From Kiritimatiellia bacterium (GTDB lineage: Bacteria; Verrucomicrobiota; Kiritimatiellia; RFP12; UBA1067), in NCBI GenBank assembly GCA_017403825.1, contig JAFRDO010000010.1:20401-84400 (forward strand): DNA of 64,000 bases. The letters run 5' to 3'. Below, piece after piece: positions 1 to 64,000 of this stretch. A program made the translations under genes and the position numbers. The notes below the pieces were generated by a model. It did not search any database. It had not been told where the DNA came from and saw only the letters and a list, made by a program, of their open reading frames with translations. How positions within the stretch are numbered: the first letter of the stretch is position 1; each line of letters begins with the position of its first letter.

Positions 1-1165
1 CCTTGTCGCAATACCGGTAGTCTGCCTCTCCGAGAAGTCGCTTTGGCCCATGCTCTTCGGACGCGTCCTCCAGGGAATGAGCGCCGGCTACATGAGCGTC
101 GTCATGCCGATGTACCTGACCGAGACGTTGCCGAGCGACATTCGCGGACGCGGCACAGGCGTCTTTCAGTTCTGCCTCGGCCTCGGGCTTGTCGCAGCGG
201 CCGCAACGGGATACCTCGTCGCCCGGCTCTACGGCGCGGCGGACGCGCCTGCCGACATCGTTTCAGACGCCGCCAAGTCCGCCGCGTGGAAGGTCAACTT
301 CTGGTGGACGATGGCTCCTGTCGCGGTGCTCTTCTTAGGAGCGCTTCGCCTGCCGGAAAGCCCGGTGTGGCAGAAGCGGCTGCAGGACGTGTCGAACAGG
401 ACGGACGTGACGAACGCGACGTTGCCGCGAGGATCGCTTTTCACTCGTCGCTATGTTTTGCCGTTTCTATTGGCAGTTGCGGTGCTCACGCTCAACAAGA
501 CTACGGGCATGAGCTCGATCACGAGCTATTCCGTGATGATCTTCCAGAAGGCCGGGTTCGCGGGAACGCTCGGCAACGTGGGCGACTTCGCCATAAAGCT
601 GACCAACCTCGTAGTGACACTCGTCGCGGCGTCGCTTGTGGACCGGCTGGGGCGCACATGGCTTCTCAAGGTCGGCACGGCCGGCATGACGCTGGGGCTT
701 GGCGCGATAGGCGGCGTCCTTCTGGCAATCGAGCGCTTCGGCGTCGAAGCCACCGGCGCAACGGGGCTTTTCTGCCTCGCGGCGTTCTTCGTGATGCAGG
801 TTTTCTATGCGCTCGGCCCCGGAATCTGCGTGTGGCTCGTCCTCTCCGAGCTGATGCCCTCGCGCATCCGCGCGAACGGCATGGCTATCGCGCTTTTCAT
901 GAACCAGTTCGTAGCGTGGGGTCTCGCCTCGTCGTTCCTTCCGTGGGTGAACGCCTGGGGCTGGGCGTCGATGTTCTTCTTCTTCGCCGCGAACGGCGTC
1001 CTCTACTTCATCGTCGCGCTCTTCATCCCGGAGACGAAAGGCAAGCCGCTCGACGAGCTTGAACATCTTTTTGACAGAAAGAAATGCGGGGACGGAAAGT
1101 TCGAGTTCGAAAAAGGAATGGCAGAAATCCATTCTCCAACTCCAACTCGGAACTCCAACAACTAG
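1..1165 (+). CDS. MFS sugar porter-family transporter, 3' portion (the 5' end lies upstream of the window)
   Basis: The frame is open from the window edge. The translation shows sugar-porter hallmarks (R-G-RG loop 'DIRGRGTG', 'PESP' periplasmic motif, C-terminal 'PETKGKPLDELE') and repeated hydrophobic TM stretches. The stop is TAG at 1163-1165. Confidence 0.8.
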   Translation, partial: LVAIPVVCLSEKSLWPMLFGRVLQGMSAGYMSVVMPMYLTETLPSDIRGRGTGVFQFCLGLGLVAAAATGYLVARLYGAADAPADIVSDAAKSAAWKVNFWWTMAPVAVLFLGALRLPESPVWQKRLQDVSNRTDVTNATLPRGSLFTRRYVLPFLLAVAVLTLNKTTGMSSITSYSVMIFQKAGFAGTLGNVGDFAIKLTNLVVTLVAASLVDRLGRTWLLKVGTAGMTLGLGAIGGVLLAIERFGVEATGATGLFCLAAFFVMQVFYALGPGICVWLVLSELMPSRIRANGMAIALFMNQFVAWGLASSFLPWVNAWGWASMFFFFAANGVLYFIVALFIPETKGKPLDELEHLFDRKKCGDGKFEFEKGMAEIHSPTPTRNSNN

Positions 1166-1178
1166 GAAACAACGAACC

Positions 1179-2207
1179 ATGATCACACAGACATCCATAA
1201 GCTACTACGGGCTCAACTACGTAGAACACGCCGAGGCCGACTTCAAGGAAATGAAGGCTCACGGCGTCAGCCAGGTCATACTGGCCGTCACAGAATTCGA
1301 CTTCGACTTCTGGCGGCCGAACATCCCCGCCATCGTCGCCAAGGCGCACGAGCTGGGTCTCCGCGTCCTTATCGACCCGTGGGGGAACGGCAAGTACTTC
1401 GGCGGCGAGCAGGTCTCGAAGTTCCTGCAGGACAACGTGGAAAACCGCCAGGTAAGCGCACTCACCGGTGAAAAGCTGCCCTACGCATGCTTCAACACGA
1501 ACAGCTACCGCGACTACTTCAAGAACTTCTGCACCACGCTCGCACGCGAGGCGAAGCCCGATGGCTTCTTCTGGGACGAACCGCACTACGCCTTCCCCAA
1601 GGGCATCGCCTCCATCACGGGCGGAGTGGCGGACGACTGGACGTGCTGGTGCCCCGTCTGCCGCAAGCGCTTCGAGGACTACTACGGCTACCCGATGCCG
1701 AAATACATGACGAACGACGTGAAGCAGTTCCGCTGGCGCGAGGCGCTCGTCGTCCTCTCCGAGACGTCGAAGGCGCTGAAGGAAATCGATCCAAAGCTGG
1801 AGATCACCTGCTGCGTGCACGCCACGCAGAACGGCTACTATGTCTCCGAGTACCGCGGCTACGACAACTGGGACATGGTCGGGGCCTGTCCCTACTTCGA
1901 CGTGTTCTCGACGACGATCATCAACTGGGCGCTTCCCGAGGACTTCTTTCTCGACATCACGCGCCGCACGGTCGCCATCGCCAAGAAGTACGGCAAGCAG
2001 TCCGAGCGCTGGTTCATGGGCTACTACAAGCAGCCGAAGGACTGGGCGCAGGTGGCGCGCTGGGTTGATCTCGCGGCCGCCGAGGGCGTAGACCGCATCG
2101 CCGCGTGGACCTACCGCGGCGGCTACGGCACCGTAGTCGGCGCACCCGACGCGCTGAAGCTCTGGGACACGATTGGCGAGAGCTACAGGCGGGTTTTGAA
2201 CAAATAA
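1179..2207 (+). CDS. TIM-barrel glycoside-hydrolase-like protein of unassigned family, with a 'FWDEPH...CPVC' signature
   Basis: An internal ATG at 1179 follows the transporter stop; the upstream part of ORF 1059.. overlaps the transporter. The sequence shows an alternating beta/alpha pattern, a 'WDEPH' acid-like motif and a CxxC that recurs in the GH20-like paralogs. The family assignment is uncertain. Confidence 0.5.
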   Translation: MITQTSISYYGLNYVEHAEADFKEMKAHGVSQVILAVTEFDFDFWRPNIPAIVAKAHELGLRVLIDPWGNGKYFGGEQVSKFLQDNVENRQVSALTGEKLPYACFNTNSYRDYFKNFCTTLAREAKPDGFFWDEPHYAFPKGIASITGGVADDWTCWCPVCRKRFEDYYGYPMPKYMTNDVKQFRWREALVVLSETSKALKEIDPKLEITCCVHATQNGYYVSEYRGYDNWDMVGACPYFDVFSTTIINWALPEDFFLDITRRTVAIAKKYGKQSERWFMGYYKQPKDWAQVARWVDLAAAEGVDRIAAWTYRGGYGTVVGAPDALKLWDTIGESYRRVLNK

Positions 2208-2333
2208 GACAAACAAGTAGAAAAGCAATGCTTAAGCGGCTACGGATACATCACCAAGGTGATCGACACAATCAGGGAAATCGCTGAAAAGTAGAAGTGC
2301 TTGTGATAAAGGAACGCACGGGAAGAGCCAGGG

Positions 2334-3896
2334 ATGCGAATAAATCATGTCGTTTGCATGGCGGTGGTCTTCGCTGCACCGATGTTGGCTTACGGCGGCA
2401 ATGCGGCGAATCCGGACGCGATTGAGCTTGTGCCGTTGCCGACGCCTGTGGAGTTCTCCTGCGACATGGACAGGCCCGTCGCATTCGACGCTTCGGCGTC
2501 CGTCACGGTGGCGTGCCCGGACGCGGGCTCCGTCGCGTGGCTCACGCGGCACTTCGCCGACTGGTACGGCGCGCAGGCACCGAAGGCGACGGGAGGGTTG
2601 CAGCTTGCTGCGACCGGTGCGGGCGCAATAAATTGCGCCCCTCCCGAGGGTGACGAGGCTTACGCGATTTCCGCCGATGCCTCGGGCGTCAGAATCGCGG
2701 CGCGGACGCTTGCGGGCGTCAGGTGGGCGGCGTACACGCTCCGACAGCTGGCAATTGCCAAGCGCGGCACATTCAAGACGGAGGGACGCATCCTTCCGAC
2801 GCTGAAAGTGGCAGACCGTCCGCACCTTGCCTTCCGCGCGGTGCACCTATGCTGGTTCCCGGAAGTGCGTCCCGTGCAAATGGAGCGTGCGATTCGCCTG
2901 GCCGCCCTCCTCAAGTTCAACCATGCAATCATCGAACCATGGGGCATGTACGCGAGCGAGAGGCATCCGTGGTGGCATTGGCCCAATCCAACGATGACCA
3001 AGGAGGAGGTGCGACGTCTGGCGGCGGTCGGAAGAGACCTCGGCATTACGCTCATACCGCAGATTAACGTCTATGGCCACGCCACATCCTCCCGCAGCTG
3101 CACGGTAAAGCACATGACGCTGGACATCCGGCCCGAGTATGAGCCGCTTTTCGAGCCAGGAGGCTGGAACTGGTGCCTTTCCAACCCAGAGACGCAGCGC
3201 GTGCTGCGCGAGCTGATCGCCGAAATGCACGACAACTTCGGGCGCCCGCCGTACTTCCACCTCGGCTGCGACGAAGCCCAGCCGCCGTCATGTCCAGAGT
3301 GCCGCAAGACGCCCTACGCCGAACTTGTATGCAGGCACATCGCCGACCTCGCCGACTTTGTGAAAGCTCGCGGTGCGCGCGCGATGATCTGGCACGACAT
3401 GCTTCTTGAACGCGGCGATCCGCGCTGGGAGGGCTACGTGCACCATGGCACGAAAGCGACAGCCACGCTCGCGGATACGCTTCCGAAGGACGTAATCATC
3501 TGCGACTGGCAGTACTCCTACGGCGACATGAAGGAGACTCGAAAGGACTGGCCGACGATGGCATACTTCAAGGGGAAGGGATTCCCTGTCGCCGGCTGCC
3601 CGTGGATGAACTACAACGCGATGAAGCCGATGGCCGACTACGTTGCCGAGATCGGCGGCTTCGGGTTTGTCGAGACCACGTGGCATCACTTGCGCGGAGA
3701 CGATTGGGTGAAGATGTACAAGTTCGCGTCCGCCGCCGCGTGGGGAACGGACGTCCCGAAACGTCCACCGATGTACGACACCGCTTTTGGCAATGCACTG
3801 CGCCTTGTCGGGCAGGACATGAAGGTGACGGACTACCTAGACACCGGTCACCTCAACTATCAGGTGCCGCCCGCCTGGTGGATCGACAACAACTGA
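2334..3896 (+). CDS. Secreted GH20-like beta-N-acetylhexosaminidase-family hydrolase (paralog A)
   Basis: It has an N-terminal signal peptide. The block 'KVADRPHLAFRAVHLCW...NHAIIEPWG...ITLIPQINVYGHA' resembles the GH20 catalytic TIM barrel, 'FHLGCDEA' resembles the GH20 HxGGDE motif, and 'CPEC' follows it. It is paralogous to 9785..11332. Confidence 0.6.
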   Translation: MRINHVVCMAVVFAAPMLAYGGNAANPDAIELVPLPTPVEFSCDMDRPVAFDASASVTVACPDAGSVAWLTRHFADWYGAQAPKATGGLQLAATGAGAINCAPPEGDEAYAISADASGVRIAARTLAGVRWAAYTLRQLAIAKRGTFKTEGRILPTLKVADRPHLAFRAVHLCWFPEVRPVQMERAIRLAALLKFNHAIIEPWGMYASERHPWWHWPNPTMTKEEVRRLAAVGRDLGITLIPQINVYGHATSSRSCTVKHMTLDIRPEYEPLFEPGGWNWCLSNPETQRVLRELIAEMHDNFGRPPYFHLGCDEAQPPSCPECRKTPYAELVCRHIADLADFVKARGARAMIWHDMLLERGDPRWEGYVHHGTKATATLADTLPKDVIICDWQYSYGDMKETRKDWPTMAYFKGKGFPVAGCPWMNYNAMKPMADYVAEIGGFGFVETTWHHLRGDDWVKMYKFASAAAWGTDVPKRPPMYDTAFGNALRLVGQDMKVTDYLDTGHLNYQVPPAWWIDNN

Positions 3897-4054
3897 CGGC
3901 AAGCCGATGTTGACCGCCATCGCTGCCTGACGAGAGGTCGTCTCCGATGCCATAAAAGAGAGCTTGTCAGAAACGGATGCCATAGCCTCCTTGCTTGATG
4001 TAAGGGCGAGATGGGCTCGCCATAAAATCCACAAGCAGAAAGTGAAGGTGCGCC

Positions 4055-4546
4055 ATGAACAACAACTTCGTGAAATTCGCATTCGTCGGGATGGCCTGCG
4101 CGGCATCCTGCATGACAACGTCCGCTGCGCCAAGAGGCGGCGGCCACGGGCGCCCTGCAGGGGTGGCCCAACAGGCGCGGTCCCCTCATGTCGCACGACC
4201 TGCAGCAGTCAGGCCAAGCGCGGCAGTGCGTACCGTTCCGGCACGTCATTTCAGTCAGCCTGCCGTCGCAAGGCATGGGTACGCCCGTCCGGAACCGCGC
4301 CACCACGCGCCGCCGCCGCCCCGTGCCGTCCGCCGGCATCTCCCTCGCAATGCGCACTATTGGGCGAGACCGGCCGTTCCGATGTGGCGCGTTGGCGCGC
4401 TCCGTGCGTGGGAATGGGTCGAGGCGGAATGGGTAATCTTCGTGAACGGCGTATGCTACTACGGCGACGGCTACTACTACGACGGCTACAACTACTATTA
4501 CAACGGCGCGTACCACACAACCCCGCCGATGTCGATATTCGTGTAG
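4055..4546 (+). CDS. Small secreted hypothetical protein with a Tyr/Gly-rich C-terminus (YYGDGYYYDGYNYYYNG)
   Basis: It has a signal-peptide-like N-terminus (MNNNFVKFAFVGMACAASC) and is followed by a clear intrinsic terminator hairpin. Its composition is unusual, so the coding status is moderately supported only. Confidence 0.4.
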   Translation: MNNNFVKFAFVGMACAASCMTTSAAPRGGGHGRPAGVAQQARSPHVARPAAVRPSAAVRTVPARHFSQPAVARHGYARPEPRHHAPPPPRAVRRHLPRNAHYWARPAVPMWRVGALRAWEWVEAEWVIFVNGVCYYGDGYYYDGYNYYYNGAYHTTPPMSIFV

Positions 4547-4575
4547 CAAAACGAGTACGGCCGAGGCATGCGAGC

Positions 4576-4611
4576 CCCCGTCGGAAACGACGGGGCTTTG
4601 CTTCAGCCTTT
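4576..4611 (+). terminator. Rho-independent terminator downstream of 4055..4546
   Basis: A perfect 8-bp stem CCCCGTCG / CGACGGGG with a GAAA loop (4576-4595) is followed by a T-rich tract (CTTTGCTTCAGCCTTTT). Confidence 0.5.
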
Positions 4612-4727
4612 TGAACGCCTGAAGGATCGGGAACTGCATGCGCCGGCATAATGCAAAATGAGCCGCACCGCTTGAACAATGGCATGCGAATGTTGTATAA
4701 TGAGCGCCACACGAAGGACTGGGAATA

Positions 4728-5552
4728 ATGAACAGACAACTGATAATCGGTGCGGCGGTCGCTTTTGCGGCGTCGCTCGCCTTTGCGAAGCCCGTCACGA
4801 TGATGAGCTACAACATACGCATCGGCTGCGGTCTTAACGGAGCGTTCAAGTTGGCGCCGGGCGACCTCGGCCATCTGCCGCAGGTTGCGAAGGTCATCCG
4901 CGACGTCAACCCGGATTGGGTGGCCATACAGGAAATAGACAGCAAGACCAAGCGCGTCGGGTTCGTTGACCAGACCGCCGAACTGGCCAAGCTCTGCGGC
5001 ATGAAAGGCACTTTCGTGCGCAAGACGCTCAACACGAAGATGAACAAGTTCCGCGTGCAAAACGCCGCTACGGCCGAGGAACTTGACGGAGCTGGCGAGT
5101 ATGGCTTGGCAATCCTCTCGAAAGAGAAGCCCATCAAGGTCTCGAAGGTGCTGGTGCCTGGCTACTGCCATACACGGTGCATCGAGTTCGTGGAGTTCAA
5201 GGACTACGTGGTCGCCTGCACGCACTTTCCGCTGAAAGAGGAGCATTGTCTCGTGGCCGCCAAGGTTGCGTTGGCGAACATTGCCGACTACCGCAAGCCG
5301 GTGTTCCTGGCGGGCGACTTCAACGTTGGCCCCGAATCCAAGACGATGGCAGAGCTGAAAACGGGCATGACGATCCTCAACGATCCGGCGGTCTTCACGT
5401 TCCCGTCATCCGGGCCGCAGTGTACCATCGACTTCATCATGGTCGATACGCCTCATGCCGGGCGCGTTGCCGTAACAGAGCGGCGCGTGATCGCCGATGC
5501 GGAGGCGACGGACCACTGTGCCGTAGTAGTGAAGGCCGACTTGAACCTTTAA
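4728..5552 (+). CDS. Secreted endonuclease/exonuclease/phosphatase (EEP) family protein
   Basis: A signal peptide is followed by the N-terminal EEP motif 'MSYNIRIG' and conserved 'DWVAIQEID' and 'DHCAV' blocks typical of EEP-fold enzymes. Confidence 0.8.
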   Translation: MNRQLIIGAAVAFAASLAFAKPVTMMSYNIRIGCGLNGAFKLAPGDLGHLPQVAKVIRDVNPDWVAIQEIDSKTKRVGFVDQTAELAKLCGMKGTFVRKTLNTKMNKFRVQNAATAEELDGAGEYGLAILSKEKPIKVSKVLVPGYCHTRCIEFVEFKDYVVACTHFPLKEEHCLVAAKVALANIADYRKPVFLAGDFNVGPESKTMAELKTGMTILNDPAVFTFPSSGPQCTIDFIMVDTPHAGRVAVTERRVIADAEATDHCAVVVKADLNL

Positions 5553-5587
5553 GCGCTCGCACTCAGGTAAAACAAGGGAGAATCATC

Positions 5588-6340
5588 ATGCTGAACGACT
5601 ACGGATACATCGACAAGGCGATAGCCAATATCAAGGAAGTCGCCGATAAGCAGGAGGCCAACATCAAGGCCGCAGCGACCCTGATGGCTGATGCGATCGC
5701 CGCCGACAAGCTCATCAACGTCTATGCGGGCGGCGGACACACCACGCTCGCGATGGGAGAGATGTTCTTCCGCGCCGGCGGCCTCGCCAACATCAACCCA
5801 ATGATGGAAACCGCGCTTTCAGTCTTCAACCAGGCGCTCAAGTACCTTGAGCTGGAACGTACCGTAAACTTCGGCGCATCAATAGTGAAGTACTACGGTC
5901 CGAAGGAAGGCGACGTCGTTCTCTTCTTCCACAACATCGGCATCAATCCGGCGACGATCGACGCCGCCGAGGAGTGCAAGAAGCGCGGCTGCAAGATCAT
6001 CGCCGTCGCCTCGTCGTACTGGCAGAACGAAATGCCGAAGGACCACTTCATCCGCCACCCGAACGGCAAGAACCTCTTCGACTATGCGGACGTCTGCATC
6101 GACGACTACAACCCAGTCGGCGATGCGGTGGTGAACGTTCCCGGCATGACGACGCCCATCGGCCCCGTCTCGAACGTAGTTGACTTCACCATCGCCCACC
6201 TTCTCGAGATCGAGACATGCCGCCAGTGCGTCGAGCGCGGCATCGTGCCACCGGTCTGGAACTCGGCCAACGCCCCCGGCGGCGACGAGAAGAACGCAGC
6301 CTACCTCGCGAAGTACAAGCCGCTCGTGAAGTGTCTGTAA
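5588..6340 (+). CDS. SIS-domain protein (UPF0309-like sugar-phosphate isomerase/binding fold)
   Basis: The ATG at 5588 has an AAGGGAG RBS; the longer track ORF 5177.. overlaps the EEP gene. The 'VYAGGGHTTLAMGE' and 'AVASS' patterns fit a SIS fold. It is paralogous to 39191..39892. Confidence 0.65.
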   Translation: MLNDYGYIDKAIANIKEVADKQEANIKAAATLMADAIAADKLINVYAGGGHTTLAMGEMFFRAGGLANINPMMETALSVFNQALKYLELERTVNFGASIVKYYGPKEGDVVLFFHNIGINPATIDAAEECKKRGCKIIAVASSYWQNEMPKDHFIRHPNGKNLFDYADVCIDDYNPVGDAVVNVPGMTTPIGPVSNVVDFTIAHLLEIETCRQCVERGIVPPVWNSANAPGGDEKNAAYLAKYKPLVKCL

Positions 6341-6376
6341 CCGCTCATCAAGTGTCTGTAAACAGGAGAACGAAAA

Positions 6377-8818
6377 ATGAACATCAAGAGCATAGTGGTT
6401 GCGGCTTCGCTGATGGCGCTTTGCGCTTCTGCTTCCGACGTATCCTACCCTTACGCCTCGGGCGATACGTCGCTTGGCGATGGTGCCGTGGTCCTTACCT
6501 ACGAGGAAGGAACGACCGACGTCAAGACGCTGACGGCGACTCCGACAGATGGCGGCACGGTCTCGATCACGGGCGACGCGATGACGTTTGCCGACGACGC
6601 GGCGATCACGCTGTCCACCTCCGGAACGGTCTCCTTCGCCAGCATGGTGACGACGCTTGGCAAACTCTCCCTTTCCCGCAGCGATGGAGCGTATGTCGTC
6701 TGGACGGGAAAGGCGCTCACGCCATCTACAACGGCCTCAGGTGTTGAAGTGTTTGCGGGACTTAACCGTGATACTGATCTTGAGCATTCGTCCATCGTTT
6801 TTGTCGGTGGTGCCGACGGCCCTTGCCCTGGGCGTTTTCACTACGTGAGCGGCCCAAGTAGTGGCATCTATACGCTGAATAATGTCAGACCGGACTATAC
6901 CTATTCCATTCGTCCTCAATTGAGTGGAAATTCACCCATTACGGGCGTCCGCTGTATAACAGGTTCACGTTCGCAACAGTTCGTGGAATATCCAGACGGT
7001 TCGCTATGGAACAGCAAAGGCGCGGAACATTACTGCGGAGAGAGCCAGGCAGTGCCAGGTGGCACGCGGATTGGAAACACATCTGACCTCAAGCTTACAA
7101 AGATAATCGTCCGAAAAAAAGGAATGTCGGAAAAGGTTTGGGTGCGTTTTGACGGCGGTGTGGCGCTGGGCGGCGAAACGTCCGTAGGCGCTGGCGTCGA
7201 GGCTGTGATAGGGGCGTCCGAGGGCGATGGTGCGGTAACGCTTGCCTGTCCGATCACAGGGAATGGCGATGTCCGCATCGCCACGTCTACAGCGACAACG
7301 GCTTTTGCCGGTACGTCGTATTTCGAGCCGTTCATCAACACGTCATGGCAGATTCTTGCTACAAATCGTTCGCTTTCGGCTCTTACGAGCCTTTCCGCAC
7401 ACATGTTGGGCGGAAGCCACAATTATGTTGCGTATGCTGACGTTGGCGGCACGCCAACCGATGCCTATTACATCAAGTACAACCCAGATTCCAACACCGC
7501 CACCTGCCAGTTCCAGTATTGGACAGGAAGTGGGCTCAAATTTGTTAAAGCCCAGCTTCGGCAGAATGGAGTAAATGTAGAGATCAAGGGCGTTGCCGCA
7601 GGATATTACACCAACAGTCAGTACAACTACAACAACAATGAGCCCCATGATTTTGACAATGATTCCAACAACGCTAATTTTGCAACGTCTGCGACGGCAT
7701 CAGGATATGGTATCCATTATATCACAGCCACGTTTGCTGGGGCGACGGGTATGGGTGTCGCGAGGCTTGAAAGTACGATGAACGCTATGTTCGGTAGCAT
7801 ATTGACCTTTGATGGAAGCAATGGCCCATTGCATGTAACCGTCACCAACCAGAACGCTTTCCCCATCTGCGGCGTGGTGAACGTCGGCACGAATGCAGAC
7901 GTGGCGTTGCGGGTAAAAGGATTGGGTCTTACATCGGGCGTTTCAGGAGGCACAAGCAAGATTGTCGTCCAGCGAGGCGGCATTTTGAGCCGTGGTGGCG
8001 GAGCGAATGGCCAGATTGGAACCTATCAGGATTTTGTCCTTGACGGTGGAACGTATGAAAGCATCGACTATAATGTTTATCAGAGCTACATCACTTTGAT
8101 GAATGGGGCTCACATGATAGGTGCTTCACCTCCGAGGACGGTGTACAGCTATTCCCCGCAATATTGGAGGGTGAGAGGCACAAGCCCTTCATTTATCGAC
8201 AATGGGATTAACATTTATGGCTCAGGTACTGCAAGCGGTGGAGAGTCAAAAAGATTCAGGATTGACGTTGCGGATGTCACAGGCGATGATGATGTTGATT
8301 GCACAGTTTCAAAGATATTTCATAACGATGGCAATCAGCAGCGTTTTTCGTATTTCAGGTTCGAGAAGTTGGGCGCAGGCACCATGCTTCTTGCAGGCTC
8401 TGGTTTGGCAGTGAAGCTGGAAACGTTTGTCAGCGGCGGTACGTTCCTTCTTGGGGCGAGCGGGATTGCGACAAACGAGTTTGTGCTGTGCGGCGGTAAC
8501 CTTGCGGTGGCGGCGAACGTCACCAACAACATTGGTGCGCTCACGGTGAGCAACGCCTGCACGATTGCGGTCGGCACGGGCGGGTCGCTCTCGTTCGCGT
8601 CGTTCACGGCGGATGAAGGACTTCAGCCGAAAGCAATCACGATCGATGCGCCGTTGGAAGGCAATGTCATCAAGTTCGACACTACTCTTACGGACGAGGA
8701 GCGCAACTTATTCCGCTGGAAGGATAGCGCGGCGCCGACGGGCGCAAGGCGCGTCGATCAGGACGCGAACGGCTACCTGCATCCGCACTCCGGTGGAATG
8801 TTGATCTTTATAAAGTAG
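6377..8818 (+). CDS. Large secreted protein with autotransporter-associated beta-strand (PATR-like) repeats, paralog 1
   Basis: An AGGAGA RBS precedes the signal peptide MNIKSIVVAASLMALCASA. The body is Gly/Thr-rich beta-helix-like sequence with 'GAGTxxL.G' repeats. The N-terminal ~100 aa and the C-terminal ~60 aa are shared with 16466..18499. Confidence 0.6.
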   Translation: MNIKSIVVAASLMALCASASDVSYPYASGDTSLGDGAVVLTYEEGTTDVKTLTATPTDGGTVSITGDAMTFADDAAITLSTSGTVSFASMVTTLGKLSLSRSDGAYVVWTGKALTPSTTASGVEVFAGLNRDTDLEHSSIVFVGGADGPCPGRFHYVSGPSSGIYTLNNVRPDYTYSIRPQLSGNSPITGVRCITGSRSQQFVEYPDGSLWNSKGAEHYCGESQAVPGGTRIGNTSDLKLTKIIVRKKGMSEKVWVRFDGGVALGGETSVGAGVEAVIGASEGDGAVTLACPITGNGDVRIATSTATTAFAGTSYFEPFINTSWQILATNRSLSALTSLSAHMLGGSHNYVAYADVGGTPTDAYYIKYNPDSNTATCQFQYWTGSGLKFVKAQLRQNGVNVEIKGVAAGYYTNSQYNYNNNEPHDFDNDSNNANFATSATASGYGIHYITATFAGATGMGVARLESTMNAMFGSILTFDGSNGPLHVTVTNQNAFPICGVVNVGTNADVALRVKGLGLTSGVSGGTSKIVVQRGGILSRGGGANGQIGTYQDFVLDGGTYESIDYNVYQSYITLMNGAHMIGASPPRTVYSYSPQYWRVRGTSPSFIDNGINIYGSGTASGGESKRFRIDVADVTGDDDVDCTVSKIFHNDGNQQRFSYFRFEKLGAGTMLLAGSGLAVKLETFVSGGTFLLGASGIATNEFVLCGGNLAVAANVTNNIGALTVSNACTIAVGTGGSLSFASFTADEGLQPKAITIDAPLEGNVIKFDTTLTDEERNLFRWKDSAAPTGARRVDQDANGYLHPHSGGMLIFIK

Positions 8819-8860
8819 CTGCGCATGGCACGAGCGGTTTAACGCCTTGAGATATAGACT

Positions 8861-9754
8861 ATGAACGCAAAAATCATCCTTGCGGCTGGCGCCATGCTTG
8901 CCGCGGCTGCCGCCGTCGCGGCGCAGCATCCCGCCCCGCCGATCCCGCCGAACTGGGAGCCGATCCTCACGCGCCCCGGCGCACTCGCGAAAGGGAGCGG
9001 ACACCTTCAAGGCATGTGCGTCACGTCCAACGCGATCTACGGAACGCTCCACGACGGCATCTACAAGTTCGACTGGTATGGACGGATGATCATGCACGTC
9101 CGTGCGGACAAGCACACTGGCGACATCTGCTTCTGGAACGGCAAGCTTTACACGGCAGTCTGCGGAAAGCAGGAGACGCCAGGATTCCGCGGACGTATCG
9201 ACGTGTGGGACGAGAACCTCAAACGCGTCGGCTCCATGGAGTTCAAGCGTTCCGCCGACGGCATCACGTGTCTGGACGGCGTTCTGTATGTGGGGCTGGG
9301 GCCGGCGCGCAATCCGGAAAAGCCATTTCGCGGCAACTACTTCGGCAAGTTCGACGCCGAGACGCTTGAGCCGCTCTGCGAGCCATTTCTCGTGGATCAC
9401 GGCTATGACGTGACTGCCGGTGTGCAGAACATGGCGACGGACGGAGAGAAGCTGTACATCAACTTCTATACGCCTGAGGAGGAGTATCCGTGCTTCTTCG
9501 TGTTCGACAAGGACTTCAAGGTGCTTCAGTCTCATGTGTTCGGCTGGCGGCATGGAGTGGATCTCGTGGGCGGGGGCGAGCCAGGGGAGGTGCGCCTCAT
9601 CTACGCGCTTACGATAAACTGCTGGTCCAAGGCGAGCATGCTGCAGCTTGATCCGGCGCCGTCCCAGACACTTTTCCGATATGCGGAATTGAAAGACGGG
9701 AAGATTCGTGACATTACACGCTACATCAAGTTTCGCAACGAGATGAAGAGGTAG
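8861..9754 (+). CDS. Secreted protein of the uncharacterised 'HxQGMC' domain family (copy 1)
   Basis: It carries a signal peptide. The conserved blocks [56 protein letters not shown] and GVQNMATDGEK are shared with 55129..56052, 56197..57072 and an internal segment of 23246..28318. Confidence 0.6.
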   Translation: MNAKIILAAGAMLAAAAAVAAQHPAPPIPPNWEPILTRPGALAKGSGHLQGMCVTSNAIYGTLHDGIYKFDWYGRMIMHVRADKHTGDICFWNGKLYTAVCGKQETPGFRGRIDVWDENLKRVGSMEFKRSADGITCLDGVLYVGLGPARNPEKPFRGNYFGKFDAETLEPLCEPFLVDHGYDVTAGVQNMATDGEKLYINFYTPEEEYPCFFVFDKDFKVLQSHVFGWRHGVDLVGGGEPGEVRLIYALTINCWSKASMLQLDPAPSQTLFRYAELKDGKIRDITRYIKFRNEMKR

Positions 9755-9784
9755 CGGAGCGCACAAAAAAGGAGATCAGACAAG

Positions 9785-11332
9785 ATGAAACGGATGCTTG
9801 CGGCCTTCGGGCTTTGTGCGGTTGTTCTGAACGGGTCGGCTGCGGAGAACTTTGCCTTCGCGCCGTATGTGGAGCCGAATCCAGTGACGATGTCGGTCGA
9901 TTCCAATACGCTGGTGCGGCTCGACAGGAGCCAGACAGTGACGATTGCATGCGCGGACGGCCTGGAGCAGGCGGTGGAATGGGCTGAGGCGCGTTTCAGT
10001 GAATGGTTCCGTCTCACGAAGACGGGGTGGCTATTTCCATCTGTCAATGCGCCGCGCGTAGCGGCGGCGACGTTCGCTGGCGAACCGGTCGCGGGTGGCG
10101 ACGAGGCTTACGAGCTGGCGGCGCGTCCCGACGGGGTGTCGGTGCGGGCCAACACGCTTCAAGGCGTGCGCTATGCGCTCTACACGCTTCGTCAGACGAT
10201 TCTCGCCATGCCGCGTGACGTGCGCAAGGTCGAATGGTATGCGATGCCGGCACTGAAGGTGAAGGATGCACCGGCAATGAAGTTCAGGGGCATTCACCTT
10301 GGCTGGTACGTCAACCGCACCACGCCCGCAGAGATTGAGAAGAGGCTCCGTCTCGCTGCTTACCTCAAGTACAACTATGCGGTGATCGAACCTTGGGGCA
10401 CATTCCGTTCTGAGCGGCATCCGTGGTGGGGCTGGAAGGAGGGAACGATGACGCCCGACGTCACGCGGAGGCTCGTTAAGCTCGGCAAGGAGCTGGGCAT
10501 CACGCTCATTCCCCAGATCCCGGCCTTTGGCCACGCCTCGATGGGCATCACCTCCCCCGGACGCCACGCCATCTTGGACGCGCACGGGGAATATGCGCCG
10601 CTCTTCGAGTCGCTGAACGGCTGGAACTGGTGCATCTCCAATCCCGAGACGCTCAAGGTGCAGTTCGAGATCATCGACGAGCTGATGGAACTGTTCGACA
10701 ACCCGCCTTACTTCCACATCGGATGCGACGAGCCGGCAAAGCCGAACTGCCCGCGCTGCCTTGCCGCCGATTACCGTGCGCTGACGATCAAGCACATCAC
10801 GGCGCTCCATGACGGGCTGAAGGCGCGCGGTACAACGCCGATGCTCTGGCACGACATGTTCTTAAAGAAGCATGACCCGAAATGGCCGGGTTCCGTCGCC
10901 AACGGCACGGACGAATCGATCACGATCCTGGACGAACTGCCGCATGACATGGTGATCTGCGACTGGGTCTACGGACTGAAGTGCCCGGAGGGGAACTACG
11001 CGTCGCTCAAGTATTTCAAGGACAAGGGGTTTGAGGTCGTATCCTGTCCCTGCCACAAGGTCGACAACACGATGGTGCAGAGAGAATCAGTCCTCAAGCT
11101 CGGGCTGAAGGGAATGCTCGTAACCACATGGAGCTACGGGCAGGGCAAGGAGAAAGGCAAGGTGTTCGCCGATACGTTCGCTGGCGGCGCTGCGGCGGCG
11201 TGGGGATCGACCTATGAGGAAAGCCCGCTCTGGAAGTGGCATTATGATCTTGACCTGATCCGCAACCTGCGTGACGTGGTGCACGACATGAGTCTTGACG
11301 ATCACAATGCCACTGGCACATACATGGACTGA
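9785..11332 (+). CDS. Secreted GH20-like beta-N-acetylhexosaminidase-family hydrolase (paralog B)
   Basis: An AAGGAG RBS precedes a signal peptide. The gene is collinear with 2334..3896, sharing 'NYAVIEPWG', 'ITLIPQIPAFGHA', 'FHIGCDEPAKPNCPRC' and 'MLWHDM'. Confidence 0.6.
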   Translation: MKRMLAAFGLCAVVLNGSAAENFAFAPYVEPNPVTMSVDSNTLVRLDRSQTVTIACADGLEQAVEWAEARFSEWFRLTKTGWLFPSVNAPRVAAATFAGEPVAGGDEAYELAARPDGVSVRANTLQGVRYALYTLRQTILAMPRDVRKVEWYAMPALKVKDAPAMKFRGIHLGWYVNRTTPAEIEKRLRLAAYLKYNYAVIEPWGTFRSERHPWWGWKEGTMTPDVTRRLVKLGKELGITLIPQIPAFGHASMGITSPGRHAILDAHGEYAPLFESLNGWNWCISNPETLKVQFEIIDELMELFDNPPYFHIGCDEPAKPNCPRCLAADYRALTIKHITALHDGLKARGTTPMLWHDMFLKKHDPKWPGSVANGTDESITILDELPHDMVICDWVYGLKCPEGNYASLKYFKDKGFEVVSCPCHKVDNTMVQRESVLKLGLKGMLVTTWSYGQGKEKGKVFADTFAGGAAAAWGSTYEESPLWKWHYDLDLIRNLRDVVHDMSLDDHNATGTYMD

Positions 11333-12545
11333 CGTGTCAAAACCCCTGCTCATATCTGCAGTCGCCATGTCGTTGCCCTGCCTGGCGATCGGCGGGCATC
11401 TGACGTTTGACGAGCCTGCCCCCGGACGCGATTCGGGGCGCATATACTATTATGTCCCCGACGGGCTTGACCTTTCCCGCCCTGCGCCGCTGCTGGTGTT
11501 CCTTCACGGCGGCGGCATCGCGTCCACCGATTCCACGCCCGGCAGCTACTTCAGCGAAGAGCGGCGCGCCCTGATGCCGGATGTCACGAATGCACCGTTC
11601 ATCGTGGCGGCGCCGTCCGCACCGGTCACCGGCGACAGTTCCCGCTGGAACCATGCCGGGACATCTAAGCTCATCGATGCCACGATCGCCGCCGCCAGCC
11701 GGAAGTTCCGCATTGACCAAGACCGCATTTTCCTAGGCGGACATTCGATGGGTTGCTACGGGGCGTGCCATCTCGGGCAGATACTTGCCGACAGGTTCGC
11801 CGGCGTGTGGCTGAGTTCAGGCGCATGGTGGGAGGCGGACTTCCGGGCGTTCTGGGGAACGCCGGTCTATATTCAGCATGGCGCGCTTGACTGCTCGCCG
11901 CGTCCCGGCTATTCCGGCACGCACAAGAGACCTCGCCGCCACCACTGGTGCGGAGTGAGCTTTGCCAGGTGCGCACATGACCTGATGACCCGTCATGGCG
12001 TGGAGCATGTCTACGACGAACACTCGGAAGGCCATTCGCTCGCGTTCCCTGCGGCTAAGGCGGCCATGCGGCGGTTCTTTGCCTGGGCGAAAGACAAGCG
12101 ACGCAATCCATACGCGAAGAAGGTGGCTTTGGTCACGCCATGCGGCACGAAGCATCCTGATCTTGAGCAGGCCTCGAAGTCGCGTTGGCTAGAACTTGCG
12201 GAAAGGTCTGCCGGCGAGATCGAAGTCGATGGCATCGAGCTGTACGGGCCGCCAATCGCCAAGACGGATGACGATCTCACGCGTCAGACCTATTCGCCTG
12301 TCAGACGGCGGTGGAACGACGGCGCGCGCATCATCGCCGAGAATCTCGGCGGAAACCACTTCAAGGTCGAGACCGAGAATGTGAAGCAATTCCTCATCTA
12401 CCTCTCCCCGCAGATGGGCGATCTCTCCAGGCCGTTCACGGTTGATCTTGGTACGGACGGAATCCGCACGATAGTCGCAGAGCCGATTTCTCCCAATGGC
12501 GACTATTCCGCTCGTCTTTCGGTCGTGGTGAAGGAAGGTTCATGA
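11295..12545 (+). CDS. Alpha/beta-fold esterase (GHSMG nucleophile elbow)
   Basis: It has 'LLVFLHGGG' and the 'GGHSMGCYGA' GxSxG motif. The true start may be the internal ATG at 11367, which avoids overlap with the upstream gene. Confidence 0.6.
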   Translation: MTITMPLAHTWTDVSKPLLISAVAMSLPCLAIGGHLTFDEPAPGRDSGRIYYYVPDGLDLSRPAPLLVFLHGGGIASTDSTPGSYFSEERRALMPDVTNAPFIVAAPSAPVTGDSSRWNHAGTSKLIDATIAAASRKFRIDQDRIFLGGHSMGCYGACHLGQILADRFAGVWLSSGAWWEADFRAFWGTPVYIQHGALDCSPRPGYSGTHKRPRRHHWCGVSFARCAHDLMTRHGVEHVYDEHSEGHSLAFPAAKAAMRRFFAWAKDKRRNPYAKKVALVTPCGTKHPDLEQASKSRWLELAERSAGEIEVDGIELYGPPIAKTDDDLTRQTYSPVRRRWNDGARIIAENLGGNHFKVETENVKQFLIYLSPQMGDLSRPFTVDLGTDGIRTIVAEPISPNGDYSARLSVVVKEGS

Positions 12546-13645
12546 ACTCCGGCAGGCTGCGATCGCTCGATGCCCTGCGGGGGTTTGACATGATCTGGAT
12601 TCTCGGTCTGGAGCAGGTCATGCGCGGCTTCTGCAAACTGTTCCCTGGCGGATCGGACTGGTGGTTCGAGCACCAGTTCCATCATGTGGAATGGGAGGGG
12701 CTGGCGTTCTACGACACTATCTTTCCACTGTTCGTGTTCATTGCCGGCGTGAGCTTTCCGTTCTCCTACGCGAAGCAGGTGGAGCGCGGGGATTCGCCTC
12801 TGCGCATCCATGCGCGGATATTCCGCCGCGCGTCGGCCCTGATTCTGCTCGGCATGGTGTATAACGGAATCCTCGCCTTCAACTTCACGGACTTCCGCTA
12901 TGCGAGCGTGTTGGGCAAGATCGGCATCGCCTGGATGGTGGCCGCGCTGTGGTATGTCCATTTCGGGGTTAACGCCAGGCTTGCGATATGCGGCGCAACG
13001 CTCGTGGGCTACTGGGCGCTTCTGCAGCTGACTGCGCCTGACGCACCGGCTGGCTTTGGGCCGTTCACGCCAGAGGGGTGCTTCCCTGGCTATCTTGACA
13101 GGTTGGGCTTCACGCCCGGCCAGTTCTACATCCCCGGACTGCTGGAACCGTCCGGAATACCCGTATCGCTCTTCGGTTCGGCCACTGCCATGATGGGCAT
13201 GTTCGCGGGCGACCTTCTGCGCTCGGGACGCGACTCTCTCACGGCTGAGCGCAAGGTTCTGTATCTTGCGCTTTCCGGGCTGGCGGTGGGGCTTGCCGGA
13301 TGGGGCGTCTCGTTCAGCTGTCCGATCATAAAGAAGCTCTGGACGCCAAGCTTCATGCTTGTGGTAGGCGGATATTCGTTCATGATTCTGGCGCTGTTCT
13401 ACTGGATCATTGACGTGCTGCATCATGACCGCTGGTGCTTTTTCCTGCAGGTTGTCGGAGTGAACTCGATAACGATCTACATGCTTAGGCGCATTGTAGG
13501 CTACCGGCAGATTTCGCAGTTCCTGTTTGGCGGCGTGGCGTCATGGTTCCCGAGCCCGGAGCTTGTCGAGTCCGCGGGAATCGTGCTGCTATGCTGGTTG
13601 ACTTGCTGGTTTCTTGACCGGCATCGGGTATATCTGAAAGTATAA
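12542..13645 (+). CDS. Polytopic membrane protein of the HGSNAT-like acyltransferase family (heparan-alpha-glucosaminide N-acetyltransferase-like, DUF1624/DUF5009 type)
   Basis: The ATGA start overlaps the preceding stop. The N-terminus 'RLRSLDALRGFDMIWILG' is characteristic of this family, and multiple TM helices are present. Confidence 0.55.
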   Translation: MNSGRLRSLDALRGFDMIWILGLEQVMRGFCKLFPGGSDWWFEHQFHHVEWEGLAFYDTIFPLFVFIAGVSFPFSYAKQVERGDSPLRIHARIFRRASALILLGMVYNGILAFNFTDFRYASVLGKIGIAWMVAALWYVHFGVNARLAICGATLVGYWALLQLTAPDAPAGFGPFTPEGCFPGYLDRLGFTPGQFYIPGLLEPSGIPVSLFGSATAMMGMFAGDLLRSGRDSLTAERKVLYLALSGLAVGLAGWGVSFSCPIIKKLWTPSFMLVVGGYSFMILALFYWIIDVLHHDRWCFFLQVVGVNSITIYMLRRIVGYRQISQFLFGGVASWFPSPELVESAGIVLLCWLTCWFLDRHRVYLKV

Positions 13646-13658
13646 GAAAGGTAACGAC

Positions 13659-14657
13659 ATGCGTTGCACAAAAATGATTTTCTCTTTGGCTTCCTTCGCG
13701 GCGGTTTGCCTTGTCGCAGCTGGGGATTCGGGCGTGGGACCGGCGTTCAAGTTGTTTCAGGTGCCCGGAATGCCCGCGCCGGTCTACTATTTCGCGCCTC
13801 ACCGCATTGAGGACGGAAGCAGATGCGAGACGGCCGCCATCCTGATTCACGGCTGGGGCGGAGGATTAAGGCTTACCGGAGACGTGGAACCGTTCGCGGC
13901 GGCGCTCGCCAAGGCCGTCGGCCCGTCGAATACGGCTCCGTATGTCGTATCACCGCTTTTCCCGCGAAGGAGAATCCTTGTCAAGAATGGCATAAAGGAT
14001 GACGGGAGGGCCGTATGGAACGATTCCTGGGGACGGGACTTATCCAAGCATGGCAAGCCAGACGACGATTGGCGCGGCGGAGGCGATGCCGCGGGCGTGA
14101 AGCTCAGTTCGTTCGATGTGGTAGATGCGATTCTTCTGGCCCTTGGCGACAAGGAACGGTATCCCGCCCTTAAACGCGTGATCGTTACCGGGTTCTCCGC
14201 CGGCGGACAGTTCGTTGGCAGGTATGTCGCCGTCGGCAAGGGGTTCGTGCGCGATGGCGTGGAGGTGCGATATGCCGCAATGGCCCCATCGACCGAGTTG
14301 CGGCTTGATGACGATGTGATATGGCACTATGGCATTATGGGGCGTCCGCGCTATTCGGCGCAAATGACGCGCGACCAGATGCTGAACAACCTTTCCCGCC
14401 GCCGCGTGTGGCGTGCATGCGGAACGGAAGACGTACTCGGCAAGGCCCTTGATGTCTGTCCGGAAGCAATGAGACAGGGGGAGAACCGCTATGCGCGTTT
14501 CCGCAATCTCGAGAAGTATCTGAAGCAATTCCCGGAGTGGTCGAAGCAGGTTTCGTTCCATGCCATCGAAGGCATCGGACACGAATCCAAAGTGGCCCAT
14601 ACCGAGAAGGTCTTCATCGACTACGCCCTTGGAAACGATGCGGTGGACAGACAATAA
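13659..14657 (+). CDS. Secreted alpha/beta hydrolase (GFSAGG serine motif)
   Basis: It has a signal peptide, a 'HGWGGG' oxyanion-like block and a 'TGFSAGGQ' GxSxG motif. Confidence 0.6.
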   Translation: MRCTKMIFSLASFAAVCLVAAGDSGVGPAFKLFQVPGMPAPVYYFAPHRIEDGSRCETAAILIHGWGGGLRLTGDVEPFAAALAKAVGPSNTAPYVVSPLFPRRRILVKNGIKDDGRAVWNDSWGRDLSKHGKPDDDWRGGGDAAGVKLSSFDVVDAILLALGDKERYPALKRVIVTGFSAGGQFVGRYVAVGKGFVRDGVEVRYAAMAPSTELRLDDDVIWHYGIMGRPRYSAQMTRDQMLNNLSRRRVWRACGTEDVLGKALDVCPEAMRQGENRYARFRNLEKYLKQFPEWSKQVSFHAIEGIGHESKVAHTEKVFIDYALGNDAVDRQ

Positions 14658-14697
14658 CTGACGCCGAGTCCGCCATGACGCAGGCCTTGCGCAGGCC

Positions 14698-15918
14698 TCA
14701 CGACTCCCCTTTCGTCCGTCTGCCGCGTTGCGCACAACGGTTCTTCCTCCGCCAGGCTTCTGGAGGCATCCCCTTTTCTTCGGAGAACGAGCGCGAGAAG
14801 TATTCCTGAGAAGCAAACCCGCATTTCTCGGCGATGCGCATGACGGGCAGTTCGCTCTTGAGCAGAAGCTGGCACGCCGCTTCAAGGCGCGAGGCGGCGA
14901 TCGTCTGCTGAACCGTCCGATTCAACACCTTGCGGAAGGCTGCGTCCACGGCTGTGTGGGAGCGGTTCAAGTATGCATAGACCTCAAACGCGGACAAGCG
15001 GTCCGCCACATGGTTCTTTATGAAGATGAGAGCATCGGACAGCCACGGCGGATCGATGGGATAGACGTTAGTGGACGCCCGTTCGACGATGCCCTTGGGA
15101 TCGACCTGCCTCACGATCTGCCTTTTGGCGACTGCGGGGTTGTTGATGACCTCCATTAGCGTGCGAATGGCCTCGCGGCCGATCTCGACGGTGTCCGGAT
15201 CAATGCTGGAGATGGTCGGCTTGGAGAATCCGCACACGATCACGTCGTTGTCCAGTCCGAGGATCGCCACCTCGTGCGGAACGTCAATCCCGCAGTCAAG
15301 ACACACGTGGAGCAGCTGCCATGCCCGCAGGTCGTTCGGGCAGAAGACGGCGATCGGCTTCGGCAGCTTCTTCACCCAGCGGGTCAGGGCCTTTGCGTCA
15401 GGCGCGCGGTTCAGGCGCTCGTTGATGAGCACCGACGAATCGAAGTCGTACCGCACCTGCACCGGCGGCTCGTAGCAGTGGCATCTGTGGCCTTCTGCGG
15501 ACAACGCACGGCAGAACGCCTGTCTGCTGTAGTCTGAAAACCTGCCGCCCGAGAATCCACAGAAACCGAAGGTGGAAAACCTCCTATCGATGAAATGCCC
15601 TGCAGCCAGGCTCCCAAGCTTGGCATGATTTGTCTTTACGACGGCAAAACCCGGTCTAGGCTTTTCGTAATAGACGTCAACCACCGGCTTCCCGCTCGCG
15701 GCAAGACGCTTTGCGATAGTGTCGTTCATCACGCGGGCGATGAAGCCGTCGAACTTCGAGAGAACGGACGGTTCCTTAAGGGACTTTGGATCGACGAAGA
15801 ACGGCGCAAGCCTTTCATGCTCCTGCGCATAGGCGGTGATGCCGGCGCACAGGTCGCGCCCAAAGGCACGCGTCAGCTCGACAAGAACCCCGATCTTTGT
15901 CTCTGAAACCGGCTTCAT
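14698..15918 (-). CDS. AraC/XylR-type transcriptional regulator with a periplasmic-binding-protein-like sugar-sensor domain and a C-terminal AraC HTH
   Basis: An N-terminal LacI/PBP-like fold ('IGVLVE...', 'DGFIA') is followed by the C-terminal AraC signature ('LSDALIFIKNHVADRLSAFEV...SQEYFSRSF'). The start is ATG at 15916-15918. Confidence 0.8.
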   Translation of the reverse strand: MKPVSETKIGVLVELTRAFGRDLCAGITAYAQEHERLAPFFVDPKSLKEPSVLSKFDGFIARVMNDTIAKRLAASGKPVVDVYYEKPRPGFAVVKTNHAKLGSLAAGHFIDRRFSTFGFCGFSGGRFSDYSRQAFCRALSAEGHRCHCYEPPVQVRYDFDSSVLINERLNRAPDAKALTRWVKKLPKPIAVFCPNDLRAWQLLHVCLDCGIDVPHEVAILGLDNDVIVCGFSKPTISSIDPDTVEIGREAIRTLMEVINNPAVAKRQIVRQVDPKGIVERASTNVYPIDPPWLSDALIFIKNHVADRLSAFEVYAYLNRSHTAVDAAFRKVLNRTVQQTIAASRLEAACQLLLKSELPVMRIAEKCGFASQEYFSRSFSEEKGMPPEAWRRKNRCAQRGRRTKGES

Positions 15919-15949
15919 GCCGGTTAGTATATCACAGGATCGGCTTGCC

Positions 15950-16014
15950 TTGCAATAATTACAACCTATGTTGCAAAGTTTACATTTTGCAACGACGACG
16001 CGGTTTGATATACT
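15950..16014 (+). promoter_or_regulatory. Putative sigma70-type promoter and TTGCAA direct-repeat operator array upstream of the ASRT-like gene
   Basis: Three TTGCAA hexamers lie at 15950, 15971 and 15987. The last can serve as a -35 element, with a 16-nt spacer to TATACT at 16009-16014. The ATG is at 16056. Confidence 0.35.
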
Positions 16015-16055
16015 GCCTGTGTATCGCGGACAAGCCAGACACGGAGGGTGAAACT

Positions 16056-16415
16056 ATGGAGATAGGAAAGAAAACATGGGTCTTTTCGGACGGCGACCTG
16101 CCGCCACCAGGAGACACCGAGCCTTTCGGGCACGAGGCCCTTATGGTCGTGAACAACGGCGAGAGAGAGGCCACCATCAAGGTGACAATCCTATTCGACG
16201 ACAAGGACCCCAAGGAAGGCATCACGTTGCACGTGCCGCCGCGCCGCGTGAACTGCTTCCGCATGGACATGCCGCTCGGCGACGAGAAGTTCCAGCTCGG
16301 GCCCGGCCAGACCGCAACGATTCTCGAATCGGACATTCCGATCGTGGCCGTGTACGGGCGGCTCGACCGCCGTAAGGACATAGCCTACTATCCTGTCCAG
16401 GGCTACTCCTGCTAA
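16056..16415 (+). CDS. Sensory-rhodopsin-transducer-like (ASRT family) small soluble protein
   Basis: A GGAGGGTG RBS precedes the ATG at 16056. The 119-aa product is collinear with my recollection of ASRT/TM1070-type proteins ('W....G.LPPPG..EP...HE...V.N.GE.EA...VTI.FDDK.P..G..L.VP.RR' and 'S.IPIV...RLD'). The annotated track ORF starts earlier at 15897, but that N-terminus lacks an RBS. Confidence 0.55.
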   Translation: MEIGKKTWVFSDGDLPPPGDTEPFGHEALMVVNNGEREATIKVTILFDDKDPKEGITLHVPPRRVNCFRMDMPLGDEKFQLGPGQTATILESDIPIVAVYGRLDRRKDIAYYPVQGYSC

Positions 16416-16465
16416 CCACCCGCTACACGCTAACCACTATCCACTAATCACAACCGGTAAAACTC

Positions 16466-18499
16466 ATGAACATCAAAAGCATACTGATCGCGACCTCGCT
16501 GATGGCGCTTGGCGCTTCGGCGGCCGATGTGTCCTACCCCTACACACCAGGCAACACCAACCCCGGCGCGGGCGTGACAATCGCCTTCGACGGCGACAAC
16601 AACATCACGTCGATTTCGGCGACGCCGACGGACGGCGGCTCGATTACCCTAACCGGCGGCGCTCCGACATTCGCAGCCGGCGCAACGATTACAGTGAATG
16701 CCCCGGGTTCGCTCGTGTTCACCGGACCGGCGACGGCGAATGGTGCGCTCGCCATAAACCGTGGTGACGACGCATACCTTGCCTGGTCGTCCGACACGGC
16801 CTTGAACGGCACTCTTACGGAGAGTCCGTGCTTTACCGGCCTATCCAGCACCGATCGCGATGAAGGAAGAATCGAGTTTTTCAGGCTTGTCTCGACAGGC
16901 CCTACAGACGACAATAACGTTTTCGGCCAACAGGGGCATTGGAATCTGATTACCTATACAGGATCCGGAATCTTTCAGTTCAACAAGGTATCGGCCGCTT
17001 ATGCGTTCACTGCCCGCGTTCAGCTCGGCCCTAAAACGTCCGGCGAGAACAATCTGTACGCTCGTTGCCTCAACGCCATCCGCTCGCCACGTTTCGGCCT
17101 TTACCCCGATGAAGAGGCTGGATGGGCGACGCTCAACATGTATAATGCGTGGAGCGGGAAAGCCCATCATACCGAACGCGGGCGGTATAACATCACAGAT
17201 TCTTACGGCACGGGTCTGGGTTCGACGGAGAACCTTGGCTTCCGGAAGATAATCATACGCCGCACAACCGTTCCCAACGGCCCGGTGTCTGTTCGTTTCA
17301 ATGGTGGCGCAACGCTTGGCTCAGAAACCACGATTGGCGCGGGGCTTGAGGCGGTGTTTGTGGCGACGGCCACCGATGCCGTTTCGCTTGGAAGTGCAAT
17401 TTCCGGCGATGGAGACCTCAGAATCGAGACGGCGTCGTCCGACGCGACTACGACGCTTGACTGTGATATGTCGGGCCTTGTCGGCGGAAAATTCACCATC
17501 GAGGGAAAAGACAACGCTATCCACACGGTCATGCGGACTGCAGACACGAAGTTTCCATCTGGTGGCGAAGTGCATATCAACACCAACGCCATCCTCACCC
17601 TCTATGGCAACACGGTAAGCACAAGTTATGCCTGGAAGCAGTCGCTGTTCGTGCATCGCGGTGGAACGCTGAAGACTATAGACAAGACCTGGCAAATCAG
17701 GCCCAAGCAGCAGATTATGCTCGATGGCGGTACATTCAACGTCCGCAACGGAGTGTTCTACCTCAACTACCTGGTTCTTTCAAATGCAACCATGAACGGC
17801 ACATCATCGCCGCGCTCGGTTTACAATGAATCGTCCGGGCAGTACTGGCGGGTGATAGGCACCGAGCCTTCGTATCTGACAAGTACGTATGGTGTTAACG
17901 TTTATGGGGCCTCCAGCAAGAGTTCCGCCGTCCCGTTCAGATTAGATGTCGGGGATGTGGCGGATGGAGTCGATTGCTTCATGAGTCGCATTACTTGTGA
18001 CACGGGCGGTACGAACGTTCCGTGGTTCTGGTTCGAAAAATATGGAGCGGGCACACTTAAGATTTCCGAGAATTCGAAGGGCGTGCGCATGGAGTCGAGG
18101 ATTTACAACGGAACTCTGCTATTGGCAGGAAACAGTATCATGACGAACGAGGTGCAACTGTTGGGCGGTAATTTCGCGATAGATGCAGGAAAGTCCAACG
18201 CCCTCGGAAACCTCACGGCGACCACCAATGCAACGCTCACGGTTGGGGCGGGTGGTTCTCTGTCGTTCGCGTCATTCACGCCGGGTGCGGGTCTGGCAGA
18301 GAAATCAATTGTCATTGACGCGCCGATGGAAGGGAATCTCGTTAGAATTGGCACGAACGGCAACGGTCTTGCGGCAGAGCATTGCAAATACTTCCGCTGG
18401 AAGGACGCTACGGACGCGACAAAACTCTGGCGCGTGGAGCAGGATGCTGACGGATATCTACATCCATCGATAAAGGGCGTAGTGATACTCGTTTATTGA
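16466..18499 (+). CDS. Large secreted PATR-repeat protein, paralog 2
   Basis: It has the signal peptide MNIKSILIATSLMALGASA. Its N- and C-terminal modules are shared with 6377..8818, including the terminal 'FRWKD...D.DGYLHP' followed by a hydrophobic strand. Confidence 0.6.
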   Translation: MNIKSILIATSLMALGASAADVSYPYTPGNTNPGAGVTIAFDGDNNITSISATPTDGGSITLTGGAPTFAAGATITVNAPGSLVFTGPATANGALAINRGDDAYLAWSSDTALNGTLTESPCFTGLSSTDRDEGRIEFFRLVSTGPTDDNNVFGQQGHWNLITYTGSGIFQFNKVSAAYAFTARVQLGPKTSGENNLYARCLNAIRSPRFGLYPDEEAGWATLNMYNAWSGKAHHTERGRYNITDSYGTGLGSTENLGFRKIIIRRTTVPNGPVSVRFNGGATLGSETTIGAGLEAVFVATATDAVSLGSAISGDGDLRIETASSDATTTLDCDMSGLVGGKFTIEGKDNAIHTVMRTADTKFPSGGEVHINTNAILTLYGNTVSTSYAWKQSLFVHRGGTLKTIDKTWQIRPKQQIMLDGGTFNVRNGVFYLNYLVLSNATMNGTSSPRSVYNESSGQYWRVIGTEPSYLTSTYGVNVYGASSKSSAVPFRLDVGDVADGVDCFMSRITCDTGGTNVPWFWFEKYGAGTLKISENSKGVRMESRIYNGTLLLAGNSIMTNEVQLLGGNFAIDAGKSNALGNLTATTNATLTVGAGGSLSFASFTPGAGLAEKSIVIDAPMEGNLVRIGTNGNGLAAEHCKYFRWKDATDATKLWRVEQDADGYLHPSIKGVVILVY

Positions 18500-18533
18500 T
18501 CGATGTACAGCCCGCGACAATGTTGAACAGGCG

Positions 18534-20051
18534 ATGAAAATACTTGTAGGAGCGTTTCAGTGCGAATCGAACACGTTCTCTGCCGCAAAGGCGGGGAAGG
18601 AAAACTTCTACATCCTGCACGGCGAAGAGGCGAAGCAGAAGCTTTTCGCGTCCCATCTCTTTGAGGAAGCAGGGTTTGAAGTCGTGCCGCTCGTCTATGC
18701 CGTAAGCCTGCCGTCCGGCATGGTGACGCGAGAGTGTTTCGACGAGGTGCTGGCCGACTTCCGCGCCGAAGCCGCAAAGCATCCAGACGCCGACGGCGTG
18801 TACCTCTATCTGCACGGCGCGATGTACGTGGAGGGACTTGGAAGCGGCGAGGAGTGGACGGTGAAGGAACTTCGCAAGACCGTCGGCGATGCGATTCCCA
18901 TCACGCTCGCGCTCGACTTCCACGGCAACCTGTCGGACGGGCTCGTGCCGCTCGTGCAGGGTATCGCCGGCTACCGCACCGCTCCGCACACCGACTACGA
19001 CGACACCGAGCGCCGCGCCGCCGAAGCGCTGATGCGGATTCTCAACCCGGAACCCGAAACCCTCAACCCGGAACCCATCCGTCCCCACTTCTTCCGCATC
19101 CGCGTGCAGTTCGCCGACGCCGCGCAGACGTCAATCGAGCCGTACGTCTCGGTGCTGCGGATGATCCGCGAGCTGGACGCCGACCCGCGCGTCGTGACGG
19201 CGTCCGTCTTCAACGGCCAACCGTGGGTAGATGCACCGTTCATGTCGGCGTCGATCGTCGTCTATTCGGCGTCCGGCCACGACGAGATCCACGCCAAGGC
19301 CAAGGCCGTCGCGGACTACTTTGACGCGCATAAGACCGACCTCACCTTCGGCGTGCCTGCGGTCGCGCCGGAAGACGTGGCGGAAGCCGTCCGCACGATG
19401 GCAAAGCCCGTCTTCGTGAGCGACTCCGGCGACAATACCACGGCAGGCGCGGCAGGCGAAAGCGACTGCCTCGTAAACGTCTTTCGCGGAACGGGACTTA
19501 AGACGCTTTTCACTTCGCTGTACGACCAGGACGCCGTGGCGAAATACGCCGGTAGCGCCGTGGGGCGCGGCAGGATTCTCGGCTTTGTCGGCGAAGATGC
19601 CGGAGAAGGCATTGTCGTGCGGGAAGGCAACGTTGACATCGTCTATTCGACCGTCCGCACCTCCTTCACGATGAAGGAACACTTCGTGGCGATGGGGCTG
19701 AATCCGGCGGACTATGACGTGGTGGTAGTGAAGCAGGGCTACCTCTGGCCCGGCGCGGCATCGCTCGCCGCCTCGCAAGTCTTCTGCATGACCCCCGGCA
19801 CTGCAACCAACGACTTCTCGACTTTGCCTTTCAAGCATCTTGAAGGCGACTACTACTACGTAAAACCAACCACAACCCCCAATCCTCCTTCGCTGAAGCT
19901 ACGGAGGATAAACCCCCAACCCCTAATCCCTAACCCCCAACAACCATGTCCTACTACAACAAAGAAGAGTCCAACAAGCGCATTGCCGCCGTTCAGGCAA
20001 TCCTTGAAAAGAAGAACCTTGACGCCGCGCTCGTCTATTTCGACGAGCTGA
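18534..20051 (+). CDS. M81 family metallopeptidase (MlrC / microcystinase C-like, DUF1485+DUF1446)
   Basis: The N-terminus 'ILVGAFQCESNTFS' matches the MlrC 'hETNtF' signature, and the length fits. The last ~40 codons are Pro-rich and overlap the next gene, so the true 3' end is uncertain. Confidence 0.7.
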   Translation: MKILVGAFQCESNTFSAAKAGKENFYILHGEEAKQKLFASHLFEEAGFEVVPLVYAVSLPSGMVTRECFDEVLADFRAEAAKHPDADGVYLYLHGAMYVEGLGSGEEWTVKELRKTVGDAIPITLALDFHGNLSDGLVPLVQGIAGYRTAPHTDYDDTERRAAEALMRILNPEPETLNPEPIRPHFFRIRVQFADAAQTSIEPYVSVLRMIRELDADPRVVTASVFNGQPWVDAPFMSASIVVYSASGHDEIHAKAKAVADYFDAHKTDLTFGVPAVAPEDVAEAVRTMAKPVFVSDSGDNTTAGAAGESDCLVNVFRGTGLKTLFTSLYDQDAVAKYAGSAVGRGRILGFVGEDAGEGIVVREGNVDIVYSTVRTSFTMKEHFVAMGLNPADYDVVVVKQGYLWPGAASLAASQVFCMTPGTATNDFSTLPFKHLEGDYYYVKPTTTPNPPSLKLRRINPQPLIPNPQQPCPTTTKKSPTSALPPFRQSLKRRTLTPRSSISTS

Positions 20052-21118
20052 ACGTCGCAAACGGATGGTACCTCACCGGCTGGTGCGGGCAGTTCGAGAA
20101 AGGCTCGGTGTTCGTGCCGCGCAAAGGCGAGCCGTGGCTTCTCGGCGGACCGGAGTCGGAGCCGTTCGCGTTGCAGTCTTCGGCCGTTACGAAGATTCGC
20201 TGCTTCCCGGTGTTCATGGTGCCTGAGGAGGAGTACCCCAACGCGCACATCATCGGCTTTGCCGACCTCTACAAGGAGATGTCGGAGATGGGGCTGCCCT
20301 TGAAGCGCATCGGCGTCGTCGGCACGAACACGATTCCGCACCAGGTCTACCTCGATTTCCAGGCCGGCTTTGCGGGCGTGGAGCTCGTGGACATCACGGG
20401 CGACTACGAAGCCATGCGCGCCTACAAGAGCGACTGGGAGCGCGAGAACATGCTGAAGGCCGTCGGGCTCTGCGACCTCGCATACGATGCGATGAAGGCG
20501 AAGATCGTTCCAGGAGCGTTCGAGTATGAGGTCGCCGCCGCCGGAGAAGCGGTGTGCCGCGCGAATGGCGCGACGAACTTCGCGTACTCCACGATCGTCG
20601 GCTCCGGCGAGCGCGCCAACGCCGTCGTCCCGACGGCTACGAACCGCCAGATGCAGCCGGGCGAACTGGTCATGATAGGCATCGCGCCGCGCTTCAACGG
20701 CTACGCCGGAACGTTCGGCGACACGCTTCCCGTGAGCGGCGAGTACACCGCCGACCAGAAGGAGTGCATGAAGCATCTCCGCGAAGTGATGCACCTTACG
20801 AAGGCCATGCTGAAGCCGGGAGTGAGCGGCAAGGAGATCGACGTGCCGGGACGCGAATACTACAAGAAGCACGACCTCTTCAAGTACCTCGTCTGCCCGT
20901 TCGCGCACACGATCGGACTCATGGAGGCGGAACTTCCGTTCTACGGGCCGAACTCCGAGGACGTCCTCGCCCCCGGCATGACGGTGATGGTCGACGTGAG
21001 CTTCTTCGGGCACCCGAAGTTCAACGGCGCGCGCATCGAGACGGGCTACATCATCACCGACACCGGCTGCAAGCCGATGTCGCCGAAGATGGACGCTTAC
21101 TTCGCGCAGTCCCTGTAA
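19946..21118 (+). CDS. M24 family metallopeptidase (Xaa-Pro aminopeptidase / creatinase-like)
   Basis: A creatinase-like N-domain is followed by a pita-bread fold with metal-ligand-like blocks ('VMIGIAPRFNGYAG', 'HTIGLMEAE', 'VMVDVSF'). Confidence 0.8.
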   Translation: MSYYNKEESNKRIAAVQAILEKKNLDAALVYFDELNVANGWYLTGWCGQFEKGSVFVPRKGEPWLLGGPESEPFALQSSAVTKIRCFPVFMVPEEEYPNAHIIGFADLYKEMSEMGLPLKRIGVVGTNTIPHQVYLDFQAGFAGVELVDITGDYEAMRAYKSDWERENMLKAVGLCDLAYDAMKAKIVPGAFEYEVAAAGEAVCRANGATNFAYSTIVGSGERANAVVPTATNRQMQPGELVMIGIAPRFNGYAGTFGDTLPVSGEYTADQKECMKHLREVMHLTKAMLKPGVSGKEIDVPGREYYKKHDLFKYLVCPFAHTIGLMEAELPFYGPNSEDVLAPGMTVMVDVSFFGHPKFNGARIETGYIITDTGCKPMSPKMDAYFAQSL

Positions 21119-22803
21119 CGATCGACCTCGACGCTGAAGACAAGTTCGTGCGACTGGCCTGGGGCTAGCTCAAGCGCGCCTTCCTTCGTCCGGCAGCTCG
21201 GCCCCAGGCCGATGAAACGCTCGGTGTCGCCGGCGTCAAGGTTGCGGTTGTGCGGCTCGACATTCCCCGGCGACCACACGACGACGCCGGTGTTGCCGCT
21301 GGCGTGCATGCGCAGTTCACGCCCCGCCCCCGCATCGACAAGGGCGAAAGCGTCGCTGCGACGGGGGAACGCGGCGTCCATGCCGCCGACCGCCGCAAAG
21401 TCGTTCTCCTTCACTCCGCGCAGCGTCACCGCGCCATAGCGACTTACCGCAAAGTACGGCTGGATGCCCTCGGAAAACGAAAACGGACGGTCCCCCGTGT
21501 TCTTCGTGCGCATCGTCATTTCAAGGCGGCTTGTCATGCGCAAGGTCAGCTCAAGGTCGGCGGCATACGGGAAATCCGGATCCTCGCCGGCGGCAAGCGA
21601 GAGCCCCAACGTGACGGACGACCCTCCGGCCTCATTGGGATCGCGATGCCGCACGGCAAGTCTGCGGTTGCGGGCTAAGCCGTGGATTGAGCTGGCCTTG
21701 TCCCCCTTCTTGCCGAACCACGGCCAGCAAACCGATATCCCGCCATGAGACCAGTCGCCGTCGGCAGATTCGGTCCGCCGGGGCATGAAGAGCAGTTCCT
21801 CTCCGGCAGGAGTCTTCCACGAGAGAATGCGTCCGCCTTGAAGATCGATGACTGCACGCCCGCCAGGGCCGACGACATCAACCGTGCGGGACGGCGCTGT
21901 CGGCGACATTTTGACATCTCCGCAAAAGCCCATCTGCACGAGCCAGTCCCAGAGGAGCGGACGCCACGCGAGGAATTTTCCCATAATCGCGCCTTTGGAC
22001 TTGAAGTCATGGTCGCGCTTCGCGAACACGTGAAGGTCGCACGGAACGTGCATCGCGTGCAGCCGTGAATAGACCTTTACGCTCCCCATGGGCGAGATTA
22101 CATCGGCATCGCCGTGCATGAAGAACACGGGACATGTCGCAGAGTCAAACTTGAACTCGGGGAGTATGACATCCTCGGCGAGGTCGCCGCCATGGGTGTT
22201 CGCGCTGTTCACGCCGTCGGACAGCACATACGCCGGATACGCAGGCGCCGCAAAGGCGATATTGCAGGGCAGAGAGTCGATTTCATCGATAGGCTCGTAG
22301 GTGCCGGTCTGCGAGGAAAGCGCCATCAGAAGCGCAAGGTGTCCGGCGGCGGAATAGCCGAAGAAGCCGATCTTGTCCGGGCTGACACCGTGCGCCGCCG
22401 CGCCGTGGCGCACGAGCCGGACGGCCCTTTGCGCATCCTGCCATGCCGTGACGTGCTTCGCGACCTTCTTCGGGCGCGGCGTCCTGTGGTGCAGGCGCAC
22501 GACCGTCATCCCCTTCTCAAGCAGCCAGTCGCGGAATCCCCCTCCCATCGACCCATTCGGCACCCAGTTGCAGATGCCGTATCCTCCGCCGCACGTCACG
22601 ATCATCACGGCGTCGGTGGTCTTGTTGGAAGGCACGAACCACTCGATGAACGGCTCGTTGTACTGATTCTCCTCAAGGGACGGCACCTTGCCCTCCGGCC
22701 AGAGAGCTATGCGCTCGCCCTCCGGATCTCCCGCTAAAGGGTCCGTAGCAGCCATTGCACCCGCCGCGAACGACGCGACGACACAGGCCGAAACAAAACT
22801 CAT
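21097..22803 (-). CDS. Secreted bifunctional-looking protein: N-terminal alpha/beta-hydrolase esterase (GYSAAGH) fused to a C-terminal hexose-6-phosphate mutarotase / aldose-1-epimerase-like domain
   Basis: The start was chosen at the ATG at 22803, which has an AGAAGGG RBS and a clean signal peptide (MSFVSACVVASFAAGAMA); the ORF extends to 22833. The esterase GxSxG and an 'HGDAD' block are followed by a YeaD-like 'CWPWFG...HGLARN' motif. Confidence 0.65.
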   Translation of the reverse strand: MSFVSACVVASFAAGAMAATDPLAGDPEGERIALWPEGKVPSLEENQYNEPFIEWFVPSNKTTDAVMIVTCGGGYGICNWVPNGSMGGGFRDWLLEKGMTVVRLHHRTPRPKKVAKHVTAWQDAQRAVRLVRHGAAAHGVSPDKIGFFGYSAAGHLALLMALSSQTGTYEPIDEIDSLPCNIAFAAPAYPAYVLSDGVNSANTHGGDLAEDVILPEFKFDSATCPVFFMHGDADVISPMGSVKVYSRLHAMHVPCDLHVFAKRDHDFKSKGAIMGKFLAWRPLLWDWLVQMGFCGDVKMSPTAPSRTVDVVGPGGRAVIDLQGGRILSWKTPAGEELLFMPRRTESADGDWSHGGISVCWPWFGKKGDKASSIHGLARNRRLAVRHRDPNEAGGSSVTLGLSLAAGEDPDFPYAADLELTLRMTSRLEMTMRTKNTGDRPFSFSEGIQPYFAVSRYGAVTLRGVKENDFAAVGGMDAAFPRRSDAFALVDAGAGRELRMHASGNTGVVVWSPGNVEPHNRNLDAGDTERFIGLGPSCRTKEGALELAPGQSHELVFSVEVDRYRDCAK

Positions 22804-23245
22804 GCATGCCCTTCTTTCGATCATCATTGCCAACCCTTTCTTCTAGTTGTTGTCTACGGAGATTATAACACACTTCGCCGCATCATCGCGCAAAGAGAAT
22901 ATCATTCAAGAAACGAGACTATAGCGACTAACGGGACTTCCAAGACAATCGGGACTTCCGAGACTTGCCCGCCGAAGCCTTGGCGAAAGCGGGTCCCGTT
23001 TGTCCTGGCCGTCCCGAATGTCCCGAAAAGCTCGCATTTCTTGTCATGCGCATATTGTACCATTTTTCAGACGATTTACGGGCGCAACGAGCACATCTAC
23101 TCTTTTAGGCGTCACCGTGCAATGATTTTATTTGCATTTGCAAAATTTACAGTATGAGAGGCGGGTGATATTTGGTATCATATAACCATAAGAATGGACA
23201 TGCACTTATGAAAAACACGATGCAATCGGAAGGAGTCGGATTCCT

Positions 23246-26200
23246 GTGAAGAAACTGGCGGTAATGATGGCTGCGCTTGGCGCGCTAGCGGCGATTGCCG
23301 ACGGCGGTGGCGCCGCTGCAAAGGACAATGTGGAGCTGCTGCCTTCAGCCTTCGACGGCAAGACGCCTGTCGTCGTCGAGACCGATGCGTTCAGGCTCGT
23401 CATCAATCCAGATGCGACGGCGCAGTCGCTTGTCATCAAGGCGACAGGCGAGGAATGCCTGGCGTCCAAGGCGGGGCTGCCAGTGTTCGCATCCGTCCAG
23501 AAGCGTCCGTTCAACAACGAGACGCGCCTGGTGCAGATGGCCAAGCGCACGATGTACCCCGCCAACCGCATCAGGCGCGACGGCGACATCTTGCGCATCG
23601 GGTTCGACACCGCGCCCTACGAGGTGGAGGTACGCGTCCGGGAGCGGGCAGGCTACGCCGCGTTCGAGCTCGTGCGGCTGATCTCCAACACCGTGCAGGA
23701 GAAGCAGTACGGAGGACTGGAGCCGTGGCAGATGGACGTGCCGCCAGTCGAGGAGTTCAGGCTCCTCCAGCTGCCGGTCATCGAGCGCAAGAACTTCGGC
23801 GACTGGCTGAACGTGGAGTGGGACGACCGTGCGGCGGTGGCAGTGGTCGGTGCGACGCCCTACATGGACGTGGATCACGAGAAGCGCGGCGACTGGCGGC
23901 TGCTGCGTGCGGACGCGCTCTCCGGCATCGGCCACGGCATCACGAACGGCGTTGCGGCAATCGCCGCCGGAGCCAGCAAGGATGAGCTCCTCGCGCAGAT
24001 CGAGGCGATGGAGAACGACTATGACCTGCCGCGCGGTGTCGCAAGCCGCCGCAATCCCCTTCTCAACGCCTCCATCTACTGGACGAGCGACATCTCCGTA
24101 CACAACGTCGACGAGCATGTCGCCAACATGAAGAAGGGCGGCTTCCGCATGGCGCTCCTCTACTATTCCGGCATGTTCCTGAACGGACACGCCTACACGA
24201 ACTACGGTGACTACGATCTCAATCCCGAACGTTTCCCAAACGGCTACGACGACCTCAAGGTCGTTCTGGCGAAGATCAAGGCCGCCGGCGTCACGCCCGG
24301 CTTCCACACGCTCCAAACCTTCATCGGCTTCAAAAGCCGCTACGTGACGCCGGAAGCCGATCCGCGACTCAACGTGAAGCGGTATTTTGCACTGGAACGG
24401 CCCTTGCCTGGCGATGGCGCAACTTGCGACGTATATGTGGCGCAGAACCCGGTCGATGCGCCGATGCACCCGAAGTGCCGCGTACTCAAGTTCGGCACGG
24501 AGCTGATGCATTACGAAAGCTACACCACAACGCCTCCTTACAGGTTCACCGGCGTGGAACGCGGCTACTTAGGCACGACCGTCAAGTCGCACGGGCGCGG
24601 CGACGGCGGCGGCATCCTTGACGTGTGCGAATGCACGGCTACAAGCTGCTGCATCGACCAGAACACGTCCCTTCAGGACGAGATCGCCGAGAAGATCGCG
24701 AAGGTCTACGACTGCGGCATGGAGTTCCTCTACTTCGACGGCTCCGAGGACGTGAACGTGCCCTGCAACGTGAACATCTCCCTTTCGCAGTGGAAGGTTG
24801 CCAAACATTGCGGGAAGATGCCGCTTTTCACAGAAGGCTGCGCGAAGACGCACTTCGGCTGGCATCTCCAGAGCGGAGCGAACGCCTTTGACGTGTTCCC
24901 ACCGGAGGTGTTCAAGGAGAAAATCATCGAATATCCGTACAAGGCGGCGCAGCGTCTGGCGAAGGATTTTACTCGTGTCGATTTCGGGTGGTGGGGAATC
25001 CGCGCCAAGGGTCCGAAAAGCGTAGGCACGCAACCTGACATGTGGGAATACGGCACGTCCAAGGCGGCAGCGTTCGACTGTCCGGCGACGATGCAGATGA
25101 ACCTTCACCGCATCCATGCGAACGGACGCATGGACGATCTCTTCGAGACCGTACGACGCTGGGAGGACGTGCGTGCGCGGAAGTGGCTCACGCCGGAGCA
25201 GAAGGAAATGCTGAAGGATCCGAAGCGCGAGTTCCACCTCTACCTGAATGATAAGGGCCAATATGAACTGGTAGAATGGAATCAGCTTGACGTGGCCGGC
25301 GGCAAGTGGACGGACGTGCGGGCCTTCATTTTCGAGCGCAACGGACGACGCGTCGTCGCCTACTGGCATGTTCACGACCGCGCACGCCTCGTCTTCGCCG
25401 AGCCGCTGGACGGCACGGAGTTCCTCGATGCCTCCGGCGTGAAGTATTTCGAGACATCGCTTCCGGCCGAGACCGTCCGCGCCGCCTTCGCCTCCGCCGC
25501 GGTTCATGGAATTCCCACTGACCGACGCATCGAGATATACGGCTTTTTTGATGACAATGACGGACACATCCAGGGGATGTGCACCGACGGAGAATTCATC
25601 TACCTCACCCAACAGAGCTGGATATACAAAGTCGACCGCCAAGGCAAGCTGGTGCGCAAGATAAAGACGCCAAAGCACACCGGCGACGTCTGCTTTCACG
25701 ACGGGCGGATATACGCTTCGAGCATCCACTACTACGGCGAGTATCGCGGGCATGGCATCATAAGGGTTTATGACACCGACCTGAATCTCCTGAAGGAGAA
25801 GATGCTTGAGAAGTGCGGCCTTGACGGCATCACGTGGCTCGACGGCTACCTCTACGTCGGCGGCGGAGCGCACAAGCCGACCATCCCGCACAAGCCGGGA
25901 GAGGCGCCGGAAACGAAGACTCCTCACTTCGACAACAATCTGTTCAAGGTCGATCCGAACACGCTTGAAATCGTCGAGCGCTATGTGCTGAACCACGGCA
26001 CGAAGACATGCTATGGGATTCAGAACGCGACGACGGACGGAAAACTCCTCTACTTCTGCTACTACGTGCCCGGACGTAACATCCCCAACTGCATCGTCTA
26101 TGACAAGAACATGCACGTCGTGCGGACCCTGACGTTCGAGGCTGGCAAGGGCTCAGATTTCGGACAGGGCTTTGACTTCGTCGGCGCCGTCCCGGGCGGG

Positions 26201-28318
26201 AACAGATTCCTCCGCGTTACGACACAAAACGCATGGGTGAGGAACCGCAGGCCAGAGGATGTGTTCACCGCCATCGTGGAGACTGTTGAAATCAGAGATT
26301 CGGACGTGCCGCCGCGGCACGTCCCGAAGCGCATCATGGGCCGCGACTACTGGCCTGCCCTTTACAGGTACCGCGACTGGCTGCCAGACGCCAAATACGA
26401 CAACAGCGCCTTTGAGGTGCGGTTCGACAACCCCGACATCTTCAAGCTGCCCGCGTTCCGCGACGCGGTTCCCGTCTACTGGGCACGCAACGATCCGCCG
26501 CCAATTGATGGCGCAAGCGGCACGTGGCGGCGTTTTGCAGATAACTTCACGGCCACCGAACGTGATCGCGAGATCATCACCTCAAACCCCCTTCCTGACC
26601 GTCCGTTCCTTTTCGCGGCAACGGCCAAGCGTCAGTTCTGGACATGGGGCGCGGAATGCGACCTCGACTACGCCGACTTCGCCGACTGGCGGACGCGGCA
26701 TCCTAACGCCCTCTACAGCGGCACGATCCTCGAATGGGACAACGACCTGATGCTTGCCTACCGCCGCATGGCAAGCATGACAAACACGGCGCGCCGGGCG
26801 GAGGTCGAAGCGCTGATCGGAAAGAGCCCCCCGAAGACGCGCGAGGAGCGGATGGACGTGATGCGACGGCACTATGCCGACCGCCACAAGGCGGCTTACG
26901 GCGACAAGATGGCAGTACACGCCTCTCACGTGTTCAGCCAGCACTTCGGCGGCGACTGCGGCGCGGACATGCTTGTCGTCGAAACGACCAACTCGTCCGG
27001 CAGCCCGACCAGCGACTCCGAATACCGCTGGAACCTCGCCCCGATGTTCGTCCGCGGCGCAGCGCGTCAGTTCGACCGTCCGTGGGAATGGTACTGGGCC
27101 GCCTACATGAACGGCTTTCGCACGAACGGTGAATGGCACAATGACGCCGCCTGCAGATATCCCATAGGCCCATCCGCCAAGAATGGGTCCGGAGCAATCA
27201 ACCGTCCGGAATACGGCGTCTCCGGCAACCTGATGCGCCGTCTCTACTACTTCTCATACCTGAACGGCGCGAACATCACGCAGCCCGAGGAATGGTCCGC
27301 CTACTTCCTCACCTGGGACGATGCCGCGGGCAAGACCGTGCTTACCTGTCGCGGACGCGACTACGCGGCCTACCACGATTTCACCGTGAGGAATCCAGGA
27401 CGCGGCACGCCCTATACTCCTATCGCCATCTGCATTCCCCTTTCGCGCGGTTATACGGCCTTCGGAGGCTGGCCGTGGGCGGAAAAAGGTTATGGCTACA
27501 CGCGGAGCGACTTGATGTCAGATGCTGTGTTATTCTCGCTCGTCCCAGGCTTCGAGCGGGCAAAGGCGATGAAGGCTGGCGTCGAGACGAATCTTCACAA
27601 CTCGCGCTTCGCCCAGATGTACGACGTGATTTGTCCCGACGCGCCAAGCCAGTCGGCAGAGACGGCACTTGACGTGATGAAGAGCTACAAGGCCTTGATC
27701 ATAGCCGGCGAGTTCGCCGATCCCAAGGTCGCCCAATGTCTCGCCGAATACGAGAAGAGCGGCGGACGGGTAATTATGTTGTCGGATGACATTCTCCAAG
27801 ATCGGTCTGTTTTAACCACAGATTACACCAAAGACACGGAAAGACATAATGGAGGAAACAGCAATTCCGTGTGTTCCATGTCTTCCGTGGTAACACGGCA
27901 AATGAAAGCGGGGAAAGTGAGTTTCCCCAAGATCGAGTCGATTCTTGAAAACCTTCAGAAGGACTATTTCCCATTCAAGGTCGAAGGCGACTGCCTGTAC
28001 GGCGCAAACCGCACGGAGGGCGGATGGTGGCTGTGGGTGTTCAACAACAAGGGTATCACAAAGTTCACCGACGCACCGCATACCATTGACCATTCGTTCG
28101 ATGCCGACATTACGGTGTCATGCGCGAAAGACAGCATCACAACAGCAAAGGAACTGCTGGCGGAGAAGCCAGTGCCAATCGTGGAAGGCAAATTCAAGTA
28201 TCGCATAGCAGCAGGCGACCTCGCCGTATTCGAGGTGAACACCGCTACGCAAAACCGAATGTTCAGCGCAAAGGAACATGACCGCGAAGCCTACATTGTG
28301 CAGGTCAGACGGTTTTGA
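23246..28318 (+). CDS. Giant secreted multidomain protein (1690 aa): N-terminal module, uncharacterised TIM-barrel-like catalytic-type domain, embedded HxQGMC domain, and a large C-terminal uncharacterised region
   Basis: A GTG start follows a GGAAGGAG RBS and leads into a signal peptide. The frame is open and uninterrupted for 5 kb. An internal segment around 25525-26150 is homologous to the stand-alone HxQGMC proteins. A segment around 24100-25000 is homologous to the central domain of 28396..33825. Confidence 0.7.
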   Translation: MKKLAVMMAALGALAAIADGGGAAAKDNVELLPSAFDGKTPVVVETDAFRLVINPDATAQSLVIKATGEECLASKAGLPVFASVQKRPFNNETRLVQMAKRTMYPANRIRRDGDILRIGFDTAPYEVEVRVRERAGYAAFELVRLISNTVQEKQYGGLEPWQMDVPPVEEFRLLQLPVIERKNFGDWLNVEWDDRAAVAVVGATPYMDVDHEKRGDWRLLRADALSGIGHGITNGVAAIAAGASKDELLAQIEAMENDYDLPRGVASRRNPLLNASIYWTSDISVHNVDEHVANMKKGGFRMALLYYSGMFLNGHAYTNYGDYDLNPERFPNGYDDLKVVLAKIKAAGVTPGFHTLQTFIGFKSRYVTPEADPRLNVKRYFALERPLPGDGATCDVYVAQNPVDAPMHPKCRVLKFGTELMHYESYTTTPPYRFTGVERGYLGTTVKSHGRGDGGGILDVCECTATSCCIDQNTSLQDEIAEKIAKVYDCGMEFLYFDGSEDVNVPCNVNISLSQWKVAKHCGKMPLFTEGCAKTHFGWHLQSGANAFDVFPPEVFKEKIIEYPYKAAQRLAKDFTRVDFGWWGIRAKGPKSVGTQPDMWEYGTSKAAAFDCPATMQMNLHRIHANGRMDDLFETVRRWEDVRARKWLTPEQKEMLKDPKREFHLYLNDKGQYELVEWNQLDVAGGKWTDVRAFIFERNGRRVVAYWHVHDRARLVFAEPLDGTEFLDASGVKYFETSLPAETVRAAFASAAVHGIPTDRRIEIYGFFDDNDGHIQGMCTDGEFIYLTQQSWIYKVDRQGKLVRKIKTPKHTGDVCFHDGRIYASSIHYYGEYRGHGIIRVYDTDLNLLKEKMLEKCGLDGITWLDGYLYVGGGAHKPTIPHKPGEAPETKTPHFDNNLFKVDPNTLEIVERYVLNHGTKTCYGIQNATTDGKLLYFCYYVPGRNIPNCIVYDKNMHVVRTLTFEAGKGSDFGQGFDFVGAVPGGNRFLRVTTQNAWVRNRRPEDVFTAIVETVEIRDSDVPPRHVPKRIMGRDYWPALYRYRDWLPDAKYDNSAFEVRFDNPDIFKLPAFRDAVPVYWARNDPPPIDGASGTWRRFADNFTATERDREIITSNPLPDRPFLFAATAKRQFWTWGAECDLDYADFADWRTRHPNALYSGTILEWDNDLMLAYRRMASMTNTARRAEVEALIGKSPPKTREERMDVMRRHYADRHKAAYGDKMAVHASHVFSQHFGGDCGADMLVVETTNSSGSPTSDSEYRWNLAPMFVRGAARQFDRPWEWYWAAYMNGFRTNGEWHNDAACRYPIGPSAKNGSGAINRPEYGVSGNLMRRLYYFSYLNGANITQPEEWSAYFLTWDDAAGKTVLTCRGRDYAAYHDFTVRNPGRGTPYTPIAICIPLSRGYTAFGGWPWAEKGYGYTRSDLMSDAVLFSLVPGFERAKAMKAGVETNLHNSRFAQMYDVICPDAPSQSAETALDVMKSYKALIIAGEFADPKVAQCLAEYEKSGGRVIMLSDDILQDRSVLTTDYTKDTERHNGGNSNSVCSMSSVVTRQMKAGKVSFPKIESILENLQKDYFPFKVEGDCLYGANRTEGGWWLWVFNNKGITKFTDAPHTIDHSFDADITVSCAKDSITTAKELLAEKPVPIVEGKFKYRIAAGDLAVFEVNTATQNRMFSAKEHDREAYIVQVRRF

Positions 28319-28395
28319 TATACTTCGGCATAGATAATAACGATTGGACTTGTAAATTGAGAAGTGACGAACGAGGATTAACTCTTCGCCTTGCG

Positions 28396-31300
28396 ATGAG
28401 TCTTGCCTTGGCGGCTGGCCTCGTCAGCGGAGCGGAGGAGCTGCGCTTGCCAGGTGAAGACGGAACGCATGTGGCGGCCTCGTGCGCACCCTTTCCAGAC
28501 GCCCTGAGCGCGTTCGTCTGGCGCAACTGGCCGGTGGTGTCCGTCGCGCGCATGGCAAAGGCCGTCGGAGCGGAACCGTCCGCGCTGGAGGCGATAGCCC
28601 GTGAGATGTCGCTTCCCGTACCCCAGCCGCCAGTTTCGCCCCTCTGGCGACGCAAAGGCTACATCACGGTCGTCAAGCGCAATTGGCATCTCCTTCCGTA
28701 CGACCAGCTGCTGACGATGACGGACATGACGCGCAAGGAACTCGCCTACTCCCTCGTCGAGGACGACTTCCTGTTCAGCAAGCTCGGCAACACAAAGCCG
28801 CTCTGCGCACCGGTCGTCTGCACAGAGGAGACGGCGGCGAAAGGCCGTGCGCAGCGCCGCTGGATCGCAAAAACGCTGAAGGAAGAGGGAGTCGTGCCGA
28901 TGGCGCCGGAGGAACCGCGCTTCCGTTTCATCGAAGAGCTGTCGGCCATGCCGTCGCACGACGCACACCCGCCCGCCGCGCAGTCCTCGTTCGACCTGCG
29001 GCTCATCTTCTCGTACTTTGCGGACTACGGCGATCCTCTCGGCGACGATGCGGTCGGTTCGTATCCGGATGGGCTTCTCGCGCGTCTCGCCGACAGCGGC
29101 GTGAACGCCGTCTGGCTGCATACCGTGCTGTCGACGCTCGCCAAGGATCCGCTCTACCCAGAGTTTGGCGACGGCTCGGAGAGGCGCATCGCCAACCTGC
29201 GCACGCTCGTCGCACGGGCGGCGCGCCACGGCATCAAGGTGTATCTCTACGTGAACGAGCCGCGCGCGCAGGACGACGCCTTTTTCGAGAAACCTGGCCG
29301 TCTGGAGATGCGTGGCGCCAGGCGACAGTCGGGCGGAAGCGGCTACGCACGCTGCACGTCGCATCCAGAAACGCGCCGCTGGCTGCGCGACTCGCTGCGG
29401 CAGGTATTTTCGCAGGTACCGGGCCTGGGCGGCGTATTCACGATCACGATGAGTGAGAACCTCACCAACTGCGCCTCGCGGTGGAAACGCGAGACATGCC
29501 CGCGCTGCAAGGATCGAAGGGTCGGAGACATCGTGGCCGAGGTGAACCGCACCATCTGGGAGGGCGTGAAGGCTGGCGATCCGAATGCAGAGGTCATCGC
29601 ATGGGACTGGGCGTGGCCGAAGGACGAGCGCACGTCCATCGTCGCACAGCTGCCGGCCGGGTCGTGCCGAATCATGTCCGTAAGCGAGATAGGCATGCCT
29701 TTCGTGCGCGGCGGCGTCACGTCCGAAATCAACGAGTACTCCCTTTCGACGCCGGGACCGAGCGACCGTGCGAAGGCTATCTGGGCGGCGGCGAGCGCAC
29801 ACGGGATGAAGACGGCAGCGAAGGTGCAGGCCGCGCTCACCTGGGAAATGAGCGCCGTGCCATATCTGCCGGTCATGGATATCGTCTCCGAACACGCGCA
29901 CAACCTGATCGATAACGGCGTTGACGGCGTGATGCTCTCCTGGTCGCTAGGCTCCGCGCCGACGCCAAACCTTGCCGTCTACACAGACTGCCGCCGAGGC
30001 GAGGAGCCCGGCGCAGTGCTCGACCGCCTCGCGGAACGGCTCTACGGACGTACAGGAGTCGCAGCGGCACGGGCCGCGTGGACCGCCTATTCCGACGGCT
30101 TCCGGGAATACCCGTTCAACATATCGTCCGTCTACTGCGGAAACCACACGCTCGGACCTGCCAACCACCTTTATGCGGAGCCGTCCGGCTGGACGGCCTC
30201 GATGGTGGGCTATCCTTTCGACGACCTGAAACGGTGGCGGGCGATTTTCCCCGAAGACGTTTGGCTAACGCAGATGGCGAAGGTACGCGATGGGTTCAAG
30301 AAGGGAAATGCGGCGTTCGAGGGCCTCGTCGCGTCACTGACCGGCGAGCGGCGGACGGCAGCAGAACGCGAGCTTGGACTCTTCCGCGCGATCGAAAACC
30401 ATTTCTGCGCCGTTGTCGACCAGGGGATGTTCGTGATGGCGCGCGAAAAAGGCAACAAGGCCGAGATGATCGCCTGCGCCCGCCGCGAACTTGAAACGGC
30501 ACGGAAGCATCTCGACCTAGTGCGCGCCGACAGCCGCATAGGATACGAATGCTCCAACCACTACTTCTACATTCCGCAAGACATCATCGAGAAGATGCTG
30601 AACTGCCGAGATGCCATTGCCAGGCTTACCGGAAACACAGGTACGGACACGCCAATCGCGGCGACGTGGTCTACGGACGACTTCGACCTTTCGCTCGCAA
30701 CCAACGGTTGCCTTGTATCCCTGAAGGAAAAGGAGACAGGGCGCGAACTCCTGCGCTGGAAGGGAAAGTTCGCCTCTGTCGTGGCCCAGGACGGCCGGGA
30801 GACGAAGGTCTCTTCTGTAAGCCGCGACGACGACGGACGGTTACACCTCTCCTTCGACGGCATGGACGGCGAGGCGGTGATGTCCGTCCGCGCCACGCAT
30901 TGGGGACTCGTCTTCACTGCGGAACGCCTGACCGTGCCGGACGCAAAAGAGTTCAAGTTCCTTATCGTCTATCCCGTCTGCCGGACGTACAACGGCTCGA
31001 TGATGAACGCCATGAGCGACGACGAATCGGCCGTCGTGCTGCGCACCTACGAGCTCGCGGCGGACATGCGCAACCGCGGCAACACAGTGCTGGAGGCCGT
31101 GGCGGAGGTCGCGGCGCATCCGCCGGCCCTGCCGTCGCGCGCCGCGCTAGTCGCCGCGCCACGTCGGCAAGTCCTCTTACGGATGAAGGAACTGACGCGC
31201 GATGCCGGAATCCTGTCGTCGCCCTGCGGCGGCGCATGGAGCCTGGAGGCTCCGGAGAACCGCGAGTCATACATCATCGGCAGCGTATCGCGGGAGTCCG

Positions 31301-33825
31301 CCGAGGACTGGATCGCTCTCGCCGAACGCGGCGGCTTCCGGACGGTCAGCTTCTACGACTGGTGGAAGACGCTCGGACACTACGACGCCGAGCCTAAGAA
31401 GTTCCCGCGCGGCGATGACGACATATGCGAGACGATTGCCATGCTCCATGCGGCCGGTCTCAAGGCCGGGATGCACACGCTGACTGCGGGTATCGACTTC
31501 CAAGACGCCTGGACGCGCCCCGTCTGCCATGCTGACCTGCTCGTAACCCACGCCTACACGCTCGCCAGGCCGTTCTCTGACGGCGACACGGAGATGGTCG
31601 TGAACGAGGCGCCGGGTCCGCGCCACCATCTCGTGACTTCATTCCTCTCGAACGGCAACATCCTGCGCGTCGGAGGGGAACTTTTCACTTACGCCGGGAT
31701 TCGCGGCGACGCCGCGCCGTATGCGTTCACGGGCGTGAAGCGCGGGGCCTATGGCACGACAAGGGGCAGCAACATTCCCGCCGGTACGCGCGTGGAGTAT
31801 CTCTTCCAGCACTTCTACTCGTTCTTCCCGGAGCCGTCGTCGCCGTTCATGGACACTATGGCCGCGCACCTCGCCGCGCGCTACCGGCAGCTCGGCTTCG
31901 ACTTCGTATACCACGATGGCGCGGAGCCGATGAGTCGCTACAACGTGGATCTGACGCGGCGGAAGTTCGCCGCCGCAATCGACCAGTCAGAACGTCCGCT
32001 GCAGGTGGAGGCAAGCGTCGGCGGCGCGCACAGCTGGTGGTTCCATTCGCGTCTCGGCGCCTGGGATCATCCGCGCTGGGCGCTCAAGAGCTTCCACGAC
32101 CGCCACCTCGCGTACTGCCGCGACCAGGTCGTCAAGGCAGAAATGCTTGCGCCTCAGGTCGGCTGGTGGTCGGTGATGAAAGCTGACGGTTCGGTGCGCG
32201 GAAGCTTCACGGACGAGTCGGAATACTTCGCCTCTCGGAACGCTGGCGAGGACTTCGCGATGTCGCTGACCGGGGTGAACGTGTCCAAGGGGCCGCTTGC
32301 GTTCTCGGTGGAGCGGCAGACCACGATAATCGGACGCTACGAACGTTTCCGCCTCGCCCGGGCGTTCACTGCCGAGGCGATGGAGCGGATGCGTCAGCCG
32401 GGCGCGGAGTTCAGGCTCGCACAGGGCGCGGACGGAATCTGGACGCTGACACCCGCCGCCGTTGCAACGCACCGGGCGACGGCAGACTTCCGCCTCTGGT
32501 CGTTTGATGCACCCCAAGCCGGAAAAAGCGCACTGCGAGTCGAGGCGCTGTACAAAGCGGGCGATGAGGGCGAAACGCTTATCGGACCGCTCGATGCGGC
32601 CAACCTCAAGACGTCTGCGGCGGAGAAGGTGTCGGTTGCGGTAACGACGGCGCACGACACGGAAATGGGCGACGTGCTCGTTTTACGGGCGGAGAACCAT
32701 GGTGATGCACGGCGCGGCGCATGGGGCGGCGCTGGGCTCGCCTACGGCCATCCCTACCGCAACGTTACTGGCGGACGGCAGGACATGGGGAAGGCGTTCG
32801 GTTTCTGGGTTAAGGGCGACGGTTCGGGTGCCGTGCTCGACTTCCGAATCACGTCGCCGCGCATACATAACGCCGGGCAGTCCGATCACTTCGTGACACT
32901 GGACTTCACAGGCTGGCGGCGTGTGAACGTGCTGTTGCGCGAACGCGACGCCGCGCGTCATGCTTCGCTCGCCTGGCCGGGGCAACGCACCGGGCACAGC
33001 ATACTGTACATGACCTACAGAGACCTTGTGACCCCGGAGCGTATAGAGAAGATCGAATTCTTCCTGAACGAGATTCCAATCAACAGCGTTGCAGAGGCCG
33101 TAATCGCGCCCGTCCGGGCTATGTCGACCGCGAAAGGACGCGTGGACGCGGCAACTGTCGTCGTGAACGGCATCCGCCATGCTGTGCCATTCGCCTTGGA
33201 GTCCGGGGAGTACGCGGAACTGGAAAAGGACGTGTGGACGCGCTATTCGGAGGCTGGAGAGCCGATGGAGGAATCTGCGGGTGCGGAACCGGTTGCACTC
33301 GCTGCCGGAGCAAACGAATGCCGGTTCGAAGCAGCGGACGCAGGGGCCCGGACGGAAGTGACCCTTGTCGCACTCGGACGCCCGTTCTCCGCGCTGAAGC
33401 CGCTTGACTCTTTGCCGGCTGCAGATCGAAAGACCCTCGACTACGAGGCACTCGATCCCATCGTGTATTGTCCGGCGAAAGGATTGGCGCGTCCGTTCGG
33501 GATCGCGGCGAGGCCCGGCGAAACGGCACGACTCGAGGTAGAAATCCTAGGACCGGTGAAGACACCGGCGCTGGAGTTCCGTGTGCGCGGCGCGGAGACG
33601 AAAGTATGCTCGTTCATAACGGATCTGGAAGCGAACGAAAAACTCATCTGCCGCAATGGCAAGGAGTGGAAGGTTGTAAAGGACTTCAAGACGGTACGCG
33701 TCGGCACGTTGGAAAAACCGATTCCAGAAGTATCGGGATTCGTCGGCGTGCGCGTGCGGAGTGCCAATCCGTCGTCGGCACACGCACGCGTAAACCTCGT
33801 GAAGCGCTATGACAGAGGCAATTGA
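28396..33825 (+). CDS. Giant secreted multidomain protein (~1810 aa): N-terminal TIM-barrel hydrolase-like domain ('YVNEP', CPRC) plus a central domain homologous to the giant protein 23246..28318
   Basis: The start was chosen at the ATG at 28396, giving MSLALAAGLVSG. A TTG at 28357 would give a more canonical signal peptide, and the annotated ORF begins at 28315. The frame is open for 5.4 kb. The shared block 'PY.FTGV.RG.YGTT ... F.YHDGAEP' matches the upstream giant protein. Confidence 0.7.
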   Translation: MSLALAAGLVSGAEELRLPGEDGTHVAASCAPFPDALSAFVWRNWPVVSVARMAKAVGAEPSALEAIAREMSLPVPQPPVSPLWRRKGYITVVKRNWHLLPYDQLLTMTDMTRKELAYSLVEDDFLFSKLGNTKPLCAPVVCTEETAAKGRAQRRWIAKTLKEEGVVPMAPEEPRFRFIEELSAMPSHDAHPPAAQSSFDLRLIFSYFADYGDPLGDDAVGSYPDGLLARLADSGVNAVWLHTVLSTLAKDPLYPEFGDGSERRIANLRTLVARAARHGIKVYLYVNEPRAQDDAFFEKPGRLEMRGARRQSGGSGYARCTSHPETRRWLRDSLRQVFSQVPGLGGVFTITMSENLTNCASRWKRETCPRCKDRRVGDIVAEVNRTIWEGVKAGDPNAEVIAWDWAWPKDERTSIVAQLPAGSCRIMSVSEIGMPFVRGGVTSEINEYSLSTPGPSDRAKAIWAAASAHGMKTAAKVQAALTWEMSAVPYLPVMDIVSEHAHNLIDNGVDGVMLSWSLGSAPTPNLAVYTDCRRGEEPGAVLDRLAERLYGRTGVAAARAAWTAYSDGFREYPFNISSVYCGNHTLGPANHLYAEPSGWTASMVGYPFDDLKRWRAIFPEDVWLTQMAKVRDGFKKGNAAFEGLVASLTGERRTAAERELGLFRAIENHFCAVVDQGMFVMAREKGNKAEMIACARRELETARKHLDLVRADSRIGYECSNHYFYIPQDIIEKMLNCRDAIARLTGNTGTDTPIAATWSTDDFDLSLATNGCLVSLKEKETGRELLRWKGKFASVVAQDGRETKVSSVSRDDDGRLHLSFDGMDGEAVMSVRATHWGLVFTAERLTVPDAKEFKFLIVYPVCRTYNGSMMNAMSDDESAVVLRTYELAADMRNRGNTVLEAVAEVAAHPPALPSRAALVAAPRRQVLLRMKELTRDAGILSSPCGGAWSLEAPENRESYIIGSVSRESAEDWIALAERGGFRTVSFYDWWKTLGHYDAEPKKFPRGDDDICETIAMLHAAGLKAGMHTLTAGIDFQDAWTRPVCHADLLVTHAYTLARPFSDGDTEMVVNEAPGPRHHLVTSFLSNGNILRVGGELFTYAGIRGDAAPYAFTGVKRGAYGTTRGSNIPAGTRVEYLFQHFYSFFPEPSSPFMDTMAAHLAARYRQLGFDFVYHDGAEPMSRYNVDLTRRKFAAAIDQSERPLQVEASVGGAHSWWFHSRLGAWDHPRWALKSFHDRHLAYCRDQVVKAEMLAPQVGWWSVMKADGSVRGSFTDESEYFASRNAGEDFAMSLTGVNVSKGPLAFSVERQTTIIGRYERFRLARAFTAEAMERMRQPGAEFRLAQGADGIWTLTPAAVATHRATADFRLWSFDAPQAGKSALRVEALYKAGDEGETLIGPLDAANLKTSAAEKVSVAVTTAHDTEMGDVLVLRAENHGDARRGAWGGAGLAYGHPYRNVTGGRQDMGKAFGFWVKGDGSGAVLDFRITSPRIHNAGQSDHFVTLDFTGWRRVNVLLRERDAARHASLAWPGQRTGHSILYMTYRDLVTPERIEKIEFFLNEIPINSVAEAVIAPVRAMSTAKGRVDAATVVVNGIRHAVPFALESGEYAELEKDVWTRYSEAGEPMEESAGAEPVALAAGANECRFEAADAGARTEVTLVALGRPFSALKPLDSLPAADRKTLDYEALDPIVYCPAKGLARPFGIAARPGETARLEVEILGPVKTPALEFRVRGAETKVCSFITDLEANEKLICRNGKEWKVVKDFKTVRVGTLEKPIPEVSGFVGVRVRSANPSSAHARVNLVKRYDRGN

Positions 33826-33869
33826 CTAGTTCTCCAGCTCAATATAACTCGCATAAAAGGAACATATCA

Positions 33870-36800
33870 ATGACAAAGTTGAAGATTTCAATAATTTGCT
33901 TGCTTTTTGCGATTTGGGGACAGTCCCCACAAGTTTGGGGACAGTCCCCGGCTGAGACCACGGCAGCGGTTTGGGGACAGTCCCCAACGGCGGTGGCGCA
34001 GGCGGAGTTTGAGAAGTATTACTTGGCGGTGACGGGCAAGGCCGCGCCGCAGGATGCCGTGACATTCGCCATTGACCCCGCCATGTCAAAGACCGGCAAG
34101 GACGCATATTCAATCGTGTCCTGCGGCAAAGGCGTGAAAATCACGGGCTCGAACGTGCGGAGCGTTCTCTATGGCGTGTACGACCTTCTGGAAAAGCGGG
34201 CTGGGTGCCATTGGTTCTGGGATGGCGACATCGTGCCGAAACGCGAGACTATCAACCTCTCTGGCCTGGACATCCATGAGGAGGCGCACTTTGAGTACCG
34301 GGGGCTCCGCTACTTCGCGCATCGGGGCCTTACGCGCTTTCAGGCCGAGCACTGGGGATTCGAGGACTGGAAGAAAGAAATCGACTGGATGCTCAAGCGG
34401 CGGCTGAACGTGTTCATGCTTCGCATCGGGCAAGATGACCTTTTCCAACGGACCTTTCCGGACATCTGTGGCTATCCCGATCCGTCCAAGGACCTTCCCG
34501 GTGCTGGGGAAGGCTACGACAACCGCACGCTATTCTGGAGCCTCCAATACCGAGGCGAACTGCGTCGGCGCATCCAAGCGTATGCGTTCGAGCGGGGGCT
34601 GATGGCGCCGGAAGACTTCGGCACGATGACGCACTGGTATTCGCGCACGCCTGAGGATTTCCTGGAGACGATGAATCCGCCGTTCCTGCCGCAGTCGACA
34701 AGCGGCTATGCGGAGCGGAACGGACTTGTCTGGGACGTTCGCGAAGATAAATGGGCGGACGAATACTGGAAGCTCACGAAGACTGCCGTGGATGCGTACG
34801 GGAAAGGCGCTCCGCAACGGCTTCTGCACACGATTGGCCTTGGCGAGCGCCGCTGCTACACTAACCGTCAGGACAACTTCAATCTCAAGGTCGAAGTCCT
34901 GGACAAGTTCCTAGCCCGCGCGCACCGCGACTATCCGGACGCCAAGGTTCTGCTCGCCGGCTGGGACTTCTACTTCACTTGGTTTCCCGAAGAAGTGCGT
35001 GCGCTCGTTGGACGGCTAGACCCTAAACGCGACATCATCTGGGACTACGAGGGCGATGCCACGCGCGACTGGCGCAAGGAGATGCAAGGACTCAACAACA
35101 ACTTCACCAAGTGGGGAGTCGTCGGGAAGTTCCCCTACACCTATTCCATCTTCCTTGCCTACGAATCGGCCCTTGACACGCGCGCGAACTATCCGCTAAT
35201 CGAGGAGCGGCAGAAGATAGTCCAGAACGACCCGGCTTGCGTCGGCTACGTCTTCTGGCCCGAGGCAAGCCATACCGATACGTTGTGCCTCAGGTACTTC
35301 ACTGCAAACGCATGGGCCAACGAGGCGGTGCCGCACGGAAAGGTTCTGGACGAATTCTGCGCAAGCCGCTACGGCGCCCTTGCCGGGCAGATGAAGGCAA
35401 TTTGGGAAAAGGCGTTGCCAGCATCGATGCTGCGCGACTGGGACGCGAACTACGGGAGGCTGATCACTGGAAGCGGCGAAAGCCTTCCGCCGTGCGACGA
35501 GAAGACACTGGCGGCGTGGAAGCAACCGGTCGAAGTCGCCAGGACAGTATTCGGGGAACTTGCCGACATTCCGTGGGCGGATGACTTTCTCCGGCGCGAC
35601 ACCATTGACATCGCCCGCATGGTGCTTGACCGCGTCATTACGTTGCGAACGTTCGAGTTGAGCCGGGACGTCGCCGCGTGGCGAGACGGTATGGACGCAC
35701 AGGCCAATTCCCTCCCTGAGAGGGCGAAGAGCCTCGCCGCGCTCTGCGACAAGATGGCCGATCTTTTGGAACTGCACACCGACTATTCGCTCTGGGAATC
35801 GTATCTTCGCCTTGATGCGGTGGAGAAAGTGCGCAATCCCGACTTCCCGAAGACGCTCCTCGACAACGCCTCCTGCAGCTACTGCCGCAGCCACCAGTAC
35901 GAACTGGCGCGGCACTGGTATGCGCCGCGCATGGAGAAGATGGCGTTGCGCCTAGCGGACGCCATTGCCTCCGGAGACCGCAACGTCAAGCTGTTTGACG
36001 ATCGCAACGCGGAGCGCCGCGCGCTCCTGGCCCGTCCGCTGGAGTCGCTCAAGCCAGTGCAGCCGCGCACGTGGGACCGCTATCGCGAGACCCTGCGCAC
36101 AATCGGCACGCAAGTTTCCGCTCCCGACGCGCTCCATGCGCGAACGACGCGCCTGCACGAGGGCATCCCATCCGTCGAGGTGTCGCCTAAGAACGGACGC
36201 ATCTGGGTGACATGGTACGGAAGCCCTACTGGCGGCGAAGACTCAAACAACTATGCCGTCCTGGCCACGAGCGCTGACGGCGGCGACACGTGGAAAGAGG
36301 TCGCCGTTGCGGATCCGGACGGCGACGGGCCTGTCCGCGCGTTCGATCCTGAGATATGGATTTCGCCTGACGGGAAACTCCGCTGGTTCTGGACGGAACG
36401 CGTTGCGCCGCTTGCGGCAGAAGCGAAGAACCGCAATGCCGGCTGCCTTGCCTCCCCCACGAACGATGTCCTGATGATGGCGGTCTTCAACAATGCCGAA
36501 GACGAACCCGATCCAAAACATCTGCCGGTCTCAAGGAAGATAGCGAGAGGCATAATGATGACCAAGCCGATCGTCTCACCGGACGGCGATTGGCTGTTCC
36601 CGATCGCCAACTGGTTCGAGGCTCCTTCTGGCAACGTCTGGGCCTCGTCCGATCGCGGCGGCACTTTGCGACTTGTCGGAGGCGTGACGCTGCCGAAAAA
36701 CGAACGCCTGTTTGACGAACACAACATCTATTTCACGAAAAGCGGAAAGCTTGCCTGCTGGTCGCGCACCAGGACAGGATGGATGCATGCATTTTCGACG

Positions 36801-37187
36801 GACGGCGGACGGACTTGGGGCGTGGCGGGATGTCCGAGCGGAACGAAACACACCTCTTCGCGGTTCGTCATCAAGCGGCTCTCGAGCGGCAATCTTCTCT
36901 TGATCAAGCATGGGAAAATGGACGAAGACATCGGCCGCGCCATGCTGACGGCCTACGTCTCGCTAGATGACGGCAAGACATGGAAAGGAGGGCTGCTGCT
37001 CGATGCGCGGAAAAGAACATCGTATCCAGATGCCGTCCAGACGCCTGATGGCGTCATACATGCCGTTCATGACTTCGACCGCATGGGCAAGCGCCACATT
37101 CTCTATTCCACTTTCACTGAGGCGGACATTCTCGCCGGACATGACGTTTCCGGCAAGTGCAGGCTTTCCAGGCCTGCCAACGAATAG
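33870..37187 (+). CDS. GH89 alpha-N-acetylglucosaminidase (NAGLU family) fused to a C-terminal BNR-repeat sialidase-like beta-propeller
   Basis: The block 'EHWGFEDWKKEIDWMLKRRLNVFMLRIGQDDLFQRTF' parallels the NAGLU '[35 protein letters not shown]' core, and the TIM barrel and C-terminal helical domain are collinear. Three BNR motifs (SADGGDTW, STDGGRTW, SLDDGKTW) lie in the last ~330 aa. The start is the ATG at 33870, which has an AAAGGA RBS. Confidence 0.75.
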   Translation: MTKLKISIICLLFAIWGQSPQVWGQSPAETTAAVWGQSPTAVAQAEFEKYYLAVTGKAAPQDAVTFAIDPAMSKTGKDAYSIVSCGKGVKITGSNVRSVLYGVYDLLEKRAGCHWFWDGDIVPKRETINLSGLDIHEEAHFEYRGLRYFAHRGLTRFQAEHWGFEDWKKEIDWMLKRRLNVFMLRIGQDDLFQRTFPDICGYPDPSKDLPGAGEGYDNRTLFWSLQYRGELRRRIQAYAFERGLMAPEDFGTMTHWYSRTPEDFLETMNPPFLPQSTSGYAERNGLVWDVREDKWADEYWKLTKTAVDAYGKGAPQRLLHTIGLGERRCYTNRQDNFNLKVEVLDKFLARAHRDYPDAKVLLAGWDFYFTWFPEEVRALVGRLDPKRDIIWDYEGDATRDWRKEMQGLNNNFTKWGVVGKFPYTYSIFLAYESALDTRANYPLIEERQKIVQNDPACVGYVFWPEASHTDTLCLRYFTANAWANEAVPHGKVLDEFCASRYGALAGQMKAIWEKALPASMLRDWDANYGRLITGSGESLPPCDEKTLAAWKQPVEVARTVFGELADIPWADDFLRRDTIDIARMVLDRVITLRTFELSRDVAAWRDGMDAQANSLPERAKSLAALCDKMADLLELHTDYSLWESYLRLDAVEKVRNPDFPKTLLDNASCSYCRSHQYELARHWYAPRMEKMALRLADAIASGDRNVKLFDDRNAERRALLARPLESLKPVQPRTWDRYRETLRTIGTQVSAPDALHARTTRLHEGIPSVEVSPKNGRIWVTWYGSPTGGEDSNNYAVLATSADGGDTWKEVAVADPDGDGPVRAFDPEIWISPDGKLRWFWTERVAPLAAEAKNRNAGCLASPTNDVLMMAVFNNAEDEPDPKHLPVSRKIARGIMMTKPIVSPDGDWLFPIANWFEAPSGNVWASSDRGGTLRLVGGVTLPKNERLFDEHNIYFTKSGKLACWSRTRTGWMHAFSTDGGRTWGVAGCPSGTKHTSSRFVIKRLSSGNLLLIKHGKMDEDIGRAMLTAYVSLDDGKTWKGGLLLDARKRTSYPDAVQTPDGVIHAVHDFDRMGKRHILYSTFTEADILAGHDVSGKCRLSRPANE
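33913..33997 (+). repeat. Three copies of the perfect 13-bp palindrome GGGGACAGTCCCC (flanked by TTT / TTTG) within the first 45 codons of the GH89 gene, encoding WGQSP x3
   Basis: This is directly visible at 33915-33927, 33936-33948 and 33983-33995. Each copy is self-complementary around a central A. Confidence 0.7.
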
Positions 37188-37301
37188 CGCTTAGGCGGAT
37201 GTTGGCGGAAAGATAACATTTATTTGGCTGTTTGGGTATTCCATTTCATGCCGCAATATTCTATAATTCCCCTGTCTGTTCAAATGGAGGACTGAGGATA
37301 C

Positions 37302-38054
37302 ATGAACCTGAAGAAAATGAACAAGGGACTCGACTTCCTGCGGGAGAAGTACGGAGCTAAAAAAGGAGAGATCGCGATCAGGGGCGGGCACTGCTTCGTC
37401 GGAACGACTCCCCTTCTGCCCGGGCGCATGGAGAGGAAGATCGTGGAACTGAAGAAGATGACGGAGAACGGGACGCTCGAGGGCGTCTCCACTCTACGCT
37501 TCGCGAGCTTCGCGTCAAGAGGATCGGACGTCGAGGCGATGCTCGCCAAGGAGCTTGACCTTGCGGCGTATCTCGGCGCGTCGGACATCGTGCGCGTGAT
37601 GGCCGTTGCCAGCGGAAGCGCAATCAACGTGCTCGCAAAGCTCGCGAACGACGTGAACGTCTCGGTGGAGATCGGCGCCGGACTGCCGAAGGGAGAAATC
37701 GGTTACGACCGCCATGAGATCATCGCGAAGCGCGGCGTCGCCTGCGACCAGACTGTCGATACACACACGAAACACGAGTCCATCCGCTGCTGGGGCGCAA
37801 AAGGCATGGCGGAATACACAGATGTCGATACCGAGCTCTTCGGGCTGACATACGAGGAAACGTGGAACGTCCGCGCCGCGTTCGCGCTGCTGCAGGGGCG
37901 GGCGGACGCCAAGGTCTGGAAGGCGGCGTGGGCGAAGGCGACGAAGGCCGCCGCGCTCGCGTTCGCGGCGGACAGGGCGAAGGCCGCGAAGGCCATCGCC
38001 GACAAGAAGGGAATCGACACGAACCAGTCAATCAAAGTCGCTGAGGTGAGATAA
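37302..38054 (+). CDS. Hypothetical protein with a possible degenerate Rossmann-like N-terminus, cotranscribed with the oxidoreductase
   Basis: TATAAT lies at 37262-37267 and a GGAGGA RBS precedes the ATG. There is no recognisable family. The Ala/Lys-rich C-terminal tail is low-complexity. Confidence 0.45.
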   Translation: MNLKKMNKGLDFLREKYGAKKGEIAIRGGHCFVGTTPLLPGRMERKIVELKKMTENGTLEGVSTLRFASFASRGSDVEAMLAKELDLAAYLGASDIVRVMAVASGSAINVLAKLANDVNVSVEIGAGLPKGEIGYDRHEIIAKRGVACDQTVDTHTKHESIRCWGAKGMAEYTDVDTELFGLTYEETWNVRAAFALLQGRADAKVWKAAWAKATKAAALAFAADRAKAAKAIADKKGIDTNQSIKVAEVR

Positions 38055-38059
38055 TTGCC

Positions 38060-39139
38060 ATGAAACCAGTGAAGATCGCAATGATGGGCATGACCCACGG
38101 GCATACCCGCAAATACTACCAGACCCTTCTCGACAACCAGAAGCTCGACTGGGTCGCCTCTTGCGCACAAGACGCGGACGCGAAGAAGACCTACGAACTC
38201 TACAAGACCGGCGTTCCCTGCTATCTCGACCCGGAGGAGATGTACAAGAAGCATCCCGACATCGAGGCGGTCGTCATCGCGTCCGCGAACGACCGGCACT
38301 TCGAGCAAATGAAGTGGTGCGCTGAGAAAGGCATCCACATCCTCTCCATGAAGATCCCGACCTTCGACATGAAGGAATACGACGAGATGATCGCCATGTG
38401 CGACAAGGCGGGAATCGTCTGTCAGGTCGAGCTGGAGATGCACTACAACTCCGTCGTGCGGCGGCTGAAGAAGCTGATTGCCGACGGCGCGATCGGCAAG
38501 ATCAAGGCCGTGCAGGCGACGAACATCACGCTCTCGCCAGTGTGGGCGTTTCCGTGGCAGGGCGACCCGAAGGCGAGTTTCGGAAGCGTCGTGCCGCTCA
38601 AGAAGGCCGACCCGCGCTTCCGCGGCGGCGCGCTCTGCGATCACCCGCACATCTTCGACCTGATCCGCCACCTGACCGGCAGCTCCTTCGACTACATCTA
38701 CGCCGAGGTCGCCCCGAACCTGCGCGACGGGCTGAAGGTCGAAGACATGCTCATGGCAGTCGGCAAGATGAAGGACGGCACGGCGTTCCTCTTCGACCCG
38801 TCATGGTCGCGCCTAGAAGAGAAAATCAAGGTGCCTGGCCCCGGCTGGGAGCGGTTCCCGAAACGCATGGAGGTGAACGTAACGATCACCGGCGACAAGG
38901 GAATGATCTCGTGCGACTGCTTCGGGCCGAACGTCTATCACAACGGAGCGCCGAACGACCGCTACACCGTGCAGTACACATACTTCGACGAATGGGTGGG
39001 GCTAATCGACGAGTTCGTCGGCTGTATCCGCAACAAGAAGACGCCGCTCATCAACCTCAAGTGGCACAAGGAGACGATACAGGCGATGCTCGGCTGCTAC
39101 GAATCGATACAGTCCGGCAAGATCGCCAAGGTAGGCTGA
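38060..39139 (+). CDS. Gfo/Idh/MocA-family oxidoreductase-like protein (atypical dinucleotide-binding motif 'IAMMGMTHGH')
   Basis: A GAGGTGA RBS precedes the start. The N-terminal beta-alpha-beta pattern and the C-terminal alpha/beta domain are collinear with Gfo/Idh/MocA proteins. The canonical GxGxxG is replaced. Confidence 0.65.
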   Translation: MKPVKIAMMGMTHGHTRKYYQTLLDNQKLDWVASCAQDADAKKTYELYKTGVPCYLDPEEMYKKHPDIEAVVIASANDRHFEQMKWCAEKGIHILSMKIPTFDMKEYDEMIAMCDKAGIVCQVELEMHYNSVVRRLKKLIADGAIGKIKAVQATNITLSPVWAFPWQGDPKASFGSVVPLKKADPRFRGGALCDHPHIFDLIRHLTGSSFDYIYAEVAPNLRDGLKVEDMLMAVGKMKDGTAFLFDPSWSRLEEKIKVPGPGWERFPKRMEVNVTITGDKGMISCDCFGPNVYHNGAPNDRYTVQYTYFDEWVGLIDEFVGCIRNKKTPLINLKWHKETIQAMLGCYESIQSGKIAKVG

Positions 39140-39190
39140 CCGGGAAAGAGGCTGCATTTGCATGCCGTTCATGAGCCGAAGGAACACGGA

Positions 39191-39892
39191 ATGAGCGAGT
39201 ATCTGGAAAGCATAACTGCCCTGCTGAAGCGGATCGAAAGCGAGGAAGCCACTGCGCTCGACTGCGCGTCCGACGCCGTGGCGGATGTCATCTGCCGAGA
39301 TGCGCTGGTCCACGTCTTTGGCTGCGGGCACTCCCACCTTGCCGCGCTCGATGCGTTCTACCGCGCCGGGGGGCTCGCCTGCGTGTCGCCCGTCCTGGAC
39401 GAGGACCTCATGCTGCACGACGGCGCAGCAAAATCGAGCCGCATGGAGAAGATGCCGGGAATCGCCGCCGAGGTCTTCCGCCGCCACGGAGTGAAGCCTG
39501 GCGATCTCTTCGTAGTCATATCCGCAAGCGGCAAGAACGCTGCGCCCGTCGAGATGCTGCGCACTGCCAAGGCGGCTGGAGTGAAGACGACGGCCATCGC
39601 CTCGTCCGCCTACAGGCCGCATGGCGGCGTACTTCTGGACGAAGCCGACATCGCCATTGACTGCAAGGTGCCGCACGGCGACGCCGTAATCGAGGTAGGC
39701 GAGGCGACGATGGGCGGACTTTCCACATACGCTTCGCTATTCATCCTCAACACGGTGCTCATCGATGGCGCGAAGAAGGCGCTCGCTCGCGGCGTCACAC
39801 CGCCAGTCTACACGAGCGGAAACGTCGAGGGCGGCACGGCACGAAACGTCGCGCTTGAAGAGCGATACTTCGGAAGAATCAAGCACCTGTGA
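39191..39892 (+). CDS. SIS-domain protein (UPF0309-like), paralog of 5588..6340
   Basis: The start was chosen at the ATG at 39191 with an AAGGAA RBS; the ORF extends to 39158. The 'VFGCGHSHLAALD' and 'VVISASGKN' SIS motifs are present. Confidence 0.65.
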   Translation: MSEYLESITALLKRIESEEATALDCASDAVADVICRDALVHVFGCGHSHLAALDAFYRAGGLACVSPVLDEDLMLHDGAAKSSRMEKMPGIAAEVFRRHGVKPGDLFVVISASGKNAAPVEMLRTAKAAGVKTTAIASSAYRPHGGVLLDEADIAIDCKVPHGDAVIEVGEATMGGLSTYASLFILNTVLIDGAKKALARGVTPPVYTSGNVEGGTARNVALEERYFGRIKHL

Positions 39893-40758
39893 CCGGCAGG
39901 AAGGCGAGAATCGCGGTCATCGGCCTTGTGGGCAAGTCGATGTTCTTTGAAGTCCCGCGTTTCCACATGGGCGGCGAGACAGTTCACGCCAACGGATTCC
40001 ACGAGGAGTGGGGCGGCAAGGGCTTCAACCAGGCTGTCGCGGCGTCACGCCAAGGGGCGGAAGTCGCGTTTCTAGGCGCGACGAGCATGTCGGACTCGAA
40101 GCCACTGACGGACTTCTGCAATAAAGAGGGACTGCACGCGACGATTGCGGCAAAACCAGAACCGACCGCATGCGCTGCAATCATGACTGACGGCACTGGC
40201 GAGACGCGCGTCACGGTCTATCCCGGCGCACGGCTCGAAGCGGCTGACGTCAGCGAGTTCGCGGCGGCAATTGCGGCGGCTGACTTTCTGCTTCTCAACA
40301 ACGAAGTTCCTGACGCGGTGAATCTCCGTGCCTCCGAGATAGCCGAAGCACACGGCGTGAAGATAATATTCAATCCCGCGCCTGCGCATCAGATTCCGGC
40401 AGAAGTCAGACGACGAGTCTCGCTTTTCACCCCAAACGAATTCGAAGAAACCGAGATGGGCGAAGCCAGTTGCGACGTCGTGACGACACTGGGCGCCAAA
40501 GGCTGCCGGATCCGCTCGACCGGCGAAGTCGTCCACGCGCCGCCGGCGGACGCCGTGGATTCCACAGGCGCAGGCGATACGTTCACCGGTGTCTTGGCGG
40601 TGCGCCTTGCCGAGGGCGAAAGCTTGCGCGACGCCTGTGCGGCGGCAAACGAAGCGGCGTCGCTGGAAACGACAGTACGCTATGTGCTATCAGCCATACC
40701 GAAAAGAGCGGCCTATTCCCACTCTATCGTCGCAGGCGGCTTGGAGGAGATGTCGTAG
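39889..40758 (+). CDS. PfkB-family carbohydrate kinase (ribokinase-like)
   Basis: The GTG start overlaps the preceding stop (GTGA). 'GGKGFNQAVAASRQGA' is the ribokinase GG motif and 'DSTGAGDTFTG' is the anion-hole/catalytic motif. Confidence 0.8.
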   Translation: MTGRKARIAVIGLVGKSMFFEVPRFHMGGETVHANGFHEEWGGKGFNQAVAASRQGAEVAFLGATSMSDSKPLTDFCNKEGLHATIAAKPEPTACAAIMTDGTGETRVTVYPGARLEAADVSEFAAAIAAADFLLLNNEVPDAVNLRASEIAEAHGVKIIFNPAPAHQIPAEVRRRVSLFTPNEFEETEMGEASCDVVTTLGAKGCRIRSTGEVVHAPPADAVDSTGAGDTFTGVLAVRLAEGESLRDACAAANEAASLETTVRYVLSAIPKRAAYSHSIVAGGLEEMS

Positions 40759-42269
40759 ACAACGCGGTTGATGCCGCGAACCTCGTTTATGATCCTGTTC
40801 GATATGGTCGCAAGCGTATCGTACGGCAGCCGCGTCCAGTCCGCCGTCATCGCGTCGATGGAGTTGACGCACCTGATTGCGCAGGTGTATTCGTAAGTGC
40901 GCTGGTCGCCCATCACGCCGACGGAACGGCACGGCAGCAGTACGGCGAACGCCTGCCAGATCTTTCCGTAGTCGGGCAGCTTGCGCACTTCCTGCTGAAC
41001 CCGCAAGTCGGCTTCCTGCAGAAGACGCACCTTTTCCGCGTTGACCTCGCCCAGCACTCTCACTCCAAGCCCAGGCCCGGGGAACGGCTGCCGGCTGAGA
41101 AGCGACTCGTCCATTCCCAGAATGCGGCCGACAGCGCGCACCTCGTCCTTGAAGAGGTCGCGCAGCGGCTCGACGAGCGAGAACTTGAGGTCCGGCGGAA
41201 GGCCGCCGACGTTGTGATGGCTCTTTATCGTCTGCGAAGGCCCGTTTACGGAGCTTGAGCTCTCTATGACGTCGGGGTATATCGTGCCCTGCGCAAGGAA
41301 CCGGCAGTTCTGGAACTTGCGTGCCTCTTCGGCAAACACCGTGACGAATTCGCGGCCGATTATCTTGCGCTTCGTCTCAGGATCTTCCGCGCCGCAAAGC
41401 GCCTTGTAGAACCGTTGCGCCGCATGCGCCACATGCAGGTCAAGCCCGAGTTTCCCAGCGAACATGGCCTCCACCTCAGCAGCCTCGCCGTGGCGAAGAA
41501 GCCCGTTGTCCACGAAGATGCAGTGAAGCCGCTTCCCGATGGCCTTGTTGAGCAGCACGGCTACAACTGACGAATCCACTCCGCCGGAAAGCCCGAGAAT
41601 GACATGCTCGTCGCCGATCTCAGCCCGAAGCTTCGCGACCGAATCCTCTATCCACGTTCCCATATCCCAATCCGCCCGACACCCGCAGATGGCGAAAACG
41701 AAGTTGGAGATGATTTTCTCTCCGAACTGGGTGTGGGCGACTTCGGGGTGGAACTGAAGCGCGTAGAATCGGCGGGACTCGTCGCACGCCGCAGCATACG
41801 GACAGTTCTCGCTCGAGGCGGCGGGCTTGAACCCGGCAGGCAGTTCCGCCACCCTGTCGCCGTGGCTCATCCACACGACAAACTTCTCCGGCAGGCCGGC
41901 AAACATCCCGCTCGCACAATCGGCCTTTAGCTCGGCCTTGCCGTACTCCCGCACCGTCCCGGCAACGACCTTACCGCCGAGCGTCTGTGCCATGAGCTGC
42001 ATTCCATAGCAAATCCCGAGTACCGGCACTCCGAGCTCGAATATCTCTCGGTCTATGGACGGCGCCCCGTCCGCAAAGACGCTGTTGGGGCCGCCGGAAA
42101 GGATTATGCCCTTGGGCATGTCGGCGCGAAGGCTTTCCGCCGTCGTGCCGAACGGCAGTATTTCCGAATAGACGTGATGCTCCCTGATGCGGCGGGCGAT
42201 GAGGTGCGTATACTGCGAGCCGTAGTCGAGTATGACTATGCGCTGACGGGCCGATTCTGTGTTCTTCAT
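40713..42269 (-). CDS. guaA: GMP synthase (glutamine-hydrolysing)
   Basis: It has a class I GATase domain ('ILDYGSQYTHLIARRIRE', catalytic 'GICYGMQLM'), an ATP-PPase 'SGGVDSSV' P-loop and the canonical C-terminus '...PPATIEWE'. Confidence 0.95.
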   Translation of the reverse strand: MKNTESARQRIVILDYGSQYTHLIARRIREHHVYSEILPFGTTAESLRADMPKGIILSGGPNSVFADGAPSIDREIFELGVPVLGICYGMQLMAQTLGGKVVAGTVREYGKAELKADCASGMFAGLPEKFVVWMSHGDRVAELPAGFKPAASSENCPYAAACDESRRFYALQFHPEVAHTQFGEKIISNFVFAICGCRADWDMGTWIEDSVAKLRAEIGDEHVILGLSGGVDSSVVAVLLNKAIGKRLHCIFVDNGLLRHGEAAEVEAMFAGKLGLDLHVAHAAQRFYKALCGAEDPETKRKIIGREFVTVFAEEARKFQNCRFLAQGTIYPDVIESSSSVNGPSQTIKSHHNVGGLPPDLKFSLVEPLRDLFKDEVRAVGRILGMDESLLSRQPFPGPGLGVRVLGEVNAEKVRLLQEADLRVQQEVRKLPDYGKIWQAFAVLLPCRSVGVMGDQRTYEYTCAIRCVNSIDAMTADWTRLPYDTLATISNRIINEVRGINRVVYDISSKPPATIEWE

Positions 42270-42272
42270 ATC

Positions 42273-45200
42273 TTATCTCCGATTAGAGACCGGCAGTACC
42301 TTTGAGAACCGCGGACGGACATTCGCCCAGTCTGCGACAAGACGCTTCGCCTTCGGCGAGCCGGTGCGTGAAACGTGCTCTTCGAGAAGCGCAAGTATCT
42401 CGCCGTCCGCCCCCGCTTCCACGGGGAAGATGTCGACGGAATCGAGGTTGCAGTTCAGGTCGAGCGTCGCCGTTTCATCGTATACGTAGGCGACGCCGCC
42501 TGTCATGCCGGCTGCGAAGTTCACGCCGACCGGCCCGAGAATGACGGCTACGCCTCCGGTCATGTATTCGCAACCGTGGTCGCCTATGCCCTCGACGACA
42601 AGCGTGGCGCCGGAGTTGCGGATGCCGAAACGCTCGCCTGCGAGTCCGTTGATGAAGATCGCGCCGGATGTCGCGCCGTAGGCTATGACGTTGCCGGCGA
42701 TTGCGTTGTCTTCCGGACGGAAGGCCGAGGCGTCCGAATTGTCAGGCGTTTCCGGCGGACGTATCGTTATCACGCCGCCTGAAAGAGACTTTCCAACGTA
42801 GTCGTTCGCCTCTCCACGCAGGTTGAATGTCACTCCGCTGGCAAGGAACGCGCCGAACGACTGTCCGGCGACGCCAGTGAAGCCTACGGTTATCGGATTG
42901 CCGTACGCAGCATGGTCGACAAGCCTTGCTTTCGCGATATGGCCCGAAAGCGCCGCGCCGACGGAGCGGTCGCAGTTTGATATGCGGCGTTCGAGAACAG
43001 TTTCGCCGTCCGCCTTGAGATGCGGCAGCAACTCGCGCATATCGTAGTTTTGCGAGCTGTTGGACTTCTCAGGAACATCCGGATTCTCAGGAAGGTCCGG
43101 CGCTGCTGTCATCGCCGAGAAGTCGAACCGCGAGCCTTCCTTGGTCTTCAGCAGGTCTGCCCGTCCGCGAGCCTCCGCAAGGGACTTCAGCCCTAGCGAC
43201 GCCAGGATCTCGCGCACCTCTTCGGCAAGGAAGCGGAAGTAACGCTGAAGGTGCTCCGGCTTTCCGGCGAACTTCGCCCGAAGCTCCCCCTTCTGCGTGG
43301 CTATTCCCACGGGACAGCAGTTGAGGTTGCAGTTGCGGCACTGTACGCACCCGAGCGAAACGAGCATGGAAGTTCCGAACGCGAACTCGTCCGCGCCGAG
43401 CATCGCGGCAATGACGATGTCGCGTCCTGTGCGGAGCTGTCCGTCCACCTGAAGCTTCACGCGATGGCGCAGGTTGTTCTTGACGAGCGTCTGGTGCGCC
43501 TCGGCTAGCCCCGGCTCCCACGGAATCCCTGCGTGCTTCATGGAAGAGAGCGGCGCCGCGCCGGTTCCGCCGTCAAAGCCTGAGACTACCACCACGTCGG
43601 CATGCGCCTTTGCGACGCCGGCCGCAATGGTGCCGACGCCGGCTTCCGAAACGAGCTTCACGGAGACGCGCGCCGCGGGGTTGGTGCACTTGAGGTCGTA
43701 AATAAGCTGCGCCAGGTCCTCTATGGAATAGATGTCGTGATGCGGCGGAGGCGAGATGAGCGTCATGCCCGGCTTTGCGTGGCGGAGTCGGGCGACGAAC
43801 TCATCGACCTTGTGCGCCGGAAGCTGTCCGCCCTCGCCCGGCTTGGCGCCCTGCGCAAGCTTGATCTGCAGGTCCTTGGCGGAGCAGACGTACTCGACTG
43901 TCACGCCGAAGCGGCCGGACGCGACCTGCTTGATGGCGCTGTTCTTGTCGGTGCAGAAGCGCTCCGGGTTCTCGCCGCCTTCGCCCGAGTTGGACATCGT
44001 GCCGAGTCCGTTGAGGGCCAGCGCGATCGTCTCGTGCGCCTCTGGCGAAAGCGAGCCGAGCGACATGGCCCCGCCGACGAAGTGCTTCACGATGGAATCG
44101 ACCGGCTCGACTTCGGAGAGACCTGTGGATTCTCCGGACTTGAATTCAAGTTGCGACCTCAGCGTCACTCTGCTTGAGTTGTCGATGTCGTCGGTGTAGC
44201 GCTTGAAGCGGGCGTAGTCGTCATGCCGCACCGCCTCTCGAAAATCCACCACGCGCTGAGGCGTCCAGATATGCTCCTCGCCGCCGATGCGGTAGCGGTA
44301 CTCGCCGCCGACATCAACCTTCGCGCTCCTTGCGGCATTTGCTACCAAGGCATTCTCGATGTCTTCCAGCTCCAGGCCGCCGACAGGCGAGACGACACCG
44401 CCGAAGTAGTCGCGCATGAGCTTCGGACCGAGCCCGACCGCCTCGAAGATTCGTGCGGAGCGGTAGGAACGCAAGGTCGAAATGCCCATCTTGGACATAA
44501 CCCGCATTATGCCCTTGCAAACGGCCGTGACGTAGTTCGCTGCCGCGGTAGTGCTGTCGGCCTTTACAAGGTCCGACACCGTCTCAAGCGCAAGCCAGGG
44601 ATTCACCGCCGTAGCGCCGAAGCCCAGCAGCACCGCAAAATGATGAACTTCGCGTACCTCTCCCGATTCGACTACGATGCCAACCGACGGACGCATGCCC
44701 GCCTCCACAAGCACCCTGTTGACCGCCGCGACGGCGAGCAAGGACGGAATCTCGCACTTCTCACTTGCAATGTCCTTGCAGCGGTCAGAAAGAATGATTA
44801 TCTTCGCTCCCTCCCTGACCGCCTTTAGCGCGTCGGCGGCAAGGGCGTTGAGCGAGGCTTTCAGTCCGCGCCCTGCATCGGGCAGCAGCCCGGAAGCCGG
44901 CTCGAAGAACAGCGGCAGCGTCTTCGCCGGGAACTCCGGAATGTTCCTCATCCGTTTCAGCTCGTCGTCCGTCAGCACCGGACGGGTCATCTTCACGAGC
45001 CGCGCGTGTTCCGGCGTCTCCGCGAGAATGTTCCCCTGGTTGCCGATGTACGTCATGATCGACATCACGAGCTCTTCGCGGATCGGATCTATCGGAGGGT
45101 TCGTCACCTGCGCGAATAGCTGGTGGAAGCAGCCGAAAAGATGGCAGGCGTTATGGAGCCGCGACTTATCCGAACGCGCCGCAAGGCACGCAAGCGCCGC

Positions 45201-46727
45201 ATCGTTGCCCATTGCGCCGACGGGTTCGCTTCCAGTCTCTGCCATCGGACGAAGTATAAGCTCGATGTCCTCCAGCGTGTAGCCGAAGCGTCGCTGGTCG
45301 CGCAGGAGCGCGTCGCGTCCGCTTTCGCCGTCGGGAAGCTTCGACGGCACGATTTCGGTGAAAAGCCCGGTGACTGGAATGTGGTTCTCCTTCACCCAGC
45401 GGCGATAGGGGCGACGGCGGGCGTAGAACGTCTTGATCTCCGCATCCTCCATGAGACGGTGGTTCGCAAGGTCAAGCCAGATGAGCGAACCGGGCTTGAG
45501 GCGTCCGTGACGGGCAACTGCTTCCTGCGGTATGTCAAGCACGCCAGTTTCGGAGGCAAGCACGAACAACCCGTCCTTGGCAAGCGTCCAGCGTATGGGA
45601 CGCAAGCCGTTGCGGTCCAACGCCGCACCGAGGCTCACACCGTCAGTGAACGCGATCGCAGCCGGGCCGTCCCACGGCTCCATAAGCGCGGAGTGGTATT
45701 CGTAGAACGCACGGACATCGTTGCCCATGTGGTACTTCGCGCCCCATGCCTGCGGAACAAGCATCATCATCGCGTGCGGCGCATCGCGTCCGGCGGCAAC
45801 AAGCAGCTCGAACATGTTGTCGAGCGAAGCCGAATCGCTCTGCCCCTGATGGACCACGGGCAGGAGCTTCTTCAGCTCGTCGCCGAAGAGCAGCGAAGCG
45901 AGCGAGGCTTCACGCGCGGCCAAGGCGTTCAGGTTGCCCTTAAGCGCGTTGATCTCGCCGTTGTGCGCGATGGCGCGGAACGGGTGCGCGAGTTCCCACG
46001 ACGGGAACGTGTTCGTGGAGTAGCGCTGATGCACGATTGCAAACGGCGAGACGAAATCCAGATCAGAAAGATCGGGGTAGAACTTCTCGATCTGTGTTGC
46101 CAGAAGAAGCCCCTTGTAGACGATCGTGCGCGACGAGCACGAGCATACGTAGGTTTTCTCCGTCGCCTTCTCGACCTGCCGTCGAATGACATAGAGCCGA
46201 CGCTCGAACGCTGAATTATTTCTGCTCCCTGCGTCCTTTGCGGCTATGAAAATCTGCCTGATTTGCGGCATGACTTTTCTCGCATCACGACCAATCGCAC
46301 TTGGATCAGTCGGAACATCGCGCCAAGCCAGCACTTCGCACCCCTCGGCGCAAATTTCCGATTCTATCTTCTTCTCTTCGCCCTCTCCGCCGAAGATCAT
46401 GGCAACGCCGAACAATTCACCGTCTGAGACCTTCACACCCTTTGCGGACAAGACCTTCCGGAAGAACCCATGCGGAATCTTAAGCAACAGCCCTGCGCCG
46501 TCGCCAGTATTGGGGTCATTGCCCGTCGCGCCGCGGTGCATGAGCCGCTTGAGTATCGTCAAGCCGGATACGACGATTTCGTGGCTAGCCTCCCCCGAGA
46601 GGTTCGCCGCCATTCCCACTCCGCACGCATCGTGCTCGTATTCGCTCCTGTACAAGCCCTGACCGGTCGGACTATCCGTGTCGTTTGTTCGTTGCATATG
46701 GAAAAGTATTAGCACACCCCGTGCCAT
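42273..46727 (-). CDS. gltB: Glutamate synthase large subunit (Fd/NADPH-GOGAT alpha chain)
   Basis: It has the N-terminal Ntn amidotransferase 'HDACGVG', and the central, FMN-binding and C-terminal GXGXG domains are collinear. The mature start may be the internal Met at 46697. Confidence 0.95.
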   Translation of the reverse strand: MARGVLILFHMQRTNDTDSPTGQGLYRSEYEHDACGVGMAANLSGEASHEIVVSGLTILKRLMHRGATGNDPNTGDGAGLLLKIPHGFFRKVLSAKGVKVSDGELFGVAMIFGGEGEEKKIESEICAEGCEVLAWRDVPTDPSAIGRDARKVMPQIRQIFIAAKDAGSRNNSAFERRLYVIRRQVEKATEKTYVCSCSSRTIVYKGLLLATQIEKFYPDLSDLDFVSPFAIVHQRYSTNTFPSWELAHPFRAIAHNGEINALKGNLNALAAREASLASLLFGDELKKLLPVVHQGQSDSASLDNMFELLVAAGRDAPHAMMMLVPQAWGAKYHMGNDVRAFYEYHSALMEPWDGPAAIAFTDGVSLGAALDRNGLRPIRWTLAKDGLFVLASETGVLDIPQEAVARHGRLKPGSLIWLDLANHRLMEDAEIKTFYARRRPYRRWVKENHIPVTGLFTEIVPSKLPDGESGRDALLRDQRRFGYTLEDIELILRPMAETGSEPVGAMGNDAALACLAARSDKSRLHNACHLFGCFHQLFAQVTNPPIDPIREELVMSIMTYIGNQGNILAETPEHARLVKMTRPVLTDDELKRMRNIPEFPAKTLPLFFEPASGLLPDAGRGLKASLNALAADALKAVREGAKIIILSDRCKDIASEKCEIPSLLAVAAVNRVLVEAGMRPSVGIVVESGEVREVHHFAVLLGFGATAVNPWLALETVSDLVKADSTTAAANYVTAVCKGIMRVMSKMGISTLRSYRSARIFEAVGLGPKLMRDYFGGVVSPVGGLELEDIENALVANAARSAKVDVGGEYRYRIGGEEHIWTPQRVVDFREAVRHDDYARFKRYTDDIDNSSRVTLRSQLEFKSGESTGLSEVEPVDSIVKHFVGGAMSLGSLSPEAHETIALALNGLGTMSNSGEGGENPERFCTDKNSAIKQVASGRFGVTVEYVCSAKDLQIKLAQGAKPGEGGQLPAHKVDEFVARLRHAKPGMTLISPPPHHDIYSIEDLAQLIYDLKCTNPAARVSVKLVSEAGVGTIAAGVAKAHADVVVVSGFDGGTGAAPLSSMKHAGIPWEPGLAEAHQTLVKNNLRHRVKLQVDGQLRTGRDIVIAAMLGADEFAFGTSMLVSLGCVQCRNCNLNCCPVGIATQKGELRAKFAGKPEHLQRYFRFLAEEVREILASLGLKSLAEARGRADLLKTKEGSRFDFSAMTAAPDLPENPDVPEKSNSSQNYDMRELLPHLKADGETVLERRISNCDRSVGAALSGHIAKARLVDHAAYGNPITVGFTGVAGQSFGAFLASGVTFNLRGEANDYVGKSLSGGVITIRPPETPDNSDASAFRPEDNAIAGNVIAYGATSGAIFINGLAGERFGIRNSGATLVVEGIGDHGCEYMTGGVAVILGPVGVNFAAGMTGGVAYVYDETATLDLNCNLDSVDIFPVEAGADGEILALLEEHVSRTGSPKAKRLVADWANVRPRFSKVLPVSNRR

Positions 46728-46758
46728 AACAGAGGAGACGGCAAAACTGCCAGCAGCT

Positions 46759-46881
46759 TTACATAGAATGTAAAACCGACTTACATGCCATTACATCATG
46801 TCGCAAGCATTGAATTGACGGGCTGGCAATACAAGCGGGGAGTGCGTAACGGGCATGGGCAAAGTCTTACATTGCGTGTAA
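46759..46881. promoter_or_regulatory. Two copies of the palindrome TTACA-N5-TGTAA (46759-46773, 46867-46881) in the divergent gltB / glnN intergenic region; the first overlaps a TGTAA-N7-TTACA arrangement (46769-46785)
   Basis: This is a direct sequence observation. A third copy lies upstream of carA at 52254-52268. Confidence 0.4.
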
Positions 46882-46991
46882 TCTCATGGCCAATTTCAAA
46901 TGTCAGGCGGCTTTGGCACGCTATGTGCTAGCATATTCACGTGGACGGCAGATGCGATAACCGCGTCCCTCCCTGAAAGGAAAACGAAAAA

Positions 46992-49112
46992 ATGACAGAA
47001 GAAACAAAGGCGGCAACCGACTTCGGCGCCGACGTGTTCGGCGAAGAGGCGATAAGGACATACCTCAGCAAGGATACGGCAAAGAAGCTCCAGGCGACGA
47101 TACGCGAGGGCAAGCCTCTCGACCCCTCCATCGCCGGCGAAGTCGCGCATGGAATCCGCCACTGGGCGATGGACCGCGGCGCCACCCACTACACGCACTG
47201 GTTCCTTCCGATGACCGGCGCCACCGCCGAGAAGCACGACTCCTTCCTTGAGCTCAAGGACGGCGAACCGATCATGCAGTTCAGCGGCAAGAACCTCATC
47301 ATGGGCGAGCCGGACGCCTCGTCGTTCCCGTCGGGCGGCATTCGTTCCACGTTCGAGGCGCGCGGCTACACGGCATGGGACCCGACATCGCCTGCGTTCA
47401 TCAAGCGCCACTCCAACGGTGCGACCCTGTGCATTCCCACCGCGTTCTGCGCCTACACCGGCGAATCTCTCGACAAGAAGACACCCCTTCTCAGGTCCAT
47501 GCAGGCGCTCGACAAGTCGCTCAAGCGCCTGATGAAGCTGTTCGGGCGCGGCGAAGCGCACACAGGCTGCACCCTCGGCGCGGAGCAGGAATACTTCCTC
47601 ATCGACAAGGAGTTCTGGAAGAAGCGTCCGGACCTCGTGCTGACGGGCCGCACGTTGTTCGGTGCGCCGTCCGCAAAGGGCCAGCAGCTTGAGGACCACT
47701 ACTTCGGCACGATCCCCGACCGCATACTGTCCTTCATGAACGACGTCGAGCGCGAGCTGTGGAAGCTTGGAATCCCGGCAAAGACGCGCCACAACGAGGT
47801 TGCGCCGGCCCAGTTCGAGCTCGCCCCCCAGTTCGAGGAGCTGAACCTCGCCAGCGACCACAACATGCTGGTGATGGACGCCCTCAGGAACGTCGCGGAG
47901 AAGCACGGACTCAAGTGCCTCCTCCACGAGAAGCCCTATGCAGGCGTGAACGGGTCAGGCAAGCACAACAACTGGTCGGTCGCCTATGGCGGGCGGAACC
48001 TTCTCGATCCCGGGAGCGACCCGCACGAGAACGCCGTCTTCTTGACGATGCTCTGCGCAGTCATAGAGGCCGTGGACAAGCACGCAGACCTCCTGCGGGC
48101 GTCCGTCGCCAGCGCCGGCAACGACCACCGTCTCGGCGCGAACGAGGCCCCACCCGCCGTTATCTCCATCTACGTGGGCGACCAGCTCGCGGAAGTGCTT
48201 GAGCGCATAGAGAACCCGAAGAGCGCCAAGCACGAGGCGAAGGGAACGCTCAAGATCGGCGTTGACACGCTCCCGGCGATTCCGAAGGATGCGACAGACC
48301 GCAACCGCACGTCGCCCTTCGCCTTCACCGGCAACAAGTTCGAGTTCCGTGCGCCGGGATCGAGCGTCTGCTGCTCCGGTCCGATGACCGTCCTGAACAC
48401 GATAGTCGCAGAGGCCGTAGACCGCATTTCCGGCGAGCTTGAAAAGGCCCTCGCCAAGGCAGGCTGCCCCAAGCCCGCGGCATACAAGCCCGGCGAGCAC
48501 ACCGCAGCGTTCCACGCGGCGCTCCAGAAGATTCTGCAGGCGTCCCTCAAGGAGCACAAGCGGGTCGTGTTCAACGGCAACGGATACGAGGCCGAATGGC
48601 CGAAGGAAGCGGCGAAGCGCGGGCTCCCCAACGCGCCCGACACGCCGACCGCTCTCGCCGCCCTCGCCGACAAGAAGAACGCCGCGCTTTTCGAGAAGTA
48701 CGGCGTGATGACGAAGCGCGAACTGCAGAGCCGCCACGAAATCTTCCTGGAGGAATACGCGAAGAAGATCCGCATCGAAGGCGCGTGCGCATGCGACATC
48801 GCCCGGACGATGATCCTTCCGGCGGTCCGCAGCGACTACCTCGAAGTGCTGAGGACGTACAACGAGACCGGCGAGAGCGACATGAAGTTCGCGCTCAACA
48901 TGCTGCACGAGCAGGTGTACGCGCTTGGCAACGGGCTGGTAGCCCTCGAAGACGCCATCTCGCGCCTGTCGGACGCGGTGGCGAACGGGGACGCAAGCGA
49001 GACTGTCGCGAGGATGTCCGAGCTCAGGAAGATTTCCGACGGGCTCGAACAGGTCGTGTCCGATTCGCGCTGGCCGCTTCCGAAGTACCGCGACATGCTG
49101 TTCCTGTACTGA
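46992..49112 (+). CDS. glnN: Glutamine synthetase type III
   Basis: The ~700-aa length and collinear GSIII blocks ('HYTHWFLPMTG', 'NGSGKHNNWS', 'DRNRTSPFAFTGNKFEFR') support the call. Confidence 0.9.
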   Translation: MTEETKAATDFGADVFGEEAIRTYLSKDTAKKLQATIREGKPLDPSIAGEVAHGIRHWAMDRGATHYTHWFLPMTGATAEKHDSFLELKDGEPIMQFSGKNLIMGEPDASSFPSGGIRSTFEARGYTAWDPTSPAFIKRHSNGATLCIPTAFCAYTGESLDKKTPLLRSMQALDKSLKRLMKLFGRGEAHTGCTLGAEQEYFLIDKEFWKKRPDLVLTGRTLFGAPSAKGQQLEDHYFGTIPDRILSFMNDVERELWKLGIPAKTRHNEVAPAQFELAPQFEELNLASDHNMLVMDALRNVAEKHGLKCLLHEKPYAGVNGSGKHNNWSVAYGGRNLLDPGSDPHENAVFLTMLCAVIEAVDKHADLLRASVASAGNDHRLGANEAPPAVISIYVGDQLAEVLERIENPKSAKHEAKGTLKIGVDTLPAIPKDATDRNRTSPFAFTGNKFEFRAPGSSVCCSGPMTVLNTIVAEAVDRISGELEKALAKAGCPKPAAYKPGEHTAAFHAALQKILQASLKEHKRVVFNGNGYEAEWPKEAAKRGLPNAPDTPTALAALADKKNAALFEKYGVMTKRELQSRHEIFLEEYAKKIRIEGACACDIARTMILPAVRSDYLEVLRTYNETGESDMKFALNMLHEQVYALGNGLVALEDAISRLSDAVANGDASETVARMSELRKISDGLEQVVSDSRWPLPKYRDMLFLY

Positions 49113-49152
49113 TGGCTGACGGCTTCGCCTGCCGCAGCGGTTCCGCACGACC

Positions 49153-50511
49153 ATGCAACGGATACACGACATATACAGGCCGAAGGACGAACGCAAGGGC
49201 GACTTCAAGGAAGTCGAGCTCGTCCTTTCGGACAGCGAGCTGAAGGAGCAGGTCTCGCGCTGCATGAACTGCGGACAGCCGTTTTGCCACGCATACGGCT
49301 GTCCGCTAGGCAACCTCGTGCCGGACCAGAACCGCGCCGTGGCGCAGGGCGACTGGCGGAGGGCATACGACCTTCTCTCGGCAAACTCCGACTTCCCCGA
49401 ATTCACGTCGCGCATCTGTCCTGCGCTCTGCGAAGCGTCGTGCGTTCACGGCCTCGACGAAGAGGCCGTGATGATCCGCCAGTCCGAGAAGCGCATAATA
49501 GAAACGGCTTTCGGCAACGGCTGGGTCGTGCCGCAACCGCCGGAGAGGGAGAACGGCAAGTCCGCCGCGATAATCGGAGCCGGTCCTGCCGGGCTCTCCG
49601 CCGCCGTCACCCTGAGGCGCAAGGGCTGGCGCGTCACGGTTTACGAAAGACGCAACGACATCGGCGGGCTTCTCCGCTACGGCATTCCCTGCTTCAAGCT
49701 CGACAAGGCGCTCATCGACCGTCGCCGCAAGATACTGGAAGCGGAAGGCATACGCTTCGTGACCGGCATAGAGGTAGGCAAGGACATCTCCGCGGAATGG
49801 CTCGCAAAGCAAAACGACGCCGTCGTCGTCGCCATCGGCACGCCCGCCGCCCGCGACTTGAAAATACCAGGACGCGAACTTGCGGGCGTACATCTTGCCC
49901 TTGAGCTTCTCGAAGGACAGAACAGGTTCCTGACAGGCGAAATCGCCGCGCCGCCGATCGACGCCAACGGCAAGAACGTGCTTGTGATCGGAGGCGGCGA
50001 CACTGGCAGCGACTGCGTAGGCACAGCAATACGCCACGGCGCCGCAAGCGTCACGCAGATAGAGATAATGCCGAAGCCGCCGGAGGAGCGCGACGCCTCG
50101 ACGCCATGGCCGCTCTGGCCGTATATGCTCCGTACCAGCTCAAGCCACAAGGAAGGTTGCGAAAGACGCTGGAATCTCAACTCACTGCGTTTTGTCGGGG
50201 AAGGACATGTCGCCGGAGTTGAAGTAGAAACCGTCAAATGGGAGATTTCGCCCGAAGGCCGCCCGTTGAAATTCAGCTCTGTTCCGAACACGAAGGAAGT
50301 CATCAAGGCGGATCTCGTGTTTCTCGCTATGGGCTTCACCGGCGTTCCTAAGGACAATCCGATAGTTGCGCAGCTCGGCCTAGCGCAGACGCCGCGCACC
50401 GCGCTCGTGTCCGCCCCGGAGCGCGGCATCTGCTGCGTCGGCGACTGCGCGTCCGGCGCGTCGCTTGTAGTCCGCGCCCTAGCCAGCGGCAAGGCCTTGC
50501 CGATCTGCTGA
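49153..50511 (+). CDS. gltD: Glutamate synthase small (beta) subunit, NAD(P)H-dependent
   Basis: It has the 'RCMNCGQPFCH' Fe-S cluster motif and two dinucleotide-binding motifs ('IIGAGPAGLSAA', 'VIGGGDTGSDC'). Confidence 0.9.
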   Translation: MQRIHDIYRPKDERKGDFKEVELVLSDSELKEQVSRCMNCGQPFCHAYGCPLGNLVPDQNRAVAQGDWRRAYDLLSANSDFPEFTSRICPALCEASCVHGLDEEAVMIRQSEKRIIETAFGNGWVVPQPPERENGKSAAIIGAGPAGLSAAVTLRRKGWRVTVYERRNDIGGLLRYGIPCFKLDKALIDRRRKILEAEGIRFVTGIEVGKDISAEWLAKQNDAVVVAIGTPAARDLKIPGRELAGVHLALELLEGQNRFLTGEIAAPPIDANGKNVLVIGGGDTGSDCVGTAIRHGAASVTQIEIMPKPPEERDASTPWPLWPYMLRTSSSHKEGCERRWNLNSLRFVGEGHVAGVEVETVKWEISPEGRPLKFSSVPNTKEVIKADLVFLAMGFTGVPKDNPIVAQLGLAQTPRTALVSAPERGICCVGDCASGASLVVRALASGKALPIC

Positions 50512-50515
50512 AATC

Positions 50516-52219
50516 ATGTCTGACGACCTAAAGCACGAATGCGCCGTAGCGATGGTGGTCTTGCAAAAGCCACTTCCCTCCGGCGAGCGTTCGCGCCCAG
50601 ACGATGTCTCCGCCGCAAGCGACATTGGCGGCACGAAACTGTCGCTTCTTCTGGAGAAGCAGCACAACCGCGGACAGGACGGCGCGGGCGCGGCAATCCT
50701 CGCCGCCGATCCCGAGCCGGGCGAGACGCCTTACTGGATCGGCAAGTCCGCGTCAGCCACGCCGCTTGCCGACGTTCTGGGCATGATTGCCAAGCGGGGA
50801 CGGAACAATGCTGACGAACGCATCTTCCTCGGCCATCTCCGTTACGCAACGTTCGGCAGGAACGACGCCGCCTTCTGCCACCCGTTCGTCCATGAGGCGA
50901 GCGAGCTTAGCCATACCCTCATTCTCGCAGGCAACTTCAACCTCACGAACGCCGCAGAGCTTTTCGAAGACTACAGGCGGCACGGGTCCTTTCCGACGAG
51001 CAAGTCCGACGGTTACCTCATTACCGAACTCGTCGCCCATGAGATCGAGCGCGGCAACACGCTCGCCGAAGCGCTCTCGAAGGTGCTTGCAGGCGCAGAC
51101 GGCGCCTGGACGCTCTGTGGAATGACTGGCGACGGGTGGGCGTTCGCGACGCGCGACCCTCACGGAATAAGGCCCGGCTACTGCTACATCGACGAAAACG
51201 TGGTCGTCGTCGCAAGCGAACGTCCGGCCATACAGGCGGCCTTCGACGTTCCGCCAGAAGCCGTGAAGGAACTGCCGCCGGGCGAAGCGCTCGTCGTTTC
51301 TCCCGCAGGCGAAGTCCAGCAGACAAGACTGGATTTGGGCATCGACCCCGCCCCACGCCCTTGCTCCTTCGAACGCATCTACTTCTCGCGCGCCAACGAC
51401 GCCGACATCCACCGCGAACGCAGGGCCCTTGGCGCCGCGCTCCTGCCGCAGATACTGGAAGCCGCCGCCGCGCCGCTGGAAGACGTCTTTTTCAGCTACA
51501 TTCCCAACTCGGCGCGAATCGCGTTCCACGGGCTGCTGGAAGAACTGTTCGAGAGGGTTTCGGCTTCTTCAAACCATGCAATTCCTCGCTTCGGCGAAAT
51601 CGCCGTCAAGGACGCAAAGTTCCGAACCTTCATTGCAGATGCAGCCGCGCGTCGCGAGTTCTACAAGCACGTATACGACGTTACATACGGGCTGGTCCGC
51701 CCCGACAAGGACACGCTGGTCGTCCTTGACGACTCAATCGTCCGCGGCAACACGATGAAGAACGCAATCCTGCCGATGCTTGACCGGCTCGGCCCAAAGC
51801 GCATCGTCATCGCCTCTTCCGCGCCGCCAATCCGCTACCCGGACTGCTATGGCATTGACATGTCGACGCTTCGCGAACTTGTCGCGTTCCGTGCGCTCGT
51901 CAACCTGCTTGGAAAGAACGCGGAAGTCGAAGAACTGCGGCAAGCCGCTTCGTTCCCAGGGAATCCCCTCGAGGCCCTCTACGCCCGTTTCACCGACGCG
52001 GAACACACCGCCGAGATCGCAAGGCTCCTCACGCCGCCCGGCATGAAGGCCGAAGTCGCCGTCGTGTACCAGACCGTCGAGTCGCTGCGGAAATGCCTGG
52101 CCCCTTCTACTATCGGCGACTGGTACTTCACCGGCAACTATCCGACGCCCGGCGGCTACAGGGTTCTCCACAAGGCACTTGCCAACTACCTGGAACACAG
52201 GGCAGAACGGTCTTACTAG
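50516..52219 (+). CDS. purF: Amidophosphoribosyltransferase-like class II glutamine amidotransferase (long form)
   Basis: A short propeptide precedes the catalytic Cys ('KHECAVAMV'). The PRTase motif 'VVLDDSIVRGNT' and 'SSAPPIRYPDCYGIDM' match PurF. It is longer than classical PurF, like Bacteroidetes-type enzymes. Confidence 0.75.
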   Translation: MSDDLKHECAVAMVVLQKPLPSGERSRPDDVSAASDIGGTKLSLLLEKQHNRGQDGAGAAILAADPEPGETPYWIGKSASATPLADVLGMIAKRGRNNADERIFLGHLRYATFGRNDAAFCHPFVHEASELSHTLILAGNFNLTNAAELFEDYRRHGSFPTSKSDGYLITELVAHEIERGNTLAEALSKVLAGADGAWTLCGMTGDGWAFATRDPHGIRPGYCYIDENVVVVASERPAIQAAFDVPPEAVKELPPGEALVVSPAGEVQQTRLDLGIDPAPRPCSFERIYFSRANDADIHRERRALGAALLPQILEAAAAPLEDVFFSYIPNSARIAFHGLLEELFERVSASSNHAIPRFGEIAVKDAKFRTFIADAAARREFYKHVYDVTYGLVRPDKDTLVVLDDSIVRGNTMKNAILPMLDRLGPKRIVIASSAPPIRYPDCYGIDMSTLRELVAFRALVNLLGKNAEVEELRQAASFPGNPLEALYARFTDAEHTAEIARLLTPPGMKAEVAVVYQTVESLRKCLAPSTIGDWYFTGNYPTPGGYRVLHKALANYLEHRAERSY

Positions 52220-52253
52220 AATCTCGCAATATGTAATCGGTCCGCAAACCGTT

Positions 52254-52268
52254 TTACATCAGATGTAA
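52254..52268. promoter_or_regulatory. TTACA-N5-TGTAA palindrome upstream of carA (third copy of the motif)
   Basis: The site TTACATCAGATGTAA lies about 60 nt upstream of the carA ATG. Confidence 0.4.
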
Positions 52269-52328
52269 GAAGAAACGCTCTGACAGGCGGAATCCGGCTT
52301 GGCACAGAATGTGCTAAATTAATTTTGT

Positions 52329-53504
52329 ATGGACTATCTTGAGAAGTGGAAACGCGAGCGCGAACGCAAGGCGTTCCTTGCGCTTGACGACGGTTCAGTA
52401 TTCCATGGAGTGGCATTCGGCGCAGAGAAGGAGGCGTTTGGCGAAGTCGTCTTCAACACCGGCATGAGCGGTTATCAGGAAATACTGACCGATCCCTCCT
52501 ACGCCGGGCAGTTCGTCACCCTTACCACTGCCGAAGTCGGCAACTACGGAATCAATGGCGCGGACACGGAAAGCCGCGCTCTTTTCTTATCGGGGCTAGT
52601 GATAGGCGACTTGACCGCGCCAAGCAACTGGAGAAGCGAGAAGAGCCTTGACGACTACCTCAAGGAGAACGGCATACCTGGCATCTACGGCGTCGATACC
52701 CGTGCGCTTGCCCTGCACATAAGAGAGCACGGCAACAGAAAAGCCCGCCTTGTCCTCGGTGATGGTTCGAACGGTTCTATCGATGCCGAGAGCTTGGAAA
52801 GACAGGCCGTCGCCAAGGCCTGCGAATGGGAAGGCCTCGACGGACAGGACTACGCGGCAAAGGTGACGTGCGAAGAAGCCTACGAATTTGGCGCGACACA
52901 AGAAACTGGAGACTCTGGGCGCAAAAAGCCACATATCGTCTGCTATGACTTCGGTGTGAAGACCAACATATTGCGCTCACTCGCGGCATGGGCGCGCGTG
53001 ACGGTCGTGCCGGCGAAGACTACTGCCGAAGACGTTATGGCAATGCGGCCTGACGGAGTTTTTCTATCCAACGGCCCTGCCGACCCCGCGGCCGTCACCT
53101 ACGCCATAGAGAACATTAGAAAGTTATTGGGTTTGGAGTGGAGGAGTGCACCCACTCATCCACTTCCCATAATGGGAATCTGCCTTGGGCATCAGCTTCT
53201 CGCCCTTGCCTGCGGCGCGAAGACGGCGCGGCTCAAGTTCGGGCACCACGGCTGCAACCATCCGGTGAAGAACCTCTTGACGGGCAAGGTCGAAATCACG
53301 AGCCAAAACCACAACTTCGCCGTCGTCGCTGACTCGCTGCCTAACTGCCTTGAGGTGACGCACGTCAACCTCAACGACGGAACGATCGAGGGAATCCGCC
53401 ACAAGACGCTCCCCGCGTTCTCGGTGCAGTACCATCCGGAGGCGTGTCCGGGCCCGCACGACAGCGCCTACCTCTTCGGGGAATTCAGGAAGATGATCCC
53501 ATGA
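52329..53504 (+). CDS. carA: Carbamoyl-phosphate synthase small (glutaminase) subunit
   Basis: The CarA N-domain ('[11 protein letters not shown]...NTGMSGYQE') is followed by the GATase domain with the catalytic 'GICLGHQLL'. No carB follows it. Confidence 0.9.
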
Positions 53505-55132
53505 AAAAGCAAGTCAAATACGTCTTCATCACCGGCGGCGTGGTAAGTTCCCTCGGCAAGGGCGTGACAAGCGCGTCGCTCGCACTGCTCCTGAAGAGCC
53601 GCGGGTACAAGGTGTTCATGCAGAAGCTCGACCCTTACCTCAACGTCGACCCCGGTACGATGTCGCCATACCAGCACGGCGAGGTGTTCGTGACGGACGA
53701 CGGAGCGGAGACGGACCTTGACCTCGGCCACTACGAGCGCTTCGCAGACGTGACCTGTACCAAGGCTAGCAATTATACGTCTGGACGAATCTACTCCGCC
53801 GTCCTCGCCCGCGAACGCGCCGGCGGATACCTCGGCGGAACGGTTCAGGTCGTGCCGCACGTCACGGACGAGATCAAGGCGGCGATCCGTTCGGCCGGCG
53901 AGCACGACTGCGACATCGTGCTTTGCGAAATAGGCGGCGTCTCCGGCGACATCGAGTCGCTGCCGTTCCTTGAGGCGGCGCGGCAGTTCCGCTTCGAGGA
54001 GGGAAGCGAAAACACGTGCTTCATGCACCTCACGCTCGTGCCATACCTCAAGGCCGCGGGCGAGCTGAAGACGAAGCCGTCGCAACATTCCGTCGGAATG
54101 CTCCGCAACATCGGCATAATCCCCGACATTCTCGTCTGCCGCACGGAGATGCCGATACCCGAGGAACACATGCAGAAGCTCGCCATGTTCTGCAACGTCC
54201 GCAGGGAATGCGTCATCGAGGAAAAGGATGTGGCGGACTCGGTCTACGCCGTGCCGAGGGAATTGCGCAAGCAGGGGCTGGACGAACAGGTGCTGCGCCA
54301 GCTGCACCTTGACATCTGGCCCATAAAGCATACGGTGTGGGACACGCTCGTCAGGAAGACGACGCAACCGAAGAAACGCTGCAAGATCGCGCTCGTCGGC
54401 AAGTACATCGCCATACGCGACGCCTACAAGTCAATTCATGAAGCGTTGCAGCACGCTGGCATGGCAAAGGACTGCAAGGTGGAGGTCGTGCCGGTCGAGG
54501 CGGAGGAAATCGCGTCCGCAAAGAACGCAACGGCCGCAAAGATGCTGGGCGGCGTGGACGGCATACTCGTGCCCGGCGGCTTTGGGTCGCGCGGCGTGGA
54601 GGGGAAGATCGCGGCTATACGGTACGCCCGCGAGCACCGGATCCCCTTTCTCGGCATCTGCCTGGGAATGCAGTGCGCGGTCATTGAGTATGCGCGGGAT
54701 GTCCTCGGCTGGGCGGACGCCAACTCGACGGAGTTCGACGAGGAGACGTCGCATCCCGTCATCGACCTCATGGAGGAGCAGCGCGGCATAACGCAGAAAG
54801 GCGGCACCATGCGCCTCGGCGCGTATCCATGCGCATTGAAGAAGAACTCTCTCGCCGCCAGGCTGTACAAGGCGAAATCCATCTCCGAGCGACACCGCCA
54901 CCGTTACGAACTGGCGAACGAGGGCGAGGCGAGGGCTGCGCTCGTCGAGGCCGGACTGCAGGTTTCAGGCGTTTCACCCGATGGCAAGCTGGTCGAAGTC
55001 GTGGAACTGCCGAAGCACCCGTACTTCATCGCATGCCAGTTCCACCCGGAGTTCAAGTCACGCCCGACCGCACCCCATCCGCTCTTCCTCGGCCTCGTCG
55101 CCGCAGCGCTGAAGAAGAAGTCAAGCCGTTAG
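53501..55132 (+). CDS. pyrG: CTP synthase
   Basis: The ATGA start overlaps the carA stop. '[16 protein letters not shown]' is the canonical PyrG N-terminus, and the C-terminal GATase has 'GICLGMQ'. Confidence 0.95.
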
Positions 55133-56052
55133 CGCTCGATTTCCTTGCTGTATCCCGCGCCATGCTCCGTGAAGTCGAAGACCTGGCCGTCCTTTAGCTC
55201 TACGAACTGAATGATTCCGTAGATGGGAAGCTTCTCTTTCTTGCACAACCTGCCTATCCAGTTGGGAGTGAAGCACCAAGCGAAGCGCACAGCGCCGTCC
55301 TTGCCGCCGGGCACGACGTCGATTCCGTGGTTCCACCCGAACCTGTGCTTGGCGACGACTTTGAAGGTGTCCTTGTCGTGCACGACCACGTTCGGCGTCC
55401 TGGCGGCTTCATCATGGGTGTAGTGGCTGGAGTAGATGTACTTGCCGTCCGTCGTCATGTTCTGGGAACCGCAGTCCGAATCATCACCGTGATCCACAAA
55501 GAACGGCTCGCCTATCTGCTCGAGCGTCTCGGTCTTGAACTTGCAGTACCAGCACTTGCGTCCGCTCTTCTTCACCGGGTCGTACTTGCCGGTGGCGCCC
55601 ATTGCGAGGTAGATTACCCCATCCAGGCACGTGATGCCGTCAACGCCGGCATCCAGCGACTTGACCCTCTGGGTCTTGAGAAGCTCCAGCGTGTCGGCGT
55701 CGTACATGTAGATGGCGCCGCACCACTTTTCGCCCTTCTCCTTGGGCTTGCGCCATACGCCGGTGTAGAGCTTGCCGTTCCAGATGCAGATGTCTCCGCC
55801 ATGGGGATCCGTCGGCGTGCGATTGAGGAGCCGCCCGTACCAGTCCGTCTTCACGATCTGGTCGTGGAACGAGAAGTATATGGCGTTCGAGCTGACGCAC
55901 ATGCCCTGAACGTGCCCGCACCATTTCTTTGTCTGGCCGTACTGTTCCTGAATGGCGCCCGGCTCGGTGACGATGGTCGTCCAGTTCGGCACCTTCCACG
56001 CGAACGCCGTTCCGGCAAGCAGTCCGCAGCACAGCAAAACAATTTTCTTCAT
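55129..56052 (-). CDS. Secreted HxQGMC-domain family protein (copy 2)
   Basis: The start was chosen at the ATG at 56052 ([18 protein letters not shown]) with an AAGAAGGGA RBS. The conserved blocks [36 protein letters not shown] and [12 protein letters not shown] are present. Confidence 0.6.
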
Positions 56053-56196
56053 GATTCTGATCCCTTCTTTTTCCCTGATTGAGGAACTCCGATGGTTGGC
56101 AAATGTGGCTCCGCTGCGCCTGTGCTTAGCCCCAGAGAACCGCATCCCAGTTAACATTGAAAAGGATGAGACGTACCAGGCCATACAAGTAGGACC

Positions 56197-57072
56197 TTAC
56201 CGGTCGAGGGGCTTGCGGAAGATGCAGTGGCGGGAGATGTCGCGTATCTTGCCGTCCTTCAGCTCGGCGAACTGGACAAGCCCCTGGACCGGAACCGCGC
56301 ACTTGGTGCTGGAGCCTATCCAGTTGATCGTGGTGCAGTAGATGAACCGCACCGCGCCGTCCTTGCCGCCGGGCACGACGTCAACGCCCTGCCGCCAGCC
56401 GAAAAGATGTGCGCCCTTCACGTTCATGTCCTTGTCGAACATGATGAAGCACGGAGTGTCGGCCGTCTCGTCGGGACAGTAGTAGTTGGCGTAGATGAAC
56501 TTGCCGTCGGTCGTCATGTTCTGGACGCCAGCGCTGCAGTCGAAGCCGTGGTCGAGACGGAACGGCTCGCAAAGCGGCTTCAGCGTCTCGGCGTCAAACT
56601 TGCCGTACCAGTTGCCGCGATACGGCTGCTCCTTGGTGCCAGCCGGTCCCAGCCCCACGTACAGCACGCCGTCTAGGCATGTGATGCCGTCGGCCGGCCG
56701 CGCAAACGTCTGCTCCTTTATGAAGTTCAGGTCCTCGTCGAACATCTGGATGCGACCGCGCACCCCGTCTGTGTTGGAATGGCACACTGCCGTGTAGAGC
56801 CGACCATTCCAAAGACAGATGTCGCCGGTATGGCGCATGACCTCCACGCGCTTTACGAGGCGCCCAAGCCAGTCCGTCTTGACGATCTGCGTATGGTAGG
56901 CGAAGTAAAGGGCGTTGGAGTTGGCGCACATGCCCTGAACGTGTCCGCACCATGTCTTGCCAACGAACTCCTTCACCGCTCCGACTTCGGTAAGGCGCGG
57001 ATCCCAGCTAGGCACCTCCCAGGCGAACGCCGCTCCTGCCGCAAGCGTTGCGATGACAACCAGTCTCTTCAT
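56197..57072 (-). CDS. Secreted HxQGMC-domain family protein (copy 3, tandem to copy 2)
   Basis: The ATG at 57072 has a GGAAAGGGA RBS and a signal peptide. It is the closest paralog of 8861..9754; many blocks are identical ([46 protein letters not shown]). Confidence 0.6.
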   Translation of the reverse strand: MKRLVVIATLAAGAAFAWEVPSWDPRLTEVGAVKEFVGKTWCGHVQGMCANSNALYFAYHTQIVKTDWLGRLVKRVEVMRHTGDICLWNGRLYTAVCHSNTDGVRGRIQMFDEDLNFIKEQTFARPADGITCLDGVLYVGLGPAGTKEQPYRGNWYGKFDAETLKPLCEPFRLDHGFDCSAGVQNMTTDGKFIYANYYCPDETADTPCFIMFDKDMNVKGAHLFGWRQGVDVVPGGKDGAVRFIYCTTINWIGSSTKCAVPVQGLVQFAELKDGKIRDISRHCIFRKPLDR

Positions 57073-57084
57073 GTCGTCCCTTTC

Positions 57085-58074
57085 CTATTCGCCATCAGGC
57101 CCTTCGGCCTTGTCCGCTTTCTGATCGTCCTTGCCAGGATCGGCAGGGCGGAACTCCCAGTCAGGGTAGAGGGTCTTCAGCGTTTCGCGGTAGTAGTCGG
57201 CGTCAATCACGCGGTCATCCTTGAGCGCCTGGACATACAGGGACTCGAGCGACCCGACAATCGCCGCGCGGACGTCCGACGCCTCCTTTGCGAACGCCTC
57301 GTTCACCAGACGCTGCTCGCGCGCGAGCTTGCGGGACTCACGGGGAATCGAGCGGTCGGTTTCAGGATCATATACAACCTTCACCTGCTTCTTGACGTTG
57401 CCGTCCGCATCGATGATCGTGTCTTCCTGTCCGCCGGCCCAAGAGAGGTCAGCCACTGTCTTTTCCGGCTTAAGAGCGCGTTCGCGTTCCTCAAGGTCGG
57501 TCTTCCATTCGGCGAGGTCACGAGCCAGCGTCTCAAAGTCGATCTTATGGAGTTCCAGCAGCTTTGCCTCCGCTATAACCTTGTCGGCCTTAAGCTTTTC
57601 AGCTGCGAGCTTCGCCTCCTCGGCTTCCGCCTTGGAAGCCTCTGCCATGGCATTCTCGCGGGCGGTTTCCTGTTCCGCCTTGGCGGCCTCGGCCTTTGCC
57701 TTCGCTTCGTCCCGTGCCGCCTTGGCGGCCTCGGCCTTCGCGCGCTCCGCCTTTGCGTTCGCCTCGGCTGCGGCCCTCTTTTCGGCTGCGGCCTGGGCCT
57801 CAAGCTCCGCCGTGCCACGCGCGGTCTTCTCCGCCTCCAGCGCATCGGCCTTTGCCTTCGCGTTGGCTTCCGCTGCACGGCGCTTTTCGGTCTCGGCAGC
57901 GGCAGCCTTCTCCGCCGCGCGAGCTTTCGCGGAAGCAGCATCGGCGCGCGCCGCCTCCGCATCGGCCTGCGCACGCTCGGCCTTTGCGCGGTTCACATAC
58001 ACGACAGCCGCACCAACCGACGCCGCAATGACGGCGAGGCAGACTGCTATGATTGAAATTGTCTTGGCATTCAT
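57085..58074 (-). CDS. Membrane-anchored Ala/Glu/Lys-rich coiled-coil protein (TolA-like)
   Basis: The ATG at 58074 gives an N-terminal TM helix (MNAKTISIIAVCLAVIAASVGAAVV). This is followed by ~150 aa of AEAKAKAEA-type low-complexity helix and a C-terminal globular part. Confidence 0.5.
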   Translation of the reverse strand: MNAKTISIIAVCLAVIAASVGAAVVYVNRAKAERAQADAEAARADAASAKARAAEKAAAAETEKRRAAEANAKAKADALEAEKTARGTAELEAQAAAEKRAAAEANAKAERAKAEAAKAARDEAKAKAEAAKAEQETARENAMAEASKAEAEEAKLAAEKLKADKVIAEAKLLELHKIDFETLARDLAEWKTDLEERERALKPEKTVADLSWAGGQEDTIIDADGNVKKQVKVVYDPETDRSIPRESRKLAREQRLVNEAFAKEASDVRAAIVGSLESLYVQALKDDRVIDADYYRETLKTLYPDWEFRPADPGKDDQKADKAEGPDGE

Positions 58075-58102
58075 CGGAGAACTCCTTTGGACGAGGGAGC
58101 GT

Positions 58103-58263
58103 GATGACGTGAGAGACATGTGGGACGCGAGAGACGCGAGGCAGAGATGGCGTGAGTGACAAGGGGGACGCGAGAGACGCGAGGGCTCTCGCCTCTCATG
58201 TCTCTCACGTCCCTCATGTCATTAGCCATCTCGTCTCTCACGTCTCTCACGCCCCTCTCGTCA
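58103..58263. repeat. Composite repeat element: an inverted arm (58103-58183) plus a direct arm (58184-58263) built from degenerate 9-mers (CTCTCAYGT / ACGTGAGAG); the direct arm is identical to 59054-59133
   Basis: An 80-bp identity (GGCTCTCGCCTCTCATGTCTCTCACGTCCCTCATGTCATTAGCCATCTCGTCTCTCACGTCTCTCACGCCCCTCTCGTCA) is found at both loci. An exact 15-bp inverted repeat GACGTGAGAGACATG / CATGTCTCTCACGTC is present. Confidence 0.8.
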
Positions 58264-59121
58264 CCCGGCTCGAACGAACGGCCGCGTTCCGTTGCAATGC
58301 GGATAGTCGCAACAGCTCCAGAATGGTTTCCCGGCGTTTCGGCCTTTGCGCGCGACCATCTTTCGCATTGGTCCTCCACAATCGGGGCACTCCGGCGCGG
58401 CAACGGCGTCCTTCGCATCGCGCGCCGCCAGCCGAACCCGCGAAAGTCGCTCGGTGAAGCCGCCCTCTTCGGTGAAGGCGTCGCCTATCGCAAGCATCTG
58501 CTTGTGCAGAAGTCCACAGGCCCGGTCGATCACAATCAGCAAGGAGTTCGCCGCAACAATTGGGTCTTCGGCTTCAAGATGCGGCGCAAAGCGATTGCGC
58601 ATCTCCAAGATGTATTCGCCGTAGTCATGGCGGGACAAAGGCCCACCGTAGGGGTCAATGACGAGTGACGAGAGAGAGGAGTGACGCGGATCAGACGGCG
58701 ACCACGGTGCAACACCAGCGTCGACAAGGAACGCCTCGTAGTCGCCGGCAAGTTCTTCAAGCGAAGCCTTGGCCACATCATAGAGACGAAGCTCGGTCTC
58801 CTTCGAGGTCCCGGACCTGGAAGAGCCTTCAACGATATTCTGCCGCGCCGACCGCGCTGCGCCGACCATCTGCCCTGTAGTCTTGCCTAGCGCGTCGTTC
58901 TTGTAGTCGTAGTTGCGACGGCAGAAGAGCGTCGTGGCATGGTAAATGAGACACACATATCCGAAAGTCAGCGTCTTGCGATAGCCACCATACGCGCCAA
59001 TGATGCGCGACGATGTGGACGATTGGCGGACGGAGAAGGCGCGAGCGGCGTGATGGCTCTCGCCTCTCATGTCTCTCACGTCCCTCATGTCATTAGCCAT
59101 CTCGTCTCTCACGTCTCTCAC
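58261..59121 (-). CDS. Four-helix-bundle protein (23S rRNA intervening-sequence protein family, TIGR02436-like) fused to a C-terminal topoisomerase-type C4 zinc ribbon
   Basis: The core 'YKNDALGKTTGQMVGAARSARQNIVEGSSR...SLEEL' matches the 4HB family signature (QLRRAA.SI..NIAEG). The C-terminal 'CPDCGGPM...GKPFWSCCDYPHCNGT' matches the zf-C4_Topoisom pattern. The start lies inside the repeat, with a GTG at 59121 and ATGs at 59100, 59088 and 59070. Confidence 0.55.
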   Translation of the reverse strand: MRDVRDEMANDMRDVRDMRGESHHAARAFSVRQSSTSSRIIGAYGGYRKTLTFGYVCLIYHATTLFCRRNYDYKNDALGKTTGQMVGAARSARQNIVEGSSRSGTSKETELRLYDVAKASLEELAGDYEAFLVDAGVAPWSPSDPRHSSLSSLVIDPYGGPLSRHDYGEYILEMRNRFAPHLEAEDPIVAANSLLIVIDRACGLLHKQMLAIGDAFTEEGGFTERLSRVRLAARDAKDAVAAPECPDCGGPMRKMVARKGRNAGKPFWSCCDYPHCNGTRPFVRAG

Positions 59122-59133
59122 GCCCCTCTCGTC
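59054..59133. repeat. Second identical copy of the 80-bp repeat arm, abutting the secretin stop codon and containing the start codons of the 4HB gene
   Basis: This is a direct observation. It is identical to 58184-58263. Confidence 0.8.
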
Positions 59134-62100
59134 ATTCTATGGGCTTCGCAGCTTCTGGCTTCGCCTCAGCCGCAGGCTTTACCTCGGCAACAGGCTCTGG
59201 CTTGACCTCCGCCACAGGCTCGGGCTTCACTTCGGCGACCGGCTCCGGCTTCACTTCTGCAACAGGCTCAGACTTTGCCTCAGCATCCTGTTTCTCGGCC
59301 TTGGCCTTAGCCTTCTCCGCCTTCTCGGCATCGAGCTTTGTGCGCTCGTTGTCGCTGTGCGTAAGCTCCTCGTTCGCCTTGATCTCCTTTTCGGCCGCAG
59401 CAAGCTTCTTAGCCCTAACATCTTCGGCGAGCTTCTTGAGCTCCTCCTGACTTTCCTTGTCGAGCATCTTCTCCTCAAGCTCCTTCTGCTTCTCCTCCTC
59501 CAGCTCCTCCTTGTGCATCTTGAGCCAGAGGTCGCGCTCCTCCTTCGAGAGCGACTGCAGCTTCTTGGCGCGCTCCACCTTCTCCGTCTCGATGGCGATC
59601 TTAGTCTTGCGCTCCTCGTCCTGCTTCTTCCACTCGTCCTTAAGGCGCCTGAGCTGTTCACGCTTGCTGACAGGATCGGCCAGCTTCGACGCGGACCACC
59701 CATGGTCATCCCACGGCCTCGGGTCGGACAGCGTCTTCTTGCGGCGAATCGCCTCAGCCTGCGCCGCATCAGCCTCATCCAGCACATAAGGCGTTAAAAA
59801 GATTAGAAGTTCCTTTCTGGTCTCGGTTTTTGAGACGCTGCCAAAAAGCCAGCCTATCCATGGGAGATCCTTCAAATATGGAATGCCTTTCTCGGATTCG
59901 GCCTCAGCAGTCTCGGTCATTCCGGCGAAAACAACCGTCTGGCCATCTTCAAGCAGCACATCCGCCGTCATCTTACGCTCAACGGCAATATCCACATACA
60001 TCGTGTCATATGTCTCTCCAAATGGAACCAACATCGTCTGGCCATTATACTTTACTTGCGAATACTCCTCCTCGACTGTCAGCATGACCGTGCCATTCGG
60101 GTTGATCTTGGGAGTAATCTTCAGCTTGATGCCGATATCTTTTGCACTGTAGTTTGGCGTAGGCTTGCCGCTGTTGCCATAACTGCCCGACTGCGCGGAC
60201 CAACCGGTGATGAACTGCCTGTTCTCGGTCGCATCAATCGTCGCCTCCTTGTTGTCAACCGTCATGACAACAGGCGAGGCAATGTATTTTGAATGATCGT
60301 CCGTCTTCGACGCCTGAAGAATCGCCGAAAGACCCAATTTATCTGAATCAAAAACAAATGTAAGCGTTTTGCCGAACAAGTTTGACGTGACGCCCGATGC
60401 GATGTTGTAGGCCTGCGAACCACCGGACTCGCCACCGCCGAGCGCCGTCGCCATGCCGCCAGTATAGTAGTTCATTGCACCGGTACGGGCCACTTCCGCC
60501 GCCGTTCCGGCGAACGTGCTCACCGAATCAGTGACGGTCCTGACCCAAGTGACTTCTTTCCCATCTTCCGTAGTCGTAAACCTAGATGTCGACGAAGTCG
60601 CGGGATACGTACTTGGCACCAAGTCGGAAAGAACAGATGTTGACGAACTGTAGGCAGAGCCGTCCTTTGTCAGAGAGATTTCCCGCTGTTTGTGAAACAG
60701 CTCACGTCCCTGTTCATCCTTCGCGACGCCGTACACCTTCTCCCGCCCCTTCTGCACCCAGTCCAAGCCAGTCTCGATACCGTCGCCGAGACCGACCTCG
60801 ATGATGACCGTCTCGATAAGCACCTGAGAGAGCTTGATGTCCATCGACTCGATGATCTGCTCCAGCGTCGGCACGAGCTCCCTTTGCGTCATGACGACCA
60901 GGCCGTTGATGCGCTTGTCGTGGAGGACGGTGGTGTTCTCCTTGTTGAGTTCGCCGGCCTTGACGTCGCCGGTGCGCTGGTTGGCCGACTTCTTCGCGGC
61001 GGGCGTGCCGCCTGTAGGCGTGTTGCGCGTAAGGTTGCCGCCGCTGCCCTGCTTGGCGTTCTGGTTCTGGTTCGCCTTGCTGGACCCCTTCGACGACGGC
61101 GCGTTGCCGATGAGGTCGTTGATCATGTCGGAGACGTCCTCGGCAAGGGCGTACTTGAGGCGGTACACCTTTACTACGGTGTCGGGCGTGGTCTCCACGT
61201 CAAGCTGCTCGATGACCTTGTCGAAGAAGTCCATGTTAGATTTCATCGTCACGATGATGAGCTTGTTCGACCGCTCGTCGGCGAGGATCAGCACCTTGCC
61301 GCGTATCATGCCGCGGTCCGCGTCGGAGACGTTCATCACGAGCGACTGGTTGTTGGCCGCCGCTGCGGGCTGGTTGCCAGTCTGGCCGGGACGGCGCAGA
61401 GTGCTGCCAAGAAGCGGCGGACGCGGAGCGTCGTGCTGCTGCTGAGCCTGGTTCTGGTTCACGGTCTTGCCGTTCTTCTCCTGTTCCTTCTGCGATTCCT
61501 GCACGATCGCCTCGAGCGCCGTCTTGATGTCCTGCGCGGAGGCGTTCTTCACCTGGCGCACGAACACGTTCTCAAGTACGGGCGTCGCCACGTCGACCGC
61601 TCTCGCGATCTCGAGCATGCGGTTGATGTTCTGCTCGGTATCGGTGACGAGAATCGAGTTCGTGCGCTCGAACACGAGCAGGATGCCGTTGTTCGACCTC
61701 AGGCCCTCAAGCACCTTCTGCGCCTCGTCGGTGGCGATGTTCTTGAACGGAATCATCATCGACACGGTGCGGCTAGTCTCGCCGAGCTTCGCCTCCGGAT
61801 CCATGATGAGCGGAATGCCCTCCTTGCGCACGTCTTTGCGGGGCAGCGCGCGGACGAAGCTCTCGCCGTATGGCTCGATGTGGACTCCGTTCATCTCGAG
61901 GATCGTCTCTATGGCCTCGATGTACTCCTCGTCGGTGAGCTTCTGCCCGGGGCGCGTCTTCAGCGTGATCGTCGCGCTCGGGCAGGCGGGGTCCTTGAGG
62001 ACGGTCTTGCCGACGCGCTCTCCGTACGCCTGCAGCACGATGTCGACGGGCGCGGCGTCCCAGTTCAGCGCCGACGGATCGGCGTCCTCGGCCTCCGTCT

Positions 62101-62368
62101 CGGAGGAGTCGGGAGCGGTCGGTGCCGTGGAGCGCGACGAACGCGACGAGCGAGACTCGGACGACCTGTTGTTGCGGCCGTTGCGGTTGCGGTTCAAAAA
62201 CGACTGCGCCGAAGCCGATTCGGCGACGACGGCGGCAAGCGCAAGCGCCGCGACGATGACGAGAGTGACGCGTGTGACGCGAGAGACGAGAGAACCAATG
62301 CCCCCCGTGTCACTCGCGTCCCTCTTGCCGCCAAGTCTCTCGTCACATAAGTCTCTCGTGTCTCTCAT
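59132..62368 (-). CDS. Secretin of the type II secretion / type IV pilus family (GspD/PilQ-like) with a long C-terminal Lys/Glu-rich extension
   Basis: The canonical secretin C-domain is present ('VLLEDGQTVVFAGM...KGIPYLKDLPWIGWLFGSVSKTETRKELLIFLTPYVL'), preceded by N0/N-domain-like repeats. The ATG at 62368 has a GGAAGGGAAAGAGG RBS. The 35-aa N-region before the hydrophobic core is encoded by a repeat copy. Confidence 0.85.
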   Translation of the reverse strand: MRDTRDLCDERLGGKRDASDTGGIGSLVSRVTRVTLVIVAALALAAVVAESASAQSFLNRNRNGRNNRSSESRSSRSSRSTAPTAPDSSETEAEDADPSALNWDAAPVDIVLQAYGERVGKTVLKDPACPSATITLKTRPGQKLTDEEYIEAIETILEMNGVHIEPYGESFVRALPRKDVRKEGIPLIMDPEAKLGETSRTVSMMIPFKNIATDEAQKVLEGLRSNNGILLVFERTNSILVTDTEQNINRMLEIARAVDVATPVLENVFVRQVKNASAQDIKTALEAIVQESQKEQEKNGKTVNQNQAQQQHDAPRPPLLGSTLRRPGQTGNQPAAAANNQSLVMNVSDADRGMIRGKVLILADERSNKLIIVTMKSNMDFFDKVIEQLDVETTPDTVVKVYRLKYALAEDVSDMINDLIGNAPSSKGSSKANQNQNAKQGSGGNLTRNTPTGGTPAAKKSANQRTGDVKAGELNKENTTVLHDKRINGLVVMTQRELVPTLEQIIESMDIKLSQVLIETVIIEVGLGDGIETGLDWVQKGREKVYGVAKDEQGRELFHKQREISLTKDGSAYSSSTSVLSDLVPSTYPATSSTSRFTTTEDGKEVTWVRTVTDSVSTFAGTAAEVARTGAMNYYTGGMATALGGGESGGSQAYNIASGVTSNLFGKTLTFVFDSDKLGLSAILQASKTDDHSKYIASPVVMTVDNKEATIDATENRQFITGWSAQSGSYGNSGKPTPNYSAKDIGIKLKITPKINPNGTVMLTVEEEYSQVKYNGQTMLVPFGETYDTMYVDIAVERKMTADVLLEDGQTVVFAGMTETAEAESEKGIPYLKDLPWIGWLFGSVSKTETRKELLIFLTPYVLDEADAAQAEAIRRKKTLSDPRPWDDHGWSASKLADPVSKREQLRRLKDEWKKQDEERKTKIAIETEKVERAKKLQSLSKEERDLWLKMHKEELEEEKQKELEEKMLDKESQEELKKLAEDVRAKKLAAAEKEIKANEELTHSDNERTKLDAEKAEKAKAKAEKQDAEAKSEPVAEVKPEPVAEVKPEPVAEVKPEPVAEVKPAAEAKPEAAKPIE
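59177..59272 (-). repeat. Four tandem 24-bp repeats encoding (KPEPVAEV)x4 at the secretin C-terminus
   Basis: Units of the form GGCTTCACTTCGGCGACCGGCTCC are visible on the plus strand at 59177-59272. Confidence 0.6.
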
Positions 62369-62372
62369 GTCC
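62262..62372. repeat. Third, diverged copy of the 9-mer-based inverted-arm repeat, overlapping the 5' end of the secretin gene
   Basis: 'GACGAGAGTGACGCGTGTGACGCGAGAGACGAGAG' and 'GTCTCTCGTCACATAAGTCTCTCGTGTCTCTCATG' mirror the two arm orientations seen at 58103-58263. Confidence 0.6.
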
Positions 62373-62384
62373 TCTTTCCCTTCC

Positions 62385-62927
62385 CTAGTTCTCCCTCATG
62401 TAGGCGCAATTGAGCGTGAAATCGATGTTAAGATAACCCTGCTTGCGGCTGGGCTTGGCCCTGAGCTGAGTAATGCTGAACATGCCGTCGTCGGTGTTCT
62501 CCAGCTCGTACATGAACTTGACAAGAGCCTCAAGCGAACCCTCGCTGCCAGTCACCTTCACCGGCAGCTCCTTCACGTCGTCGGCATCGATCTCCGCTTC
62601 GGCCTGGTGCTGCCCGAGCAGTATCAGGTTGCGCTGCGCGATCTCCTCCATCTTGCGCAGCCACGCGGTATCCGTCGACTTGCCGACGTCGAACGTCGGC
62701 ATCTGGGCCTTTTCGGCCTCGTACGCCTCCTCCCACTTCGACTTCTCGCCTATGAGCTTGCGCTCGCGGACGCACGTCTTTGCAGCCTCCTCGTACTTGC
62801 GCTGCGCCATCTTCCACGCGCGTTCGGAATACATGAACCAGACTCCGACAGCCGCCGCATACAGCACTACGACAATCCCGACGGCGAGAACCGCTTTCTC
62901 CTTCAGGCCCATCGCACTCATTGCCAC
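62385..62927 (-). CDS. PilO / GspM-like bitopic inner-membrane secretion-system component
   Basis: A single N-terminal TM helix is followed by a ~150-aa periplasmic coiled-coil/ferredoxin-like region. Its position is between the PilM/N-like gene and the secretin. Confidence 0.45.
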   Translation of the reverse strand: MAMSAMGLKEKAVLAVGIVVVLYAAAVGVWFMYSERAWKMAQRKYEEAAKTCVRERKLIGEKSKWEEAYEAEKAQMPTFDVGKSTDTAWLRKMEEIAQRNLILLGQHQAEAEIDADDVKELPVKVTGSEGSLEALVKFMYELENTDDGMFSITQLRAKPSRKQGYLNIDFTLNCAYMREN

Positions 62928-63985
62928 CCCTCCTCCGGGAAATCCAGCTCCAGCGTAAAGCGGAACCTTCCGCCGCGCGAAGAGCCGACGGACCCCATAC
63001 GGACCGCGCTGAACACGCGCTCGGCGTCGTCGCCCTCGCCGAACGCCATGTCCTCCAGCTTGTCCTTCAGCTCGTAGATGTATGACGACTGGCCGGCGTC
63101 GCCTTTCACGATTATGCCCTTGTCGCGCCGATAGTCCCAGTCAGACAGCGTGACGTCCTCCGGCAGGCGGTCGGAAACGGCCTTCAGGAGCTCGAGCGCG
63201 CTGTGGTCGCGGTCGGAGTACTTGCGCACTAGGTTCACCTTGTCGACCATCTTCTTTACCTCGGCGAACTTCGCGTGATGACGCTTCGTGTCGGTCTTCT
63301 GCCCGTCGGTCATGAAGCCGTACACGACCGGCACTCCGAAGAGGACGCCCATCACCAGCACCCATATGCCGACCGCGACGGCAAGGAACCGCGTAAGCTT
63401 CGACTTGAAGCGCGTCTCGGCGAGAACCTCGGCCCAGCTCGCCGGCAAGGCGTTCAGCGACTCGGCTTCCTCGCTGCGCTCTGCGACGCCGACAAGGCCG
63501 GCGTCGGCGCCTACGGTCAGCTCGCGGACAGGCGCAAAATCGGAAAGCGAAGAGAAGTCGGGCAGAGCCGGCGATTCCGTTTTTTCCGGAGATTCCGGAC
63601 TTTCCGGTTTCTCCGGCGCCTCGGATTTCACGACCACGATTTCGGCGAGCGGATTCGCACCACCGAAGTCTTCGGCCTCCAGAAGCGAAAGCATCAGCTC
63701 GCGCTTCAATTCGGCTCCGTCGGTAGTGGCGCGTATCGCGGTCGGCAGGTCGCCGTCCAGCACGAATATAGAAATGCAGTCGGGCGACGGGAAGAGAACC
63801 GCCCGTCGCGCCGAGCCTTCGCCAGTGCCGAGCGCGTTCCACACGCCGCGCAACTGCCCGAGCGCAAGGGAATCGACGCGGGTCACATTGAGCTTCGCCG
63901 CGTCAAGCGCGTCGGCGATGTCGTCCGCCGCGCTCTCAGGCAGGGCGGCGGCGATGACAGACGCGCCGTCATCGGCTTCGCGCAC
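62918..63985 (-). CDS. PilM-PilN-like fusion or GspL-like secretion-system protein; the N-terminus probably extends beyond the window
   Basis: A cytoplasmic actin-like C-subdomain pattern is followed by a TM helix (LAVAVGIWVLVMGVLFGVPVVYGF) and a PilN-like periplasmic domain. Confidence 0.4.
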   Translation of the reverse strand: MREADDGASVIAAALPESAADDIADALDAAKLNVTRVDSLALGQLRGVWNALGTGEGSARRAVLFPSPDCISIFVLDGDLPTAIRATTDGAELKRELMLSLLEAEDFGGANPLAEIVVVKSEAPEKPESPESPEKTESPALPDFSSLSDFAPVRELTVGADAGLVGVAERSEEAESLNALPASWAEVLAETRFKSKLTRFLAVAVGIWVLVMGVLFGVPVVYGFMTDGQKTDTKRHHAKFAEVKKMVDKVNLVRKYSDRDHSALELLKAVSDRLPEDVTLSDWDYRRDKGIIVKGDAGQSSYIYELKDKLEDMAFGEGDDAERVFSAVRMGSVGSSRGGRFRFTLELDFPEEGWQ

Positions 63986-64000
63986 CGTCTCGCAGCCGAC

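Follow-up and report, generated by a model that had tools for sequence, protein, structure and literature searches.

Sigma-54 promoters follow a -24 GG / -12 GC consensus (TGGCAC-N5-TTGCW), and the sigma-54 holoenzyme cannot open them without an AAA+ enhancer-binding protein (bEBP), whose GAFTGA loop contacts sigma-54. This enhancer principle is itself well known. In Proteobacteria, NtrC (NR-I), which carries a phosphorylatable receiver domain and is autoregulated, is the master regulator of glutamine synthetase, glnK-amtB and glutamate synthase at sigma-54 promoters. NtrC binds TGCACC-N5-GGTGCA, activators of its type usually need at least two sites, and its classical enhancers lie at about -100 to -150; at glnAp2, the sites are at -140 and -108. 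NifA of Klebsiella, Azotobacter and rhizobia is built in the order GAF - AAA+ (Sigma54_activat) - HTH_8, with a GAF domain that either binds 2-oxoglutarate or is under PII control. It acts from palindromic TGT-N10-ACA sites at about -80 to -150, with dependence on the face of the helix. TyrR and PhhR, also of the bEBP family, have ACT/PAS N-terminal domains, TGTAAA-N6-TTTACA boxes and aromatic amino acid genes as targets. TnrA and GlnR, known from Firmicutes and Actinobacteria, are MerR-family proteins that act at sigma-A promoters through 17-bp TGTNA-N7-TNACA boxes. The system described here works like NtrC, is built like NifA and is a member of neither.

The window (the whole 64-kb stretch of DNA that was analysed, with a G+C content of 60%) contains three copies of TTACA-N5-TGTAA. 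The original prediction had placed them in the promoters of glutamine-metabolism operons, and their coordinates and letters are all exact. Each copy is paired with a -24/-12 promoter of the sigma-54 type, as follows.

46759-46773, no strand assigned: palindrome A, TTACATAGAATGTAA, exact TTACA-N5-TGTAA
46867-46881, no strand assigned: palindrome B, TTACATTGCGTGTAA, exact TTACA-N5-TGTAA
52254-52268, no strand assigned: palindrome C, TTACATCAGATGTAA, exact TTACA-N5-TGTAA
46711-46726, minus strand: sigma-54 -24/-12 promoter of gltB-guaA, TGGCACGGGGTGTGCT, consensus match
46914-46929, plus strand: sigma-54 -24/-12 promoter of glnN-gltD-(purF-like), TGGCACGCTATGTGCT, consensus match
52300-52315, plus strand: sigma-54 -24/-12 promoter of carA-pyrG, TGGCACAGAATGTGCT, consensus match
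46781-46795, no strand assigned: direct repeat of two extra TTACA half sites, TTACATGCCATTACA

In dinucleotide-preserving shuffles of the 64-kb window, 0.00 exact palindromes were expected against the 3 found. No further site appeared in the window when one mismatch was allowed (0.19 expected), and with two mismatches the count (8 found, 5.4 expected) was that of the background. A search of the whole 64-kb window with TGGCAC-N5-KTGCW returned three sigma-54 matches against 0.16 expected, each belonging to one palindrome. This pairing was not mentioned in the original prediction. The gap between palindrome and promoter is 32 bp for A (gltB) and B (glnN) and 31 bp for C (carA), placing the palindrome centres at about -66 at all three promoters when the T of TGGCAC is numbered -26. 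The distance from palindrome A to palindrome B is 108 bp, or about 10 turns of the helix; A is proximal to the gltB promoter and distal (centre at about -174) to that of glnN, and B is proximal to glnN and distal (about -174) to gltB. No sigma-70-like promoter was found in the gltB/glnN divergent region, no Rfam RNA family matched 46600-47100, and the glnN leader hairpin was not significantly more stable than shuffled sequences (z = -1.4). The ATG of gltB (46697) lies 13 nt past the sigma-54 element, with a predicted 5' UTR of about 3 nt, and the ATG of carA (52329) lies at the same distance of 13 nt.

Two further features pointed out earlier from the letters are likewise present: a TGTAA-N7-TTACA match that overlaps site A (46769-46785), and additional TTACA half sites (46781-85 and 46791-95). 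From the middle of palindrome A to the extra half sites the distance is 22 bp, and no counterpart of them was found among the other loci, whose secondary sites lie at about -98. They are possibly a weak accessory site, an assignment that we regard as uncertain.

The operons downstream of the three promoters, and their genes, are the following.

40713-46697, minus strand: operon gltB-guaA
40713-42269, minus strand: guaA (NCBIfam GMP synthase, 788 bits)
42273-46697, minus strand: gltB (NCBIfam glutamate synthase large subunit, 1597 bits)
46992-52219, plus strand: operon glnN-gltD-(purF-like)
46992-49112, plus strand: glnN, type III glutamine synthetase (NCBIfam; Pfam GSIII_N)
49153-50511, plus strand: gltD (NCBIfam)
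50516-52219, plus strand: purF-like class II amidotransferase (144 bits against a purF cutoff of 350; Pfam GATase_6/7)
52329-55132, plus strand: operon carA-pyrG
52329-53504, plus strand: carA (NCBIfam)
53444-55132, plus strand: pyrG (NCBIfam)

Thus, the names guaA, gltB, glnN, gltD, carA and pyrG that had been read from the translations stand by NCBIfam, whereas the gene called purF is merely purF-like.

The relatives of GlnN place the window in gut Kiritimatiellia, and thus in the PVC bacteria that the original prediction had in view. The closest came from a Kiritimatiellia MAG (locus L001, 87% identity), a horse-faeces Kiritimatiellia MAG (L002, 74%) and a mislabelled MAG (L003, 72%), and an identical GlnN protein is present in an ENA gut metagenome assembly. 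Conservation in the orthologous promoters of related species, a check named with the original prediction, was found: palindrome and sigma-54 promoter are kept before glnN in all three loci. The sites and their gaps to the sigma-54 promoter are listed here.

L001, before glnN: TTACATTTCCTGTAA, gap 98 bp
L001, before glnN: CGACAAAATGTGTCG, gap 64 bp
L002, before gltB (divergent pair): TTACATAAATTGTAT, gap 31 bp
L002, before glnN (divergent pair): TTACACTAATTGTAA, gap 20 bp
L003, before glnN: TTACATTTTCTGTCA, gap 43 bp
L003, before the PII gene (glnK), which is followed by amtB: TTACGGGATCTGTAA, gap 32 bp

When the regions upstream of glnN were aligned from ten lineages, only the palindrome, TTGGCAC-N5-GTGCT and a short leader hairpin were conserved. 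The TTACA palindrome was absent before glnN in Fibrobacter, Lentisphaeria, Victivallaceae, Opitutales, Akkermansia and a distant member of the Kiritimatiellia (L019). Because these more distant GlnN relatives lack it, the palindrome is specific to one clade. Some distant relatives have sigma-54 promoters before glnN with other palindromes or with none; an Opitutales locus (L009) carries two ACGACA-N4-TGTCGT palindromes at this position.

We then scanned JGI metagenome contigs for TTACA-N5-TGTAA followed by any 17-46 bases and TGGCAC-N5-KTGCW, a pattern that leaves gap length and the identity of the downstream gene free, and obtained at least 120 stretches, whose first downstream ORFs were clustered and checked by NCBIfam. 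Among the matches listed, nitrogen genes lay downstream of 76 sites (71 unique contexts): PII (20), gltD (13), glnN (11), carA (7), NADP-GDH (gdhA; 6), purF (5), gltB (3), asnB (3), dapF (3), the GAF-bEBP described below (2), pyrG (2), carB (1), amtB (1) and the purF-like gene (1). None of these 76 nitrogen sites had a nif gene downstream. Enrichment upstream of amtB/PII, glnN and gdh, the check proposed with the original prediction, is therefore seen among the metagenome matches listed. The proposal of a dedicated nitrogen regulon, with the palindrome as its conserved cis-element, is thus supported by the orthologous promoters and by the metagenome gene content. The scan also returned gltBD, carAB, pyrG, purF, asnB and dapF, which were not among the genes proposed for that check.

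The gap lengths in the same scan were strongly phased. Among the matches listed, 7 sites had gaps of 20-22 bp; 9, 33, 20 and 5 had gaps of 31, 32, 33 and 34 bp; and 6, 12 and 4 had gaps of 43, 44 and 45 bp. A gap of 40 bp occurred five times, four of them in one dnaK group, and every other gap value occurred 0-3 times. For the nitrogen genes, 75 of the 76 sites listed had gaps of 21-22, 31-34 or 43-45 bp, the exception being 40 bp, whereas the 47 non-nitrogen matches listed were scattered over all gaps. In a Rayleigh test with a period of 11, the nitrogen sites gave R = 0.89 and the rest R = 0.29; the p value for the nitrogen sites, ~4e-25, is an upper bound on significance, because metagenome sites are related by descent and the test overstates their independence. 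Despite this kinship, the contrast between the nitrogen sites and the internal background is plain. Matches out of phase were assigned to the background or to other systems; they comprise the dnaK group (gap 40), a TonB-receptor-like gene (gap 42) and singletons. Strict phasing of about 11 bp points to an activator that must face the polymerase.

The aligned sites show further regularities. W is preferred before TTACA, and an A-rich stretch after TGTAA on the promoter side. In about a dozen of the promoters listed (purF, some glnN, gdhA, dapF and PII), a second palindrome is centred at about -98, three turns (32 bp) farther upstream than the first. Along the spacer of 32-33 bp, AT content rises and falls, peaking every ~10-11 bp (column permutation, p < 0.001 for gap 32 and p = 0.003 for gap 33), a pattern that suggests intrinsically bent or easily bent DNA. 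Such a spacer would help a ring-shaped activator at -66 to reach sigma-54 at -12/-24.

We then looked for the activator. The 64-kb window contains no bEBP gene, as judged by GAFTGA, ESELFGH and Walker A motifs, and no RpoN box was found in the window or in any relative locus fetched; judging from the relatives, a bEBP and rpoN may both be present in this genome. In L002, the cluster runs gltB | glnN - purF-like - carA - pyrG - carB and is followed by a convergent bEBP gene. Its product (511 aa) has the Pfam domains GAF_2, Sigma54_activat, AAA_lid_14 and HTH_8; no Response_reg domain was detected by Pfam, a GAF domain being present instead. The top NCBIfam family is NifA (TIGR01817) at 436.3 bits, below the cutoff of 528.85; NtrC models scored 320 and 263 bits (cutoffs 559 and 620), and the TyrR model 256 bits (cutoff 576). 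The nearest full-length solved relative is a NifA structure (9qq6_C, E = 1e-95). The bEBP gene itself has an exact palindrome, TTACACTTTATGTAA, 13 bp before its ATG.

Orthologues of this protein (at least 60% identity) were taken from loci that had been fetched through the DNA pattern alone. In L107/L181, palindrome and sigma-54 promoter (gap 33) stand immediately before the bEBP gene; in L142 they precede it with a gap of 54 (32 + 22); in L147 a palindrome lies at -97 of the bEBP gene; and in L178/L161 the bEBP is the third gene of a dapF-aminotransferase operon under palindrome and sigma-54 promoter. Against ascertainment bias, we ran a protein search, which gave 5216 bEBP homologues at E < 1e-100. 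The best 120 of these 5216 were at least 73% identical to the query; among them, the NCBI names were two, both Kiritimatiellia MAGs, and the JGI name was 'Nif-specific regulatory protein'. Three lineages on long contigs were sampled from this search. In two of them (L201/L202 and L203), a one-mismatch palindrome, TTACAAnTTATGAAA, lies over the bEBP start codon, just after a -10-like box, and the third (L204/L205) has no palindrome at its bEBP gene. In total, the palindrome was present at the bEBP's own gene in 7 of the 8 contexts examined, and the bEBP was the sole regulator gene downstream of palindrome and sigma-54 promoter among the matches listed. Some bEBP genes, those with a sigma-54 promoter, appear to be arranged for positive autoregulation; in others, a site over a sigma-70-type promoter and the start codon looks like an arrangement for negative autoregulation.

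Orthologues of the bEBP were also found near glnN in Lentisphaeria, Opitutales, Sedimentisphaerales, a distant member of the Kiritimatiellia and Fibrobacter, the last without a GAF domain. In all proteins of the TTACA clade, the recognition helix is predicted to read SPRMM-x-Y; in the Opitutales protein, it is TQRIILY. The helix thus differs where the site differs (CGACA-N4-TGTCG in L009), a small piece of apparent protein-site co-variation. Several orthologues have GAFTDA in place of the canonical GAFTGA.

These results are best explained if the GAF-AAA+-HTH_8 bEBP uses the palindrome as an upstream activating sequence (UAS) close to sigma-54 promoters, at about -66, a reading that we consider probable from the sequence comparisons. 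Because sigma-54 obligatorily requires a bEBP, a palindrome at a fixed distance upstream is expected to be a UAS and not an operator. A dimer of the GAF-bEBP would bind both half sites, whose centres are 10 bp (one helical turn) apart. The site, its centre ~66 bp before the start of a TGGCAC-N5-GTGCT promoter, keeps to one face of the helix. The GAF domain would keep the AAA+ domain inactive until the nitrogen/carbon state changes, whereupon the AAA+ ring would assemble, contact the closed sigma-54 holoenzyme complex across the short, seemingly bendable spacer, and open the promoter by ATP hydrolysis. By analogy with NifA, the signal may be 2-oxoglutarate or PII; we infer the sign of the response to nitrogen supply, and transcription in vivo would depend on sigma-54. 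In the window, gltB-guaA, glnN-gltD-(purF-like) and carA-pyrG would be switched on in this way, and in relatives with the same arrangement also glnK(PII)-amtB, gdhA, purF, asnB, dapF, carB and the regulator gene. Several observations count against the bEBP reading: neither a bEBP gene nor rpoN lies in the window, most promoters carry one palindrome only, where NtrC-type activators usually need more, a site at -66 is closer to the promoter than the classical NtrC and NifA enhancers, several orthologues have GAFTDA in the loop that contacts sigma-54, and one of the three lineages sampled by protein search has no palindrome at its bEBP gene.

In another account, the palindrome binds a different dimeric HTH protein, CRP/NtcA-like or architectural, that modulates the sigma-54 promoters. 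It would do so by DNA bending or anti-activation, with the bEBP bound elsewhere or acting without DNA binding. A single site at -66 is unusual for a bEBP enhancer, the periodic-AT spacer would suit a bending co-factor equally well, CRP is generally known to modulate some E. coli sigma-54 promoters, and we infer, rather than observe, that the bEBP binds the palindrome. However, the aligned glnN promoters show no other conserved element for the bEBP to use, its HTH_8 domain is intact, and the palindrome recurs at its own gene (7 of 8 contexts), which no other regulator gene does downstream of a sigma-54 promoter among the matches listed. In addition, NtcA (GTA-N8-TAC) and CRP (TGTGA-N6-TCACA) have a different half-site orientation and spacing; the consensus sites of NtcA, CRP, TyrR, NifA and NtrC were compared, and none fits in orientation and spacing. 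We therefore regard such a co-regulator, and with it the proposed bending or anti-activation, as unlikely; the MerR- or CRP-family regulator suggested earlier gives way to the GAF-AAA+-HTH_8 protein as the best candidate.

Still less probable is an operator for a GlnR/TnrA-like MerR regulator binding at a sigma-70-type promoter, the architecture to which site A had been likened. Site A does overlap a formal TGTNA-N7-TNACA match, and the targets are nitrogen metabolism genes. This overlap occurs, however, at just 1 of the 71 unique sites, and the palindromes lie upstream of the promoters rather than over them. These promoters belong to the -24/-12 class read by sigma-54, with no sigma-70-like promoter in the divergent region, and strict 11-bp phasing to the sigma-54 element is the signature of a polymerase-facing activator; the window, moreover, belongs to a PVC lineage. 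The likeness to GlnR/TnrA boxes was accordingly dropped. Chance recurrence, or a repetitive or mobile sequence without regulatory role, might be entertained for a motif this short (10 specified bases), but we give it practically no credence: no exact match was expected in the shuffles (0.00), all three sites are intergenic, in promoter regions and equally distant from sigma-54 elements, sites are kept across species with completely diverged flanks, and at least 33 metagenome matches have a gap of 32 bp, compared with ~1-2 per gap in the background.

Returning to the UAS for the GAF-bEBP, we tentatively extend this assignment to a joint reading, which as a whole may or may not hold. In gut and rumen Kiritimatiellia, a one-component GAF-bEBP would be the master of the glutamine economy, that is, of ammonium uptake, of GS-GOGAT and GDH, and of those steps in purine, pyrimidine, asparagine and carbamoyl-phosphate synthesis that depend on glutamine. 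It would act as a short-range sigma-54 enhancer-binding protein from a single palindrome, placed at about -66 or shifted from there by one turn of the helix in either direction, across an intrinsically bent spacer, and would give rise to near-leaderless mRNAs. For about one-third of these sigma-54 promoters, including those of gltB and carA in the window, the predicted transcription start lies 2-5 nt before the ATG, so that the mRNAs would be essentially leaderless. To our knowledge, leaderless mRNAs from sigma-54 promoters are a combination not met in known descriptions.

Set beside the described systems, the bEBP shares the domain order of NifA, and its site would share with that of NifA the palindromic form, the upstream position and the helical-face dependence. 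It differs from NifA in scoring below the family cutoff (436 against 529 bits), in having no rhizobial-type Cys-X4-Cys linker motif, and in its site, TTACA-N5-TGTAA at about -66 in place of TGT-N10-ACA farther upstream. Its targets are general ammonium assimilation and glutamine-dependent biosynthesis, with no nif gene at the 76 sites listed. Like NtrC, it has a sigma-54 master regulon covering glutamine synthetase, glnK-amtB and glutamate synthase, its gene is autoregulated in arrangement, and at some promoters its sites are in tandem 32 bp apart, as at glnAp2. The shared targets are a functional likeness and not NtrC membership. Since the bEBP has a GAF sensor and no receiver domain, this is apparently a one-component system without an NtrB partner. 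Its site is unlike that of NtrC and much nearer the promoter, and the regulon is wider than the enteric one, adding carAB, pyrG, purF, guaA, asnB, dapF and gdhA. The boxes of TnrA and GlnR in Bacillus are similar in that a short AT-rich palindrome with TGTNA-like half sites marks a nitrogen regulon, whereas here the half sites are oppositely oriented, spaced by 5 bp and combined with sigma-54 promoters. The TyrR/PhhR boxes share the half-site letters TGTAA/TTACA with the palindrome, which is inverted in orientation (TTACA...TGTAA) and differently spaced, and the bEBP carries GAF where TyrR carries ACT/PAS.

A full-text literature search found no description of a TTACA-N5-TGTAA motif or of sigma-54 regulation in Kiritimatiellia, and a search on Kiritimatiellia gene regulation likewise found nothing. 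A 2025 cross-phylum survey of sigma-54 regulons has Kiritimatiellia outside its coverage. In the literature searched, we found no earlier account of this motif, its assigned regulator, the geometry at short range, the unusually wide regulon or the apparently leaderless sigma-54 transcripts.

Kiritimatiellia are common and almost entirely uncultured in rumen and hindgut communities. The present analysis provides for them a testable nitrogen wiring diagram, which comprises the 15-bp site, the type of promoter, the candidate regulator and ~15 gene families, with a regulon that can be predicted straight from metagenomes. The promoters form a natural series in which a bEBP would act from ~40 bp before the -24 element, always in strict phase with the helix, and this series may be useful for learning how AAA+ activators reach sigma-54 without long loops. 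The NifA architecture would here be used outside nitrogen fixation, and therefore the automatic name 'Nif-specific regulatory protein' is likely to mislead in this clade. How Kiritimatiellia manage nitrogen is also of practical interest for nitrogen efficiency in ruminants.

The purF-like gene downstream of glnN encodes a class II glutamine amidotransferase that is also found downstream of glnN in two of the nearest Kiritimatiellia relatives.

Window 50516-52219, plus strand: purF-like class II glutamine amidotransferase, after gltD
L002 9251-10807: same amidotransferase in a relative
L003 4424-6067: same amidotransferase in a relative

The protein is 520-570 aa long in the window, L002, L003 and the metagenome locus L088, where its gene has its own palindrome and sigma-54 promoter. 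It scored 144 bits, well under the purF cutoff of 350, and ordinary purF is present separately in these metagenomes (L092 and L112). Short tandem or dispersed repeats were also observed in intergenic DNA adjoining regulon promoters in both relatives: ACTTAACC in about five copies at 2088-2126 of L003, where related ones also occur around 6250-6300, and ATAAGCGATAAGTGA / CACTTATCACTTATAGCTTATCGC in L002 (18250-18340).

The GAFTGA sequence of the loop by which enhancer-binding proteins contact sigma-54 is near-universal. In orthologues of the candidate regulator (bEBP) from L002 (16657-18189, minus strand), L181 and L142, this loop reads GAFTDA; the orthologues from L147 and L178 retain GAFTGA.

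Upstream regions of glnN were also compared in more distant relatives.

L009 9669-9716: two palindromes, ACGACAATTTTGTCGT and GCGACATTTTTGTCGT, upstream of Opitutales glnN
L006 9630-9910: sigma-54-like promoter TGGCACGCGAAATGCT upstream of Lentisphaeria glnN, then a leader of about 280 nt

The Opitutales palindromes are 32 bp apart, with a sigma-54 promoter about 130-180 bp downstream, and the gene for a bEBP orthologue with 52% identity lies at a distance of 6 kb. They are probably the corresponding enhancer, its half site having diverged and its distance from the promoter being the classical one. The Lentisphaeria leader holds two copies of GTCCTGCGGAGCAGGTA(G/C)CCGAG and might be a structured regulatory RNA.

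Similar sites precede dnaK in four contigs (L084, L099, L122 and L192), in which TTACAAACA(C/T)TGTAA is followed after 40 bp by TGGCACT(G/T)(C/G)CATTGCT. These contigs come from another habitat, peat and soil metagenomes, and their 40-bp gap is off-phase. The sites probably belong to a separate sigma-54 chaperone regulon, outside the nitrogen system; a regulon of this kind has been reported for Planctomycetota and Bacteroidota (PMC12316311).

In the 5' leader of glnN in the window, alignment with relatives revealed a short hairpin.

46951-46967, plus strand: hairpin GATGCG-ATAAC-CGCGTC

The relatives' form is GGATGCGATGGTCGCATCC, and across L119, L126, L128 and L001 the hairpin was the sole conserved element of the leader. 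Its stability by itself was not significant (z = -1.4), and it matched no Rfam family. The hairpin could be a post-transcriptional control element.

The gltB and carA promoters lie immediately upstream of their start codons.

46695-46726, minus strand: gltB TGGCAC-N5-GTGCT, 13 nt, ATG
52300-52331, plus strand: carA TGGCAC-N5-GTGCT, 13 nt, ATG

Because each ATG lies 13 nt past GTGCT, the canonical sigma-54 start is predicted about 3 nt 5' of it, and both mRNAs would be near-leaderless if that start is used. Among the matches listed in the metagenome scan, 26 of the 76 nitrogen-gene promoters have an ATG 12-15 nt past the promoter element (including L085, L093, L101, L105, L138, L168 and L175), and start codons were confirmed by conserved N-termini (MKLIIAYIQP... 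for PII and MQRIHDIYRP... for GltD). In some bEBP genes of the clade, a -10-like box is situated 7-9 nt 5' of the start codon, a placement which suggests that leaderless transcripts are common in this Kiritimatiellia lineage.

Follow-up and report, generated by a model that had tools for sequence, protein, structure and literature searches.

How did a gene for a four-helix-bundle (4HB) protein come to lie between two identical 80-bp sequences inside a secretion operon, and what do these sequences do there? The locus belongs to the window, the 64,000-nt stretch of Kiritimatiellia DNA that was analysed. A preliminary description had offered two readings of it, either a cassette inserted by recombination between repeat copies or a MITE- or REP-like element that also serves to initiate translation between cistrons. 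All genes of the locus are on the minus strand, and its features are as follows.

57085-58074, minus strand: gene for a coiled-coil membrane protein of 329 aa, with ATG 58074 and the Shine-Dalgarno (SD) sequence AAAGGAG at 58082-58088.
58071-58250, minus strand: ORF of 59 codons through the hairpin (VRDVRDEMANDMRD...SSKGVLR, stop), spanning both arms.
58095-58183, minus strand: 3' arm of the complete hairpin, pyrimidine-rich, with (GTCTCTCRY)n units, identified by the fold (z = -10.7) and by inverted repeats I1-I4.
58184-58263, minus strand: downstream 80-bp copy, the 5' arm of the complete hairpin, opening on the 4HB TGA.
58261-59121, minus strand: 4HB gene (S23p/23S-rRNA-IVS-protein family) with 4helix_suffix and topoisomerase-type Zn ribbon, assigned from profile matches.
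59029-59054, minus strand: truncated, degenerate remnant of a 3' arm, identified by alignment with the downstream hairpin and with the relatives L114 and L061.
59055-59134, minus strand: upstream 80-bp copy, a purine-rich 5' arm of (RYGAGAGAC)n units that contains the secretin stop and the SD-like run GAGAGGGG.
59132-62368, minus strand: GspD-like secretin gene, 1078 aa (Pfam Secretin, 1.5e-38, and Secretin_N; NCBIfam GspD, 1.2e-98).
62261-62344, minus strand: in-frame palindromic insertion of 84 nt (28 codons), the core of a third copy, in the n-region of the secretin signal peptide.

The direct repeat was exact over 80 bp (58184-58263 and 59055-59134) and could not be extended exactly on either side. 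The preliminary description had placed the second copy at 59054-59133, and its claim of a perfect repeat around the 4HB ORF holds apart from this shift of 1 nt. Similarity carried on at 96% over 95 nt, and no further copy was present in the 64-kb window. Read on the minus strand, each copy opens on the TGA of the gene upstream (secretin, 59134-59132; 4HB, 58263-58261), in agreement with what had been proposed. The downstream copy forms the 5' arm of a complete hairpin of 170 nt and about -115 kcal/mol, with long, near-perfect helices. The segment 58085-58270 on the minus strand folded as a single hairpin (-115.3 kcal/mol, z = -10.7) that was more stable than any of 200 shuffled sequences. The reverse-orientation arm noticed earlier is real, and its exact 15-bp inverted repeat, GACGTGAGAGACATG, was located at 58106-58120 and 58197-58211. 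A sliding-window scan for hairpins by minimum free energy was dominated by GC content and uninformative, and was replaced by inverted-repeat searches.

Motif counts agreed with the view of the arms as degenerate tandem arrays of a 9-mer. The 9-mer GTGAGAGAC occurred 7 times against 0.58 expected, and a degenerate pattern of two units occurred 12 times against 0.14 expected, with all matches at the three sites named in the preliminary description. The 4HB ORF is enclosed by complementary arms, the 5' arm at 59134-59055 and the 3' arm at 58183-58095, and a second, identical 5' arm (58263-58184) competes for the same 3' arm. The 3'-arm remnant at 59029-59054 lies between the upstream copy and the 4HB core and would be translated within the N-terminal extension. 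The whole element is an imperfect palindrome and meets the terminal-inverted-repeat criterion of a MITE. Within 64 kb it occurs at three sites, all in this one operon, which gives no support to the generic, abundant REP-like repeat that had been named as an alternative. A scan of 57.5-62.8 kb with Rfam returned no family and no rRNA match. The only hits were far sub-threshold matches resembling miRNA precursors, as expected of any long hairpin. Across 56-64 kb there were no promoter-like sites, and terminator-like matches (7, against a shuffle mean of 7.4) were not in excess and did not fall at the hairpins; on these predictions, the genes from the secretin to the coiled-coil protein would form a single transcription unit.

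The 4HB gene is the only gene of its type in the window. Its product matched the TIGR04258 '4helix_suffix' profile above the cutoff (50.8 bits, cutoff 40), while PF05635 (22.9, cutoff 33.8), TIGR02436 (22.6, cutoff 24) and the topoisomerase-type Zn ribbon PF01396 stayed just below theirs. The identity first read from the sequence, a 4HB protein with a zinc ribbon, was confirmed, with matches outside the suffix domain that are sub-threshold. Database homologues numbered 3255; they are named 'four helix bundle suffix domain-containing protein', and many have a precomputed PF05635 match. A sequence search of the PDB gave only a marginal match to 2gsc. The AlphaFold model of a canonical homologue (P0062, 72% identical, pLDDT 86) had as its best PDB folds 2gsc and 2rld, both of the S23p family, with a probability of 0.99-1.0. 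PADLOC gave no defence-system match. Comparison of the 4HB core with L114 yielded a pN/pS of 0.054, indicating strong purifying selection.

The in-frame start codons of this gene (GTG 59121 and 59112; ATG 59100, 59088 and 59070) all lie inside the upstream copy. The 4HB core begins at about 59004 (RIIGAYGGYRK), and no ATG, GTG or TTG was found between the repeat and 4HB helix 2. The core is under purifying selection, yet its only start codons are those of the repeat, from which it follows that translation initiates there. On an independent contig, gene calling placed the start at the ATG equivalent to 59070, giving 269 aa. In the 120 closest homologue clusters, 52 begin with MT(E/K)IIGAYGG; in 54 there is an extension whose first part corresponds to 5'-arm translation (M-R-D...) and whose second part corresponds to 3'-arm translation (P-L-V-S-R-V-P-H...), and all but 3 of these 54 lack the canonical Met. 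A functional protein domain made of RD repeats was considered for this region and rejected, since the palindromy of the nucleotides is conserved and the peptides vary freely.

Both junctions have the layout of translational coupling, with a stop close to or overlapping a start and an SD-like run; re-initiation itself is inferred. Ten nucleotides (GAGAGGGG) separate the secretin TGA from GTG 59121, and 10 nt separate the 4HB TGA from GTG 58250. Each copy had been thought to start the next gene. This is correct for the upstream copy, which holds the only 4HB starts, and incorrect for the downstream copy: the coiled-coil gene starts at ATG 58074, in line with its homologues, which begin with MN(A/T)K, and with a 329-aa call on an independent contig. 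What the downstream copy starts instead is the 59-codon ORF through the hairpin, and the TGA of this ORF overlaps ATG 58074 (ATGA). Equivalent ORFs spanning the hairpin were found in L061, L066, L115, L100 (two), L112 and others. At about 19 junctions the hairpin ORF ends at an ATGA overlap or no more than about 25 nt before the next start, or is fused to the next gene in frame. The ATGA overlap is weak evidence for coupling, because 61% of the remaining gene starts in these contigs are NTGA anyway, and no frame of the 3' arms can hold a stop.

The upstream neighbour, whose identity as a secretin was borne out by the Pfam and NCBIfam matches, had been said to start within a diverged third copy. 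This copy is real (62256-62372), though its fold is weaker (-57 kcal/mol, z = -2.3), and there is 77-78% complementarity between its 3' arm and the 5' arms near 58.2 and 59.1 kb (I2/I3). Its 84-nt core is polymorphic: it appears as a clean gap against the 83%-identical orthologue in L061, which starts MRDMRGLYVIVAV... and lacks the insertion. The junction reads CTTATGT-insertion-GTCAT in the window and CTTATAT-GTCAT in the empty allele, and a clear duplication is not visible. Among other relatives, some have a hairpin upstream of the secretin and some do not.

Comparison of Kiritimatiellae contigs showed the 4HB cassette to be present, absent with one hairpin left, or relocated. The order secretin, hairpin, 4HB gene, hairpin, coiled-coil gene was shared by L066, L057, L106, L113, L114, L115 and L116. 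L061 (secretin 83% identical) and L006 had no 4HB gene and exactly one hairpin between the secretin and coiled-coil genes; both loss of the gene and an empty target site are possible there. The third arrangement was found in L052 (secretin, hairpin, coiled-coil gene, hairpin, 4HB gene, hairpin, ychF), where the 4HB gene lies one gene further downstream with its own pair of hairpins. L052 is otherwise close to L115 (secretin 79%, ychF 96%), in which the gap between the coiled-coil gene and ychF is 62 nt by gene coordinates, too short for a hairpin of about 190 nt. Concerted evolution of the flanking copies is visible in the 5' arm, where the window and L114 differ at four sites that, within each genome, read alike in both copies. 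The synonymous divergence of the adjacent gene between these two is 0.19. A search of metagenomes with the coiled-coil protein's C-terminal domain, for further filled and empty alleles, yielded only one relevant short contig.

In six other, unrelated gene contexts, homologues of the 4HB gene were also flanked on both sides by direct repeats of hairpin arms. These loci were fetched by protein only and are not biased toward hairpins. The contexts were fliR/flhB, a glycosyltransferase operon, a type I restriction-modification operon, an AAA22 gene/dus and two further ones, and the arms consisted of GAGAC/GTCTC-type units of 7 or 9 nt (GAGACGC-type 7-mers in other lineages). At the loci with full, scored hairpin pairs (L100, L109, L110 and L112) the two flanks were mutual best matches, narrowly so in L110. 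What was repeated downstream in L121 and L122 was no more than an arm or a fragment, and the upstream hairpin of L121 had its arms in reversed order. Hairpins also occurred alone, as a 50-nt in-frame insertion in the L109 glycosyltransferase, at loci without a 4HB gene (L061, L006, L021), and in 5' leaders of the metagenome-assembled genome (MAG) CAVCXQ01; one MAG had hairpin elements at no fewer than five loci. Simple tandem arrays of GAGAGAC are found in many unrelated genomes. Those of Bacteroidota are one-armed and look like a different phenomenon. To see whether they too flank 4HB genes, every locus fetched was searched by jackhmmer with the small 4HB protein from L100, and there was no match. 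Near the copies, neither a recombinase nor a transposase was detected, in a partial scan covering 27 window ORFs and in the gene tables of the 4HB loci.

We favour, with moderate confidence, a promoterless 4HB cassette that is bounded by translated hairpin repeats and rides host operons. Its architecture and recurrence, its presence, absence and relocation, the concerted evolution of its flanks, the purifying selection on its core and the lack of any other start codon were all observed. The two readings of the preliminary description are both supported, in combination. Filled, empty and relocated orthologous operons, together with flanked 4HB homologues in other contexts, speak for a cassette; solo hairpins, including the 84-nt in-frame insertion in the secretin gene, speak for a MITE-like palindrome; a selected core whose only start lies in the repeat, with extensions starting in the hairpin in about 50 clusters, speaks for a translation-initiation module. 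The mechanisms that would join these roles are inferred.

On the mRNA, the 5' arm would supply a TGA at or just past the end of the upstream cistron, a purine-rich SD-like run and an in-frame ATG or GTG. As neither arm has a stop in that frame, ribosomes could read through the hairpin. The frame would then either run on into the following gene and form an N-terminal extension, as in 4HB and, at the third copy, the secretin, or end on or near the next start, as with the ATGA at the coiled-coil gene. With such a frame the insertion would not be polar, and the 4HB protein would be made without a start codon of its own; initiation in the repeat would give (M)RDVRDEMANDMRD... joined to ...SSRIIGAYGGYRK. 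It counts against this relay that a hairpin as stable as -115 kcal/mol normally hinders initiation within it. Because each copy is a palindrome, the flanking direct repeats are also inverted repeats. Recombination between copies might homogenise them, delete the cassette leaving one hairpin, and permit re-insertion elsewhere, and solo hairpins may insert alone, even in frame inside genes. The relay and the recombinational movement are deduced from sequence, without expression, ribosome or processing data.

The arms could instead act as RNA. In an IVS-like element they would form dsRNA for RNase III, which would excise or separate the 4HB segment, and translation would be incidental; we consider this unlikely, though still a real possibility. 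It has in its favour that the 4HB gene belongs to the S23p family, known inside rRNA IVS stems, that the helices are long and near-perfect, that every locus has a purine arm before the ORF and a pyrimidine arm after it, and that L100 has a small PF05635 gene between the arms of an exact 27-nt inverted repeat. The 23S rRNA IVSs of Coxiella burnetii and Leptospira carry an S23p (four-helix-bundle) ORF, and in Coxiella variable tandem heptamers (GACAGAT) stand just before it, at the RNase III site (PMC4990558). The element described here resembles these IVSs in having an ORF of the same protein superfamily between the complementary arms of a long stem, short tandem repeats, purine-rich and variable in number, directly upstream of the ORF, no promoter of its own and hence a need for host transcription, and a patchy distribution that suggests mobility. 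It differs in lying between protein-coding operon genes, not in rRNA helix 25 or 45, and in having duplicated arms, so that complete hairpins or arm copies form flanking direct repeats. Its arms, inferred to be translated, supply stop and start codons. A helical 'suffix' domain and a Zn ribbon are additional parts of its protein, on which purifying selection acts, whereas the S23p ORF of Coxiella is reported to be decaying and probably untranslated (PMC4990558). An untranslated processing site would not need an open frame to be maintained through hairpins as variable as those of about 50 clusters, and cutting the 5' arm would remove the sole starts of a selected gene. Moreover, A.C positions outnumber G.U on the sense strand (301 versus 206, p = 3e-5), the opposite of the G.U excess expected if an RNA helix were selected. 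The template strand would consequently fold better, as it did in 20 of 26-28 hairpins, and structure at the mRNA level is not favoured.

This strand preference would suit hairpins that serve as folded bottom-strand ssDNA sites (attC-like or IS200/IS605/REPIN-like) for the 4HB protein or for a recombinase or transposase encoded elsewhere, with coding secondary. An imperfect palindrome behind a promoterless co-oriented gene, the relocation between junctions (L052 versus L115), the discrete solo insertions and a Zn ribbon of the topoisomerase I type, a type that binds single-stranded DNA, are compatible with it. We nevertheless hold it to be improbable: neither an integrase nor an HUH transposase turned up in the flanks examined, the arms consist of variable tandem arrays and not of a conserved recognition hairpin, and no target-site rule could be derived. 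An integron attC site was ruled out, since the R'' (RYYYAAC) and R' (GTTRRRY) cores are missing from the hairpin, which lacks any GTT or AAC triplet, and no integrase domain was detected in the 27 window ORFs scanned (a partial scan) or in the gene tables of the 4HB loci. Solo hairpins without a 4HB gene and plain GAGAGAC arrays in unrelated genomes would be compatible with an ordinary local duplication or a generic REP-like repeat, unlinked to the 4HB gene or to translation. This is largely refuted and very improbable, because flanking repeats recur around 4HB homologues in eight gene contexts chosen without regard to repeats, copies within a locus are mutual best matches and evolve in concert, and the element is confined to one operon in 64 kb. 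Repeats of 80 bp can mislead assemblers, and the sequence is probably a metagenome assembly, but a mis-join or collapsed repeat can be dismissed almost with certainty: the identical secretin and downstream genes, in the same order, are on 3 independent metagenome contigs, and L114, a 94-97% relative from a different sample, has the same architecture with its own sequence variants.

The translated, hairpin-bounded cassette that we favour shares parts of its design with several known systems. Its resemblance to integron cassettes lies in the promoterless co-oriented gene followed by an imperfect palindrome, the direct repeats formed by adjoining boundaries and the better fold of one strand, but there is no attI or cassette array, insertions are single and in ordinary operons, and the palindromes would be translated. 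Rickettsia palindromic elements (RPE) are in-frame palindromic mobile repeats. Enterobacterial MITEs of the RU/ERIC type occur inside genes (PMC2759123). As with both, palindromes of about 50-170 nt enter transcribed regions and ORFs in frame and add peptide, here through 84 nt within the secretin gene and 50 nt within that of the L109 glycosyltransferase. In contrast to them, the arms here are degenerate tandem arrays of 7-9 nt and not unique sequence, copy number seems low, the element is strongly associated with one gene family that it flanks in pairs, and there is no sequence similarity, although no formal comparison was made. The paired form carries a gene, whereas a MITE carries none. 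Hairpin extragenic repeats such as REP/REPIN-RAYT and the Neisseria Correia elements are likewise co-transcribed with their neighbours and can affect mRNA processing or expression. Those, however, have tens to hundreds of dispersed copies and no cargo gene, as opposed to three sites in one operon in 64 kb and pairs around 4HB genes, and no RAYT was found in the window ORFs scanned. A more far-reaching idea is that S23p/4HB genes with short-unit arms form a single unrecognised class of mobile cassette that includes the 23S rRNA IVSs, with hairpins acting as recombination sites on template-strand DNA and as translated adaptors on the mRNA, and with the 4HB/Zn-ribbon protein recognising the hairpins and driving movement; this is speculative, and we regard it as doubtful.

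The S23p/four-helix-bundle family is very large and is scattered over operons, restriction-modification loci and rRNA genes. To our knowledge, no function or mobility mechanism has been established for it since the 1990s, when rRNA IVSs were first reported. Literature searches gave no account of 4HB cassettes flanked by hairpins within operons, and what is predicted here looks like a mobile cassette that rides operons and has not been described before. Alleles in which the cassette is present, missing or moved, with defined boundaries, make the movement of these genes directly testable. The design, a long palindrome that would be read by ribosomes and supply the stop and start signals between cistrons, is unusual. 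If confirmed, many 'RD-repeat' N-termini and odd signal peptides in annotations would be translated hairpins, and the cassette would exemplify a novel strategy by which a selfish or accessory gene persists in an essential operon without disrupting it.

The preliminary description reported an 80-bp perfect direct repeat bracketing a four-helix-bundle (4HB; S23p family) and Zn-ribbon gene within a secretion operon. The observation was confirmed. The exact repeat lies at 58184-58263 and 59055-59134, the second interval having been placed one base off, and the window contained no further copy of the exact 80-bp repeat. The minus strand carries every gene in 55-64 kb, in the following order:

Before the secretin gene, minus strand: 355-aa ORF, then 180-aa ORF
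62368..59132, minus strand: GspD-like secretin, 1078 aa
59121..58261, minus strand: 4HB ORF, 286 codons, with profile matches
After the 4HB ORF, minus strand: coiled-coil membrane protein gene, then two further ORFs

As originally described, each copy opens on the coding strand with the TGA stop of the preceding gene. It continues as TGACGAGAGGGGC GTGAGAGAC GTGAGAGAC GAGATGGCT AATGAC ATGAGGGAC GTGAGAGAC ATGAGAGGC GAGAGCC, forming a purine-rich 5' arm. The downstream copy is directly followed by the complementary, pyrimidine-rich 3' arm (58183-58095), and together they form a hairpin (−115.3 kcal/mol, z = −10.7). The upstream copy is followed by only a ~26-nt degenerate remnant of the 3' arm, and then by the 4HB core. 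The 9-mer and the two-unit pattern occurred far above chance and were confined to 58.1-58.26, 59.06-59.12 and 62.26-62.37 kb; a window-wide inverted-repeat search found no long hairpins elsewhere. An assembly artefact was ruled out, as an identical secretin with the same neighbours was present on three contigs.

The 286-codon ORF, the only 4HB gene in the window, matched NCBIfam TIGR04258 ('four helix bundle suffix domain') above cutoff and fell just below the cutoffs of PF05635 (23S rRNA intervening sequence protein), TIGR02436 and a topoisomerase-type Zn ribbon. Modelled with AlphaFold (pLDDT 86), a canonical homologue was all-helical with a C-terminal three-stranded Zn ribbon, and its best PDB matches were the S23p-family proteins 2gsc and 2rld. 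Across the operon, no promoter-like sites and no Rfam matches were found, and terminator-like matches were no commoner than chance (7 vs an average of 7.4 in shuffles) and did not fall at any hairpin. The secretin carries, after a long charged coiled-coil extension, a C-terminal tail encoded by five tandem 24-nt repeats, (PEPVAEVK)n, at 59151-59284. Elsewhere, 23246-37187 holds three consecutive giant ORFs of 1690 aa (no Pfam match), 1836 aa (weak CBM_11 only) and 1121 aa (NAGLU and BNR domains); the remaining scanned window encodes housekeeping nitrogen and nucleotide metabolism (GOGAT, GS type III, CTP synthase, GMP synthase).

We then compared related loci (L-numbers). When species-representative genomes were scanned for the pattern, most matches were unrelated simple repeats and others were orthologous operons in Kiritimatiellae-type MAGs, recognised by tblastn; look-ups of close 4HB homologues added more. 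The order secretin-hairpin-4HB-hairpin-coiled-coil gene was found in L066, L057, L106, L113, L114, L115 and L116. The 4HB gene was absent from L061 and L006, which read secretin-hairpin-coiled-coil gene. L061 is close to the window (secretin 83%, coiled-coil protein 88% identical), and L006 is, within the locus set, the one closest to L116 (product of the upstream 180-aa ORF 90% identical). In L052 the gene had moved, giving secretin-hairpin-coiled-coil gene-hairpin-4HB-hairpin-ychF, in a locus that otherwise resembles L115 closely (secretin 79%, coiled-coil protein 83%, ychF 96%). The two L052 hairpins around the 4HB gene were mutual best matches (local alignment score 99), and the hairpin after its secretin was orthologous to the L115 counterpart. 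In L115 the gap between the coiled-coil gene and ychF is only 62 nt by gene coordinates, too short for a ~190-nt hairpin. These present, absent and moved states indicate, on sequence comparison, that the 4HB gene has been gained, lost or moved along with hairpin copies; the recombination route is inferred. A single hairpin marks the empty site. Separately, L113 shows a roughly five-fold tandem amplification of the hairpin unit on either side of its 4HB gene (5383-5860 and 6640-7095). All upstream copies are in frame, giving a 160-aa N-terminal extension in the homologue P0048, and the ATG of the extended ORF overlaps the secretin stop.

A protein search yielded 3255 4HB homologues; those with a source name were 'four helix bundle suffix domain-containing protein' from Kiritimatiellae/Kiritimatiellia MAGs. 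Context contigs were fetched solely by protein identity and thus without bias as to repeats. The gene occurred in these further contexts, always co-oriented with its neighbours:

Between fliR and flhB, adjoining a barnase-barstar pair
Within a glycosyltransferase operon
In a type I R-M system, between hsdM/DUF1016 and hsdS
Between an AAA22 gene and dus
Before a DUF6259 gene
After a pseudouridine synthase gene

In every context, both sides of the gene carried GAGAC/GTCTC-type short-unit arms that were direct repeats of each other. The repeat families varied from locus to locus, with 7-nt units here and 9-nt units in secretin-linked loci. Most loci are hairpin-gene-hairpin, the window is 5' arm-gene-hairpin, and L121 is hairpin-gene-3' arm with its upstream hairpin in the opposite arm order; what all loci shared was that the ORF had a purine arm on its upstream side and a pyrimidine arm on its downstream side. 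The association of the 4HB gene with flanking arms thus appears to be general.

Other features were seen in these contigs. The barnase-barstar pair (L100-L105, 6906-7693) adjoins the cassette, with GmrSD, NERD and Fic genes nearby. After flhB, L100 (8810-9380) and L102, but not L101, carry a small four-helix-bundle gene of the PF05635 family (127 aa) that lies between the two halves of an exact 27-nt inverted repeat (ggaagtttggcgcaagcgccttggaag on the upstream side, its reverse complement on the downstream side) made of GGAAGTTT-type units, an IVS-like stem around an ORF but in an mRNA context. At the type I R-M locus L110, a perfect 26-nt inverted repeat (GAATTCGCCCAACGGCATTGGGCGAA and its reverse complement, separated by a loop of 16 nt) is located within a DUF1016/YhcG-type gene (3369-3436).

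L114, from another sample (4HB protein 94-97% identical), has the layout of the window. Its two 5' arms are identical apart from one extra 9-mer, and they differ at four sites from the two identical arms of the window; the adjacent 4HB core gave pS = 0.19 and pN/pS = 0.054. Because arms are alike within a genome and differ between genomes with a core this diverged, the flanking copies are homogenised inside each genome, through either gene conversion or recurrent recombination. The 4HB protein itself is under strong purifying selection.

Since the protein is selected and the window has no in-frame ATG, GTG or TTG from the repeat as far as mid-helix 2, its predicted start must lie in the 5' arm. 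We compared N-termini in the 120 closest homologue clusters. The start MT(E/K)IIGAYGGYRK was present in 52 of them, 54 had an N-terminal extension of 18-161 residues, and 14 without the IIGAYGGY core motif were left unclassified. The extensions read as a translated 5' arm (MRDxRD...) followed by a translated 3' arm (PLVSRVPH...), and the canonical Met was missing in all but three extended clusters. The frame stayed open despite wide variation in hairpin sequence and length; a change of unit number in nine-nt arrays keeps the frame.

The repeat had also been proposed to supply the start of the coiled-coil gene, which did not hold. The start of this gene is ATG 58074, preceded by the Shine-Dalgarno sequence AAAGGAG; its homologues begin in the same way (MN(A/T)K...), and a gene call made independently likewise gave 329 aa. 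The downstream repeat copy instead starts a 59-codon ORF at GTG 58250, 10 nt past the 4HB stop, which runs through both arms and whose TGA overlaps ATG 58074. Likewise, at hairpins before other genes an ORF begins in the first 5'-arm units and has one of three endings: an ATGA overlap (window, L061, L066, L115, both junctions of L100, L112, second junction of L109), a stop no more than ~25 nt upstream of the next start (both junctions of L052, L006, L116, L021), or in-frame fusion (both junctions of L110, secretin-linked 4HB genes). These endings would fit a relay in which the hairpin ORF passes ribosomes to the next cistron. The relay is only inferred, because NTGA starts make up 61% of the background in these contigs and stops are impossible in 3' arms.

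To ask which strand folds, an unbiased fold with purines and pyrimidines collapsed was applied to 28 hairpins from the window and related loci. On the mRNA strand, A.C accounted for 301 transition-type mismatches and G.U for 206 (p = 3e-5), and standard folding gave lower energy for the antisense strand in 20 of 26 hairpins. Both results argue against selection for a stronger mRNA helix. It remains undecided whether the mRNA helix is kept translatably weak or a template-strand DNA fold is relevant.

In the diverged third copy, 84 nt (28 codons; 62344..62261) are inserted in frame where the secretin gene encodes the n-region of its signal peptide; the L061 secretin starts MRDMRGLYVIVAV... The third copy has a 3' arm with 77-78% complementarity to both 5' arms (58.2 and 59.1 kb) and is thus a member of the repeat family and not a local snap-back. 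Immediately downstream of the L109 4HB cassette, a 50-nt GAGACGC-type palindrome (3751-3800) lies in frame in a GT4 glycosyltransferase gene (peptide DVRRETLDASHVSRLTS). The MAG CAVCXQ01 has solo hairpins in 5' leaders behind consensus promoters at four loci (L015 7830-8000, L062 1-200, L073 2800-3040, L091 5750-5990), in the common order TTGACA-17-TATAAT, (ggtggagaag)n, GAGAGAC-type hairpin. It is labelled Muribaculaceae, yet the secretin operon on its contig L021 is Kiritimatiellae-like, which puts the bin label or the binning in doubt. Saprospiraceae MAG loci (L025 4240-4400, L041 2700-2900, L076 1880-1960 and others) carry one-armed GTGAGAGAC/GTCTCTCAC tandem arrays that immediately precede start codons and lack an inverted partner; these appear to be a separate phenomenon.

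The nearest known system is the 23S rRNA intervening sequence (IVS) with an S23p ORF, whose mobile origin has long been suspected and is still unproven (PMC4990558). The two have in common their protein family, the placement of the ORF inside a stem, purine-rich tandem repeats of variable number immediately before the ORF, and reliance on transcription by the host. The 4HB element, however, does not meet the defining rRNA location, and it adds duplicated arms, translated arms and a larger conserved protein. Rickettsia RPE are in-frame palindromic MITE-like elements, to which the solo form is similar; it also resembles other in-frame palindromic MITEs, such as enterobacterial RU elements (PMC2759123). 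Integron cassettes follow a similar logic, but the 4HB element has no attC core sites, and no integrase domain occurred among the 27 window ORFs scanned or in the gene tables of the 4HB loci. A limited literature search found no paper on this architecture, which is absence of evidence only.

The element is a variant of known IVS-like and MITE-like kinds. The preliminary reading, a cassette inserted by repeat recombination or a MITE/REP-like element doubling as an inter-cistronic translation-initiation module, was supported in substance, with a mechanism that is partly inferred: architecture, polymorphism, concerted evolution and the start within the repeat are established at the level of sequence, whereas the ribosome relay and the recombination route are inferred. 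With this locus, how the S23p/4HB family moves and what it does become testable questions.
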